Source: Macrostomum lignano (Eukaryota). From it: a stretch of DNA of 64,000 nt. The notes beneath the pieces are model-generated. The model was not told where the DNA came from and searched no databases. It saw only the letters and a list, made by a program, of their open reading frames with translations. A program made the translations under genes and the position numbers. Shown here piece by piece: positions 1 to 64,000 of this stretch; positions within the stretch are counted from its first letter, which is position 1; every line of letters starts with the position of its first letter. The stretch is from contig NIVC01000273.1 in assembly GCA_002269645.1 (NCBI GenBank), forward strand, positions 186,001 through 250,000, written 5' to 3'.

Positions 1-78
1 TTTTTTCGGGTTGTGTGTCGTTTTTTTTCTACTAGTCCTACATCCGACTAGTCCTACACCCTCACACCTCTTTTACCG

Positions 79-578
79 TCAGGGTGCACCAAATTGGTCA
101 AATTTAAAACCGCCTCCTTTCTTATATTCAGCTCTCATCTTTGCGTAGATGGCTGGATCGACACTATCTGCACTCGGTGCAAGGGGTTGAATATCTGGTA
201 TTGATTTCCGGGTTTCATGAACCGTATCTTTAATCTTTTTGGCTGCTGTGGCTACACTACCGGCCGCTTCGGCAACGTTCTTGATGTTCTCTTTGTTCTC
301 TCCAATGACCTTAAAAATCTTGGCCCCTTGAGCGATCAAATCGGCAAGACGTTCCCAGAACGTTCTTTTCTTGGATAGTGGCCTGCAGGGAAAAGTCCAG
401 ATCCGCGTTTAATGAGATTAAGTTCCTCTTTGTCGTAGTATTTGTCAATGTCTTTTTCGAAAATAATTGGCATCTTTTTAAATAGAAATTTATTTTTTGT
501 TAAACCGTGAAAGCAAAAGTTCTCTTGCTCTTTTATCGATATATTTTCTCTCAAGCATTTTGTCCAGGATGTTGACAA
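79..578 (-). pseudogene. Putative virion structural protein of a Polinton-like virus, frameshifted into two ORFs (336..578 and 79..339)
   Basis: The two ORFs overlap at 336-339 and join plausibly (..KRGSGLF..SGNVL / ADLIAQGAKIFKVIG..GSVATAAKKIKD). The amphipathic Gly/Ala-rich helix and GxG motifs resemble the ORF at 7198..7620. Confidence 0.45.
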
Positions 579-632
579 ATTCTTTTCTATTCTCGTCTTT
601 CATTCCGGTCTTTGCCGCTCCTAGAAGAACAG

Positions 633-1330
633 CTAACCGCTGGTAGAATTCAGGCATGCCTTTTCGGAAGAGCTTGGAGGTGATTCGAATGATTGGTCAG
701 AGGAGGAACTGTCATGTGGCGCTTGTCTTTGTTGAGGTGTGAATACTCTGTCATTGATTCGCTTCATTCGTTCTGGGGAGAGCCGCTCTAATTGTCGCCA
801 TTCATCTGGGCGCTGGTTTCTGTACTGGGAAATCTCATTTGGCCCTGATTTTTCAAGCGCTTCTAGTACTTGTTCGGGTGTGATTTGTTGCTGTGGCGGT
901 GGAGGTTGTTGTGGTTGTGGTTGTGTTTGTGGTTGCTGCTGTTGTGGTTGTTGTAGTTGTTGTTTTGGTTGCTGCTGTTGTGGTTGCTGCTGTTGTGGCT
1001 GTGGTTGTTGTGGTTGTTGTGGTTGTTGTCTTATGACCTCTTCTTGATTCGGCAAACCAAACCATTGTTGAAAGTATTTGTATTTTTTAAACCTGTTCAA
1101 GACAATCCCGTTTTCATGTAAAATTTTCAAAACACCGTCGTTCTTGAGCATATCTATATCCCTCTCTAAAGCGAAGGTAACAAGATCTTTGTAATTTTCG
1201 AACTGCTTTTTAGACGTTTTCTCTAGATTTTTAGTCATGTAGTCGAGTAAACTTTGAGTGAAGGGGATTCGTTTAGTTTCTGCGCCTTTATTGATTAAAA
1301 TATTTTCCTTTGTCACTTCAATTTTGTAAT
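633..1330 (-). pseudogene. 5'-deleted copy of the Q/P-rich conserved protein also at 28485..29306
   Basis: Near-identical DNA to 28500-28924 (NIEVTKENI..FKKYKYF.QWFGLP.QEEVIRQQ). The N-terminus is removed by the deletion junction at 1330/1331. Confidence 0.75.
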
Positions 1331-2166
1331 AAGAAGGAGATATCAATGACAGTGGTTATAAAAATAGGAAGAAGAGATACAACTATGCATTGCAAGGTGC
1401 TGATGATGCTGCTAAGAACCCGCAGTATCGGTCTGTTGATGTATTTGTGCCACTTAGATTTATGAGTGGATTCTGTAATACATTTAATCGACTGACTAAT
1501 AACTTTAGCTACACATTAAGACTGACTAGAGATGATCGCAGTAGAGTGTTGTGGACTGGGGCGGACCACACCGGGATGGCTGTGAAGCTAACCGGAATCG
1601 AGCTGTATTTGGAAGTCATTGAGCCAAAGACTGCACTAAAAGCTGATTATCTTAAGGCAATAGAGAAGGACATTGATGTTGCATACACGGCCTACATGTG
1701 TCGAGATGAGCGAAACGAAACTAGAACAAACATCTGCATCAAAGAGGGATCATGCAGCAATCCAAGGTATATCATTATTAACATGAGAAACCCAAATAGC
1801 ATTATACGCTACATGCATGGAGACGTGAGGTCCATTCAACATGAAATCAGTGATAATCTTTACCCTGCACTGCCACAAAATGGAGATTTCAGTCAGAACT
1901 AGATTTGAAAATTTTACAGCGAGTTGGTCGACTTGGCTGTGAAAGAGAACAATGGAATTGCTATCACTGCTCTTCAATATGGAACTCTATATCCGATGTT
2001 TGGCGCTGATGTGTCTGCCAGACAAATGCCTACTGATAACAGCCCTGTGAATATCGTGACTAACATTGAAAGGACTGCCGCAACACCCGTGGACCTGTAC
2101 ATTGTCTATGCATTTGAGAGGAAGGTGAAGCTTAACATGATCAACAATTCATCCAGTAAAGTTTAA
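1331..2166 (+). pseudogene. Major capsid protein (double jelly-roll, adintovirus/PLV type, lineage B), C-terminal portion
   Basis: ORFs 1390..1902 and 1924..2166 are in the same frame, separated by stops at 1900-1908. Motifs VPLRFMSGF, FSYTLRLTR, PRYIIINM, YPMFGAD and a beta-rich pattern. The 5' end (aagaaggagatatcaatgacagtggttataaa) matches the 3' end of the N-terminal fragment at 29788-29818. Confidence 0.7.
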
Positions 2167-2186
2167 ATATTTTTTTAGGACAAAAA

Positions 2187-3050
2187 ATGGAAGCTATAGC
2201 CGAAAGACTAAATAACATTGTTTCACACTCTAAGGAGAGCATTCCTATTACAATAACCGGGCTAATTAATGACTCAAACGGGATATTTGTTGAAAAATTA
2301 GAGCAGGCAATTCGCCTGGATCCAGGTGCTAATTACCATGTCTATCTAAACGACTTCACTGGTTGGTCAAACGTTCCCAATGTGACGGCAGCAAATAATA
2401 AGTTTTATTACAAATGGAAAGGTGCAGCAGCAGACCCTGTGGTATTCCCTGTGAGCACGCAAAGTGTGGATACCTACAATAACTTTCTAGAAAATGTCTT
2501 TACTAAGAGAGGCCATTTTGAGACACCTGATGCGAGTAAGCCAGAGAAGAAACTGTTCCCTGTCAAACTAACCTATGATCTCACTGTAATGAGAGTGGTC
2601 ATGCAAGTTCACAAAGATGCGGAGGTTGAGTTTAAAGATGACACTTGGTATAGGGAACTGGGATTCGAGAAGAAAGTTTATAAGGCAGAATCCGCGGCGC
2701 GGACCGCCACTCAAGCATCGGGGACTGTTAGAATGGTCCGGGAAAGTGTACGCGGTTTGTTCTTAGCACCCAATATTGCAGACATTGCAAAGGGTTTGAA
2801 TATTCTAATCAGAAGCAATCTCAGTCTTGATTGGGTATTTAAGGGAAAGCGAACGAATATTTTGTACAACATCTCCAACTCTGTTGCTGGAGGACAGATG
2901 GTGGTAGAGAAACCAAATCCAGTGAAAAGAGTTGTATTGAGTAATAAGGAGATTCACGAGATTGTGCTACAGTTTGAGACTGAAGATGGGATGGGCGTTG
3001 ATTTCAACGGTGAAGAGTTTGTATTGACGTTAACCATTGAGAGAATGTAA
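2187..3050 (+). CDS. Minor capsid (penton) protein, lineage B; open reading frame intact
   Basis: Motifs IRLDP..YHVYL, NVPNVTAANNKFYY, LGF, NILYNI, VEKPNP..VVL, IVLQFETEDG..VDFNGEEFVLTLTI, as in the Polinton penton at 10923. Confidence 0.8.
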   Translation: MEAIAERLNNIVSHSKESIPITITGLINDSNGIFVEKLEQAIRLDPGANYHVYLNDFTGWSNVPNVTAANNKFYYKWKGAAADPVVFPVSTQSVDTYNNFLENVFTKRGHFETPDASKPEKKLFPVKLTYDLTVMRVVMQVHKDAEVEFKDDTWYRELGFEKKVYKAESAARTATQASGTVRMVRESVRGLFLAPNIADIAKGLNILIRSNLSLDWVFKGKRTNILYNISNSVAGGQMVVEKPNPVKRVVLSNKEIHEIVLQFETEDGMGVDFNGEEFVLTLTIERM

Positions 3051-3755
3051 GAAATCACAATTGTCTAATGATTTCTGCAAAGTTATAATAGCTGTCGTAA
3101 TCTTTTACGTAGGTTACTCCATACTTATAAAACCAGTGTCTTTGGAGAGCTAGATTAATATTAGAGACATTGATATCAACGCCGGGCCAATATTTTCTCA
3201 TGTACTCGCTGCATTCAAGTTTGCATCGGTACTTGGGTCTGTACAATGGATTAGGCTGAGTATAATAAGAACCTGGAGAGACAACTGGAAACATTTTTAG
3301 AGAAAAATTAGATTTTTTTCAAAGGGTAAGGACCCTGCGCTGATAATTTAAAGTCTTAGGGATCAGGTTTCGTGTTGCGAATTGAATGTGGGGAGAAGAA
3401 TGCAGATTATTTTCTGATTGTTTCGAAGATGCTCTGGGTGGATGTCAGTGGATTATGTCTGTGTCAGTGAGCATAACAGGTATCAGTGGACACCTGCTCT
3501 GATTCTGTCAGGGATAATATGGATGGATTTAATGGGATTATGTTCGAAGTTTTCGGAGCAAGTGCGGCCCCTCCCCTTTTTCATGATTCTGTCAGGGATA
3601 ATATGGATGGATTTAATGGGATTATGGAGGACGTTTTGTGAGCGAGTGCGACCCCCCTTTTTTTCTGATTCTGTCGGGGATAATATGGATGGATCTAATG
3701 GGATTATGGAGGATGTGAAAAATTTTGTCCCAGAAGCCCCCTCATGAATTCTACT
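3051..3755 (+). repeat. Putative terminal (TIR) module copy 1: 79-aa ORF (3055..3294, minus), unique segment, about 3.5 copies of an ~81-bp unit, ending GCCCCCTCATGAATTCTACT
   Basis: Homologous blocks at 29819-30470 (inverted), 47512-48069, 50156-50630 (inverted) and 51860-52357. Four copies end at the same ..CTACT / AGTA.. boundary. Confidence 0.7.
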
Positions 3756-4789
3756 TTCCTACAATGCCTTCTTTCTCGAATTTGCACGAGAGGCTTACTG
3801 CCGCTAGAGCAACTCTTAGAATTCGTGAGCGAAATTTGCGACAACACCATAGGAACTCAATGTTTAGAGATATTGCCATCAACATCTTTTTGGAGTATAA
3901 CCCACAAAATTGGGCTAATGAAGAGCAGCTAAAGGTTAGTTAAAAAGTGTTTTTACATTATAAGGTTTTAAGTTTACAAAAATCATATACGAGCGCACCA
4001 AACCCTTTCCTAGAACTACTATCTTCAAAAACGACGCGTTCAAGAAGCAGAGAGGCGCTTGGTTGCTTATCGCAAAAGATATGGAGCACCAACTAGCTGA
4101 AATTCAACCAGAGGATAACCCGACTCAAGTACAGAACCATCCAGCACAGCCGGGGAATAATCAAGGGCTTTGCCAATCTGCCAACACGAACCACGGCCAC
4201 CAAACGTTACCATGGCATGTCGTCGAGCTGTGGTTTGTGAAATATGTTATCGCACCGGAATTCAAGAGGGCAACATGGTTAGGTGCCCAACATGCCGCGC
4301 TGATATAGAACCACCTAATGCGCCATAATTATCAACATGACTTGATATCAAACATTTATTAAGGTAATAATTTAAACAAATATATCATCGCTTTGAGCAG
4401 GCCACATTTAGCCCAATGGAGTTTGGCCTTTGGGGTCTGAAAGTCTTTTTCTGTTCCTGTGTTTATTTTTCTGTTTCTAAAAATAGACAAAAATGTGCCC
4501 CGTTACAGATCCACGCAAGCTAAGAGAGTATACAATAGGTGAGCCCCTAGAGTACAATGGAGAGGGTATTTTGATACTAGAAGCACCATTCCAACTTACT
4601 AAAAGACAATCTACCTCTCATAAGACAGGCAGGTGCAGCCGGAATCGCAAAGGCAGTCAATAATAAAAAAGCTGCCAATGAAGTAGGCGCAAAAGTAGCG
4701 AAAAATTAAGAAGACAAAGTATAATGATACACAGAAAATGCTAGTTGGATTATCTATGGAAATTTGTCCAAAAGAAAGCAAAAATGTTA

Positions 4790-5917
4790 AATTTTTCATA
4801 GAAAAATGGAAGCTAATAACCCAAATGTTCGAAATGCACTGCCACAAAAATATTATGATTCTATTATAAATTTCTCTCAAATAAAAACACCCATTCGAAA
4901 GGCTCGACTAATTGAAGAAATTGATAAAGCTTACGATGGATATTAAGCAGAAATATTAAAACACAGAGATTGTAAATGCCCCCCATATTTGTATTCATTC
5001 AGAGTATATCTTGCACATGTTGATAAATGGGCATTGATTTCAAGACAGCACATAAGGAATGATGAATTTTTCGTCATGCTTAAGTTGAACATTTTCAAAC
5101 TCCCCATAACCCTTGAGAAGTACATTGAAACTGATGAATTATATTGTTAAATTTATTTTTTTAAAAATGGAAAGAAAAAATCAAAACGATTCAAGTTTCT
5201 CTCCTGTGATCGTACAGGATCCGCTTCAAAACCATGATGCCCCACCACCAAGATTGACAAATTTAAAACAAACAAAATCGTACGATAAACTAATTAATCT
5301 CTATAGAGAACCTAATTTTAGATTCGGAAGTTGCAGTGTAACATGGAATAGTAAAACAAAGAAAAAAATACCGCCAGGAATGCCAACCAAAGCAGATAGG
5401 AATTCAACCTCACCACCATTTCGACCAGATGTAGACAACTTGATTTGGATAGATACTAGAAACTCAAATATAACCGTAATCGATATTGATAATGCTGACC
5501 TATGCCCTGAGTTGAATGAACTGTGTATGACTCATTGTGATTGGATTGTTCAGACAAACAAGGGACACCACTTTTACTTTAACAAGGTAGATGGATTGAA
5601 AGTAACGATTCAACAAAGTGTGGGTTTTGATATTCCCGCCTTAGTATTTGCTCCATCAGGTTTCTATTATGTCGATGGTGAAATGAAGGAATACAAACGT
5701 ACAAAGTGCGAGGGACTTATAGACATGCCAGATGTAGTTCTTGAGGAGATAAATAGATTAATTGAGCCACAGGATAAAAAGAAAACCAAGAACCCGATAA
5801 ACAGGCACTAAAAAGCACCGTTCCACCACCCACTTGTGAAGGAGTTTCAAAGTTGTTAAATATAATACAACACAAAAACCAAGACTATGATTCTTGGTAC
5901 AAGGTAGCACTTATACT
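4790..5917 (+). pseudogene. Truncated duplicate of the 114-aa ORF plus the primase-polymerase N-terminus (copy of about 15150-16283)
   Basis: Near-identical to 15150-16283. Contains a stop in the small ORF (gga tat taa) and an A-run frameshift near 5790. Homology stops at cacttatact (5917). Confidence 0.85.
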
Positions 5918-5933
5918 ACAAGGTACAAGGTAG

Positions 5934-7244
5934 TCAGCTATAACAAAACTACCACCCATCTTCGCCACTGGAAAATATCCTGGCGAATTTCATATTCCAG
6001 GGTATTCTTTTACTGGCCCAGGTACAAATTTAGACAAAAGACTCAATCCAATTGCAGACTGGCCTCGGTATGATAGTCTACCAATTAATCCAATTGATTG
6101 GACTGCTTATTATCATGACAAAAACTATAGAGATGCTGAAAAGACGTCTTCAACTCCAGAGGAAGCCTTAGCAAAGAAGCACATTGCTGATGAAAAAATG
6201 ATAACTAATTTAGATGCTATTCCAACCAGCGACTTGTCTGTGAAGGAGAGACTCATTAGAAATCTAGTAAAGCGTATTATCAAGGCTAAAGTTCGGTTTG
6301 GACTAGGCATTCATACTCACAACCCCAACAATTGTATAGACTGTCTAACAATTTATAGTAAGGGTCTTAGCTATGAAGATGCAGTAAAATTGCATAAAGA
6401 ATATCGAAAGCCAAGAGTATTTAGAAAAATGATTCACTATGCAAAAGACACAATTTGGCATGCAGATATCATTATCCTTCCTCCTGAAAGAGGTTACAAA
6501 TATGCTCTCACTATCATAGATGGTTTTACACGTTACACCTGGGCAGTACCTTTGAAAACAAAGACGGGAGCGGAAGTTGCAGAAGCTTTCCAAAAAGTAT
6601 TTAAGGAATCAGGAAGACGTTCAGAGAGACTTTTTGTAGATGAAGGCAAGGAGTTTTATAATCAGCATATGTACAAGCTATACTCGTTTTCAAAAGACAA
6701 CATTAGAAAGAAGGATGAAAGGGGTGAATATATTAACAAGATGTTTTCAATTTATGGCGAGTCCAAGAATGCAATGATTGAGAGGTTCAATCGTACTCCC
6801 ACAAATAAACTCTGGTTTGAATTCGATCTACAGGGTAATCAGAAGTGGCTCCACACATTGCCAGCTATTGTTGAAAAATACAACAACACAATCCATTCTG
6901 AGATTCTGATAACTCCTTCAGAAGCATCTAAACATCCTGAGCGAGTACCAAAGCCTTCCTTCGAGTATTCAAATGAGAAACCAAACTTCAAAGTAGGTGA
7001 CAAAGTTCATATCTATAGATATAAGGAGCACTTTGAAAAGGGTCGAAAAGGTTATTGGAAAATTTCAGAATTGTTTAGGATAAAGAAAATAGTTTATTCA
7101 AATCCCTTAACCTACATTATTGAGGATGAGAATGGAGAAGAAATTATTGGATCATTTTACAAATCCCAGCTTTTACCAGCAAATTTTTCAACTAAAAATG
7201 AGCGCCTATCGAACAAACTGCAAACGGGCGAAAGGTCAGATTGA
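5934..7244 (+). CDS. int: Parvovirus-VP1u-like phospholipase A2 domain in frame with a retroviral-type (rve/DDE) integrase; 5' end truncated
   Basis: Stop-free frame from 5934. PLA2: HIPGYSFTGPGTNLDKRL, PINPIDWTAYYHDKNY, HIADEKM. Integrase: LHKEYRK, WHADI, LFVDEGKEF, MIERFNRT, KFKVGDKV..TYIIEDENGEEIIGSFY. Confidence 0.85.
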   Translation, partial: SAITKLPPIFATGKYPGEFHIPGYSFTGPGTNLDKRLNPIADWPRYDSLPINPIDWTAYYHDKNYRDAEKTSSTPEEALAKKHIADEKMITNLDAIPTSDLSVKERLIRNLVKRIIKAKVRFGLGIHTHNPNNCIDCLTIYSKGLSYEDAVKLHKEYRKPRVFRKMIHYAKDTIWHADIIILPPERGYKYALTIIDGFTRYTWAVPLKTKTGAEVAEAFQKVFKESGRRSERLFVDEGKEFYNQHMYKLYSFSKDNIRKKDERGEYINKMFSIYGESKNAMIERFNRTPTNKLWFEFDLQGNQKWLHTLPAIVEKYNNTIHSEILITPSEASKHPERVPKPSFEYSNEKPNFKVGDKVHIYRYKEHFEKGRKGYWKISELFRIKKIVYSNPLTYIIEDENGEEIIGSFYKSQLLPANFSTKNERLSNKLQTGERSD

Positions 7245-7620
7245 AACGTCTGATTCACAACTACTAGCTGATAAAGAGGGTGAAGGAATTGGTGATATGA
7301 TCAGTGGTGTCACAAACTTTTTATCAAATCATGGAAGTAAAATCGTGAGTGGAGCTGATGCAATAGGTAAAACAGCTACCACAGCGAAAAACATATTTGA
7401 TGCGAAGAAATCATACAGTGACATGTCTAAAGCAGGTGAGGAACTGGAATATATTAAAAAGAAACGTAGAGAAAAAGAAGCAAAGAAAAGAATGGAAGAA
7501 GAGCAACAGATAGCTTCACAATCAAACAAGACCATTCAAGATATTGTTAAAAAGGCTCTAGGAACAGCAGAACAGTCTCAAGTGTCTTTGAGACAAGGCA
7601 ATGGTTTGAAGAAATTCTGA
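7198..7620 (+). CDS. Putative virion protein with amphipathic helix (pVI-like position and pattern)
   Basis: AAAAATG start at 7198. GEGIGDMISGVTNFLSNHGSKIV amphipathic segment, Lys/Glu-rich coil, C-terminal QGNG. Lies between the integrase and capsid genes. Confidence 0.5.
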   Translation: MSAYRTNCKRAKGQIETSDSQLLADKEGEGIGDMISGVTNFLSNHGSKIVSGADAIGKTATTAKNIFDAKKSYSDMSKAGEELEYIKKKRREKEAKKRMEEEQQIASQSNKTIQDIVKKALGTAEQSQVSLRQGNGLKKF

Positions 7621-7628
7621 CCTTAAAA

Positions 7629-8081
7629 ATGAGCGAGAAAAACACTGAAGCAAGACTCAATCGGTATGTTCGAGAGGGAAAACCAAGATATGTTACTGTA
7701 AATAAGCAAAAGCAATATCTTTCTAAAGAGAAGATTCGAGAATTGCAAGAGAAACAGAAAGAACATGAAGGTGGAATAATTCCTCTATTAGGCTTACTAC
7801 CAGCAATTTTGGGTGGTATCGGAGCAGCTTCCGGAGTTGGTACAATGATTGCAAAATGTGTTAATACAGCCAACAATGCTAAGCATAATAAGACAATAGA
7901 AAGCATTGAACGACAAAAACTAGAAGAGTTGAAAAAGGCTCAAGGGAGTGGAGTATTAGTTGATGCGGCTAAAAGAGTCGAACAAGTACCCAGAGAAGCA
8001 GTCAAGTGGCTGCTAAAGACGTTTAAAGTTGAAAAGGAGAAACAAGGTAAAGGGATAATTCTTAGACCTCACGAAGCTTAG
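7629..8081 (+). CDS. Adenovirus pX/mu-like core protein
   Basis: EGGIIPLLGLLPAILGGIGAASGVG resembles the adenoviral pX GG-[IF]LP..I...IGA motif. Basic N-terminus; directly upstream of the major capsid gene. Confidence 0.55.
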   Translation: MSEKNTEARLNRYVREGKPRYVTVNKQKQYLSKEKIRELQEKQKEHEGGIIPLLGLLPAILGGIGAASGVGTMIAKCVNTANNAKHNKTIESIERQKLEELKKAQGSGVLVDAAKRVEQVPREAVKWLLKTFKVEKEKQGKGIILRPHEA

Positions 8082-8101
8082 TTGAAATTTCTTGTATAAA
8101 A

Positions 8102-9465
8102 ATGGAGAACAAAAAGGATATACTGAACCTATATGAGGACAAAACTTTTAGCTTTTTCAAAAAGAAAGAAGACTATATTAAGATTTCTCCAACACCAGGT
8201 AGCACTAATAATCTCAATGTTGCTGGAGGTCAAATAGTTCATGAAGTCAATTCAACAGAGGCATACATTCTCATGTCAGAGGCATTCGGTTTTATAAGAT
8301 ACTCGATAACACAGCGAGATAACACAGACTTGAATACGAACATTACTCTAGAACATAATTGGCCTATGCGTCTGTTTTCTCAACTTATTGTGGACATAGG
8401 AGGATCAAAGAAAATCTATAATGAACCTGGAGAGTATGACACAATCTTAAAATCCGTAATGTACTCAAAATTGATGAATGAAGTTGGAGAAGCATACGGT
8501 TGGATTCCAGACACTGGAGATGCTGGGACTGTTTCTGATATACCTCTAGCAAACAACGCAGATGCTGAAGCTGTGAGAACTGCAGCAATCGCTATGAAAA
8601 ATAGACTTAATAAGAAGGATTCGAATACTGGATACATTAGGAGGCTTGAAAATTATAATAATGTCACTAATGCTCCAAACAGAGGTGGAACAATCAAACT
8701 ATCATTAACACCCTCATTGGGTTCCTTGATTGGCAGAAGATTAGCAAAGGAATTAAATATAAATTCACATGGAAAAGAAAGACTAACGATGCTGAAATTT
8801 TCTTTGGAGCTGCCGGGACGGAAGCTAAGTTAACTATTAATAGCTTTGAGATTTGGATCCCTGCTATTACTTTGTCACCCAGTGCTGAAGCAGCTTTTCT
8901 AAAATCACTCAACAAGGACATTATAGTATCATTTCCAGAGAGGGTAACGATTCCGCCACAACTCATTCAAGGAAGCCCATATACATGGAACATAACCAGC
9001 GTCTCCAATATGCCACTTGCAATCTTTGTAGCCTTCAAATATGACGTAAACAATCCATCATATATAGTTAATGATCACAAGTATGTATCTTACAAGACTG
9101 GAGCAAATGCAGTAAAAATAACCCAGCTTCAAGTCAGATTAAATCAGGTGATGTATCCAACTGATTATGTTGATATTGATCCAGTAGCTCAAGACATTCA
9201 TAAAGCGTATGAAATGTACGAGGACATCTGCAGCCATTTCGGTGTAACTCCACCATTCAATAAACAAGACTTTCTAACCATCTATCCAATATTCTGCTTT
9301 GATCTAACAGCTCAGGATGAGTTTCTTGTCAAGAATGGAGTGAATATTCAATTATTTATCAAGAAGTCAACTAATGTTGAGCTGACTGCTTTTGCACTAA
9401 TTCTTGAACAAACAAAGAATGTAATCCAAGTTATCAGTGAGTATCAAATGGGCCGCGTCGAATAA
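8102..9465 (+). pseudogene. Major capsid protein (hexon-like double jelly-roll, lineage A), one frameshift near 8700
   Basis: 8102 frame (NITLEHNWPMRLFSQL) continues after about 8701 in the 8872 frame (TLIGFLDWQK..KFTWKR..LTINSFEIWIP..PLAIFVAF..YPIFCFDLT). Size about 450 aa; next to the ATPase. Confidence 0.8.
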
Positions 9466-9487
9466 GGTCATTTTTTTCTTTTTTTAA

Positions 9488-10198
9488 ATGCCCAAAGTAA
9501 AATTTCAGCATGATCCTATTTTCCCTAATCCTCTTTTATGTTGTATTATCGGCGCTACAAATACGGGTAAAACATATTTACTATTCCATATTCTTACAAG
9601 TCCTGAAAAACTAGTTGACTTTAATGAGTTAGTTTTATATGTTCCCAGAGCATCTCAAATGGATCCAGAGTATCAGTTTCTAAAGCATGGCTTTGAAAAT
9701 GGTCTCCCACCTTCTCTTATCAACTCACTCTATCATGTCTACCAGGTGAGTGAGGATGCATCTCCTGAAGATATTAGACATATTTGTCGAGAGGCAGCCA
9801 ACCCTGGTCGAGTGCAAAGCACATCAGAAAATTCAGAAGTAATAGAGAAAATTCCTGTCACTCTTTCCCATACTCCAAATGAAGAAATTTTTCATAATGG
9901 ACTAAAGGCATGTGTGATATTGGACGATGTTTTGGGAGAGGCTAATCAAACATTTCAGGAAAGTATGTTTCAGAGAGGCAGGCATGGAAACTGTTGTGGT
10001 TTTTATCTAGCTCAAAATTTTACCAAACTAGATCGCAATACTGTCAGGGAGAATACGACATGTTACATAATCTTTAAACAAAAGGCTAAATGTAGAGAGG
10101 CTTGGAAAAAGAAGTATGGCTATATCTATATAAATACAAGAGCTGATGAGGATGAGCAAGATTTGTATAAGGATGTTCTAACCAAAATCCCATTGTAA
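9488..10198 (+). CDS. A32/FtsK-HerA family genome-packaging ATPase (C-terminus possibly shortened)
   Basis: Walker A IIGATNTGKT, Walker B VILDD, RGRH arginine finger, LAQNF and REN..YIIF motifs. Confidence 0.9.
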   Translation: MPKVKFQHDPIFPNPLLCCIIGATNTGKTYLLFHILTSPEKLVDFNELVLYVPRASQMDPEYQFLKHGFENGLPPSLINSLYHVYQVSEDASPEDIRHICREAANPGRVQSTSENSEVIEKIPVTLSHTPNEEIFHNGLKACVILDDVLGEANQTFQESMFQRGRHGNCCGFYLAQNFTKLDRNTVRENTTCYIIFKQKAKCREAWKKKYGYIYINTRADEDEQDLYKDVLTKIPL

Positions 10199-10200
10199 AA

Positions 10201-10930
10201 ATGACTAATGAATATATAAGAGAACTCATTAATTTAGCAAAGAAGCGAGAAATGTACAAATCCAGAAATGATGCTCAACGCTATTTGAAAATTGGAGAAG
10301 AGAGTTTATATGCAAGAGTGGCTCCATTAGCTTAAAAACCTGTCACAGAAAAGCTTGATGAATTTATTGATGTCAATGCCAATCTTGTTGATAAACTTCA
10401 GAATCAAAAAGTTCCAGTTCCGCAATCAAGCACACCAAAAGGCCGATTTGAACCCCTAGAAGTATTTGACAAAATAATTGAAGAAATTGGAAAGATTCCA
10501 ATAACTCAAAGACCAGCGCCTAGTATACGGATTCAAAAAACTGATGCTGGATATATATTTGGATCATCTGTAATAGACGTTGAATTCCATAAACAAGGTC
10601 GGGACATCATTGTCAACGAATTCCGAATGCCATTTTCTGAAGATCTTGAAGAGTTGTTCAAAATGCCTAAAGTAACTGAAAATGGTGAAGAGCTGAAGCA
10701 ATTCAAGATGCAAACATTGCAGGATTATGTTAACCTCATTGAACACTGTAAAAATCCAGAAGCCAAATCAAGTGGGAATTATAAGAGCAGTAAGGATATT
10801 GAAAGATAATCCACCAGGATATCGAGTAAAACCGGGATCTGGACTCAGTGAAAGAGTGTTGACATTACTAGCCGCAAAAGCAGAGGGGCATAACAATGTT
10901 GATAAAGAGCTAGCAGAATTACTTGCTTAA
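10201..10930 (+). pseudogene. Conserved Polinton-like hypothetical protein, disrupted by a stop (~10333) and a frameshift (~10800)
   Basis: MTNEYIRELINLAKKRE..KPVTEKLDEF N-terminus resembles the ..FHKPGYTE region of 28485..29306. C-terminal PGSGLSERVLTLLAAKAEGHN. Confidence 0.5.
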
Positions 10931-11723
10931 AAATGGAAAAAGAAATAGAAAAGTCAACATCCTCTTGAGTAAAAAGTTTCAACGCACATTTGACTTCTTT
11001 TCAATTAAAAACCCATTTCGACAAACTCTAGGCACTCCGATAAATTTGTATGAAGATCGAGAATACGAAGCTGGTATAAAAAAGTTTGCAGTCTTTGATG
11101 CCATTAACAATATTGAAGGAGGCAATAATGAGTTGCGATACTCGAGGGATAGTGGTAGAACATGGAAAAAGTTAAAGATTCAAGCAGGGTCATGGGAAGT
11201 TAAAAGTCTGTCAAGCGAGATTCAAATATTGCTAACAGCTGCAAATGATTGGAAAGAGGGAGCTATTGTCTTCAGTGCAAGCCTAGACACGCGTAGAGTT
11301 GAGTTACGGTTAGCCACAGAGTATCAAGTTGATTTCAGGGATGCACATTCCAATAATTTTAGAAGACTGTTGGGATTCAATTCAGAAGTGTATTTGAAAC
11401 CATTTGAGAGAGCTCCAAATCCAGCTCGGATAGACGGAGCTAGAAGTGCGATCATGGTTCGTTGTCTAAATATCAAAGGGGGGTTTATCACTGATCCAGC
11501 TAATGGAAATCATTTAATTGATAAGCAAATACTTCTTTCAATTCCATCGTTCTCTGTCCCAATGGGAAGTAAAATTATTCAAGAGCCCGCAAATCCTGTG
11601 TACCTACCACTAACTACAAACATGTTGAGCACATTCGACTTTGTCATCGAAGATGAGTCTGGTGTTCTATACGACTTTGATGGCGAGGAAATATTTATAA
11701 ATCTACACGTACGACAAATATGA
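10923..11723 (+). pseudogene. Minor capsid (penton) protein, lineage A; probable start ATG 10933 is out of frame (5' frameshift)
   Basis: INNIEGGNNELRY, IQAGSWEV, LLGFNSEVY, EPANPVYLPL, FVIEDESG..DFDGEEIFINLHV; same pattern as 2187..3050. Confidence 0.8.
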
Positions 11724-11732
11724 GTGTTAAAA

Positions 11733-12162
11733 ATGAGCGAAGCTGAGACATGGAACGTATTTAAACTAAAGTTTGGGACTGACACTACGACAAATATTGA
11801 TCTGATAAATTGGGCAAAATATCTCAAGTTAAAACCATTTCGTTATGCCATGAGAGATGAAATTGTTGATTTACCACAGTATGGTTACTTTATGACAAAT
11901 ATTCACACTTCGAAAGAACGGGGTATACATCATTCAGCTATTTTTACAGCTCCTGATAAGGTTTATTTTTTTGATTCCTGTGCACTACCGCTCACACAGG
12001 AAATTATGAAAAGTTTAATCACACAAAGAATAGAATATGTGGAGACATGGAAGAACAAATTCAAACTTTTGATAAGAAATTTTGTGGTCAAATGTCGCTG
12101 TACTTTTTACACCGAATCGATAAAGGAGATAGCTTTAATGAAATTTTGCAGCAATTAAAATG
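11733..12162 (+). pseudogene. Adenain/Ulp1-like cysteine maturation protease, frameshift near 12050
   Basis: NIHTSKERGIHHSAIF (His) and YFFDS (Asp). The alternative frame gives EQIQTFDKKFCGQMSLYFL (oxyanion Gln and catalytic Cys). Confidence 0.8.
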
Positions 12163-13539
12163 AGTTACAAGAATACTGCCAATCAATTTGGTTACTCGTC
12201 AAATTCAAATGATATAGCGCCTGGAATAACAATAGCGTTAGCTGATGATCGATACATCAATGAAAATAAAGGATATAAGAGAGAGGAAATAGATAATTTA
12301 TTGTTAGCAAAGAGAAATGTTTCAGACTCTTATTCAAAGGAAGATAGTGACGCAATGAATGTCACCATGCTACAATTAATTGACGATGCTCATGGGCGTG
12401 TAAACAATGTCTACACAAAAACCGAAACTGACACTAAGATGTATTCTAAAACTGAGATTGACACTAAGATGTATTCTAAAACTGAGATTGACACTTTGTT
12501 AGCAGAAAGGCAAGGTACTGGGGGAGGTACAGAGAGTTCGAAATTAGTCAATATTCTTTCATTACTGACTTCAAACGCTTCCCATCCTGACATGAAAGTG
12601 ACCGCTTCTCATAACTCTTCAGCAGCATATCATGTTGCAGATTCAAACCCAGCTTCAGAATGGAGCAGTGCAGATGACTCAGACAAGTGGATACGAGTTC
12701 AATTTCTGAAAAGAGCTAGGAAAGTTGTAGAGATAAAGTTGGAAGGAGAGGTGTGGCCTGGTTGGTCTGTTAGTGTGAGCCTAAATGGAACAAACTGGAC
12801 ACCTGTTGAACAAAGTGCACCCATTGAACTACGAAGGGGCAATGCACATCTTAGGAAACAAATACCCAATCCCTCATATTATTTCCATTATTCTCTTAAT
12901 TTTTCTGGTTCCGTAAAGCTTACAAAAGTTGAATTACTTGAGAGACAAACAGTGGTTAATGATTTAGTGTGGCCTATAGATAGACTTCAAGCTGTACCAA
13001 AGCTATACGTAGACAATGCACTTGAATCAGTGGAGCTGCGACTAAGGCGGGGACTAGGTTTCAAATCTTATACAGGATATATTCCCTCACTAGCAACACG
13101 TCAAAACTATAGAGAAAGGGGTTACAATGTAGCGTCATCAGGAGCATTTGAAACGTCAGATAATTGGGGTTATATAGTATCTAATTCAGAATGGGCATCG
13201 AGGAATGAATCCAATTCTTACATTGAAGTACAACTTCCCGAGTCTATTCAAATTTGGAAATTCGGATTGAAAGGAACCAAAGCAGTAGGTAGTGAAATTA
13301 TAAAAAATCAACCAAAAAGTTTTATTCTGAAAGGGAGCAATAACAAGAGAGACTTTAGGAATATTTTTTCTACCGAAAATGCTGGTTTAGTTCCTGGAGT
13401 GATGAAATATTTTGAAGTAGCTTCCACTGAAAAATTCTCCGGTTATAGAGTGCATATTAATTCAGCCACTGAAGGATCAACCGTTCTTATTGTTTCAGGC
13501 TTTCAACTTTATCCGATTTTAGACATAATCGCCACATAA
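12160..13539 (+). CDS. Putative fibre/receptor-binding protein: Y[ST]KxE[IT]D repeats plus two F5/8-type-C (discoidin)-like domains
   Basis: Five Y(S/T/K)xxE(I/T/D)D-type repeats in the N-terminal part (some as a 30-bp tandem). Two beta-sandwich blocks with V.ASS...EW.S...W/Y-I.V-Q pattern and PKSFILKGSN. Intact 459-aa ORF. Confidence 0.65.
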   Translation: MSYKNTANQFGYSSNSNDIAPGITIALADDRYINENKGYKREEIDNLLLAKRNVSDSYSKEDSDAMNVTMLQLIDDAHGRVNNVYTKTETDTKMYSKTEIDTKMYSKTEIDTLLAERQGTGGGTESSKLVNILSLLTSNASHPDMKVTASHNSSAAYHVADSNPASEWSSADDSDKWIRVQFLKRARKVVEIKLEGEVWPGWSVSVSLNGTNWTPVEQSAPIELRRGNAHLRKQIPNPSYYFHYSLNFSGSVKLTKVELLERQTVVNDLVWPIDRLQAVPKLYVDNALESVELRLRRGLGFKSYTGYIPSLATRQNYRERGYNVASSGAFETSDNWGYIVSNSEWASRNESNSYIEVQLPESIQIWKFGLKGTKAVGSEIIKNQPKSFILKGSNNKRDFRNIFSTENAGLVPGVMKYFEVASTEKFSGYRVHINSATEGSTVLIVSGFQLYPILDIIAT

Positions 13540-13634
13540 TTAGACATAACACCATAGTCACCATTAAAACACAACATAAGCACAAAAACTCTCAACGGGG
13601 TCAATAAACAAAAAAGTACTATCTTAGGAAGCTG

Positions 13635-14204
13635 GCAAGTAGGCAAACTTCACTCAATGACTAATGCAGGAATTCGGGGTTGTATATTTTTCATCTACTT
13701 TTGCTACACACAGAAGCAACCTCGCAGCGCAACAATATGGTCGGCTATTGTCCAACCACCGTAGCAAAGCAAGTAGGCAAACTTTACTCAATGACTAACG
13801 CAGGAATTCGGGGTTGTATATTTTTTATCTTATACTCTTGCTACACAGAAGCAAGCTCGCACCGCAACAATATGGTCGGCTATTGTCCGACCAAGATAGC
13901 AAAGCAAGTAGGCAAACTTCACTCGATGACTAACACAGGAATTCGGGGTTTTATATTTTTCATCTATTCTTGCTACACAGAAGCAAGCTCGCACCGCAAC
14001 AATATGGTCGGCTATTGTCCGACCAAGATAGCAAAGCAAGTAGGCAAACTTCACTCGATGACTAACACAGGAATTCGGGGTTTTATATTTTTCATCTACT
14101 CTTGCTACACAGAAGCAAGCTCGCACCGCAACAATATGGTCGGCTATTGTCCAACCAAGATAGCAAAGCAAGTAGGCAAACTTCACTCGATGACTAACAC
14201 AGGA
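13635..14204. repeat. Tandem array, 132-135-bp unit, about 4.3 copies
   Basis: Unit starts gcaagtaggcaaac at 13635, 13769, 13904, 14036 and 14168. Confidence 0.95.
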
Positions 14205-14439
14205 AATTGCCTCGACAAGAATTTGCCAAAATTTTGCCAGAAAAAAATATTTTTATTTTTTGTGCCACTTGGCACAGAATTGGCACCAATGAGAGGTTTC
14301 CGTTGTGCATTGTAAGTAAACCAACCAATAGGATTTAAGACACCGAAAAAATTGTTCTAGCAGCATTTAAAGCAGCATACAAATGGTTTCATCCAACCAT
14401 CTATACATCCATCTTTTAAGCTAAATCTTATCTCTTAAT

Positions 14440-14902
14440 CATGCCAGGCCAGCCAACCTTGCGAGGTAGATTGCTCGCTATTAGAGCCGAGGAAAACAAT
14501 ATTAAGGGTATTTTCTAAACAGAATACGCTAGGTCGTCATTTGCTCGCCTAATCCCAGATCCAACTGCGTTCGTCGATCATTATCGACAAAATCAGGAAC
14601 GAATTTCTGATGATGCTCGTCTTCTTAAGTTACTTAAGAAGATGTTGGCTAAGGAACGGACTGGGCGGCAATTACAGCGAGAAATCGCTGCTGCCGAGCA
14701 ATTGAATAATGTGGCCATTCCTGATGCGCCACCAACCTATGAAGAGGCTCACGCTCAGCAGGCTCAGCAGGCGCAGGCTCACGCTCAGCAGGCTCAGCAG
14801 GCGCAGGCTCACGCTCAGCAGGCTCAGCAGGCGCAGGCTCATGCTCAGCAGGATCATGAGATGGACAAACTTGTCCAACTAAACCAAGGCATTGGACAAT
14901 GA
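14440..14902 (+). pseudogene. Hypothetical protein with PPTY motif and (AHAQQAQQAQ)x3 30-bp tandem repeat; in-frame stop near 14516
   Basis: ATG at 14440 is in frame with ORF 14642..14902 across one TAA; 30-bp repeat at about 14746-14850. Confidence 0.45.
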
Positions 14903-15167
14903 AGACTTGAGTTTCCACTGTATAAGTGTTTAAAGTAGTTATAACATCTCTAGAACATCTTTTACATCTTTTAGAACACTTTAAAGTTATAACATCTCTT
15001 TAAAGTAGTTATAACATCTACTATCATGCTAAATCTCTTTAAGCCAGGCAACAGAATGCTCCGCGGAGCCTGGCCATTTGTGTCTGAAAATATTTTCTTT
15101 TGTGTTCCCCCTTATTTTAAACTTCCACTCGAATCAGATTGTGACTGTTAAATTTTTCATAGAAAAA

Positions 15168-15512
15168 ATGGAAGCTAATAACCCAAATGTTCGAAATGCT
15201 CTGCCACAAAAATATTATGATTCTATTATAAATTTCTCTCAAATAAAAACACCCATTCGAAAGGCTCGACTAATTGCAGAAATTGATAAAGCTTACGATG
15301 AATATAAAGCAGAAATATTAAAACACACCGATTGTAAATGCCCCCCATTTTTGTATTCATTCAGAGTATATCTTGCACATGTTGATAAATGGGCATTGAT
15401 TTCAAGACAGCACATAAGGAATGATGAATTTTTCGTCATGCTAAAGTTGAACATTTTCAAACTCCCCATAACCCTTGAGAAGTACATTGAAACTGATGAA
15501 TTATATTGTTAA
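15168..15512 (+). CDS. Conserved 114-aa hypothetical protein upstream of the primase-helicase (three copies in window)
   Basis: AAAAAATG start; homologous DNA at about 4807-5150 and 49540-49910. Confidence 0.6.
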   Translation: MEANNPNVRNALPQKYYDSIINFSQIKTPIRKARLIAEIDKAYDEYKAEILKHTDCKCPPFLYSFRVYLAHVDKWALISRQHIRNDEFFVMLKLNIFKLPITLEKYIETDELYC

Positions 15513-16646
15513 ATTTATTTTAAATAAAATGGAAAGAAAAAATCAAAATGATTCAAGTTTCTCTCCTGTAATCATCTTACAGGATCCGCTTCAAAACCAT
15601 GACGCCCCACCAACAAGGTTGAGAAATTTAAAACAAACAAAATCGTACGATAAACTAATTAATCTCTATGGAGAACTTAATTTTATATTCGGAAGTTGCA
15701 GTATAACATGGAATAGTAAAACAAAGAAAAAAATACCGTCAGGAATGCCAACCAAAGCAGATAGGAATTCAACCTCACCACCATTTCGACCAGAGGTAGA
15801 CAACATGATTTGGATAGATACTAGAAACTCAAATATAACCGTAATCGATATTGATAATGCTGACCTATGCCCTGAGTTGAATGAACTGTGTATGACTCAT
15901 TGTGATTGGATTGTTCAGACAAACAAGGGACACCACTTTTACTTTAACAAGGTAGATGGATTGAAAGTAACGATTCAACAAAGTGTGGGTTTTGATATTC
16001 CCGCCTTAGTATTTGCTGCACCAGGTTTCTATTATGTCGATGGTGAAATTAGGGAATACAAACGTACAAAGTCCAAATGTTTAATAGACATGCGAGATGT
16101 AATTCTTGATGAGATAAATAGATTAATAAAGCCACAGGATAAAAAAGAAAACCAAGAACCCGATAAACAGGCACTAAAAAGCACCGTTCCACCACCCACT
16201 TGTGAAGGAGTTTCAAAGTTGTTAAGTATAATACAACACAAAAACCAAGACTATGATTCTTGGTACAAGGTAGCACTTATACTCCGCGACATAGGCAGTG
16301 GTGATGAAATGTACAAAGTATTCACTGATTGGTCAAAAGTAAATTATGATAAGTTCGATTCCGAATCATGTAAAAAGGTGTGGAATAGCACCAATACCAG
16401 CTCTGCCGATCGAGAGGGCAGACTTACTATCGGTACACTAAAGAAATGGGCAAGTGGAGAAAACTATAACAAATATAAGGAATGGAAAAGCAAATATGAT
16501 TATTATGGTAGGATTGAGTATCTTGATGATAATTTCACTGACGTTAACATAACCAATTTTGTTTATGAATATAAGAAGAATAATATAATTTACAATAGCG
16601 ATGGTATTTACTATTTTAATGATGATAAGTGGAGAGAACTAAGTAG

Positions 16647-16842
16647 TGTAGTCTGGCTTGTTGGTGCGCGTGCACTTAGATGTGCACGTCTGGCTGGTTT
16701 GGGGGTTGGGGTTTAGCGCTGCGGCGTGTGCGTGCTTAGGGTGGTTGCACCCACCCCAACTTTGGCAATAAATATATTGGCGTGAGCCAGTGAGGTCTCC
16801 TCACGTTTTGTTATTCTCTGCAATTCAACCCACGGTCTTACA
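16647..16842 (+). repeat. 5' LTR (196 bp)
   Basis: Identical to 21398-21593 except one g/a (ggttgcac vs ggttacac); AATAAA inside. Confidence 0.98.
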
Positions 16843-16843
16843 C

Positions 16844-16856
16844 TGGTGGCAGCGGT
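16844..16856 (+). promoter_or_regulatory. Primer-binding site complementary to the tRNA-Leu 3' end
   Basis: TGGTGGCAGCGGT, 1 nt after the LTR, is the reverse complement of ACCGCTGCCACCA, the 3' end of eukaryotic tRNA-Leu isoacceptors. Confidence 0.8.
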
Positions 16857-16862
16857 CTCAGT

Positions 16863-17657
16863 ATGGCCAAATCAGAGCAAGCAAGTTTATTGCCTCCAAA
16901 GTTCAGCGGCGACTCCAACGTGAGAATGTGGCTAAGCACGTTTGAGGACTTCGCCGACGACTGCGAATGGGACGACAAGAAGAAGGCAAAGAAGCTGAGA
17001 CTGCTGGTGACAGGAGAAGCGCAAATCTTCGTCTGGGAGCAGCCGGCAGACGTGTCAGCCAGCTATGAAAGGCTGAAGGAGAAGCTGATCGAGTGCTTCG
17101 GCAACAGTCTGAGCTGCTACAGAGCAATGGAGGAGTTTGAGGAGCGAAAGCGACAGCCCAACGAGTCGCTGAGGGAGCTCGCCTACAGCCTGAAGCTTCT
17201 CCACCTTCGGGCCCGCCCGGAATACTCTGTGGCGGCTCGGGAAAAGGACGTGAAGTTTCGTCTGATGCGCCTCCTGCCATCTGCCGTGAGAGATGCGCTG
17301 TTGAAGGACCAGGACGCGGACTCGTGTTCGCTGGCCGCCATCGTCGACAGAGCTGCGCAGCTTGAGCTGGTGAGCCACGCAACTACAGCCTCATCAGCCG
17401 CGGTGTCGGTAGAAGACAGACGGCTGAGCCAGCTGGAGCAGCAGATGCAGCAGCTGACAGCCAGCGTGCGAACGGGACCACCCGGAAGAGACAGGCGTCA
17501 GAAGGGACCCATTAAGTGCTTCAGCTGCGGCGAGCCGGGTCACATTGCTAGGCGGTGCCCAAAGGCGATCGGCAGCCGCTGCAGCCGGTGCTCAGGCAAG
17601 GGTCACTCCGCCGCGGTGTGCCCGACACCAACTGGTCAGCCGCAGGGAAACTTCTGA
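16863..17657 (+). CDS. gag: Gag with two CCHC zinc knuckles
   Basis: PPKFSGD..W capsid motif; CFSCGEPGHIARRC and CSRCSGKGHSAAVC. Confidence 0.95.
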   Translation: MAKSEQASLLPPKFSGDSNVRMWLSTFEDFADDCEWDDKKKAKKLRLLVTGEAQIFVWEQPADVSASYERLKEKLIECFGNSLSCYRAMEEFEERKRQPNESLRELAYSLKLLHLRARPEYSVAAREKDVKFRLMRLLPSAVRDALLKDQDADSCSLAAIVDRAAQLELVSHATTASSAAVSVEDRRLSQLEQQMQQLTASVRTGPPGRDRRQKGPIKCFSCGEPGHIARRCPKAIGSRCSRCSGKGHSAAVCPTPTGQPQGNF

Positions 17658-17687
17658 GGGTCGGCAGCCTGGGGCCAGCACCGACCC
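17645..17687 (+). promoter_or_regulatory. -1 programmed ribosomal frameshift signal (G GGA AAC plus downstream stem-loop)
   Basis: Heptamer at 17645-17651 is phased X XXY YYZ in the gag frame, and pol is in the -1 frame. A 6-nt spacer precedes the stem gggtcgg/ccgaccc (17658-17664 / 17681-17687). Confidence 0.85.
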
Positions 17688-20600
17688 GCTCAAAAGGGGC
17701 CCTCAGATCAGCGCCTTCAGTCTTCGTGAAGGTGCACTTTGGCAGCGTGTCAGCGCCTGCTCTGCTCGACACCGGCGCGCAAGTTTCGTTGATGGACAAG
17801 TCGCTGTTCGACAGACTGCAGTGCAAGATCGACTCCACCGACATCGGTGCGCTGCCGACGGCTGTCGACGGATCCCGGCTGCGCTGCCTTGGCCTGTCAG
17901 CAGCGGATGTTTCGATCGGCCAGACCATCCGCGTGCGCCATCGCTTCACAGTCGTGGACGGCATCCAGCCCAGCCTGATCATCGGCATGGACTTCATTGG
18001 CGAGGTGTCGCAGGCGATGACCATTGACATTAAAGAAGGCGTCGTCAGGTTCGACGGCACAGCTGTGCCTTTCAGCAGCGAGCCGGCTCGAGCAGATTGT
18101 CGCCTGGTGCCGAGTGTCCTGGTGGCGCGTGTGGCGGCAACTACGGAGCTGCCCGCCCGCAGCGAGAAGCTGGTGTGGCTCAAGGTGGATTCCAGCGGCG
18201 AGCAGGGAGTCTTTGAGCCGTCTGAGGACTTCGTGAAGTCCACTGCCGTCCTGCCGGGCCGCGTGCTGGCGGTCTCGGACGACTGCCGCATCCCGGTGAA
18301 AATGTGCAACCTTGCAGAGGAGCCCGTGCTGCTGTACGCCAACAAGGCGGTCGGCACGTTCGAAGGCGCGATGACAGACGGGGACGGTCGCCAGGAGGCG
18401 GCCCAGGAGAACCCCGTCGGTTGGAACATCAACGCGGAGCTGCCCGAACCGGATGCTGCGAGGCTGCGACAGCTGTTGGAGAGCAACGAGGACCTGTTCG
18501 CCAGGCACGAGTACGACCTGGGCACGACGGCGTTGCTTCAGCACCAAATCGAGCTGGAGCCGGGAGCGCGGCCACACCGGCAGGTCCAGCGCCGGCTGCC
18601 GCTGTCTGTGCGAGACCAGGTGGACAAGAAGATCGGTCAGATGCTGGAAAGCGGCATCATCGAACCGTCGACATCGCCATGGGCCAGCAACCTGCTGGTG
18701 GTCCGCAAGAAGAACGGCGACATCAGACTGTGCACGGACTGGCGGCAGCTCAACGCCTGCACGGTCAAGGATGCATACCCGCTGCCGCACCTGCAGCAGG
18801 CCATGGATGCGCTTGTCGGATGCTCCTGGTTCTCCACCATCGACTGCCGGCAGGGCTACCATTAGGTGGAGGTGGCGGAGGAGGACCGGTACAAGACGGC
18901 TTTCTATTCGACGCGCGGCCTGATGCAATTCTGCAAGATGGGCTTCGGGATGTGCAATGCCCCGGCGACGTTCCAGCGGCTCATGGAGCTGGTGATGTCC
19001 GGCCTGTCTTGGGAGTCCGTGCTGACTTATATCGACGACATCATTGTCTTCAGCAGGACGTTCGACGAGCACTTAGAGAGGCTGGCGGAAGTTTTTAAGC
19101 GGCTGCGAGACGCGGGACTCAAGCTGCACAAGGCCAAGAGCGCGTTCGGCCATCGCCGGGTGCTGTACCTGGGACACCTGATCAGCGAGCAGGGCATCGC
19201 ACCGGATCCCGGCAAGGTCGAGGCCATTCGCAGCATGCCCAGCCCAACGACGAACGAGGAGGTGAAGCGGTTTCTTGGAATGCTGGGTTTCTACCGCCGG
19301 TTCATCCCAGGCTTCAGCCAGACGGCGAGGGTCCTGCACGACGTCAGCGTGAAATCGAGGGACTTCGCGTGGAGCAGCGACTGCGAGCGAGCGTTCCGCG
19401 AGTTGAAGGACCGGCTGACGACAGCTCCGGTGCTGAGACTGCCAGATTTCACCAAGCAGTTTGTGCTCAGCTGCGACAGCAGTCAGTTCGCCGTCGGCGC
19501 GGTGCTCAGCCAGCTGCACGGTGACGCCGAGCTGCCTGTGGCGTTCGCCTCTCGCACCCTCAACAAGGCCGAGCGCAACTACTCGGCGACCGACCGCGAG
19601 CTGCTGGCGCTTGTCTGGAGTTTGAAGCACTTCAGGACGTACCTGCTGAGTGTTCCGAGCTTCAGAGTCTACTCGGACCACCGGCCACTGCAAGGTCTGC
19701 TGGCAACGAAGGACCCCGAAGGTCGGCTGGCGCGATGGCTTTCTACGCTGCAGCAGTTTTCGTTCGAGCTGCTGTACCGGCCTGGCATGGACAACGTCGT
19801 GCCGGATGCGCTGAGCCGGGTGGCCGGCACGCGCCTGCAGCCTCGGTGGGACGACAGCCGCCTGCACGAGGAGCAACTGCAAGATCCGCTGCTGAGCAAG
19901 GCGTTCCAGGCGCTGACCGAAGGGATTGACAGCCTGTCCGATTCATGGGCGGCGCAGGTTCGCGAGCTGCTGGACGAGGCCTCGGTGAGCTCGGCGGGAG
20001 TCCTGCTGGTCGGTGGCCGGCCAGTCATTCCCGGTCACCTGCGGCCACATTTCCTGCAGCAGGCGCACTCGTGTGACCAGAGCGGACACCTCGGCGTCGA
20101 CAAGACCGGAGCGAGATTGTCTGAGCGCTGCTGGTGGCCTGGTCTGCGACGGGACGTCGAGAACTGGGTGGCCAGCTGTGCGGTCTGCCTGGCCAAGAAG
20201 AGTCCAACCAAGCCGCAGAAGGCGCCGCTACAGTCGACGTGCCAGCCGACGGCTCCGTGGCAGCTGGTGCAGATCGACATCAAAGGGCCGCTTCCGCGTA
20301 CGACTGATGGCAAGGCGTACATCCTGAGCATGTGCGACGCCTTCTCCAAGTGGATGGAGACGGCAGCCCTGGCGGCGATCGACGCGGTTACGGTGGCGGA
20401 TGCGCTGCTCAAGTCGGTGGTTCTGCGTCACGGCGCTCCTCAGGTGCTGCACAGTGACCAGGGACGGCAATTCGAGAGCGAGGTGTTCGGCCGGCTCTGC
20501 GAGAAGCTGGGCGTCGAAAAGACGCGCACGTCGCCGTTTCATCCGAGCGGCAACGGAATCGTCGAGCGAGGCAACCGGACGCTCGGCGATATGCTGGCGA

Positions 20601-21361
20601 CGACGGTGGCCGAGAACCAGCAGGATTGGGACAGCAAGCTGCCATATGTGACCTGGGCCTACAACACCTCCGTGCACAGCACCATCGGCCTCAGTCCGTA
20701 CCAGGTCCTCCACGGCTGGCCACCGAGGCTGGATCTCGACAGCTGGCTGATAAGCGGCGACCGGCCGGCAGCCGACGGTGGACATCACGGCTTCCTGCGG
20801 CGGACTCAGGAGAACCTGCAGAGCGCCTTCGACACGGTGCACGGCCGACTGCGGAGCGCCCAGGCCGAGCGCAACCGGCTGGCCAACCAGGACTCTCGGT
20901 TTGTGCCGTTCGAAGAGGGCCAGCGCGTGATGCTGCGCAACTCCGTCGTCAAGCGCGGCCAGACGCGGTGTTTGAGCGCCAAGTGGAAGGGGCCGTACCG
21001 AGTCCTGAGGCGCCTGGGCGAGGTCAATTACCGCATCCAGGACGAGACCGGCCGCAGGCGCCGGCTGGTGGTGCACCACGACCGCCTCAAGTGCTTCGTG
21101 CAGCGGCGGGCGTCACTGGAGCTTCCGGCCGCAGCAGACCACCAGCCGCCGGCCGCCGACTTCGACAACGACGGCACCGTCGCTGAGCCGCCCGGGCAGG
21201 CGGCCGATCCTGGCGGCGACGCGGTGACCTTCTGGCCCGAGCTGCAGGCAGACGAGGCACCCGAGGAGCAGCCGGCGGCACCAGCCGAGCCGGTCACGGT
21301 TCCGCGGCGGTCGGCGAGAGAGCGGCGGCCACCTGACTTGTACATGGCGGGCTTTGCTTGA
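17645..21361 (+). pseudogene. pol: Pol (protease, RT, RNase H, integrase with GPY motif), one in-frame TAG at 18863-18865
   Basis: LLDTGA; SPWAS; RLCTDWRQLN; GYH*VEV; YIDD; CDSS..AVGAVL; H..GHLG..C..C; IDIKG / SDQG / ERGN; WKGPYRV. Confidence 0.95.
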
Positions 21362-21384
21362 CTCTGGAACTGTCTTTTGCTTCT

Positions 21385-21394
21385 AGGGGGAAAG
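21385..21394 (+). promoter_or_regulatory. Polypurine tract
   Basis: agggggaaag, 3 nt upstream of the 3' LTR. Confidence 0.85.
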
Positions 21395-21397
21395 TAG

Positions 21398-32206: not shown

Positions 32207-32796
32207 TTGAACTATTTGTTGACTCGGAATCCACTGAACGAACCTACCAATCGTCTGAATTTAAATAATCTTCAAGTTGAAATATTAACTCACCCTCTTG
32301 TTCTAGATCATACAAACCATCCAATTTTTCGAGGTAGATTGGAGAAAGTGGACAAGAAAAAGGCACAAATAGCAGAAGCTGCTAAAATACTGCGGGATTC
32401 GATTGAACATCAAGAGCCATTAGAGATTAATGAATTTATGGACGGAGAGTATGAATTTCAGGATGCAATTACACAACTTAATTCCATTGATGAAATGATA
32501 AACGAGCTACAGTGCGGGGGCTGCAGTATGGAATTAAGTCTGGTCAGATAATAATAAGAATGAAGCTTTCATTGAGTGACAAGGAGTATAAGGTATTTTT
32601 GTCTAAGCTACGGTTTAAGTCCACGTGGGGGAACTATTTAGTCCAAGTGGCTCGTCTAAGCACAGCACATCCAATTCTGCGGCGTTGTGGCATCTCACTG
32701 TTTCGCCTACGTTCTATAATCAAGTACGCTGAGAAAGCCCTGGAGATGCCGGAGGAAGAGCAGGAAGATGCACTTCTGATATCATCTATTGCTTGA
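32207..32796 (+). pseudogene. Hypothetical protein, frameshifted at the G5 run near 32516; paralog of 51255..51855
   Basis: LQYGIKSGQIIIRMK..FKSTWGNYL..HPILRRCGI aligns with NGLQLGRIFLRME..FTSQWTYFL..YPVLRRSAM. Confidence 0.6.
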
Positions 32797-33142
32797 TCTG
32801 ACGAAAATCTTAATTTACTTATTGTGCGCGTTGTGAACCATAACATCTGACTCTCATTATGCTGACTATTCTTCTTCACATCGAATACTGCAGTATCTGC
32901 CTCTCTATACTTATATTTATTTTACATCAAATACTGCAGTATCTGGTTCTTTTTTCTCGTTGCTTTTTCACATCGAATACTGGAGTATCTGGCTCTTTTT
33001 GTGCCTATTGTAATTTCGCTCATACATTTCTAATTACTTAATCCTGTGGATGCCACAATAAATTTACAATGACAATAACGTAATTACATAATTTTCTTGC
33101 AAAAATTATTTTATAAAAAAATAAACAACTCAGAGCGTTGAG

Positions 33143-33427
33143 AGTAGTATGCAAAACAATGCTTCTAGACCCAGAGGCACCTATTAAACAGCACATTTGA
33201 AGGGCTAGAGGGGGGACACGGGGGGAAATCAAAAAAAGACTTTTAAATACTAAACAGCACAATTAAACACAATTAAACATCCCCAATAACCCATTTAATC
33301 AAAAACACTATTAACACACCCAATCAAATCCACACATCAGAAATCAAACCCCCATGTCCCCCCTCTAGCCCTTCAAATCCATTGTTTCAATAGGATCTGA
33401 TCTAGAAGCGTTGTTTTGCATACTACT
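33143..33427. mobile_element. About 285-bp miniature element with ~80-bp imperfect TIR starting AGTAGTATGC
   Basis: agtagtatgcaaaacaatgcttctaga..gaagggctagagggggaca vs tgtccccctctagcccttc..tctagaagcgttgttttgcatactact. No clear TSD. Confidence 0.8.
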
Positions 33428-34441
33428 ACATTCAAACACACACTAACACTCACAAACACACCGCCAGCGCCGCAGGCGCAAAGGGTCTTTTTCTGTTACT
33501 AAAAATGAACCGAGTTTACACCTTTTCTATTAGTGATACTTTTGAGACTGTTGCTAAAAATTCAGAGATTATAAAACACCATATTTTGAATGGAATAATT
33601 GATGAAGTTTATTTAAAATACGATGACAAAACAGAACTAAAACTTTATCCACTTGAGTTGGATGGTTATCCACTTGAGTCAGAAGAAAACTTCTCCCTAT
33701 TAAATTGTCCAGCAACCTTGTTATATTCTCCTATCCATTTTTTACAATGTTTTAAATCCCCACTACAAAAAACTCCTTGATAAGACTATCGAGATCGGAT
33801 TCGAATGATGCGATTGCTGCTTCGATACAGGATTCTAAAATGTAGGGCATTATAACTATTTAGTATCAAATCAACATAAATAAAAAACGTATTTCTAACC
33901 TAATCTTACCTTTCAAAACTAAAACGGGTCTTTATCAACACACCTAAGCGACTTCTTACATGCGCACTGAGTCATGAAAATAGAAAAAAGGCGACAATGG
34001 CCGCTGCTTTAGAGTTGGGGTATAAGAGGTGCTCAATTCCTGCTGCAGCATGCTGAAATTCAAAACCGAATGATAAATGAACAATAAATTCTTATTGAGT
34101 CAACTGGTAACCACTTGCATTCTATACCAACTCTACGATCCATACTCCGTTCCTGCCGGACCATAAGTGCTACATTTCCGAGAAAAGACCTTGCCCCAAA
34201 CGCTAGGGCGCACACAGCGAAATGTGCACCCCCCGCCCCGCCACATTAATCGATTAAAATCCAATTCTCATCAACCAGCCGCACACAACTTTTACCCCCC
34301 ACCCCCACCCCTCGCCACGACTTGAGGGTTTGAACAGATACAAACTCCTAGACGCAGGCGCTAAAAACGGCGTCAAGTCGGATTCTCGAGTGAATAGTCT
34401 GGCAAGTTTATTAGTTCACAGAGTCTCGTATAACCATCTTA

Positions 34442-34822
34442 ATGGCGAACCGACTACAAAAAATAGTGGCTGTGTTTATTAAACAGGCCCAAGCCGCCCA
34501 AAACAACGCGGAAACTACCCGACAACTTTCGGCAGTTGTCAGACAATTATCCGAGAATTCCCATTACTCCCAAGAAGAGCTCCGAAATCGTATAGCCGTC
34601 CAGGCATACAATAATACCCAAATGTTTATCGCAATCGGAGAAAGCGTCAACAAACTAATCAACCTAGCAAGTGCGCAACTGGTGGCCCTGAAGGTCGTTT
34701 TTCTAATTATTTTTCTGTTCCTGGTGCTCGCTTTGCTTCACCACTGCTACAAACGCATCCGCTCTCCCGAGTCCCGCCGTCCGAATGTCTTCCGTAGCCA
34801 AGAGTATTCTCAAGCCACTTAG
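34442..34822 (+). CDS. Hypothetical coiled-coil protein with a C-terminal transmembrane helix
   Basis: ATG in good context; LVALKVVFLIIFLFLVLALL hydrophobic stretch followed by a basic tail. Confidence 0.5.
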   Translation: MANRLQKIVAVFIKQAQAAQNNAETTRQLSAVVRQLSENSHYSQEELRNRIAVQAYNNTQMFIAIGESVNKLINLASAQLVALKVVFLIIFLFLVLALLHHCYKRIRSPESRRPNVFRSQEYSQAT

Positions 34823-37800
34823 ACGTAAGTAAATTCTAATCATTATCCGAAACATGGCCCCAACTACCGAAGCATCCCGCTCTTATTTGCAGAGTCAGCA
34901 CCGAAACACCTTCACCCGGACCGAACCCAAACCGCCGTGCTGCCCCAACATGGACCTCAACACCACACTCACCGTCCATGCCGACCTTTCCACTGTCGTC
35001 CACGGCCGTTTTAATCGACTGAATCCACCATTAAGTGTACTCGCCTACCTGCTAATAAACATTATTATGCTGTATTGTTAAACTTCTCGAAACGTCTACA
35101 ATTTTAGGACCAGGATAGTATTTTTCATTTCTACGTAGTACAGATTAGAACCAGGGGACCGTCACTAGGCTTCAATATTTTACCCATAGAACTCAAAACC
35201 TCGATACCAACCACTCATATTCGTACTTATACTTTTTCGCATATTTTCTGTTACTTTTCATCCGTCTCCGCGGCATCTACACATATGCATATCTTCCACT
35301 TTTGTTTACCTTATCCGCCCTCTCGATTGAGCGCCGGCTTTAGTAGCTACTTCAACCAACATCGAATCCGTGCATTTTAGCACTACAAGTTTTAATACAT
35401 TCATTGTCAAACCGGTATATTTTTGTATTAAAAGTTTTTAACAAGTAAATAAAAGATGACACAACAAGACAGAGACACCCCGCTGGCAAGCCCTTACATC
35501 GAACGATGGCCTTGGATCTACGCCACACTGTATTTACATGTACGATACTGCACACAGAGCGAATCCAAAAGAATAAATATACACATATGTTCAAGCCTTC
35601 ACTAAATAAAAGTCGCATACGAGATATTTACAAATACAATTCCCCTACAGTCCACATAAAACAAGCCGACGGCGGCGACGGAGCCAACCCACACGCCGAG
35701 TCCCGAATGCCTACGACAGGTCCGCATCCTGAAACCAAGGAAGATGACATACATTTACCAGGTCAATTTACTAAGCTGCAATCAATATAAAATTCACTAA
35801 CCGTACCACCATCAGGGAATCAACTTCCGGATGGCGGCTTCGGAATCTAAAATTTGATTGTATAAATAACTCTTTGTTGTAACACAAACTCTACCACCAT
35901 AGACTTGCATATTTCACCCTAAACCACTACCAGCCTGTCCCCCAACCCGATATGACTGTGTACACCCTACAAAGAAGAGCATGTTCTTCTACGTAACACC
36001 AACCGTGGAAGGTTGCGGCGGTCCAGGAGTCCGCCCCCGTCCGAACACGAAATTTGTCTGCAATAAAAAAAAAAGATTTCAACTGTTTTACACCCTCAAG
36101 TTTTAATCAATGCCAAGCAGTCTTGAATGCGTGGCAGCATAAAGTAGAACTGGTTCATGCATTAACGGACCCGTCTCACACTAAATAACATGAACTCAAC
36201 TACCATAAAACCTCGTAACTCCATCTTAAACCGGCACGTGAAGAGCACCTCCCAAATCTAGCTACTTATGTACATCCCGCCAAAATAAAGAGCATGGTTT
36301 TCGATGTATCACTAACCGGGACACATGGCTGCGGTGGTCCGGGAGCTCGCCCTTCTCCGATCGCGCAATTCGCCTAAAATGTCAAATAAGATTCCAGCCT
36401 TTATATCTTCAATGTTTAATCAATGCCAAGCGACTACTGACCATTGTAAGCTGTGTTGGGCTGGACGAAACACACGCAGCCTGGAATATGCAACAGCAGA
36501 AAATAGAACTGGGCTACAATATTGAACTGGGATCACATTCAATTAAAATACAATATCCATACCTCGTTTCGAGTCCCACGACCACGTCCGCGAATCTACG
36601 ATTCAAGAATAAAAAACAGACAAAAAAAATATTTTCATACGGACGAGTGAATTATACCCACACCAAAAAGCTCATCTCCACTCACCATGGCTAAAAACTC
36701 CTAAAATGAGAATGGAAATTCTTTACTTATTAATGCAATATGTGATAAGAAAAGCATACGAATATTGTCTCGTACCTCCCTTCCCTGAGCCACCATCTCC
36801 GGCACCACTTCATGCATTCGCGCAAAAACTGTCGTCGCCCACTGGTGCTGCAAAAGTACTCGGTCACTCGTGCATAGTTGCTAAAAAAGACAAAATGAAC
36901 TCGTCAAGTACAAGATCAGGCACTACTAACTAAAAAACAATCTTACATCGTAACCCGCTTCACGATAGCGAACTTCGGGTCACTCCTCACATAGCTCCTC
37001 CAAAGCTGCCGTCCTTGCGTTGAAGTAATCCTACCAGTAGATGAAGGTATAGTAAGTTATACTACCACAAAGCAATCGAACTCAGAATGCATATTACATA
37101 CCTCTGTCCGTGGTGGGAACGTATTCCTCCCTATAGTAATTTCCCCGTCATAGGGATCCTCGCGGCCCCGCACACTAGGCGGAACTACCGCGACCGGACG
37201 GAGGTCTCGCCGACCGTCTACTGAAGTCGGTATATGATGCCCTGTCAAAATAAGGTGCAATACAAGAGGAGTGGCAGCCATAAAAACTATACTTACCAGA
37301 CGGTCTACTTAAGGGCGACACTCGTCGGAGTCGATCGCTACCGTAGTCCACGAAAGCGAATTTACCTTCCAACTCTTCAAAGTACCCCTCCTGCGCCTTC
37401 CAATACTCTTCCGGCGATCCGTCCTGAGCCTCGGCCATTGTCAATCGCAATCTATCGTTCGAACAGTTCCAAGTCTCCTCTCTAACTCAATGACCTAGAT
37501 CTCCCCTTCATATGAAACTCAATCCACGCGGGGATTGCACAATTTCCGTTATCGGCATATAGCATATAGCATATAGCATAAATTCCAACAATATTGAAAA
37601 GAATGACAAGGACACCGAACGAGTGAAGAGTTTAAGAGTGGTGATCAGTCACTCAAAAACTCCCACTTCTAGACACTGGGGAACAAGTGCCTAGGTATTT
37701 GCAAATTCAAATAACTCTTACTGGAGCGGATCCTCTCGTAGTTGCAGACGTCTGGGTCTTGTGGTGTTTAGTGCTGTCTGGCTTGGTTGAGCGGTAGTGG

Positions 37801-38134
37801 GGGCCGGTTTCGGTGAACGACTGTGATCTTCTGGAGTACTTGACTCCTATCTGTGGGTCGACCAAAACGAGAGCGAATCAGAATTCTTGACGGTCCTCGA
37901 GCTCGGAATTACCAATAACACGTGCGCCCTAATGAACAATTGAACATTTAATTCTCTAGGTTTCTGTAATAGGTCTTCATCGTTACGTCCGAAACGTAAC
38001 GGATAACTGAATTCATATCAATAATCCTCTAGGAATATTTCCTAGGAAACAAAGGAAGCCTTTCTCAAATTTATCGACAACGAACTGCTATCTTATTACT
38101 CAATTAATCCACTTATTAACGCCCCTATGAAAAA

Positions 38135-38893
38135 TTGGCCCGAATTTTCACCCTTCTCTTCACCCGAAATCGTCAGCACTTTGTGGCTCTCGCTAGACAA
38201 GTCGAAAGAGGCATCGCTATCAAACTAAAGCAAATGGGCGATCCGATGCCGCTGCTTCGCATCTCCCGCGCCACCGAGGAAGGCGACCTGGACTTTGCCC
38301 AGTGGATTGCCATAAAACCTACTCTACCATGTTTCACCTTTCGAGCACTGCCTAATCTACACCCGCGTAAAGTTGACACAAGCGAGCTGAGGGGACTTAG
38401 CGGTCTTTTCCATCTCTCCGTTCAGCTCACAAGTCTTTATCGTCAGAAGGAAAGCAAGACATGGCGCCTCGGCCTCGCCCTTCGCTCGCTGACACTGGTC
38501 GACGACGACCCGAAACACCTGCCGATGCTAGCCCAAGCTTTGCGGTTTCGCATCCCAACTACGTCGACTCCAATCGCCGCCACCGCCGCAACTGAGGAAG
38601 AAGAGTCAACAACTACGACGACGCTAGTGCAACCAGTTAGCGGACGAAAACGACGACAAGGCCCAACTCGTCGCAGCCCCGCCAAACGCCCCACCAAGAC
38701 GACTGGAGCAGCAGCAGCAGCAGCTGAGGACTGGATCACGGCGACTCCCGTCAAAGATCTTGTAAGCGGTGTTACCAATACTGTCCCCAAAGCGAGTAAA
38801 GCTGCAGCCTCCAACCCAGCGCTAGGGGACGTGGACTCGGGGGCCTCGACGGAGCCCATGGACAGCGAAGATGATGAAGTCTCCGCACAGTGA
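38135..38893 (+). CDS. Hypothetical protein with NLS-like basic patch and disordered C-terminus
   Basis: 252-codon ORF with GRKRRQGPTRRSPAKRP; AATAAA at 38902-38907 just after the stop. Start codon uncertain. Confidence 0.55.
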   Translation: MARIFTLLFTRNRQHFVALARQVERGIAIKLKQMGDPMPLLRISRATEEGDLDFAQWIAIKPTLPCFTFRALPNLHPRKVDTSELRGLSGLFHLSVQLTSLYRQKESKTWRLGLALRSLTLVDDDPKHLPMLAQALRFRIPTTSTPIAATAATEEEESTTTTTLVQPVSGRKRRQGPTRRSPAKRPTKTTGAAAAAAEDWITATPVKDLVSGVTNTVPKASKAAASNPALGDVDSGASTEPMDSEDDEVSAQ

Positions 38894-39120
38894 GGGTCTA
38901 CAATAAAGCTTTTTTCTTTGAAGTCTAGGTTTTTCATGGTAGTATCATAGGCTTCATAGCAGAACTAAGGCAACTGGCAAACCGTTGGCGTTCACTTGGT
39001 GGCGGGAAGCTATACCTATAACTCTAACTACCATTCTCCGTAAACGGAAACGCATCACCCAGAAATATATAAAAATCTTAACCGTTATACTAAATTTTTT
39101 CTGGTATTTATTCTTTTCAG

Positions 39121-40500
39121 AGATGGGTCCTACTAATAGTGCAAGCCAGAACGAGTACCCCTCCGGGAGAAAAGTTAGATTTAAAAAGGCTAAAAAACGT
39201 CTAGGCCAGGCGGGAATCCCTCCAAATTATACACCGCCAAGCCAAGTATGCTTCGTATCGGACTGCCCCAATTTTCATGTCAGTTCTACCCCGGAGGACT
39301 ACTCACGCTTTATGGCTGTAGATCCCGAGTCCAACTTATACGTGCCCTGAATTTCATACACCTTAAAGTAATTAAACTAATCAAAACATCGATTCGTATA
39401 ATCAGCTCTACAACCGTTGGTCTGCTCCACTATCCTGGACTCAAATTTTCGACCCTGAAAAACTTTATCGGGCCTTTTCACACAGCTCGGCTGTATTACG
39501 ACGCAGAGATATTCCCACAAGCTATCACCCTCCGTAGTACTGTTCCACTCAATAGGACGGTGTGCAATATTTTTCATTCCCTTAAGATCGTTATAATGGG
39601 TGCAAAGACTACTAGCCAGATTTTAGAAATGATCAACATTGTTAAACAATTGTGTCAGGAAGCCGCTCCGAAACCAGAATTTGTTCCGATTCTAGCCAAT
39701 ATGACGAGCCAGTCTCGCATTTTTCTCCTGGAGGGCGTAATCGGTGCCGGGAAGTCGACGTTGCTTCGAAAACTGGCTCTCACCTCCCGCCTCGAGGGTT
39801 GGGCTGACAAAGCCGTCTTCGGTCCCGAGCCTGTTCACCAGTACGCGCGATACCCGCTCCTCCCGGACTCGGTAAATCTGCTTCAGTCATTCTATCGAGG
39901 CGAGCTTCCGGCCGTCGCATTCCAACAGCACGTCTCCCACGACTTGTTCGACAGAGACAGCAAAGTAAGTGGTACTATAATATCTAGAAATTCCTTTCGT
40001 ATAGCTCCTACTACATGTACAACCAATGTCGAAAGACAACACGGTATAGGTACTTTTGCCAACCTTTTGTTATCACCCAGGTCCGGAATGAGGTTAACCA
40101 ACAACCCAACAACAAGGTGGTTATCCTCGACCGCTGCCTCGGGTCGGCTCGAGCATTCCAAGACGTACTACACCGTCAAGGCTCGCTGTCTGACGCCGAA
40201 TGGGTGATTGCTCAGCGCCAACTAGCCGTCCTCGAAGCGACTGAGGTACCCTTTACCGGCGCGAACATGACTCTTATTTACCTGCGCATTGACCCGGAGT
40301 TGGCCATTCAACGCATCGCCCAGCGCGGACGCAGCGGTGAGGAGACTGGCATCTCCCTGGACTATCTACGATCGCTAGACGAGGCGTTTACACGCCACTA
40401 CCAGGACTACTCGAACGTACACGAAATTCTAATCAGATCGGATACATCTACGACCGATCTAGCCCATCTTGTTGGCGGCACCATTCGTCGTGAGCTCTGA
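39121..40500 (+). CDS. TBP-like (two repeats) / deoxynucleoside kinase fusion, spliced; 1-nt frameshift in the A6 run at 39192-39197
   Basis: KLDLK, then LYTAKPSMLRIGLPQFSCQFYPGGLLTLYGCRS, then YDAEIFPQ..IFHSLKIVIMGAK (TBP pattern). Followed by LEGVIGAGKST, EPV, FQ, DR and IYLR..QRIAQRGR..E (dNK). The intron 39965-40080 joins RDSK to VRNEV. Confidence 0.75.
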
Positions 40501-40889
40501 CATGCACTTGATATTAACAACAACGATTTTCTGCTGTAGTAATAAACACCTAAATTCAATCGAGTCCCTACCAAGTTGAAAAAAACACCACCTACCACTA
40601 CTACCTGAAGGTAAAATTCCCATGCGTACCCAACGATTTTTTGTTTATCATGATGATCCATTCAAACTGCTGCAGATCCCTAAAGACACTACCATTGACT
40701 AAGTTATACGATCCTATTCTTTCAACCACCATCGACGACCTACTACTTACCAGCCTGCTGTTCATTCCTAAATATTCAAATTGTCTACATAATTGTATCT
40801 CTGCAAAGTAAAATACAGTTTAAACACGCGGCGGAGGACATTTTCAGACTGTCCCACCAAACTTAAGGCTGTGCATTCCTTCCTTATTT

Positions 40890-43317
40890 TTGCCACCGAG
40901 CAAACTATTTAGGCGATTATCACAACCACCCCATCGCCAACAATCGCCAACAACATTCCAGCCGCCGTCGACGAAACAAATCAGATGCCCCGTGTGCCGT
41001 CAGAGATTCAACAGTCAAGCCGCCCTCCATGGGCACTCGCACAATGGCTCGTGCTATCAACCAGACCAACTTTTACTTCGAGAACTAGTGCGTCGGCTTA
41101 TCGAAGAGGACACTCCACCAGGCTGGTCGGTACAACATACCGAGTCCGCACACCGAGGTCGGGCGAATTTTCTGACGTTCACGCCACTGCTGGACGAGGA
41201 AGATGACGAGACCGAACCACCCAGCGAGTTACTTCCAAAACTGCAAGTTCCACTTTTCCGTCTTTTTAACTCTCTCGGATCTGCGGACTGTTTACTCCGT
41301 ACATGTATACATCTTAATGTAAAAATGTATCGTACTCGTTATCCCCCCGCCAATGACACTGCTGCTGGTGAATCCCCCCACAACGAAGAGGTAGAAGTAA
41401 TCGCGCCCTTCTTCAATTCCAAAGTCGTTATGGCCTCCTTTGATGCGAATGCTCCAGCCGCCGGCCGCTGTGTACTTCTTCTCTCTGAGGACGTTTTCAA
41501 CCAATGGTACAGCGAGGCAACAAACGATCTGGTAGCTAAATTAGACAACTTTCAGTCCCGAGGTAGCAACTGGAAGTTCCTCACCGTTGTCAAGGTCGAC
41601 GTTATGCTGTGCATATTCCGCCGAAAATATTTACTACTACAGTCGAGCAGCAGCAGTCGTCGGCAGCAGCAGCAGGACGTGTGGGGAGCGGGGCGGTGGT
41701 GGGGGCGGCGGGCGTGGCGGCGGCGGCGGCGGGCGCACAGGCGGGCGGCGGTCCAACAGAATCCGCTCCGATCCGTTCCGTTCCATTCCGCGTTCCACTG
41801 GCTGTTGGTCGTATGCCGGGAGCGGTTTTGTTTCTACGCCCGCACCGAGCAGATCAGTATGATTGTTTTATGTATGCTGTCGTGTCGAGCGTCTTTTCCT
41901 CACAGGTCGAAGGGCAAGCCCGTAAAAGGCGAAAGGCGTCTTACAGGCCTTGGCTGAAAAGCTTTCGATTTACGCGCGCCGGAGTGACTCGTCACTCAAT
42001 TGGGAGCTACAGAAAGTTTTGCCGGCTGAACCCTCGAATTAGACTGATGTGGCCTTTGTGTGGCCTTTCGTTTGGTTGTCGATCCGGATTTGGATAGTGT
42101 AACGAGGGAGGATATGTTGCGCAGATACAATACTCCCTGCAAGTTGTTTTATTCTACGCCTGGTACAACAGATTGTATTGGCAGGTTTCTCTTGGCTCTG
42201 TGCGAGCTTGCATTCGAAGTAACTAATGCGACTAGCAAGATGACTTATAGACCAATGCTTAGAAAGTATCTAGGTCAGCGTCCTAGCGCAGATCGATGCT
42301 ACGTCTGTCTCGCGAGTTTTCCGCTGACGAGTCTCAAGTCTGGGATCATTGTCATTTGAGTGGTCTTCCACGTGGAATGGCCTGCATGTCGTGCAATCGA
42401 AAACTTGCCCTGCAGCGCTATCGAATTATCGTCTACCTGCACAATCTTCGAGGATATGACGGTAAAATAATTGTTCGTGAGGTGTACAATGTGTTTGGTG
42501 GAGAAGACGACGTTCAACTGCACGTTCTGCCCGAGTCGAGGGAACGGTTTAAGACGTTTTCATTAAAGTTCAAGGTACCGCTGGCTGGCAGTCAACGGCC
42601 GCAGCAACAAAAGCAGAACAAGAAGAATTTTGTTTGGTTTGAAATCTGCTTCAAGGACACGTTTGCGTACTTGTCGACAAGTCTAGCTAGTCTGGCTTAC
42701 CGTTTGACGCAGGAACAGTTGGTACACTGTCGGGATTTGCTGAATTTTTATCCTAAACTCCAACTGTCTACTCTGCAGCAGAAGGGAGTGTTTCCGTATT
42801 GTTACTTGGACTCTGAAGAAAAGTTGGACAGTGTGACTGAACTGCCATCGCGAGATTTGTTTTACGACGCAATGACCCGGCAAGAGTGTTCTAAGGAGGA
42901 GTACACACGCGCTCAGCAGAGTTGGCAAGAGTTTGATTGTGCCAATTTGCGTGACTATCTGACTGCGTATTTACTGTTGGATGTACTACTGTTATGCGAC
43001 GTATTTGAGAGTTTTCGTCGGACTGCAATTCGAGAATACGGTTTGGATGTGTGTCATTTTCTCTGATCGCCAATGTATGGTCTGGTTGCGTGTCTGTTGA
43101 AGGTGAAGAAGCCGATCGAGTTGTTTACAGACGCTCGTATGTACTCCGAGGTTGAAGCTTCGATTCGAGGTGGGTTCAGTTTCGGCACTCGCCATCTTAC
43201 TACGGCAAATAATCCATTGGTAGAAGAATGCCGTCGGCAGCTGGATGACGACGACGACGATTTAAGAGAACTACGGCGGAATGCACCGTATGGCACTCAC
43301 TTGGCCTACCTTGATGC
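40890..43317 (+). pseudogene. polB: Protein-primed PolB of lineage C (Maverick type), fragmented and truncated at motif A
   Basis: C2H2 CPVC..H..H; FQSRGSNW; CFMYAV; DHCHLSG..RGMAC..CN; Exo II HNLRGYD; KGVFPY; Exo III YLLLDV; SIRGG; ends YLDA. Several frameshifts, including a 10-bp tgtggccttt duplication near 42047. Confidence 0.85.
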
Positions 43318-43528
43318 TACGAGGGGTGTCCCAAAAGTTCCCGGAATGTCTAACGTAGCTCTTCAACGAAGCCATGATGTTTCACGCCCTTGGTGTCAAA
43401 TGAAAGGAAGTTTTGTCACGAAGAAAATGAAGTTAAAAGCATGTTGATATCTGTTTTTATTCAGGAGCTGCACATGGGATTACGCGAGGAGGGCCAATTG
43501 AGTTCGAGATTGTACCGGCTGGAGATTT
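43318..43528 (+). mobile_element. Possible Tc1/mariner-type transposon end truncating polB
   Basis: TA-CGAGGGGTGTCCCAAAAGT occurs exactly at the polB break. No matching second TIR was found. Confidence 0.4.
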
Positions 43529-44669
43529 GTATGTCGACTTACAAGAAGTATGTCGACTTACAAGAAGTCTAACTGTTGGAATCCGAGTAGTAGACGAGAG
43601 TGGAGGGGCTGTGGATGCTGCGAAAAACTATGTCTGTCTGAATAACATGGTGGTGAGTACGCTGTTCGAAGACGTGCAATTGCGGATTGGAGATACGGTC
43701 GTTGAAGGCGGGAGCTTCATGTATCCGTACAAGGCCATGCTTTTGACGCTTTTGGAGTATGGTCGGCTGGGACAAGACGGCGGGTTGGCTGCCTGGGGAT
43801 TTTACAAGGACACTGCTGGAAAAATGAATGCCACCGGCGTCGCGAACGTTGGGCGAGTGAAGCGACAGGCACTAATTGCGGGTGGGAGAACTTGTACGGT
43901 TTCATGGCCTTTGTTTTTGGATCTATTTCGTCAGCCACGGTATTTGTTGTCAAAGACGCCTTTGCGGATAAAGTTACTACCGGCAAAGAGCAAATTCGTG
44001 TTAAGTGCCGCACAGATTGGAGGCAGTGTTAAAGGATAACGAGGTTGAGATTCAGAGTGCGGAGCTCCGTTTGCGGTATGTTCAGCCATCTGCCAGTGTG
44101 ATTGGAGCCCATGCACATGGTTTGAAGACCTATAATGCCTTGTATCCTCATCGCAGTTTATCATTGGGTACGTTCACAATACTGCAAGGGTCGTTAAGCC
44201 ATACGCACGAAAATCTGTTTCCGACGCTGGTGGTAGTCGTTGAAAATACTGCATTTAATGGAAGTCTGGCGACAAATCCGTTCAATTTCGTGCATGCGAA
44301 TTTGATCAGCGTTGGAGTTTACGTAAATGGTGAGGCGGTACCGACGCGGCCTAGTCAATTCGACTTCACAGGGGATTGTGCAAAGGAGTATACAACTCTG
44401 CGTCAACAACTGGGTTTGTATTTCCAAGGACGGGATTTGGGGTTCTCGATGGCGGACTACAACGGAGGGTATACGATACTCGCGTATTCGTTAGGATCTG
44501 ACGGGGGAGTTGCGCCGGCGGTACAATTGTATAAGGAAAAGAATGTCCGACTGGAGATGCGTTTTGGAACGGCTACAGCGGAGGTCTATGACGTTATTTT
44601 CGGTGGTGTTTTCGACAAGCAGCTACAGATTACCGAACTGTGGGACGTTGTCCCAGAAACCGCTTGGAA

Positions 44670-44673
<4 letters not shown>
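43527..44673 (+). pseudogene. Maverick/Polinton PY-type major capsid protein, 5' truncated, frameshift near 44025
   Basis: LNN...TLFEDV, YPYKAML..LL.Y, GFYKDTAG, DLFRQPRYLL, NGSLATNPFNF, VNGEAVP, YNGGYTILAYSL. Confidence 0.85.
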
Positions 44674-46662
<1,989 letters not shown>

Positions 46663-47023
46663 TTTGCTTACTCGTTTTTAATGCGTTGGACTTGCGGCGA
46701 ATTCAGTTAAATATACTTTGCAGAAATAAATGGCCAAGGCTAAGGAAGAATTGGATTTTGCATTCAATATTTCTTTTAGAAGAGCGCTAGTGTTGGTTCG
46801 TGTGTCGTATAAGATAAGAAAGGTGAGATTTGTACCTTATCAAACGCCGGCTTGGGCGAGTTGCGTTTCGCTCGTTAGCTCGAACTGACGGAGGAGTATT
46901 ACAGTCCGAGTGTAGGTGGGTGCGTGTAATTTACTAATACTACTAACAAGCGCTGTTAAATACTGAGAAAATACTCAGAGAATGTAACATTTTACTCCGC
47001 TGTGCTCTTTATATTGAAAAAAC

Positions 47024-47368
47024 ATGCCTTCAAAGGGTGAGCTCGTCCTTCGCTACAAGGAGTCAACGGCGAAAGTTAACCACTTTTACGACGAAATCAC
47101 TGCTGTTTGGCCTGAAACTGTATTGAAAGACTTAGATGTCAACATGATTTTGAAGTCGATACCTATAGACTACAAGTTGACAAAGGAACGGGACCTTGTT
47201 GATCTTCTAGACAAGTTGAACGCTGCAAGAAGAAGCCAGGAAGCCGCGGCTGCTGCAACTACGCAACAGGGGATCAAAGCCAATCGAAAAAGAAAATTGG
47301 AGGAGAAGAAGAGCAAAATATTTTCTAGCGTGGGTACCCGCACGCCAACGAGTCAAGAGTTGCTTTAA
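47024..47368 (+). CDS. Hypothetical protein
   Basis: AAAAACATG start; 114 aa with a basic C-terminus. No recognisable motif. Confidence 0.4.
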   Translation: MPSKGELVLRYKESTAKVNHFYDEITAVWPETVLKDLDVNMILKSIPIDYKLTKERDLVDLLDKLNAARRSQEAAAAATTQQGIKANRKRKLEEKKSKIFSSVGTRTPTSQELL

Positions 47369-47511
47369 CTAATATTATCATCTTTTGTTAATGTTCTTCA
47401 TATTATTGTCTGTCCGCTATATGAGAATTTTTTCGGATCGATGGAGCAATCTTATCATCATAAATATATCAGTGAAGATAGGTAAAATTAGTGAATTGTG
47501 ACTTGTGAGAA

Positions 47512-48069
47512 AAAATCACAATTGCTTAATGATTTCTGCAAAGTTATAGTAGCTGTCGCAATTTTTTACGTAGGTTACTCCATACTTAAGAAACCAGTGT
47601 CTTTGGAGAGCTAGATTAATATTAGGGACATTTATTGTCTGGTCTGGCCAATATTTTTTCATGTACTCACTGCATTCTAGTTTGTATCGGTACTTACTCT
47701 TGTAATTAGGCTCGTGCCTTTTGTAAAAAGAACCTGGAGAGACGAATGGAAGCATTTTTAATTCAGAATTAAATTTTTTCAAAGGGTAAGGACCCTGCGC
47801 CGAGGATCTGGTTTCGCATTGCGAATTGAATGTGGGGAGAAGAATGCAGATTATTTTCTGATTGTTTCGAAGATGCTATGGGTGGATGTCGGTGGATTAT
47901 GTCAGTGTCAGGGATAATATGGTTGGATTTAGGTGGATTATGTTCGAAGTTTTCGGAGCAAGTGCGTCCCCCTTTTTTTCTGATTCTGTCGGGGATAATA
48001 TGGATGGATTTATTGGGATTATGGAGGACGTAAAAAAATTGTCCCAAAAGTCCCCTCATGCATTCTACT
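47512..48069 (+). repeat. Putative terminal module copy 3 (includes ORF 47516..47782 on minus), ending CTCATGCATTCTACT
   Basis: Homologous to 3051-3755. Confidence 0.9.
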
Positions 48070-48747
48070 TATGGGGATCAATACAAAACATTATAACCAA
48101 CATTAAACAAGTGCTTAGTGATTGGCGACACCTTCAAATTGCGTGTTGAAGAAATTTCCAAGCATTTTTCAATACTTAGACACAAATAGACAATACTCAC
48201 TCAATACGAGAGTGGATTTTCGACCATCTCGTTCGCTCACCCAACCTACTATTGTTGTATGGTAGCAAAAAAGCAAACAGAACTACCTCCAAGCCCCTCG
48301 TCTTAGTACCACAAAGAGAAAAAGAAGCATTAAAAATGGACGCAGCGAAAAAACGTGCTCAAGTTGAGTTGAGTTAGCATTCTATTGTGCTCAACCTAAA
48401 GCTAAAAGCAAACAGTACGTCGCATAGCACTACTTCAAAAAAATCATTCCCACGGTGCCAGAATGAGAATTTTTTTACCTATTCATTAAGATTTCTATAG
48501 AGCCCAGTATGCCACATTCCATTCTGACCAAACGTGCGACCAAAAAGCTCAACCAAAAAGCTCAACAAAAAAGCTCAACCAAAAAAGTTTTGGATTTGGC
48601 AACCAATAGGAGCAGGCTCACACAAAAAACTATAAAACCTCCAACAATAAGACACAGAAAGCAAAAACTCTGTCGCTTTTTATTGCGCTTTTCTCTCAAG
48701 AGATCTCTCAACAATGCCTACCACTTCCGAGTTAAGAAGACGGTACC

Positions 48748-49110
48748 GTGAAGCAACAACTAAGCTCAATTCTATTACGCAAAAGACAACTATATCCATC
48801 GACGGTTTTTCAATCTTCAATTAGCAAGTTGGAGAGTCTCGACGTCTACTATGGATTCGTCGCAGAAGAACGCTTCCTGGCTTTGCTTAAGCAGTATCTT
48901 ACCTCAAAAAAGTCAGTCATGACAACACAATTAGCATTTGAAGCCAAGACGATCGAGCACCTTAGCCTAGTTGACCTCACAACAGCAGAAGAAACCTACA
49001 AAGAACCACCACCATATCGACCTAGAACAGTGAGAACTCCAAATCTCGACTCGGCACAAAACGAACCACAAGTCTCCGACCAGGTGCACCCTATTGAGTC
49101 CGATTATTGA
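48748..49110 (+). CDS. Hypothetical protein with PPPY motif
   Basis: Open frame; start uncertain; EPPPYRP near the C-terminus. Confidence 0.3.
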   Translation: MKQQLSSILLRKRQLYPSTVFQSSISKLESLDVYYGFVAEERFLALLKQYLTSKKSVMTTQLAFEAKTIEHLSLVDLTTAEETYKEPPPYRPRTVRTPNLDSAQNEPQVSDQVHPIESDY

Positions 49111-49539
49111 TTCACTCAACAAATTACACGAGAATTTTCGATTACATTAAGTTAGAAATTTAAGATCTCTTTGAATAAAAGAAAGCTTCAATTGTGCTTA
49201 AGATGAGTCAGCCTTGTTTTGTGCTTGACACTCTCGTTATTCCAGTCTTACTCATTTTTTATACCCCATAAAAATAGAAGCTGAAGATTAATATAACAAA
49301 GCAACAATATGACAGACTTTGGGTATAGAAATGAAAATGAATACGCACAAGGAAAAGGATTTGCATTTTTTTCTAGGCTCAGTAGGAAATATATCTTTTC
49401 AGAAAGATCCACATTATTTTTTACTAAATTGCCTACTCTGCCAAAGAACAACTCTGAGTCATAATGTAAGGAAAGAGGTCTTGCAGGTTTCAAACAATTA
49501 AAAAAATAGTTTGTGACTTAAAAATGAAAACTACATGGC

Positions 49540-50155
49540 TAAACTTTTCTTAGAAAAATTGAAGATAATAACCCAAATGTACGAAATGCTCTACCACAAA
49601 AAGAATATGATTCTATTATATCATTTCTCAAATCAAAATCCATACTCGAAAGTTTCGACTAATTGCAGCAATTGATAAAGCTTACGGTGAATATAGAGCA
49701 GAAATATTATAACACACTGATTGTAAATTCCCCCCCATATTTGTATTCATTCAGAGTATTTCTTGCACATGTTGATAAATTGGCATTGATTTCGAGACAG
49801 CACATAAGGAATGATGAATTTTTCTTCATGCTGAAATTGAACAATTTGAAAAATTTCAAACTCCCCATAACCTTGACAAGTACATTGAAACCGATAAATT
49901 ATATTGTTAATTTTATTTTTAATAAAATGGAAAGAAAAAATAAAAACGATTCAAATGTCTCTCCTGTGATCATACAGGATCCGTTTCAAAACCATGATGC
50001 ACCACCACCACCAAGATTGACAAATTTAAAACACAAAATCGTACGATAAACTAATTAATCTCTATGGAGAACTTAATTTTAGATTCGGAAGTTGCAGTAT
50101 AGCATGGAATAGTAAAACAAAGAAAAAAAATACCATCAAGAATGCCAACCACAGA
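49540..50155 (+). pseudogene. Third, more diverged fragment of the 114-aa ORF plus primase N-terminus
   Basis: Aligns by eye to about 15160-15755; broken at 50155 by the inverted terminal module. Confidence 0.85.
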
Positions 50156-50630
50156 AGTAGAATGCATGAGCACTTGTTCCGAAAACTTCGAATATACATG
50201 TAATCTTCCTAAATACATCCATATTATCCCTGAATCAGAAAAAAAGGGGTCACACTTGCTCCGAAAGCTTCGCACAAAATCCTCCTAAATCTATTCATAT
50301 TAGCATAACAGTGTCCTACATAATCCACTGACATCCACTCATAGCATCTTCGAAACAATCAGAAATAATATGCATTCTTCTCCCCACATTCAATTCGCGA
50401 AACCAGATTCCTAATACTTTAAATCCTCAGCGCAGGTTCTTATTACATAGCGCACGAGCCTAATTACAAGAGTAAATACCATTGCAAACTTGAATGCAGT
50501 GAGTACATGACAAAATATTGGCCCGACGTTGATATCAATGTCCCTAATATTTATCTAGCTCTCCAAAGACACTGGTTTCTTAAGTATGGAGTAGTTACTA
50601 TAACTTTGCAGAAATCATTAGGCAATTGTA
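50156..50630 (-). repeat. Putative terminal module copy 4 (inverted, internally deleted), starting AGTAGAATGCATGAG
   Basis: Reverse complement of the 3051-3755 family. Confidence 0.85.
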
Positions 50631-51043
50631 GAATGTCATTACAATACGCTTTAAGACTTTTAGACTGCATTAATAGATATTTTTACGCATAGTATGTTGC
50701 TGTGTGGCGGGTGGGTGATGAGCGGAATGGGTGGCAGCTGTTTCTTGTTATAGCGCGAGCGGCGTTGGTAGCAACTCCCAGTTGGCACTTATTGGTTGCA
50801 TTAATTTGACGAACGTTCGTAAAAATCATGTGCAGCATAGAAAAAAAGCTTGCCCAGCTCAAGGATCCCTTAACTAGCTCAAAGGATCCCTTGCCTAGCT
50901 TCAGAAACGCCCATTTAGTTCCTTGTTTAAACCCCCAGCCTTCTCAACCCCCAGCTCTTTCAGCAGTCTTCCTAGTTCTTAACTTGGCTCATGCAATTCA
51001 AAACCCGCCTTTTTCTCAGGGAACCCCAATCATCCATTAATAT

Positions 51044-51190
51044 AAAATCTGCGGTTTTCCCTTCTAGAATTCGAATTCTAGAATATTCTAGAATAAAAAG
51101 AGAATCCATGGATTCCCGAGCCCACACCAATGGTATATAAACAGCCGATTCACACCGCCCCTCGCCTCACCCTACCTGCTCCGCCTCGCC
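51044..51190 (+). promoter_or_regulatory. TATA-containing promoter-like cassette, copy 2
   Basis: Near-identical to 30657-30803; TATATAAA at 51134. Confidence 0.6.
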
Positions 51191-51254
51191 CCGCCTCACC
51201 TCGCCGCGCCAGCAACTTCTTATTTTTTGACTTGCTTAATCTCCGGATCTTGCC

Positions 51255-51855
51255 ATGGATGTTGAAATGCGAGCAGGCGACAACGTTTACATCGAAAATC
51301 TGGAGAACTTCATCAAGGCAGTTTTTTCTAGTAAAGATCTTGACAATTGGAATGTTTGGTTCGATAAATATAATGCAATTGCTCGGACACCCATCGCGAA
51401 GCAGACTATCATCGGTCGACTAGCAAAAAACTGCCGGCAAGCAATCACAAATCAGCAAGGCTCTGGACGAGTTGCGCATGGCCTACAAGGCCAACGGTGA
51501 GCCTGCGCCAGGGCATTCTCTAGAAGAATTTAAGCAGGGAGCATTCACGATCGACGCGGTGCTTATACAGATTGCTAACCTCAATAAACTAGTTGAACGG
51601 CATGGTAAGCATGGCTTTGCAAACGGCCTACAGCTCGGCAGGATCTTTCTGAGAATGGAGCGGGTTCTCAGTAAGGAACAGTTCAACGAGCTGAAAAGAC
51701 GTGCACCGTTCACCAGCCAGTGGACCTACTTTCTGATGAAATTGGCTGACCAGGCTGGGAAATACCCGGTGCTACGAAGATCTGCAATGTTACTGCACAA
51801 GCTGAAGTCGATGATGGCATACTTGCCAGAGGCCCTGGCGAAGCTGCAACAGTAA
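51255..51855 (+). pseudogene. Hypothetical protein (ORFs 51255..51500 and 51472..51855, probable frameshift), paralog of 32207..32796
   Basis: Overlapping ORFs; C-terminal similarity to 32512..32796. Confidence 0.55.
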
Positions 51856-51859
51856 GTGG

Positions 51860-52357
51860 ACTTTGGAGAGATAGATTAATATTAGGGACATTGATATCAA
51901 CGTCGGGCCAATATTTTCTCATGTACTCACTGCATTCAAGTTTGCAATGGTACTTACTCTTGTAATTAGGCTCGTGCGCTATGTAATAAGAACCTGGAGA
52001 GACGATTGGAAACATTTTTAGAGAAAATTTATATTTTTTTCGGAGCGCCCTGCGCTGAGGATTTAAAGTATTAGAAAATCTGGTTTCGCGAATTGAATGT
52101 GGGGAGAAGAATGCAGATTATTTCTGATTGTTTCAAAGATGCTATGAGTGGATGTCAGTGGATTATTTAGGACACTGTTATGCTAATATGAATAGATTTA
52201 GGAGGATTTTGTGCGAAGCTTTCGGAGCAAGTGTGACCCCCTTTTTTCTGATTCTGTCGGGGATAATATGGATGGATTTAATGGAACTATGTTCGAAGTT
52301 TTCGGAGCAAGTGTGACCCCCTTTTTCTGATTCTGTCGGGGATAATATGGATGGATT
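51860..52357 (+). repeat. Putative terminal module copy 5 (both ends truncated)
   Basis: Homologous to about 3140-3700; ends where the 52358 mini-element begins. Confidence 0.85.
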
Positions 52358-52652
52358 GTAGTTTGTAAAATTACCGGACTATATCTGAGAGCCCTTTTTA
52401 AATCGACATTTAGACGTCTATTGGGGGAGTCTGGAGGGGGCACTAAAAAACACTAAAAAAACACCATTTAACCAATTTAATCAACCCAAAATCAGCAAAA
52501 TTACCACAATACACAAATCACCAAAACCAACTTTTAAAAAACACAAGACAATCAGATTCTTACCAACTAAACCCCCAGACTTCCCCACTAGACGTCTAAA
52601 TGTCGATATTAACCACAACTCCAACTCTAGTCCGGTAATTTTACATACTACT
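52358..52652. mobile_element. About 295-bp miniature element with TIR GTAGT(T/A)TGTAAAATTACCGGACTA plus an inner inverted repeat
   Basis: 52358-52381 vs 52628-52651 (one mismatch); atcgacatttagacgtcta..gtctgg (about 52403-52440) vs its complement at about 52573-52610. Confidence 0.8.
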
Positions 52653-53231
52653 ACCTAACCAACACATCTAACAACTACAGCACATCTAACATTCCAACAC
52701 ATCTAACACTTCCAACACAACCAACAGATAGAAAAACTTACTTACCCCCGCCCGTGCCGCAGGCACGCGGACGAAGTCCGACCGCCCCGAAGGGGCTTGG
52801 GGTAGACAAGAGCTTTTTTTAAACTGATTCATAGGAAAGTAACGCTTAACAAAAAGTTACTCTCATAGTCACTATTGTTCATTTTTTCACAGAGAAAGGA
52901 AGCAACACAACTAGCTCAAACTGACTCACGCGCAGGGGGTGCAGAAAAAAGCTACCCGCGTGATTCAGAACTATAGTTAGTTGAGAAGCTGAGCACCACA
53001 CACTACACACTTGTTGAGACGTGTTTTTTCAATAAAAGCAGACTGTCTCAGTGTAGTCTGTAGTTCAAGAAGTACGAGTAATTTGTAGTTTCCGCTAGCT
53101 TGCAAAATCTTGCTGCAGCAGGAATTGAACGCCCACTCTGTCCCCAACTCTATAAAAACCACAGTAATCAACCCCGTTCTAGCTTATCTCTTAGAAAAAA
53201 CGATTGAGCTTTTATTAAACATTATCTAAAA

Positions 53232-54072
53232 ATGGCTTTTTCTATGGATAAAAAGCGTCCTAGTAGGATTGTCGCCTCAATTAAAAGCATTAGCTCTAAA
53301 GACCAAGCCAGCTCTGCAGTTGTAGTTAGCCGCATGTCTGAAGAGGAGCAGGACTTGCTCTTAAAGCAGCTGGTGAAAATTGAAGCCGAGTCCGAAGACC
53401 GGGAGAAGAAAGAGAAGAAAAAAGAGGCCGATGCTAAAAGCATTAGAGAAAGTCGATTCATTGGTCGTCTTATTGAAAAAATGAGACAAGTGCAAAACGA
53501 AAGCTTTACCATCAAAACTCGGTAAGTTAAATTTTTTCGAATATTTTCCCTCAATGAAAAACAATTTCCACTACTTAGTTCGTTTCATTTTAGGTTCAAC
53601 AACGCTAAGGAACTGTGCACCGCTCCAGTTGGCACCGATGAAGCTCAAATGATTGAACAATTCAATCACCTGGAAATGTATCGCGAACATGGAAGTATTA
53701 GGATGTTTTGCCCGAAAGAAACAAGCGGAATTTGTTGTCGCAATGCGCGAAAAACTCGTCCTGAGCATCGAAGGCGTTTCGAAAAAACTGGCGATTGACG
53801 TAAAGTTCACCCAGCGCCTATTTACTTTTTTGGCGCTAATAACAGCGTACCCACTGCTGGTAATTTCTGGGTATTCTTTTGAAACCCTGCTGACTTTCAA
53901 AAAGGCAATTGAGAACCGAGCATCAGAAGACGAGAATTTCCGATGCAGCCTTGAACGCAACATCAACTATCACTTCGAAGGAGAGGACGATGATTTAATG
54001 CTTGATGACGCGGAAGAAGACACAATTTCCGCCATCTTAAGTGAAATGGAGGCGTCCACCATCCATGAATAA
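53232..54072 (+). pseudogene. Spliced paralog of 30837..31799 (intron 53522-53593), frameshift near 53688
   Basis: GTAAGT donor and TTTTAG acceptor at the same T-R/F-N-N-A junction; EVLGC.A.KKQAE, QRLFTF, SGYS.ETLLTFKK.IE and ENFRC.LE are shared. Confidence 0.75.
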
Positions 54073-55348
54073 AATTTTGACAAATATCCAGAAAAAATTC
54101 TGGATTTCCAAAAACACATTGAGTGTATATGACTACTATCATTGAATAAAAAGCTTCTATTGTGCTTCAGCGGGGCAGGTCATTGTGCCATCGGGCGCAG
54201 CCCGCGAACCATAGGTTCATTTTTGGATAGGGAATCTTTTGTATTTGCGTCTTCTTTATTCTCTATACAAAAAGAGTAAGAAAAAGAGCTATAAAATAAA
54301 ATCACTCGAGATGCATTTATACTCGCCTTTTTAGTGTCTGCAGCTTCATTTTTCTGTTACTAAAAATAGACAAAAATGACACACATAACACAAGCACGTT
54401 ATACGTTCGTTCTATGGCCTCATAACCAAATACCCAGCTCTGCAGGCAACTGGCTACGCTTTTGAAACGCTGCTCTTTGAAAGGTGGCCATTGAAAAGTT
54501 TGCGTCCGAAGATCCAAACTATGACTGCAGGATAACGGCGCCTATTACCATTCGATTCGAAGGAGAAGACGATGACGAAGACACCCTACTTGCTGAAAGC
54601 ATGTCGGGCATTTCTACGAATACTATGAGGGAGTAGTTTTTAATAGCTAACTTAAAAACATTGAATGGACAATAAGCACTAGCCACTTTTTATAGTTTGT
54701 AATTTTTTAATGTTCAGAATAATGATATAAAATACACAATCTTTATGTCTACCCTATTCTTTTGTGCCTCCAGTCGTCTCTTTTTCTATTCAATATTACT
54801 AAAAATAGACAAAAATGGCACACTATACACAATAATACAATTTGAATGAATTGCAAGTAGGAGACCCAGTAGAGTATCGTGGAGAAAATGGGTGGTAGTT
54901 TTGTTATAGCTGACTGAATATCTAAAGCGTTTCCTAGAAATAATGGTTTACTGAAGACCACTTTATATATAAAAAATTACTATTGTAAAATTGGATGACA
55001 CTTTCAAATTTTATATACCTGAAATTGCATTGAATTGACCCGTGAATCCAATTTTTCTCATGGTTTTACTCACGAAATCGTGAAAATTGCATTTTTCAAA
55101 ATTTTTGAAAATCACAAAAAATCGCTGTTTTCAGACCATTTTCACCTGTCATTTTTACTTATTTTTAGGGATTTTCAAAATGAGTGAGGGCATGAGGGCG
55201 AGGGCATCCCAGTAGGGCACTCCAGTACCCCAGTGGTTTTTACCGACTTTATTTAATCCTACAACTGCAAAACACGCCATTATTCCTTATATTATTCATT
55301 TTTAAGAGTCTTACAGCATTATGGGATTTGCAGAGCGTTTTTTCATAA

Positions 55349-55876
55349 AAAAATAAATATTTTGCCGCCAGGGAAGAAATCCACCATTGCCCAATATATC
55401 GACAGGACAGGGTATGGTGCATCCTGTGCGGCCAACTACCGCTCGTAAAATTGTGCCCGGACGGTCATTGGACGTGCAATGACTGCCTGCGACTTCTCGC
55501 TTGTCGCGCTATCGGCCACTGTAGCCAATGTGGTTGGAATCTCCTACCGACCACCCTTGCCATCACATCTACAATACATTACGAGCCTACTCTATGGATA
55601 TCCGCCGGCTGTATTCCGAGGCTGACTACGATGCAATTGACGCGGGCTATAAAAACATCGCCCGCCACAATGGCCCACGCAAAGGCCCGGGAGAATCTGC
55701 TGCGGATCAGCCGGGAGATAACGCTGGATGCGACAATTACTAGCGAGACGGATGCCTACCTCGCCATCCTCAATCGCACAGAGGAACCCAGCTATACCCA
55801 ATTGCAAATCCTGTTTGGACCTCTGGCGGCGCTCATAATTCGGCTGAAATCCGCCATCAACGACATCTTCGCCTAA
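55349..55876 (+). CDS. RING-HC (C3HC4)-like zinc finger protein
   Basis: Frame open upstream of the listed TTG: CILC-x8-CPDGH-x2-CNDC-x11-CSQC. Start codon not evident. Confidence 0.6.
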   Translation, partial: KNKYFAAREEIHHCPIYRQDRVWCILCGQLPLVKLCPDGHWTCNDCLRLLACRAIGHCSQCGWNLLPTTLAITSTIHYEPTLWISAGCIPRLTTMQLTRAIKTSPATMAHAKARENLLRISREITLDATITSETDAYLAILNRTEEPSYTQLQILFGPLAALIIRLKSAINDIFA

Positions 55877-56209
55877 CTGACAAACTAGTTACACACCAAC
55901 ATTATGAATTACCTCTATTATAGGCAGTACTTAATTCACTAATTACTATGCCCGTATGGCTTATTGCTTCTTGCTCGTTACGTAAACTACAATAATCAGC
56001 CTCCACTATATGTTCCGGTCAACACTACTCATTGTTCTATACCTAAAATACAAGCCTGTACGCTTCACTTGAATTAAATTGAATTTAGGTAAAGTTACTT
56101 TACGTGAATTTCACTTCAATTAAAATTCGAGACGAATTTTTCGTAAAAAGGGGAGATATTGTAGAGATCTTCAAACACAGTAGCCTACTAAAAGTAGTAA
56201 CATAAAGTT

Positions 56210-58447
56210 ATGAATACAAATTTAAAAATAGCTATGTGTCATACTCTATTTTTAGTAATACCAGTCATATCACGCAAACAGCGAGTGGCTATGCTATTGT
56301 TCGAAAAAACCGGTTCTCGACATATATTTTTAGAACTTCCAAATATGGTAAATTTTAACCTGAATGTGACCCAAGTCTCACCACTTTCTATTCAAAAACC
56401 CCACCTGTCAAATAATAAAATTCCTTTCGTGAACTCATCAAAAAACCGGTTTTGAGCTCAAGGTCGACTCAAGGCCGAAAAATTGTGTATAAATACAAAC
56501 GCAAAATCCGAGCTGAAATCTCAGACTCGGAGCAGCCTCCAAAGATCTTGGGCTTTGCAAGAGCAGCCAACGAGGCTATATCTCTGAGGAAGAGATAAAC
56601 ACCAATTGGTAAGCTTTGTTCAAGTCTTCGTTATTTTGATTATTGAGAGCGATTGTTATTGCCGGCCGATACTGTTCAGTTGATTTTATTGAGTCTATTG
56701 AGTTTGAGGCCTCCCTTTTCCTAAGGGACTGGATAGGATCTGCGGACCGATTCCGATACCCTTAGAGGGTTATCGATTGATTGATTTTGGTTATCATAGA
56801 TTAACCGATAGGAGCACACGACTCCGATTCCGTTAGTTCTAGAAGAAGACGCCCTTTCTGGAAAACCTCGTATAGAAGTTGATTTTGTTAGTAGGGCGCA
56901 TCGTTGATATTGATTTCTGCACTCGAGGAATACATTGAATTCTGCACCCGAAGAAATACTGCGACGTCGATTTAATTGTTACGCTCTCACTTTCGGCCGA
57001 TTCTAGACTTCAAGAAGACTACCCAGGGAGGAACAGCTCTAAGGAGACGAGCTCTACAGACACGCGCGACAAAGAAGAGGAGCCCGCAACAGTAAGTGAT
57101 CACTGATTTTGTTCCCAGGCTTAAGTGTCTGGAAGTGGGAGTTTTCGGGAGACTGATCACCTCCCGAATCAACTCTTCACTGTATTCCACCGAAGCCGCT
57201 AACCGTTTTGGAACGGTTATGTACACCGGTGAGGAGTCTGTCGGGGTCTATACCTGGCAGAAATATCTAGGAGAGAGTATAGAAGAAGCAAGAAACGCCG
57301 ATAGTAATGTGAACTATTTCCAAGTAGTATGTGCGCTAGCGAACATGTTACAGACGCAGCTATTAATTATGAAGGCGTCAACGGAGGACATTAGGCACAA
57401 CCAGATGATGTACCTGGCGATTATCGAAGGAAAGCTGGGTTATCTGTGCCGGTGTAGAGATTTCCAAATAAGATACAAAGTAGACTACTATAAGTAGCAA
57501 CATGAAGATGCGAAAAACTCGAATGTTACAAAAACTGCAAATTGTCATACTCTATTTTTAAAGACCACGAAAACAACAAGTGACCATCTTTTGCAACATT
57601 TAAATTTAGAACTCCGAATATGGTATCGGCGCTCAAAGCTAATGTATTCCATAGGGGTCAAATTTCCAAAGCGCGAAACTGTCACCTACTAAAAATAAGC
57701 TGTTTCTCAACAATTTTTCCTATAAATACAAGCCAAAATCCGAGCTAAAAATCTCAGACTCGGAGCAGCCTCAAAAGATCTTGGGACTCGGAGCAGCCTC
57801 TAAAGATCTTGGAGCTTGCTGGAACAGCTAAGCGAGGCTACATCTCTGAGAGAGAAGTAAACCAATTGGTGAGCCGTTGCTCGAGCTTTTGTTATTGATT
57901 TTGAGAGCGATTTATTGCCGGACGCTAATGTCCAGTCGATTTGACTGAGTTCATTGAATTTGAGGCCTCCCATTTTCCTAAGGGATTGGATAGGATCTGC
58001 GGACCGATTCCGATACCCTTAGAGGATTATCGATTGATTGATTTTGGTTATCCTAGATTAACCGATAGGAGCACACGACTCCGATTCCATTATTTCTAGA
58101 AGAAGACGCCCTTCTTGGAGGACCTCGTTGTTGTTACAGAAAGTAGATTTTATTACAAGGGCGCATCGTTGATATTGATTACTGAGCTCAAGGCCTATAT
58201 TGATTTGCATTCGAGAAATACTGCGACGTCGCCTGATTTGATCGTCACGCTCTCATTCGGCCGATTTAAGACTTCAAGAAGATTCCTCCGGAGAAGAAGA
58301 AGATTTGAAGAAACGAGCTCGGAGAACCTGCACTACACAGAAGAGGAGCCCGCAACAGTAAATGATCACTTTATTTTGTTCCCAGGCTTAAGTGTCTGGA
58401 AGTGGGAGTTTTCGGGAGACTGATCACCTCCCGAATCAACTCTTCAC
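56210..58447 (+). repeat. Two diverged direct copies (about 56210-57180 and 57520-58447) of a ~1-kb TATA/intron-like cassette
   Basis: TATAAATA at 56488 and 57721; accaattg/GT donors at 56609 and 57869; ttttgttcccAG at 57118 and 58385; shared end aatcaactcttcac. Confidence 0.85.
57219..57497 (+). CDS. Hypothetical 92-aa protein downstream of cassette 1
   Basis: First ATG after the repeat end; fills the unique spacer between the two copies. Confidence 0.45.
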   Translation: MYTGEESVGVYTWQKYLGESIEEARNADSNVNYFQVVCALANMLQTQLLIMKASTEDIRHNQMMYLAIIEGKLGYLCRCRDFQIRYKVDYYK

Positions 58448-58495
58448 CGGGTCCTACTTAGAATTGATATACCAGAGGAATTTAAGGACCCAACA

Positions 58496-59035
58496 ATGTC
58501 TACATCTAGTGCTAATGATTATTCGTACGTAGAGGGTAAGGTTAGGTGGTCGATAACAATCGGCCAACTATCTTCGCAGAGCCGCATTCATCTGCAGACG
58601 GAGTTATTGGGATACGCCTCTACCATCATGACGCCGCTAAATATGGCCATACTATACGATTTTATTGGTAACCTGCAGGCTCAAATGAAGTCAAAAGACC
58701 AGAAATCGGTAGAGTTAGATGTTAACACTCTACTAGCCATTAATGCCTCAGCGTTTAGTTATGTATCACCAGCTGTAACACTACCGAAGCCAGACTATAA
58801 TAAGCCGGCAGAACTCATCTTTTCGAAGAATGTCGATAGATCGAGTCTTTCTTATCAACTGGCCAAGACAATGATAGAATGTAATCAAGTAATAGCAAAA
58901 GCTATTACAAAGGCCAACGCGAATTTTACAAAATTACAGATGCAGCTTTCGCAGCCAGGAGTGTCCGAAACAGGATTAAGCGCCCACGCTCTAAACAATG
59001 AAAGAAGAGCTGTATTCCAAAACAGGGCCGACTAG
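58496..59035 (+). CDS. Hypothetical 179-aa protein downstream of cassette 2
   Basis: acaATG start; intact ORF; helical C-terminus. Confidence 0.6.
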   Translation: MSTSSANDYSYVEGKVRWSITIGQLSSQSRIHLQTELLGYASTIMTPLNMAILYDFIGNLQAQMKSKDQKSVELDVNTLLAINASAFSYVSPAVTLPKPDYNKPAELIFSKNVDRSSLSYQLAKTMIECNQVIAKAITKANANFTKLQMQLSQPGVSETGLSAHALNNERRAVFQNRAD

Positions 59036-59052
59036 ATTCATCGACAAAGAAT

Positions 59053-60075
59053 ATGACAGAATACATCCCCATAGACGGATTTACACGCAATCAGGCTATA
59101 ATAATATTTGCCGTTGCTAAGTGTCGATTATGCAAAGACATTAGGTACCTGCCGAAAGAAGTGTACGAAAAAATTTCTCGCAAATACAACGACAGCTACT
59201 GGATAGGTAACGGTGAGTTTGGGACATTTAAACTGTCACCGGAGCAATCGCAGTTGATTGATCCAGTCAAAAATCCAGATCTGCTGGAATATAGTTCAGA
59301 TAGTCCTGTAGGTGGATACTCGGTCAACTTAAAGAAGTTGACGGCAACTGCTCTTTCCATTAAGCCATTGCCAAACAACACAACCGTGCCTGTAGTGACA
59401 GGTGAGGCAAGAAACGAGCTTTATAAATTGTATTTTCCATTTGAGAGACAGCCAAGAACCACTCGCCGCCGTGAGAGGTCGCTCAGTGCCAGACGGCTAG
59501 AGTATGACGATGGCACCTCTATGAGGTCAGAGTCGCCATTTCCACGTCCTCTATCACGAGGACAGTCTCCGTATCGCAGGCCTCAATCGCCGTTTCGGCC
59601 ACATCAGATGCCGCATCAGATGCCGCATCAGATGCCACAGCCGCCGCCGTACCAACAGCATTCACAGCCGACGCCGCCGCCACTGTTGCAGATGCCGCGA
59701 CCACAGCCGGTATCGCAAATGCCACGACCACAGCCACCTCAGCTGCCGCCACCTCAACTGCCGCCGCCTCAACTGCCGCCGCCACAAGTAACTCAGCCGT
59801 CTCAGCCGCCACAAGTAACTCAGCCGTCTCAGCCGCCTCAGCCGCCACAAATAACTCAGCCGTCTCAGCCGTCTCAGCCGGCTCAGCCATCTCAGCCGCA
59901 AGTGCCGCCGCTCATGATGCCGCCGTTTAATAGGCCGCCGCCGCCACCGCCGCGACCACCTCAGACAATGTCGCTGCCTACAACTACCCCATCTCAAGCA
60001 ATGCCGTCGCTGGCTGCTTCAGAGTCAGAGCAACAATCAAACCCTCGACGGAGTCGAAGCAGGTCAAGGACGTGA
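59053..60075 (+). CDS. Hypothetical 340-aa protein with a globular N-terminus and RS/PQ-rich disordered C-terminus
   Basis: Intact ORF; (QLPPP)x3 and (QPS)n repeats; RSRSRSR end. Confidence 0.65.
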   Translation: MTEYIPIDGFTRNQAIIIFAVAKCRLCKDIRYLPKEVYEKISRKYNDSYWIGNGEFGTFKLSPEQSQLIDPVKNPDLLEYSSDSPVGGYSVNLKKLTATALSIKPLPNNTTVPVVTGEARNELYKLYFPFERQPRTTRRRERSLSARRLEYDDGTSMRSESPFPRPLSRGQSPYRRPQSPFRPHQMPHQMPHQMPQPPPYQQHSQPTPPPLLQMPRPQPVSQMPRPQPPQLPPPQLPPPQLPPPQVTQPSQPPQVTQPSQPPQPPQITQPSQPSQPAQPSQPQVPPLMMPPFNRPPPPPPRPPQTMSLPTTTPSQAMPSLAASESEQQSNPRRSRSRSRT

Positions 60076-60495
60076 CTGCCACCTCCGCAAGCAACTCAGC
60101 CACCGCCGCCGCTCATGATGCCGCCGCCAATGTTGCAGCTGCCGTCTTCAAATGGTCGAGGACGAGGAAGAGGAAGTGGGGGGAATACTAACCCCCCAAA
60201 TCTGCAACCATTCCCGCCGAAGTAATTAGGAATAGTCAGGAATAGTTAGGAATGGTAAAGACTGCAGTCTTCCTTCCATAATTTTAAATTGCTTTAAAAT
60301 GTGTTTAAATATGCCAAAATTTTCTCTTTTCGGTTTAGGGTTCCTCTTTTTGGTTTAGGGTTCCTCTTTTTGCTTTAGGGTTCCTCTTTTTGGTTTAATA
60401 ATATGCTTATTTTTCGCATATTTTCGGCATTTATTAAATAAAAAATATATTTTTTTAAGATAAGGTTCTCTTATACTAAATCTTCTATCGCCACA

Positions 60496-62898
60496 ATGAG
60501 TCTATCAGTCAGAGAAAAAATTGCCCATTACGTAGATGCTGTGTGTGTATCAGCGGATTACACCGCTAGTGCTTCTGCTCGTATATTAAAGTACTGTTAA
60601 CACTTTCCTATCTCTGGTGTGCCACGAGACACTTTGCCGCTCAAATATTGCTTCTTCACATTTATCACCGCACCTGACCCTGTAGTTGATAAGCATGTTT
60701 TGGAGTGCATCGAAAAACTTCTCTCGGCTTCCTACCAGAAAGACGAATACAGACCTGGTTGGGACAGCTCTCAGTACCCAAGCCTGCAATCTACGCGCGT
60801 CTGCCTTATTGTGTTACTGGCCTATGGTGGTGTTCCGCGATCACTCTCACCGCCGATACCCATCTACCAAAATCCACGACTGCTGGATGGTCATAAGCAC
60901 AAGTTTGACTGCGTCTCAGGCGGTCTAGTAGTCGACCTTAACGAGAAGTCGGAATTCTACCACCACTACGCTTACTTGCTGACCGCTGATCGCGCCAATA
61001 AAAGGTATGACATAAAGATCGCCACAAAGCTGCTTTTGGAGGAGCTTGTTCTAAGCTCTCTGAAGGTGGGACTGTCATACTGTGAAGTCATGAAAACACT
61101 AGACTTCATGAGATCTGCTGACTTGATTCCGCTTAACTACAAACTCAGCCCAGCACCGCGAAGGACAGATGGTAACTTTGCTGAGTACTCTGTGTTTCAT
61201 ATGGAGTTTCACTTATTTGCTAATACAGTTATTAATGGGCTCGACAATACCGATTTGCTGCATAGAATTGACACTTACTACTGTGAGTTTCTCAAGGTCA
61301 CAAACAAGGTTGTTCGCAATGACATCCTCTCGCTAGTAAAAGGTGATGAGGCAGGGCGCTACGCACATGCTGCTGCTGACTACATAGAGAAGCGTAGAGA
61401 TCTGTTTGCCAAATTTGACGTCTGCGCAATCTCGGGCCGTAATAAATCGAAAGACTGCTCGCCTCCAACTGACTCATTCAAAGATCGGTCAACTGAGGTT
61501 GCTTTGACGGTTAAGGAGTATGTGAGTGCTAGTAAGCCTCTTATAGAGACTAAGATAAGGGAGACGCCGATCGCACCCAGTACAGGTAGAGGGTCTGTGA
61601 ATACAAGTGCGTATGCGGAGTGGCAGAATAAACGACCACTATCGCCACAGCCAGTATTGCTGAACTTGGAGCCGCCAGAGCCGACACCAGAGCCGACACC
61701 AGAGCCGAAATTGAAACCAACTATTAAATTTTCAGAGAAAAATAGTTACCGTACTTTTACTAATGATGAAGATATTTTTGTAAGTAAGGTCGAACGGGAT
61801 GCTATGGATGAAGCCGCAAGAGTAGCTAATGAAGTTTGGATGGGATTTGATGATTGGAACGACGACATTACCAGTGTATCAGCCGCTGCCGCCGCTGCCG
61901 CCGCTGCTGATACTGGTGCCGCTGCCACCGCTGCCGCCGCTGCCGCCGCTGCCGCCGCTGACGAGACAGATCAGGAGTTTCAGAAGTGGAAGGAGGCTAA
62001 TCTTCAAAATTTTGAAGATTTCCGAGAGAAATTTACCACCGACACCTTTATAATCCCAGAGAAGCAAAAGGAGATGGCCGCCACTAAATCGAAATTAGAA
62101 GAAGAGATTAACAGCCTATACCAGCAAGTAGAGCAAATTAAAAGTTGGGAAGACTACTTAAGAAATTTCCGTGAAGGTATTGATTACGCAACTAGGCTAC
62201 TTAACGACATAGACAATGGCTACTATAATGATAACCGGCGCACTCTGTCCCATTTTGCCAACGTAGATGCGGCCGATCTCTTAGCAGAGGTAGACGCCGC
62301 CACAGTGAATGCCGCCAGAGTAGATGTAGAACCAGTAGGTGAACCAGCCGTAGAACCAGTAGGTGAACCAAACGAAGAACCAGACGAAGAAGATCCAGAC
62401 GACGAAGATCCAGACGACGAAGATCCAGACGACGAAGATCCAGTTGCCGCAGATTCAGTTGCCGCAGATTCAGTTGCCGCAGATCCAGGTGCCACAACAA
62501 CCCTGTTTGAGGAGCACTCACAGATTCCAAACAGTGGGGAATTTGGAGCCAGGATTGGAGCTGAAGTCGGAATCGGAGCCGGAATCGGAGTCGAGGATGA
62601 GATTAAAAAACTAGAAGGTAGAATAATTAATGATCTACAAAATCATTTAATTGATGATTTGGAGAAACGAGTAGCTGGTAAAGTAAATGATGAGATTACA
62701 TTCATGTTTAAGAGATTAAATAGATTAATAGACACTCACTCGAAAACTCTACAATATTACGAAGAACAACTTAAGAATGCCGTAGATATGTATCAAGGTA
62801 TGAATCCGGAAGAGCCGTTGGATAGTGTGTTCGGAGAGTCGCTAATAGGTCATCTGTTAGAGGAGGATTTGCCAGAGTCATCACAACTGCCGCCATGA
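60496..62898 (+). pseudogene. About 800-aa hypothetical protein (ATG 60496, in-frame TAA 60598-60600) with acidic repeats and a C-terminal coiled coil
   Basis: 60496 is in frame with 60619..62898; contains poly-Ala, EPTP, DDEDP and AADSV repeats. Confidence 0.6.
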
Positions 62899-63005
62899 GG
62901 TGCAGAAGAAGCTCAAAATCTATGAACTTCTGACGTCGCTGCCTCGGTTGCAACACTGTTAAGTCCGAGTTTCCTTCTTGTTGGATAACGCTACTCTCAT
63001 TTTAA

Positions 63006-63473
63006 GTGAGTACCGCTACCAACGCGACGCAAATATTTGGACTGACCCAGCAGTTCCGCAAGCCAATCAAATGCCAGAAGGTGCTCATGGTAACGTTGTT
63101 ATCCCTGGGGCAGCAAATGTGGCAGCAGCTGGTGGAACCGAGGATGTGCAGGAGGGTTAAAGACACAATACGCGCTCGTATACCCAGTAAGTATAAATCT
63201 ATATCAACCCTGGAAGAACTCTGCCCTATACAATTCGCTGTACACGAAATGAGCGGGAGGAAAATCAATATTATTCTGGATCTGAATAATATCGATTTTG
63301 GATTGTGCGAGGATCTACAATATCTTGTTCTTTTTCTACCTTCATTCATTTCCAGCCTTACAACTAGCTCGCACGTCGCGGAGGAAATTCTCAGCCGGAT
63401 AGCCCTGCGCACTCAGTGTCTGCTCTTTCCTCCTTTGCATCTGTTTTATGTAAATATAATTGTGAATAAATGA
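63006..63473 (+). CDS. Hypothetical protein
   Basis: 155-codon ORF following the 800-aa gene on the same strand; start uncertain. Confidence 0.35.
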   Translation: MSTATNATQIFGLTQQFRKPIKCQKVLMVTLLSLGQQMWQQLVEPRMCRRVKDTIRARIPSKYKSISTLEELCPIQFAVHEMSGRKINIILDLNNIDFGLCEDLQYLVLFLPSFISSLTTSSHVAEEILSRIALRTQCLLFPPLHLFYVNIIVNK

Positions 63474-63520
63474 ACTCAGTATGTTTTTTAGTAAGCTTTT
63501 GAGTGTGCTTTTCGATTTCT

Positions 63521-63742
63521 TCTGTTGCCGGAGGACAGATGTTGGTAGAGAAACCGAAAACTAAAAGAGGCCATTTTGAGTCACCTGATCTGATTAAGGC
63601 AGAATTGTTCCCTGTCAAACTAGCCTATGATCTCACTGTAATGAGAGTGGTCATGCAAGTTCACAAAGATGCGGAGGTTGAGTTTAAAGATGACACTTGG
63701 TATAGGGAATTGGGATTCGAGAAAAAAGTTTATAAGGCAGAA
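63521..63742 (+). pseudogene. Rearranged fragment of the lineage B penton gene
   Basis: 63521-63558 matches about 2880-2917 and is followed by 63560-63742, which matches about 2501-2690. Confidence 0.85.
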
Positions 63743-64000
63743 CCCGGTGTAAAAATCGACGTCGAATCGACTTCGAAAATTTTAGGCCGAATCGACGTCG
63801 AATGATGTCCCGGTGATTCGACGTCGATTCGAAGTCGAGTTTTTCGGCCTAAATTTCGCGATACTTCCTTGATTTTCGCCTCTGAATGTGCCTCAAAACA
63901 AACAAAATTCTTTAAAGAAATAACTTAATTTAAATATTCAATACGAGGGTGACTTCATGTAGTATATCTTTTGAATGCGCGGCATTAAATCAGAACAAAA

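Follow-up and report, generated by a model that had tools for sequence, protein, structure and literature searches.

Judged from sequence comparison, the open frame at 5934-7244 (+) of the window (that is, the whole 64,000-nt stretch of Macrostomum lignano DNA analysed here) is a 5′-truncated fragment of a genuine gene in which a parvovirus-type phospholipase A2 (PLA2) continues into an rve integrase, and the fusion is a conserved Maverick/Polinton gene architecture rather than a one-off stop loss. We consider it probable that the window holds a 5′-broken copy of a gene whose product is cut by the protease at a GxG motif during maturation, with the PLA2 carrying the integrase into the particle. 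The architecture is common in sequence data and apparently undescribed in print; its value lies in the family, the single window copy being ordinary decayed element DNA.

The fusion frame

The frame is single and spans 436 amino acids between stops, with Phospholip_A2_4 (PF08398) at residues 18-95 (E = 1.3e-8) and rve at residues 170-246 (E = 6.3e-10), both above the curated Pfam cut-offs, which bears out the claim of an earlier note on this DNA that the PLA2 runs into the integrase with no stop between them. The FTGPG loop, HD dyad, downstream Asp, GxG and CxxC all lie where that note had placed them. The features of the frame are as follows.

5934-7244 (+): PLA2–integrase fusion frame, start codon missing (open frame; Pfam; 76% identity over 416 aa to P0247, a natural full-length relative)
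5985-6299 (+): parvovirus-type phospholipase A2 domain, residues 18-122 (Pfam PF08398)
6009-6023 (+): calcium-binding loop FTGPG, residues 26-30, of the YXGXG type with Phe for Tyr (motif reading)
6114-6128 (+): catalytic HDxxY (HDKNY) with His61, Asp62 and Tyr65 (motif reading, alignment)
6189-6191 (+): further conserved Asp86 of the PLA2 (motif reading, alignment)
6300-6308 (+): GxG motif, residues 123-125, at the PLA2 domain end; predicted protease site (motif conservation)
6309-6365 (+): linker of low model confidence (pLDDT), with CxxC (residues 134-137, 6333-6344)
6381-7181 (+): rve integrase with D178, D236 and E283 (Pfam rve, Foldseek)

The motif set that defines group XIII (parvovirus-type) PLA2s in PMC3626588 (YXGXG loop, HDXXY and downstream Asp) is present in the window protein as FTGPG, HDKNY and Asp86, and H61, D62 and D86 are invariant across 45/45 aligned sequences. 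The integrase ends in a small beta-rich domain; the window protein gave no Pfam Chromo match and is without the C-terminal integrase chromodomain that, with an OTU-like domain at the PolB N terminus, defines adintoviruses in the available text of PMC11071296, and some fused relatives (P0107, P0144 and P0224) do possess a chromodomain. A full-protein model (45 sequences as input) consists of two confident domains and a low-confidence linker between them (pLDDT <50 at residues 125-132 and 134-141), and the PLA2 half modelled alone reached a pLDDT of 93. The best PDB counterpart of the PLA2 model was weak (rice PLA2, Z 7.3, rmsd 3.7, 91 aligned residues; unrelated helical proteins scored up to Z 6.6), and Foldseek of this model against the PDB returned no match at E 0.001. 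In Foldseek searches, the integrase half matched the foamy virus intasome (E = 6e-15), as well as MELD-virus and mavirus integrases.

Decay of the window copy

The frame is flanked by a rearranged primase fragment on one side and by virion genes on the other:

4785-5917 (+): 5′ fragment of a primase-helicase gene, frameshift near 5775, rearranged onto the PLA2–integrase gene (96% identity to 15146-16283)
5918-5931 (no strand): junction insert in place of the 5′ end of the PLA2–integrase gene (alignment break, sister contigs)
7630-8081 (+): small separate open frame resembling genes beside fused relatives that we take, from general knowledge, to encode pX-type core proteins (tblastn to L006:2410-2919, E = 6e-6)
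8066-9465 (+): double-jelly-roll major capsid gene in two frames, frameshift near 8700-8760 (PF21738, E = 2.7e-14 at 8671-9465; tblastn)
9488-10198 (+): A32-type packaging ATPase (Pox_A32, E = 0.0018, below cut-off; tblastn to the ATPases of L006-L009 and L026, E to 2e-35)
10914-11723 (+): likely penton (minor capsid) gene (tblastn to L009:5878-6648, E = 4e-26)
11724-12158 (+): adenain-type cysteine protease gene, frameshift near 12030-12060 (tblastn to L007/L016 protease open frames, two frames, E = 4e-14)

The penton label, which we presume from gene position and general knowledge, belongs to a frame (10914-11723) that gave no Pfam match. With its rve integrase, major capsid, packaging ATPase and adenain-type protease genes, all of the Maverick/Polinton (alpha adintovirus) type, the element is a decayed Maverick/Polinton within a eukaryote genome. 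A PolB-like frame at 22971-25136 (-), read by eye, in which Pfam finds Endonuclease_7 alone, may belong to the same copy. The repeat arrays at 3346-3757 and 29817-30472, inverted relative to each other and ~90% alike, are candidate element ends.

No in-frame ATG precedes the PLA2 in 5934-7244, the first Met being residue 89 (6198). Relatives P0002 and P0247 have ~16 extra N-terminal residues starting with Met, and the upstream fragment, which has a weak Pfam Prim-Pol match, aligns to the 5′ region of that primase gene, the match ending abruptly at 5917. Together, the missing ATG, the primase junction and the longer, Met-starting relatives mark the window copy as 5′-truncated, its start having been lost at the junction with the primase fragment (5917-5932). 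The insert there includes a 10-nt repeat of sequence at 5896. In 4/4 runs examined, out of 24 listed, sister contigs leave the window at 5917 (continuing as primase) and enter it at 5932 from a different 5′ sequence; no bridging piece was found among the sister-contig pieces listed. Because contigs leave at 5917 and join at 5932, the junction is likely specific to the window copy. A primase–PLA2–integrase read-through was considered and rejected, given the stop at 5931-5933 and the lack of this join in sister contigs. The capsid and protease genes downstream are both frameshifted, and the window copy is likely dead; that it is itself a source of polyprotein is not supported, its own start being lost and its protease gene frameshifted.

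Other genomic copies were assessed through read contigs. One of these (run X8) covers 6186-6478, spanning the linker with 0 gaps, and the 23 differences that fall within the frame, among the 40 listed of 133, comprise 15 synonymous and 8 residue-changing ones and 0 stops. The possibility raised in the earlier note, that a lost stop had created the fusion, thus failed on these contigs and on the fused state of close relatives.

Spread among relatives

Pooling 99 database matches with the top 150 of 9986 matches from a 50%-identity library gave 245 relatives. Both Pfam domains were found in 30/99 of the database matches and, by profile, in 68/245 of the pooled relatives, 67 with PLA2 followed by integrase and 1 reversed; the 67/245 is not an estimate of prevalence, as the query favours fused proteins. 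Together with the window protein, the fused proteins form 37 clusters at 60% identity and 28 at 50%, and fusion is seen in relatives of 30% to 80% identity. Among 50 metagenome loci, both domains share one frame at 20 and occupy separate frames at 7; of the others, 14 have PLA2 alone, 6 have integrase alone and 3 have no trace of either. Three of the seven separate-frame loci (L020, L022 and L035) seem to be fused copies that have broken. Capsid, ATPase and protease genes adjoin the fusion at L006-L009, L016 and L026, and the longer loci of the set have pX-like genes beside it as well.

Catalytic residues are largely kept in fused proteins: HDxxY in 55/57 full PLA2 domains, the calcium loop in a loose form in 52/57 (strict GPG in 31) and the DDE pattern in 59/65 integrases. 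No relative was found among IMG/VR viral contigs by the window protein or by alignment A3. Used alone as query, the PLA2 part yielded 2 proteins among 9 candidates and no close stand-alone PLA2, since P0290, from a contig of 568 nt, breaks off within the domain and P0291 is a piece of a fused protein; this is weak evidence.

Variations on the architecture also occur. In the reversed protein (P0236), integrase, chromodomain and GxG precede a C-terminal PLA2, and in six others (P0035, P0037, P0039, P0042, P0053 and P0182) a DUF5679 zinc-ribbon-like leader, mostly ending in GG, precedes PLA2–integrase.

Glycine motifs at domain borders

In 58/68 fused proteins, a GxG or GG occurs no more than 16 residues from where the PLA2 ends, compared with 20/3784 control windows in the integrase, and after PLA2 in 32/37 proteins after thinning to 60% identity; the protease-type GxG noted earlier between the two domains is thus a recurrent feature. 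A GG or GxG also stands ahead of the PLA2 start in 21/26 fused proteins with a leader, and many leaderless ones begin with Met at the leader-motif position. The junction motif is absent from 10/68 fused proteins, and some linkers are merely 12-14 residues long. Its P4 residue is mostly other than the M/I/L/N/Q of the adenovirus protease. The linker CxxC, to which the earlier note had also pointed, is present at residues 134-137 of the window protein and is not general: it was found in 5/68 fused proteins, all in the closest clade, and a general function for it in zinc binding or as a switch was discarded on that count. In that clade, 7/8 relatives have a CxxC linker closed by a second GxG and the eighth is without both; the window copy is without the second, linker-closing GxG.

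At six metagenome loci (L027-L031 and L033), a stand-alone PLA2 ends 1-4 residues after the same motif (one has GAS), and the integrase, a gene apart, begins at an ATG of its own within ~30 bases after it. The GxG may therefore partly be a C-terminal feature of the PLA2 itself, which tempers the argument for cleavage.

The motif recurs where the partner is not a PLA2. Five retrieved integrases have a viral protease in place of PLA2, and when the protease part was used as query, 119 of the 120 matches listed (of 198) carried integrase, with the H/D/Q/C catalytic pattern kept in 116/119. GxG or GG falls within 22 residues of the integrase start in 117/119 of these listed fusions, compared with 7/72 unfused integrases with an N terminus that long; the 119 proteins form one close family (55-83% identical across the protease part), so the 117 are not independent events. 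Counted over the same 22 residues, PLA2 fusions reach 40/67, because many of their linkers are longer. A conserved GG|X- or GX|G-type motif is thus found at domain borders in both PLA2 and protease fusions, cleavage itself being predicted.

Protease–integrase(–chromodomain) fusions were seen in two separate clades (P0143, P0211 and P0292-P0409; P0059, P0062 and P0116). At L007:2182-3513 (-), a protease frame continues into a pX-like region, another virion polyprotein.

Origin of the fusion

On an integrase tree of 56 rows, with which a FastTree analysis of 235 rows agrees, four PLA2-fused, two protease-fused and two lone integrases occur together in one clade (SH-aLRT 95). The PLA2 label requires 11 changes on the 56-row tree, at least 4 of them forced by well-supported branches. 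The window falls within a well-supported 10-row clade that keeps the fusion (SH-aLRT 98). PLA2 and integrase distances are weakly correlated (rho 0.24, p 0.009, 32 proteins). The idea that the fusion arose once finds no support in the 56-row tree, on which lone rows may be truncated gene calls. The fusion probably arose more than once from neighbouring genes, given the existence of a lineage in which PLA2 ends after GxG with a separate integrase directly behind it, an arrangement (L027-L031 and L033) that is likely the unfused state. Most retrieved integrases are unfused, so that fusion is not required for packaging.

At two further loci (L025:957-972 and L039:873-888), a T TTA AAA that is conserved and in the right phase, with an A-run behind it, lies directly ahead of the stop of the PLA2 frame; the integrase then reads on in the -1 frame, its conserved start being preceded by no ATG. 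The two contigs differ at many positions, and there is only weak structure downstream (about -6 to -8 kcal/mol). The site may possibly represent programmed frameshifting or slippage, the alternative being a shared old mutation.

Proposed model and alternatives

Whether animal Mavericks/Polintons form particles at all, and by what route their integrase would get to the next cell, has so far been mostly a matter of inference. A cleavable fusion of integrase and virion protein would, if true, provide a concrete mechanism for the latter. In the model that we propose, the integrase would be made joined to a virion protein (PLA2 or protease) and packaged as a polyprotein, and the viral cysteine protease would cut at GX|G and at an upstream GG|X leader site during particle maturation. 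The freed PLA2 could then help to breach the endosome, as in parvoviruses, and the freed integrase would travel with the genome to the nucleus. This model draws on mavirus, whose protease cuts GG|X and GX|G (with some GXG sites staying uncut) and whose virions contain integrase and a cleaved hydrolase (PMC6048507), and on proposals that Polinton lipases are packaged and aid entry (PMC4642659, PMC8502044 and PMC11903649). The cutting enzyme could instead be the PolB OTU domain described in PMC11161782. The earlier note had envisaged that the fusion couples entry to integration; no dedicated coupling of membrane breach to integration need be assumed, because the N-terminal partner on the same integrase clade can be PLA2 or protease, and carriage would be the simpler function.

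Processing and carriage have to be weighed against three other readings. The gene could be a product of genome compaction, in which late neighbour genes merged at a harmless protease site, the product being cut early and packaged independently of the fusion. The 11 changes of the PLA2 label on the tree (4 or more of them required by well-supported branches), the weak correlation of PLA2 and integrase distances and the existence of separate neighbouring PLA2 and integrase genes would all fit such a history, as would the packaging of an unfused integrase by mavirus (PMC6048507). However, both kinds of partner, PLA2 and protease, are predicted to be virion proteins, and the fusion has been retained across the 10-row clade that includes the window; we hold compaction to be unlikely, if worth keeping in view. 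That stand-alone PLA2s end at the same motif, that ten fused proteins are without it and that some linkers are so short would be expected if the fusion stayed uncut, with GxG as the natural PLA2 end and the tethered lipase and integrase passing entry together. Against this stand the glycine motifs at the integrase start in nearly all listed PLA2-free protease fusions, compared with few unfused integrases, and the two GxG sites that bracket the linker in 7/8 of the closest clade, and we regard an uncut fusion as distinctly improbable.

An accident of the window copy (that is, a lost stop or an assembly join) can scarcely be credited. Although the copy is decayed and a rearrangement lies 400 bases upstream, a sister contig crosses the linker gapless, both domains share one frame at 20/50 metagenome loci, and the fused state of relatives at 30% to 80% identity refutes an accident. 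For protease processing and PLA2-mediated carriage, which we favour, the fusion offers a small biochemical test, with one protease, one substrate and one predicted cut site, and would define a substrate rule for the Polinton protease and a convergence with retroviral Pol.

In retroviral Gag-Pol and Pol, an rve integrase lies within a polyprotein with virion proteins and protease and is freed by the viral protease. Unlike retroviral Pol, the present system would be that of a DNA virus with a cysteine protease, glycine sites and no reverse transcriptase, its processing being predicted. We suggest tentatively, with doubt somewhat outweighing confidence, that many Mavericks/Polintons converged on retroviral integrase delivery, with a swappable-carrier polyprotein, release at glycine sites and, in L025 and L039, dosage set, in the manner of Gag-Pol, by -1 frameshifting at a slippery site behind the PLA2. 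If this were true, the fusions would constitute direct sequence evidence of a packaged pre-integration machine and of spread as particles.

Relation to described systems

The PLA2X of alpha adintoviruses (group 2 Mavericks/Polintons) ends in a pX-like domain, and their integrase is a separate gene (PMC8502044); shared with the window is a parvovirus-type PLA2 grouped with integrase, ATPase, capsid and protease genes in one module of virion genes, whereas the window PLA2 continues into the integrase and the pX-like frame is separate, at 7630-8081. The words 'fused' and 'fusion' are absent from the main text of that paper (Starrett et al. 2021). With mavirus (Born et al. 2018, PMC6048507), the present elements share the rve integrase and a clan CE protease with glycine sites, processing here being predicted, but by the available text MV02 (integrase) and MV13 (hydrolase) are encoded apart in mavirus, and the latter belongs to the alpha/beta hydrolases and is not a PLA2. 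The group XIII PLA2 of parvovirus VP1u, for which a role in endosome escape is proposed, has the same YXGXG-type loop, HDXXY and downstream Asp, yet is tethered to a capsid protein, and the Polinton PLA2 here to integrase (PMC3626588 and PMC11903649).

In insect Mavericks, PLA2 and integrase are separate open frames (PMC5803895), and phospholipase is common in group 2 Mavericks according to 10.64898/2026.06.19.733378, the available text of which does not mention a fusion. Nor is a PLA2–integrase fusion described in the available text of PMC3671162, PMC4061559 or PMC11071296, the last of which notes possible frameshift-made hexon–protease fusions. Searches of the literature turned up no account of the fusion, and prior mention may exist, as most subscription papers lie outside their coverage. 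The earlier note had named an already widespread architecture as a ground for refutation, and among sequences the architecture is indeed widespread (67/245 relatives), though no published account of it came to light.

Other features of the window

Beside the protease gene, a fibre-like frame at 12142-13539 has an F5/8 type C (discoidin) domain (E = 3e-10) and may encode a receptor-binding protein. Repeats of ~80 nt and ~135 nt form arrays, in part paired in inverted orientation, at 3346-3757, 13635-14205, 29817-30472 and 47510-52357; they are possible element termini. A broken deoxynucleoside-kinase-like frame lies amid small virus-like frames at 39194-40500 (by eye). More Polinton fragments (capsid, penton and PolB pieces, from open-frame lists and by eye) occur at 1-3050, 27764-29870 and 40824-44673, among them, again by eye, a second, different PolB–capsid–protease set. 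A GC-rich Gypsy-type LTR retrotransposon with long gag/pol frames and 202-nt LTRs that are 99.5% alike occupies 16641-21593, within the primase-helicase gene, and is likely a recent insertion.

What the first reader, a model, noticed from the sequence alone, without database searches (positions are those of the whole stretch)
39121..40500. TATA-binding-protein-like domain pair fused to a deoxynucleoside kinase, next to a Maverick pPolB
Two repeats follow the TBP pattern: KLDLK..Y.AK..MLRI..P....FYPGGLLTLYGCRS (cf. KLDLK..YNPKRF..MRI.EP....IFSSGKMVCTGAKS) and YDAEIFP..IFHSLKIVIMGAK (cf. YEPELFP..IFVSGKVVLTGAK). Aromatic residues are retained at three of the four intercalating-Phe positions. Most of repeat 1, all of repeat 2 and the kinase P-loop share one ORF, so the fusion does not depend on the frameshift fix. 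TBP-like genes are known from large DNA viruses; I do not know of one in a Polinton, or of a TBP-dNK fusion. It could couple promoter or origin binding to local dNTP supply, or act as a TBP decoy. The TATA-like cassettes elsewhere in the window are possible targets.
Basis: partly seen in the sequence, partly recalled or inferred. Interest (0 to 1): 0.9.

Follow-up and report, generated by a model that had tools for sequence, protein, structure and literature searches.

The report
Virus-like element's TBP gene merged with kinase
A decayed copy of a Maverick/Polinton virus-like element in the flatworm Macrostomum lignano carries a real but very divergent TATA-binding-protein gene that in this lineage runs in frame into the neighbouring deoxynucleoside kinase gene; related elements keep the two genes separate, so the fusion looks like a recent side-effect and not a designed bifunctional protein.

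Summary
Window 39121-40500 (+) encodes a two-repeat TBP homologue. Pfam TBP scores above its cut-off, all 35 PDB profile hits are TBP (best 3.7e-8), and the top 44 Foldseek hits are TBP. It runs in frame into a deoxynucleoside kinase (dNK) that has one canonical 116-nt intron, upstream of an Endonuclease-VII/protein-primed PolB.

The DNA is Macrostomum lignano. This copy is decayed: two frameshifts in the TBP part and a truncated polymerase. A 96%-identical copy (L002) has one open 459-codon ORF.

New context:
- TBP-like genes recur beside the pPolB in related elements.
- Four diverged relatives have TBP-like (own stop), then dNK (own ATG), then pPolB.
- A second M. lignano lineage has TBP-like but no dNK.
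- A beach-sand metagenome Polinton has a more canonical TBP.

The fusion is therefore lineage-specific. The dNK keeps its own splice acceptor and AUG, and the public gene model starts there. A conserved acceptor, with no in-frame ATG in four of six lineages, precedes the TBP core. The host spliced leader ends in AUG and would be in frame (inference).

Most likely role: an element-encoded core-promoter (or origin) DNA-bending factor next to a dNTP-salvage enzyme. Verdict: a new variant of a known kind, moderately interesting.

The parts
38135..38893 (+). Upstream conserved ORF of the element. It is the homologue of gene g1 of transcriptional unit Mlig012932, has an acidic C-terminal tail and no known domain.
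   Evidence: It is 97% identical to L002:8569-9282. Homologous ORFs precede the TBP-like gene in L005 and L008. No Pfam hit.
39066..39074 (+). TATATAAAA motif 46 nt upstream of the acceptor. It could be a TATA box or a UAUAAA-type poly(A) signal of the upstream gene.
   Evidence: It is the only such motif in the element and is conserved in L002. A/T-rich hexamers lie 45-90 nt upstream in the relatives. Its function is not determined.
39111..39120 (+). Polypyrimidine tract plus CAG, a putative 3' splice (cis or spliced-leader trans) acceptor in phase 0, immediately before the first strand of TBP repeat 1.
   Evidence: A YAG lies at the same codon position in all six lineages. In L008 it is TAG, which is a stop if read as coding. 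There is no in-frame ATG between the nearest stop and the core in 4 of 6 lineages. The M. lignano spliced leader ends in ATG (PMC8629364). Use of the site is inferred, not shown.
39121..40500 (+). TBP-like-dNK gene of this copy. It is broken by two single-base frameshifts relative to the intact copy L002 and contains one ordinary intron.
   Evidence: L002:9425-10804 is one open 459-codon ORF. Window versus L002 alignment. tblastn of the L002 ORF covers the window region in three frames.
39121..39667 (+). TBP-like core domain, two repeats (repeat 1 about 39121-39379, repeat 2 about 39380-39667).
   Evidence: Pfam PF00352 27.3 bits, above GA 22.9. PDB profile search 35/35 TBP hits. Foldseek top 44 PDB hits are TBP. 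BFVD top hits are giant-virus TBP-like proteins. Coordinates.
39668..39700 (+). Eleven-codon linker, a former intergenic spacer. It contains a retained polypyrimidine-AG acceptor (39690-39695) just before the kinase's own AUG and has no poly(A) signal.
   Evidence: The P0002 CDS begins 2 nt after the equivalent AG in L002.
39701..40500 (+). Deoxynucleoside kinase: exon 1 39701-39964 (P-loop 39734-39760), intron 39965-40080 (GTAAGT...CAG), exon 2 40081-40500 (DRC motif 40123-40152, Arg-rich lid 40312-40344, stop included).
   Evidence: Pfam dNK. P0002 splice. Intron ends and length. Alignment to Drosophila dNK 1j90_A. Coordinates.
40541..40546 (+). AATAAA, 41 nt after the kinase stop. Probable poly(A) signal of the TBP-like/dNK cistron(s).
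   Evidence: It is also present in L002.
40890..43319 (+). N-terminal zinc-finger region + Endonuclease VII + protein-primed DNA polymerase B gene, broken and truncated in this copy. Relative to L002 it has one internal deletion of about 0.5 kb and a 3' truncation (only residues 109-531 of the 992-aa L002 ORF product are represented). The retained polymerase part has at least one frameshift and one in-frame stop. The N-terminal region has 15 further non-triplet indels.
43488..44637 (+). Homologue of the roughly 440-aa capsid-sized protein of related Polintons (L009 gene u8, L010 gene v6). It is joined directly to the truncated polymerase, so the dUTPase, packaging ATPase and integrase present in L001/L002/L008 are missing from this copy.
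   Evidence: tblastn 36-38% identity, E 1e-58. Rearrangement relative to L001. No Pfam hit, so the double-jelly-roll fold is not verified.
44741..46584 (+). Fragments of the protease-sized gene that follows the capsid gene in related elements. They are interrupted by an unrelated RNase H ORF on the minus strand (45370-46305).

Best explanation
The window holds a decayed copy of a Maverick/Polinton (adintovirus-like) element of Macrostomum lignano.

The element's early/replication gene block reads: conserved ORF, then a divergent element-encoded TBP paralogue, then a deoxynucleoside kinase, then Endonuclease-VII/protein-primed PolB, then dUTPase.

The TBP-like gene is an old, conserved passenger of this clade of elements and always sits next to the polymerase. 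The kinase is an optional neighbour.

In the window's lineage the TBP-like cistron lost its stop and 3'-end signals. It now reads through an 11-codon former spacer into the kinase, giving a single TBP-like-dNK ORF that is intact in sister copy L002. The kinase keeps its own acceptor and AUG, so it can still be made alone.

Inferred mechanism:
- The saddle-shaped domain binds and bends A/T-rich DNA through its retained aromatic pairs and nucleates host RNA-polymerase pre-initiation complexes on element promoters.
- The kinase and dUTPase tune the dNTP pool for protein-primed replication.
- The gene block is probably expressed as a polycistronic unit resolved by host spliced-leader trans-splicing, with the leader's terminal AUG supplying the TBP-like start codon.

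Shown here: homology, gene order, fusion in frame, the intron, and decay of this copy. Inferred: DNA binding, the role in transcription, the existence of the fusion protein, and leader-donated initiation.
For: Organism and copies:
- P0001/P0002 are M. lignano proteins at 92% and 85% identity.
- L001 and L002, from GCA_002269645.1, are 95-97% identical to the window.

TBP homology.

Aromatic residues sit at all four kink positions. Three are invariant across the family and the first is Tyr or Phe (with PMC3142196).

dNK motifs are intact against Drosophila dNK.

L002 has a single 459-codon ORF. The intron carries a non-triplet length difference between copies while the exons stay in frame.

Conserved synteny at 33-43% protein identity:
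- L003, L004, L005 and L006 have TBP-like, then dNK. L003 and L004 go on into an Endonuclease_7-bearing pPolB N-terminal region.
- L008 has TBP-like and then pPolB, without a kinase.
- L009 has a TBP gene next to pPolB, plus rve.

The elements are true Mavericks. IVa2-like ATPase, rve integrase and capsid-sized and protease-sized genes were found by tblastn.

Other members of the pPolB clade carry different transcription-related genes: VLTF3 in L013 and PC4 in L010. This fits a transcriptional role for such accessory genes.

Expression architecture:
- Conserved phase-0 YAG before the core, and missing ATGs.
- The spliced leader ends in ATG, and about 15% of M. lignano genes lie in operons (PMC8629364).
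- AATAAA follows stops and acceptors precede ATGs in the relatives.
- Gene ids Mlig012932g2 and g3 sit on one contig.
Against: - There is no transcript, protein or binding evidence for the TBP-like part. Neither public gene model includes it: P0002 starts after it and P0001 splices across it.
- The two AlphaFold2 models rest on only 4 sequences. They reproduce the repeat folds but not a convincing saddle (TM 0.27-0.49).
- The Asn of the first strand of each canonical repeat (visible in the E. cuniculi row) is replaced in this family, so TATA specificity is doubtful.
- dN/dS between the window and L002 is 0.32 for the TBP part and 0.53 overall, from only 21 substitutions. That is not distinguishable from neutrality.
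- The family is tiny. Four relatives turned up among 1.84 billion representatives, and none in IMG/VR or JGI metagenomes.
- Position next to the replication genes fits a replication role as well as a transcription role.
Confidence: 0.6

Rival explanations
1. Two proteins, not one. The in-frame junction is a neutral or recent accident. The pre-mRNA is trans-spliced at the retained acceptor just before the kinase AUG, so the only stable product of this stretch is a stand-alone 227-aa kinase. The TBP-like cistron, left without a stop codon or poly(A) signal, is silent or degenerating in this lineage.
For: - Relatives keep separate genes.
- The sister lineage lacks the kinase.
- The P0002 model begins 2 nt after the AG acceptor and is flagged partial.
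- The kinase's ancestral AUG and its context are retained; compare L005.
- Two of three copies have a damaged TBP part: the window by frameshifts and L001 by a 5' truncation.
- There are no fused relatives anywhere.
Against: - L002 keeps 459 codons open, including about 180 TBP-like codons with every family-invariant residue.
- The few substitutions in the TBP part lean synonymous.
- An mRNA that starts at the upstream acceptor and escapes internal trans-splicing would necessarily encode the fusion.
Confidence: 0.35
2. The TBP-like domain is a replication factor, not a transcription factor. It would bend A/T-rich DNA at the element's termini or origin to help protein-primed initiation by the adjacent polymerase. 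This is analogous to the DNA-bending accessory proteins of other protein-primed replicons (general knowledge, not tested here). The kinase and dUTPase would complete a replication module.
For: - The gene is invariably adjacent to the pPolB in every lineage found.
- Its neighbours are nucleotide-metabolism genes.
- The loss of the canonical first-strand Asn residues suggests a specificity other than TATA.
Against: - No terminal repeats or origin-like A/T-rich repeats were found in the window's element.
- Every characterised TBP relative acts in transcription initiation (PMC3142196).
- The acidic residue of the second stirrup motif is invariant in the family. From memory, it contacts TFIIB in cellular TBP.
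Confidence: 0.2
3. TBP decoy. The protein does not bind DNA productively but sequesters host TBP partners (TFIIA, TFIIB, NC2, Mot1) to skew host transcription, as reported for TLF/TRF2 sequestering TFIIA.
For: - TLF/TRF2 cannot bind TATA yet binds TFIIA and TFIIB and can repress by sequestration (PMC3142196).
- This family is as divergent from TBP (about 20% identity) as a decoy could afford to be.
Against: All four DNA-kinking positions stay aromatic and three are invariant. A pure decoy has no need of that.
Confidence: 0.08
4. Chance resemblance or non-coding DNA: there is no TBP domain.
For: Only that public gene models skip the region and that identity to TBP is about 20%.
Against: - Pfam scores above the curated cut-off in five independent sequences.
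- 35/35 PDB profile hits are TBP.
- 44/44 top Foldseek hits are TBP.
- Relatives at 33-42% identity conserve the ORF in other elements.
Confidence: 0.01

Closest known systems
Cellular TATA-binding protein core (Pfam PF00352; e.g. PDB 4wzs_D, 1c9b_B, 1mp9_A)
   Same: - Two tandem repeats of about 90 aa with the strand/helix order of TBP.
- The alignment spans both repeats.
- Aromatic residues sit at all four DNA-kinking positions.
- The glycine/lysine-rich strand motifs and the acidic stirrup residue of repeat 2 are kept.
   Different: - About 20% identity.
- Tyr replaces Phe at both repeat-1 positions.
- The first-strand Asn of each repeat is replaced.
- There is no N-terminal low-complexity domain.
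- It is encoded by a mobile virus-like element.
- In this lineage it has no stop before a kinase.
TBP-like proteins of giant viruses (Nucleocytoviricota): Moumouvirus TBP-like M1PH61, Heterosigma akashiwo virus putative TBP, asfarvirus B263R homologues
   Same: They are virus-encoded, highly divergent TBPs and are the best BFVD structural matches. B263R likewise keeps only part of the Phe set (PMC5825884).
   Different: Those viruses carry their own RNA polymerase and mostly transcribe in the cytoplasm. Mavericks encode no RNA polymerase (none was seen in L001, L002, L008 or L009), so this factor would have to work with host polymerases or in replication.
TBP genes of Polinton-class (MELD) viruses: the gene labelled 'TBP' in Fig. 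5 of Starrett et al. 2021 (PMC8502044), and the TBP of metagenomic Polinton L009
   Same: The element class is the same (adintovirus-like pPolB plus rve integrase), and the TBP gene lies beside the polymerase in L009.
   Different: - Those genes are stand-alone. L009's is more canonical (52.5 bits versus 27-34) and sits on the opposite strand.
- There is no kinase neighbour.
- The animal (flatworm) lineage and its synteny are, as far as the searched literature shows, undescribed.
TBP-like factor TLF/TRF2 (TBPL1) of bilaterians
   Same: It is a divergent TBP paralogue used for a specialised promoter set.
   Different: TLF cannot bind TATA boxes (PMC3142196), whereas this family keeps aromatic residues at the kink positions. 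This family is not orthologous: its best hits are TBPs, and the relatives it groups with all lie in Maverick-type gene neighbourhoods.
Multisubstrate deoxynucleoside kinase (Drosophila dNK, PDB 1j90; dCK/dGK family, Pfam PF01712) and the nucleoside kinases of large DNA viruses
   Same: It has the P-loop, the EPV / FQ / Y substrate-site residues, the D-R-x motif and the Arg-rich lid. These align to Drosophila dNK at E 7e-10.
   Different: It is carried by a 15-20 kb Maverick. The literature search returned no paper that mentions dNK or thymidine kinase together with these elements. In this lineage it is preceded in frame by a TBP-like domain.

Membership tests
TATA-binding protein family (Pfam PF00352) | Sequence profile match above the curated threshold | tested here: met
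   Window ORF 27.3 bits, L002 29.9, P0003 33.8, P0004 30.8, P0005 28.6, against GA 22.9. PDB profile search: 35/35 hits are TBP.
TATA-binding protein family (Pfam PF00352) | Two tandem repeats forming one core | tested here: met
   L002 residues 13-173 align to TBP residues spanning both repeats. In the window copy repeat 1 is interrupted by two frameshifts.
TATA-binding protein family (Pfam PF00352) | Saddle-shaped fold (ten-stranded sheet under four helices) | tested here: inconclusive
   Secondary-structure order fits and all top Foldseek hits are TBP. However, TM is only 0.27-0.49 and the models rest on a 4-sequence alignment.
TATA-binding protein family (Pfam PF00352) | Two pairs of intercalating phenylalanines (human F193/F210, F284/F301; PMC3142196) | tested here: inconclusive
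   The positions hold Tyr, Tyr, Phe, Phe. All are aromatic and three are invariant in the family. Whether Tyr can substitute was not tested.
TATA-binding protein family (Pfam PF00352) | Binds and bends TATA-box DNA; recruits TFIIA/TFIIB | not testable with these tools
   No binding data exist. The first-strand Asn residues are replaced.
Deoxynucleoside kinase family (Pfam PF01712) | Profile match, P-loop, D/E-R-x motif, Arg-rich lid | tested here: met
   P0002 scores 90.9 bits. The window exons score 19.1 and 63.4 bits separately. The motifs align to Drosophila dNK.
Deoxynucleoside kinase family (Pfam PF01712) | Phosphorylates deoxynucleosides | not testable with these tools
   Inferred from conserved catalytic residues only.
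Maverick/Polinton (adintovirus-like) element | [quoted passage not shown] | tested here: met
   PF03175 + PF02945 in the window (truncated), L001, L002 and L008. Relatives in bivalve, beetle, wasp and ant genomes.
Maverick/Polinton (adintovirus-like) element | Retrovirus-like (rve) integrase | tested here: met
   Present in sister copies L001 (about 20.0-20.8 kb) and L008 (18.0-19.1 kb) by tblastn with the rve genes of L009 and L010. Absent from the window's deleted copy.
Maverick/Polinton (adintovirus-like) element | Packaging ATPase, double-jelly-roll capsid proteins, maturation protease | tested here: inconclusive
   IVa2-like ATPase homologue in L001, L002, L008 and L011. Capsid-sized and protease-sized homologues in the window, L001 and L008. 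No Pfam capsid or protease hit, and the folds were not modelled.
Maverick/Polinton (adintovirus-like) element | Terminal inverted repeats and target-site duplication | tested here: not met
   No long inverted repeats flank 33-48 kb. This copy is rearranged, and the ends of intact copies were not recovered.
Spliced-leader-resolved operon of M. lignano | Downstream cistrons begin at a YAG acceptor that receives the 35-nt leader; upstream cistrons end at a poly(A) signal about 100 nt before it | tested here: inconclusive
   The sequence architecture fits (PMC8629364).

The most novel reading that the evidence does not exclude
A clade of animal Mavericks carries its own TBP and has adapted its early genes to the host's spliced-leader machinery. 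The gene block would be a trans-spliced operon, and the host leader's terminal AUG would serve as the start codon of the viral TBP. In M. lignano a read-through product would physically link a DNA-bending promoter/origin-binding domain to a deoxynucleoside kinase, placing dNTP production at the template.
Probability: 0.2. Interest if true: 0.75.

Novelty: new variant of a known kind. Interest (0 to 1): 0.55.

Why it matters
How Mavericks/Polintons get their genes transcribed is largely unknown. They are nuclear, encode no RNA polymerase, and are often treated as transposons.

A conserved, element-encoded TBP paralogue next to the polymerase gene suggests that some lineages bring their own core-promoter (or origin) recognition factor. 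Giant viruses do this, but these elements would be doing it in a nuclear, host-polymerase context.

The flatworm copies add two testable ideas:
- Neighbouring accessory genes can fuse by stop loss without losing independent expression.
- A virus-like element may rely on host spliced-leader trans-splicing, even for a start codon.

M. lignano has a genome, transcriptomes with leader-tagged reads, and transgenesis, so the expression questions can be answered from existing data. The TBP-dNK fusion itself is lineage-specific and unproven as a protein, and the window's copy is dead. The finding is interesting but not revolutionary.

Tried and rejected
- Scans for the TBP-like family in IMG/VR viral contigs and in JGI metagenome contigs found pattern matches but no relative.
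- Word-indexed protein searches returned only two M. lignano models and three of the four relatives. The family is very small.
- P0007 and P0008 from the exhaustive search are low-complexity repeat proteins, not relatives.
- AlphaFold2 of the complete relative P0004 gave pLDDT 74 but no assembled saddle. Its Foldseek TBP hits have TM 0.27 and polo-box noise. I do not use it as evidence for the saddle.
- dN/dS between the window and L002 rests on 8 synonymous and 13 non-synonymous changes and is inconclusive. L001 and L002 differ at 2 of 1105 sites and are uninformative.
- I looked for a second TBP-like gene beside the window's other pPolB (22986-24854, minus strand) and in the mollusc and metagenomic relatives L010-L013, using tblastn and a local family HMM. 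None was found.
- There are no TATA 'cassettes': one TATATAAAA lies in the element and five in the whole window against about 1 expected, the others as two inverted pairs outside the element.
- No terminal inverted repeats were found.
- Literature searches for the SRA and BioSample identifiers of the relatives found nothing, so their hosts stay unknown.
- No Rfam family is present in the window.
- I rejected the P0001 (UniRef A0A1I8H2Q6) gene model as a guide. It joins the upstream ORF, the kinase and the polymerase N-terminus and skips the TBP-like region. Yet the upstream ORF's sequence continues to be conserved past the model's donor in L005 and L008.
Full report
**1. What the window is**

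The 319-aa ORF at 39248-40207 finds two Macrostomum lignano proteins at 92% and 85% identity. One of them (P0002, BOX15_Mlig012932g2) lies on two contigs of assembly GCA_002269645.1. Those loci, L001 and L002, are 95-97% identical in DNA to the window: L002 over window 34109-43319, and L001 from 39387 onwards with rearrangements. The window is therefore flatworm nuclear DNA, and the finding lies in one of several copies of a repeated element.

**2. The observation**

- ORF 39248-40207 hits Pfam TBP (24.2 bits; 27.3 bits for the open stretch 39194-39679; cut-off 22.9) and the P-loop end of Pfam dNK.
- ORF 40015-40500 hits the rest of dNK at 63 bits.
It is GTAAGT...CAG and 116 nt in the window. 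The copy L002 has 117 nt there, so in L002 the intron happens to be readable in frame. The NCBI model P0002 removes it.
- A length difference that is not a multiple of three inside the intron, with exons that stay in register, is what a real intron predicts.

**3. Is the TBP similarity real?**

Yes.
- L002 contains one open ORF of 459 codons (9425-10804) with both repeats, the linker and the kinase.
- Its first 181 residues, searched against all PDB sequences, hit 30 sequences, all TBP. The alignments run from the first helix of repeat 1 to the last helix of repeat 2.
- An exhaustive HMMER search of 1.84 billion representative proteins with the window's own open stretch found four true relatives, P0003-P0006. 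They are 33-38% identical and 143-257 aa long, with E 9e-21 to 5e-11.
- A profile of these plus the two M. lignano sequences (A1) hits 35 PDB sequences, all TBP, best 3.7e-8. It includes a full-length alignment to Encephalitozoon TBP at 5.6e-8.
- The relatives score 22.8-33.8 bits on Pfam TBP.
- An AlphaFold2 model of the window's stretch has pLDDT 75 on a 4-sequence alignment and the strand/helix order of TBP repeats. Its 44 best Foldseek matches in the PDB are all TBP (prob 1.00, E about 1e-4), though TM is only about 0.45.
- Against predicted viral structures, the best matches are the TBP-like proteins of giant viruses.
- A model of the complete relative P0004 did not assemble a saddle. The global fold is therefore supported by homology and not by modelling.

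**4. DNA-contact residues**

PMC3142196 names the kinking residues of human TBP as F193/F210 and F284/F301. In the alignment the corresponding Encephalitozoon phenylalanines have the same 17/91/17 spacing. They face Tyr, Tyr, Phe, Phe in the M. lignano protein. Across the family the first position is Tyr or Phe and the other three are invariant. The Asn of the first strand of each canonical repeat is not kept. From memory, these Asn residues read the central base pairs, so specificity for a classical TATA box is doubtful.

**5. The kinase**

P0002 aligns to Drosophila multisubstrate dNK (E 7e-10) and to dCK/dGK. It has the P-loop, the EPV, FQ and Y substrate-site residues, a D-R-C version of the E-R-S motif, and the Arg-rich lid. 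It looks catalytically intact.

**6. State of the window's copy (counts only)**

- Relative to L002, the TBP-like-dNK gene carries two single-base frameshifts, both in the TBP-like part.
- The polymerase gene has one internal deletion of about 0.5 kb and a 3' truncation, so only residues 109-531 of the 992-residue L002 ORF product are represented.
- The retained polymerase part has at least one frameshift and one in-frame stop. The N-terminal region has 15 further non-triplet indels.
- The truncated polymerase abuts a capsid-sized gene and protease-sized fragments. The dUTPase, packaging ATPase and integrase seen in L001, L002 and L008 are missing.
- L001 has lost repeat 1 through a rearrangement.
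- Of three copies of this lineage, only L002 has the whole ORF open.

**7. The element**

- Downstream of the kinase lies a long gene with a C2H2-like finger, Endonuclease VII and DNA_pol_B_2, followed by dUTPase.
- tblastn with genes of two metagenomic relatives finds an IVa2-like packaging ATPase, an rve integrase, a capsid-sized protein of about 440 aa and a protease-sized protein in the M. lignano copies.
- The polymerase's relatives are uncharacterised 'DNA-directed DNA polymerase' genes in bivalve, beetle, wasp and ant genomes.
- This is a Maverick/Polinton of the adintovirus-like kind. Terminal repeats were not recovered.

**8. Comparative context: the main new result**

All four relatives of the TBP-like protein sit in the same neighbourhood.
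- In L003/L004 (two SRA runs) the order is TBP-like (own stop), then dNK (own ATG, 250 nt downstream), then a long ORF with Endonuclease VII.
- In L006 the kinase ATG is 48 nt after the TBP-like stop.
- In L005 the two genes are about 35 nt apart and are preceded by a homologue of the window's upstream ORF.
- L007 is too short to tell.
- The kinases are 37-43% identical to the M. lignano kinase, much like the TBP-like proteins. The pair has therefore diverged together.
- A second M. lignano lineage (L008, polymerase 59% identical) has upstream ORF, then TBP-like (own stop), then polymerase, with no kinase at all.
- A 14.7-kb beach-sand metagenome contig (L009) with pPolB and rve carries a more canonical TBP (Pfam 52.5 bits) next to the polymerase on the other strand.
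- Other members of the polymerase clade lack it and carry VLTF3 or PC4 instead.

The TBP-like gene is thus a recurrent, old accessory of this clade. The kinase is an optional neighbour. The single ORF is peculiar to the window/L001/L002 lineage.

**9. How the junction looks**

- The 11 codons between the last TBP helix and the kinase's Met contain a polypyrimidine-AG acceptor 5 nt before that Met and no poly(A) signal.
- The relatives have an acceptor 16-20 nt before the kinase ATG, and L003 has an AATAAA after the TBP-like stop.
- The NCBI model P0002, flagged partial, begins 2 nt after the AG. This is what a leader-trimmed trans-spliced transcript with an upstream-open frame would produce.
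- The kinase is therefore probably still made alone.
- The TBP-like cistron has no stop of its own, so it can only be completed by reading into the kinase. Whether that protein exists is unknown.

**10. The start of the TBP-like ORF**

- In all six lineages a pyrimidine tract ending in YAG lies directly before the first strand of repeat 1, in phase 0.
- In L008 the triplet is TAG.
- In four lineages there is no in-frame ATG between the nearest stop and the core.
- The M. lignano spliced leader ends in ...ATG, about 30% of its genes are trans-spliced and 15% lie in operons, with a modal spacing of about 100 bp (PMC8629364).
- A leader joined at this acceptor would supply an in-frame AUG in every lineage.
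- This is an inference from sequence alone. An upstream cis exon is the alternative.
- It would explain why annotation pipelines miss the gene.

**11. Function**

Most likely (about 0.5 within the homology-based frame), the domain is an element-specific core-promoter factor that bends A/T-rich DNA and recruits host polymerase machinery.

In favour:
- all known TBP relatives act in initiation;
- the aromatic residues are retained;
- the stirrup Glu is invariant;
- sister elements carry other transcription factors.

A replication-origin bending role (about 0.2) fits the constant adjacency to the polymerase and nucleotide-metabolism genes. A decoy role is less likely because the kink residues are conserved. 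The kinase and dUTPase plausibly raise and clean the dNTP pool for protein-primed synthesis.

**12. Known or new?**

- Virus-encoded TBPs are well known in giant viruses (PMC5825884).
- A 'TBP' gene is already drawn in a MELD virus with adintovirus-like PolB (PMC8502044).
- I found no paper that links TBP or a nucleoside kinase to animal Mavericks, flatworm Mavericks, or a TBP-kinase fusion.

Verdict: a new variant of a known kind, interest 0.55.

**13. Limits**

- No read-level expression data, no proteomics and no eukaryotic genome collection were available.
- The hosts of the relatives are unknown.
- The structural models rest on four sequences.
- I did not build any frame-corrected or spliced version of the window's gene. 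The intact natural copy L002 and database proteins were used instead.

Noticed in passing
window 1-22993 (+): A second, A/T-rich (about 37% GC) Polinton/PLV-like element with densely packed ORFs. It holds rve integrase (6198-7244), a double-jelly-roll-like capsid domain (8872-9465), a Pox_A32-like ATPase (9488-10198), an F5/8 type C lectin domain (12160-13539), HIRAN (13680-14315), and a PriCT_2 primase C-terminal domain (15475-16716) with DUF5906 (22064-22993). It uses a primase-helicase type replicase, unlike the element in the finding.
   Followed up: partly
window about 16800-21400 (+): A GC-rich (about 60%) insertion encoding a Ty3/gypsy-type pol (RT, RNase H, integrase zinc-binding domain, rve, p58 C-terminal; ORF 18866-21361). 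It apparently splits the primase-helicase gene of the left-hand element.
   Followed up: partly
window 22971-25109 (-) and 27764-28207 (-): A third virus-like piece. It is another Endonuclease-VII + pPolB gene, 30% identical to the L002 polymerase over residues 427-985, plus a second small Endonuclease_7 ORF. Neither tblastn nor a family HMM detects a TBP-like gene beside it.
   Followed up: partly
L002 9411-9424; L008, L006, L003, L005, L007; window 39111-39120: A polypyrimidine-YAG lies in phase 0 immediately before the TBP core in six diverged lineages. No in-frame ATG is present in four of them, and in L008 the triplet is a TAG. With the host leader ending in AUG, this suggests a leader-donated start codon for a virus-like element's gene.
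   Followed up: partly
L002 8191-15544 (gene ids Mlig012932 g2, g3): The kinase and polymerase share one transcriptional-unit number in the public annotation. AATAAA signals follow stops and acceptors precede ATGs. The element's early genes may be expressed as a trans-spliced operon.
   Followed up: partly
P0001 (UniRef A0A1I8H2Q6_9PLAT): This is a chimeric public gene model. It joins the upstream ORF, part of the kinase and the polymerase N-terminal region, and it treats the whole TBP-like domain as an intron.
   Followed up: yes
L010 (ENA ERZ23499014) and L013 (ENA ERZ25073755): Related Polintons carry other host-interaction or transcription genes. L010 has PC4, NADAR, a chromodomain integrase and a weak Bcl-2 hit. 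L013 has Pox_VLTF3 and Pox_A32. Accessory transcription factors seem interchangeable in this clade.
   Followed up: no
window 45370-46305 (-): An RNase H (PF00075) ORF of 311 aa is inserted between the two protease-like fragments of the element. It is probably part of another mobile element.
   Followed up: no
window 26869-26884 and 54966-55017: There are two inverted pairs of TATATAAAA outside the element. Five matches occur in the window against about 1 expected. The first pair overlaps to form a short palindrome.
   Followed up: no
window 38892-38980: A stretch of about 89 bp lies between the upstream ORF's stop and the TBP-like gene. It is absent from L002 and contains an AATAAA at 38902.
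   Followed up: no
window 33143-33427: Nested inverted repeats (27 nt at 96% and 39 nt at 87% complementary) lie just upstream of where similarity to L002 begins (34109). They could be a small foldback/MITE-like element or an element boundary.
   Followed up: no
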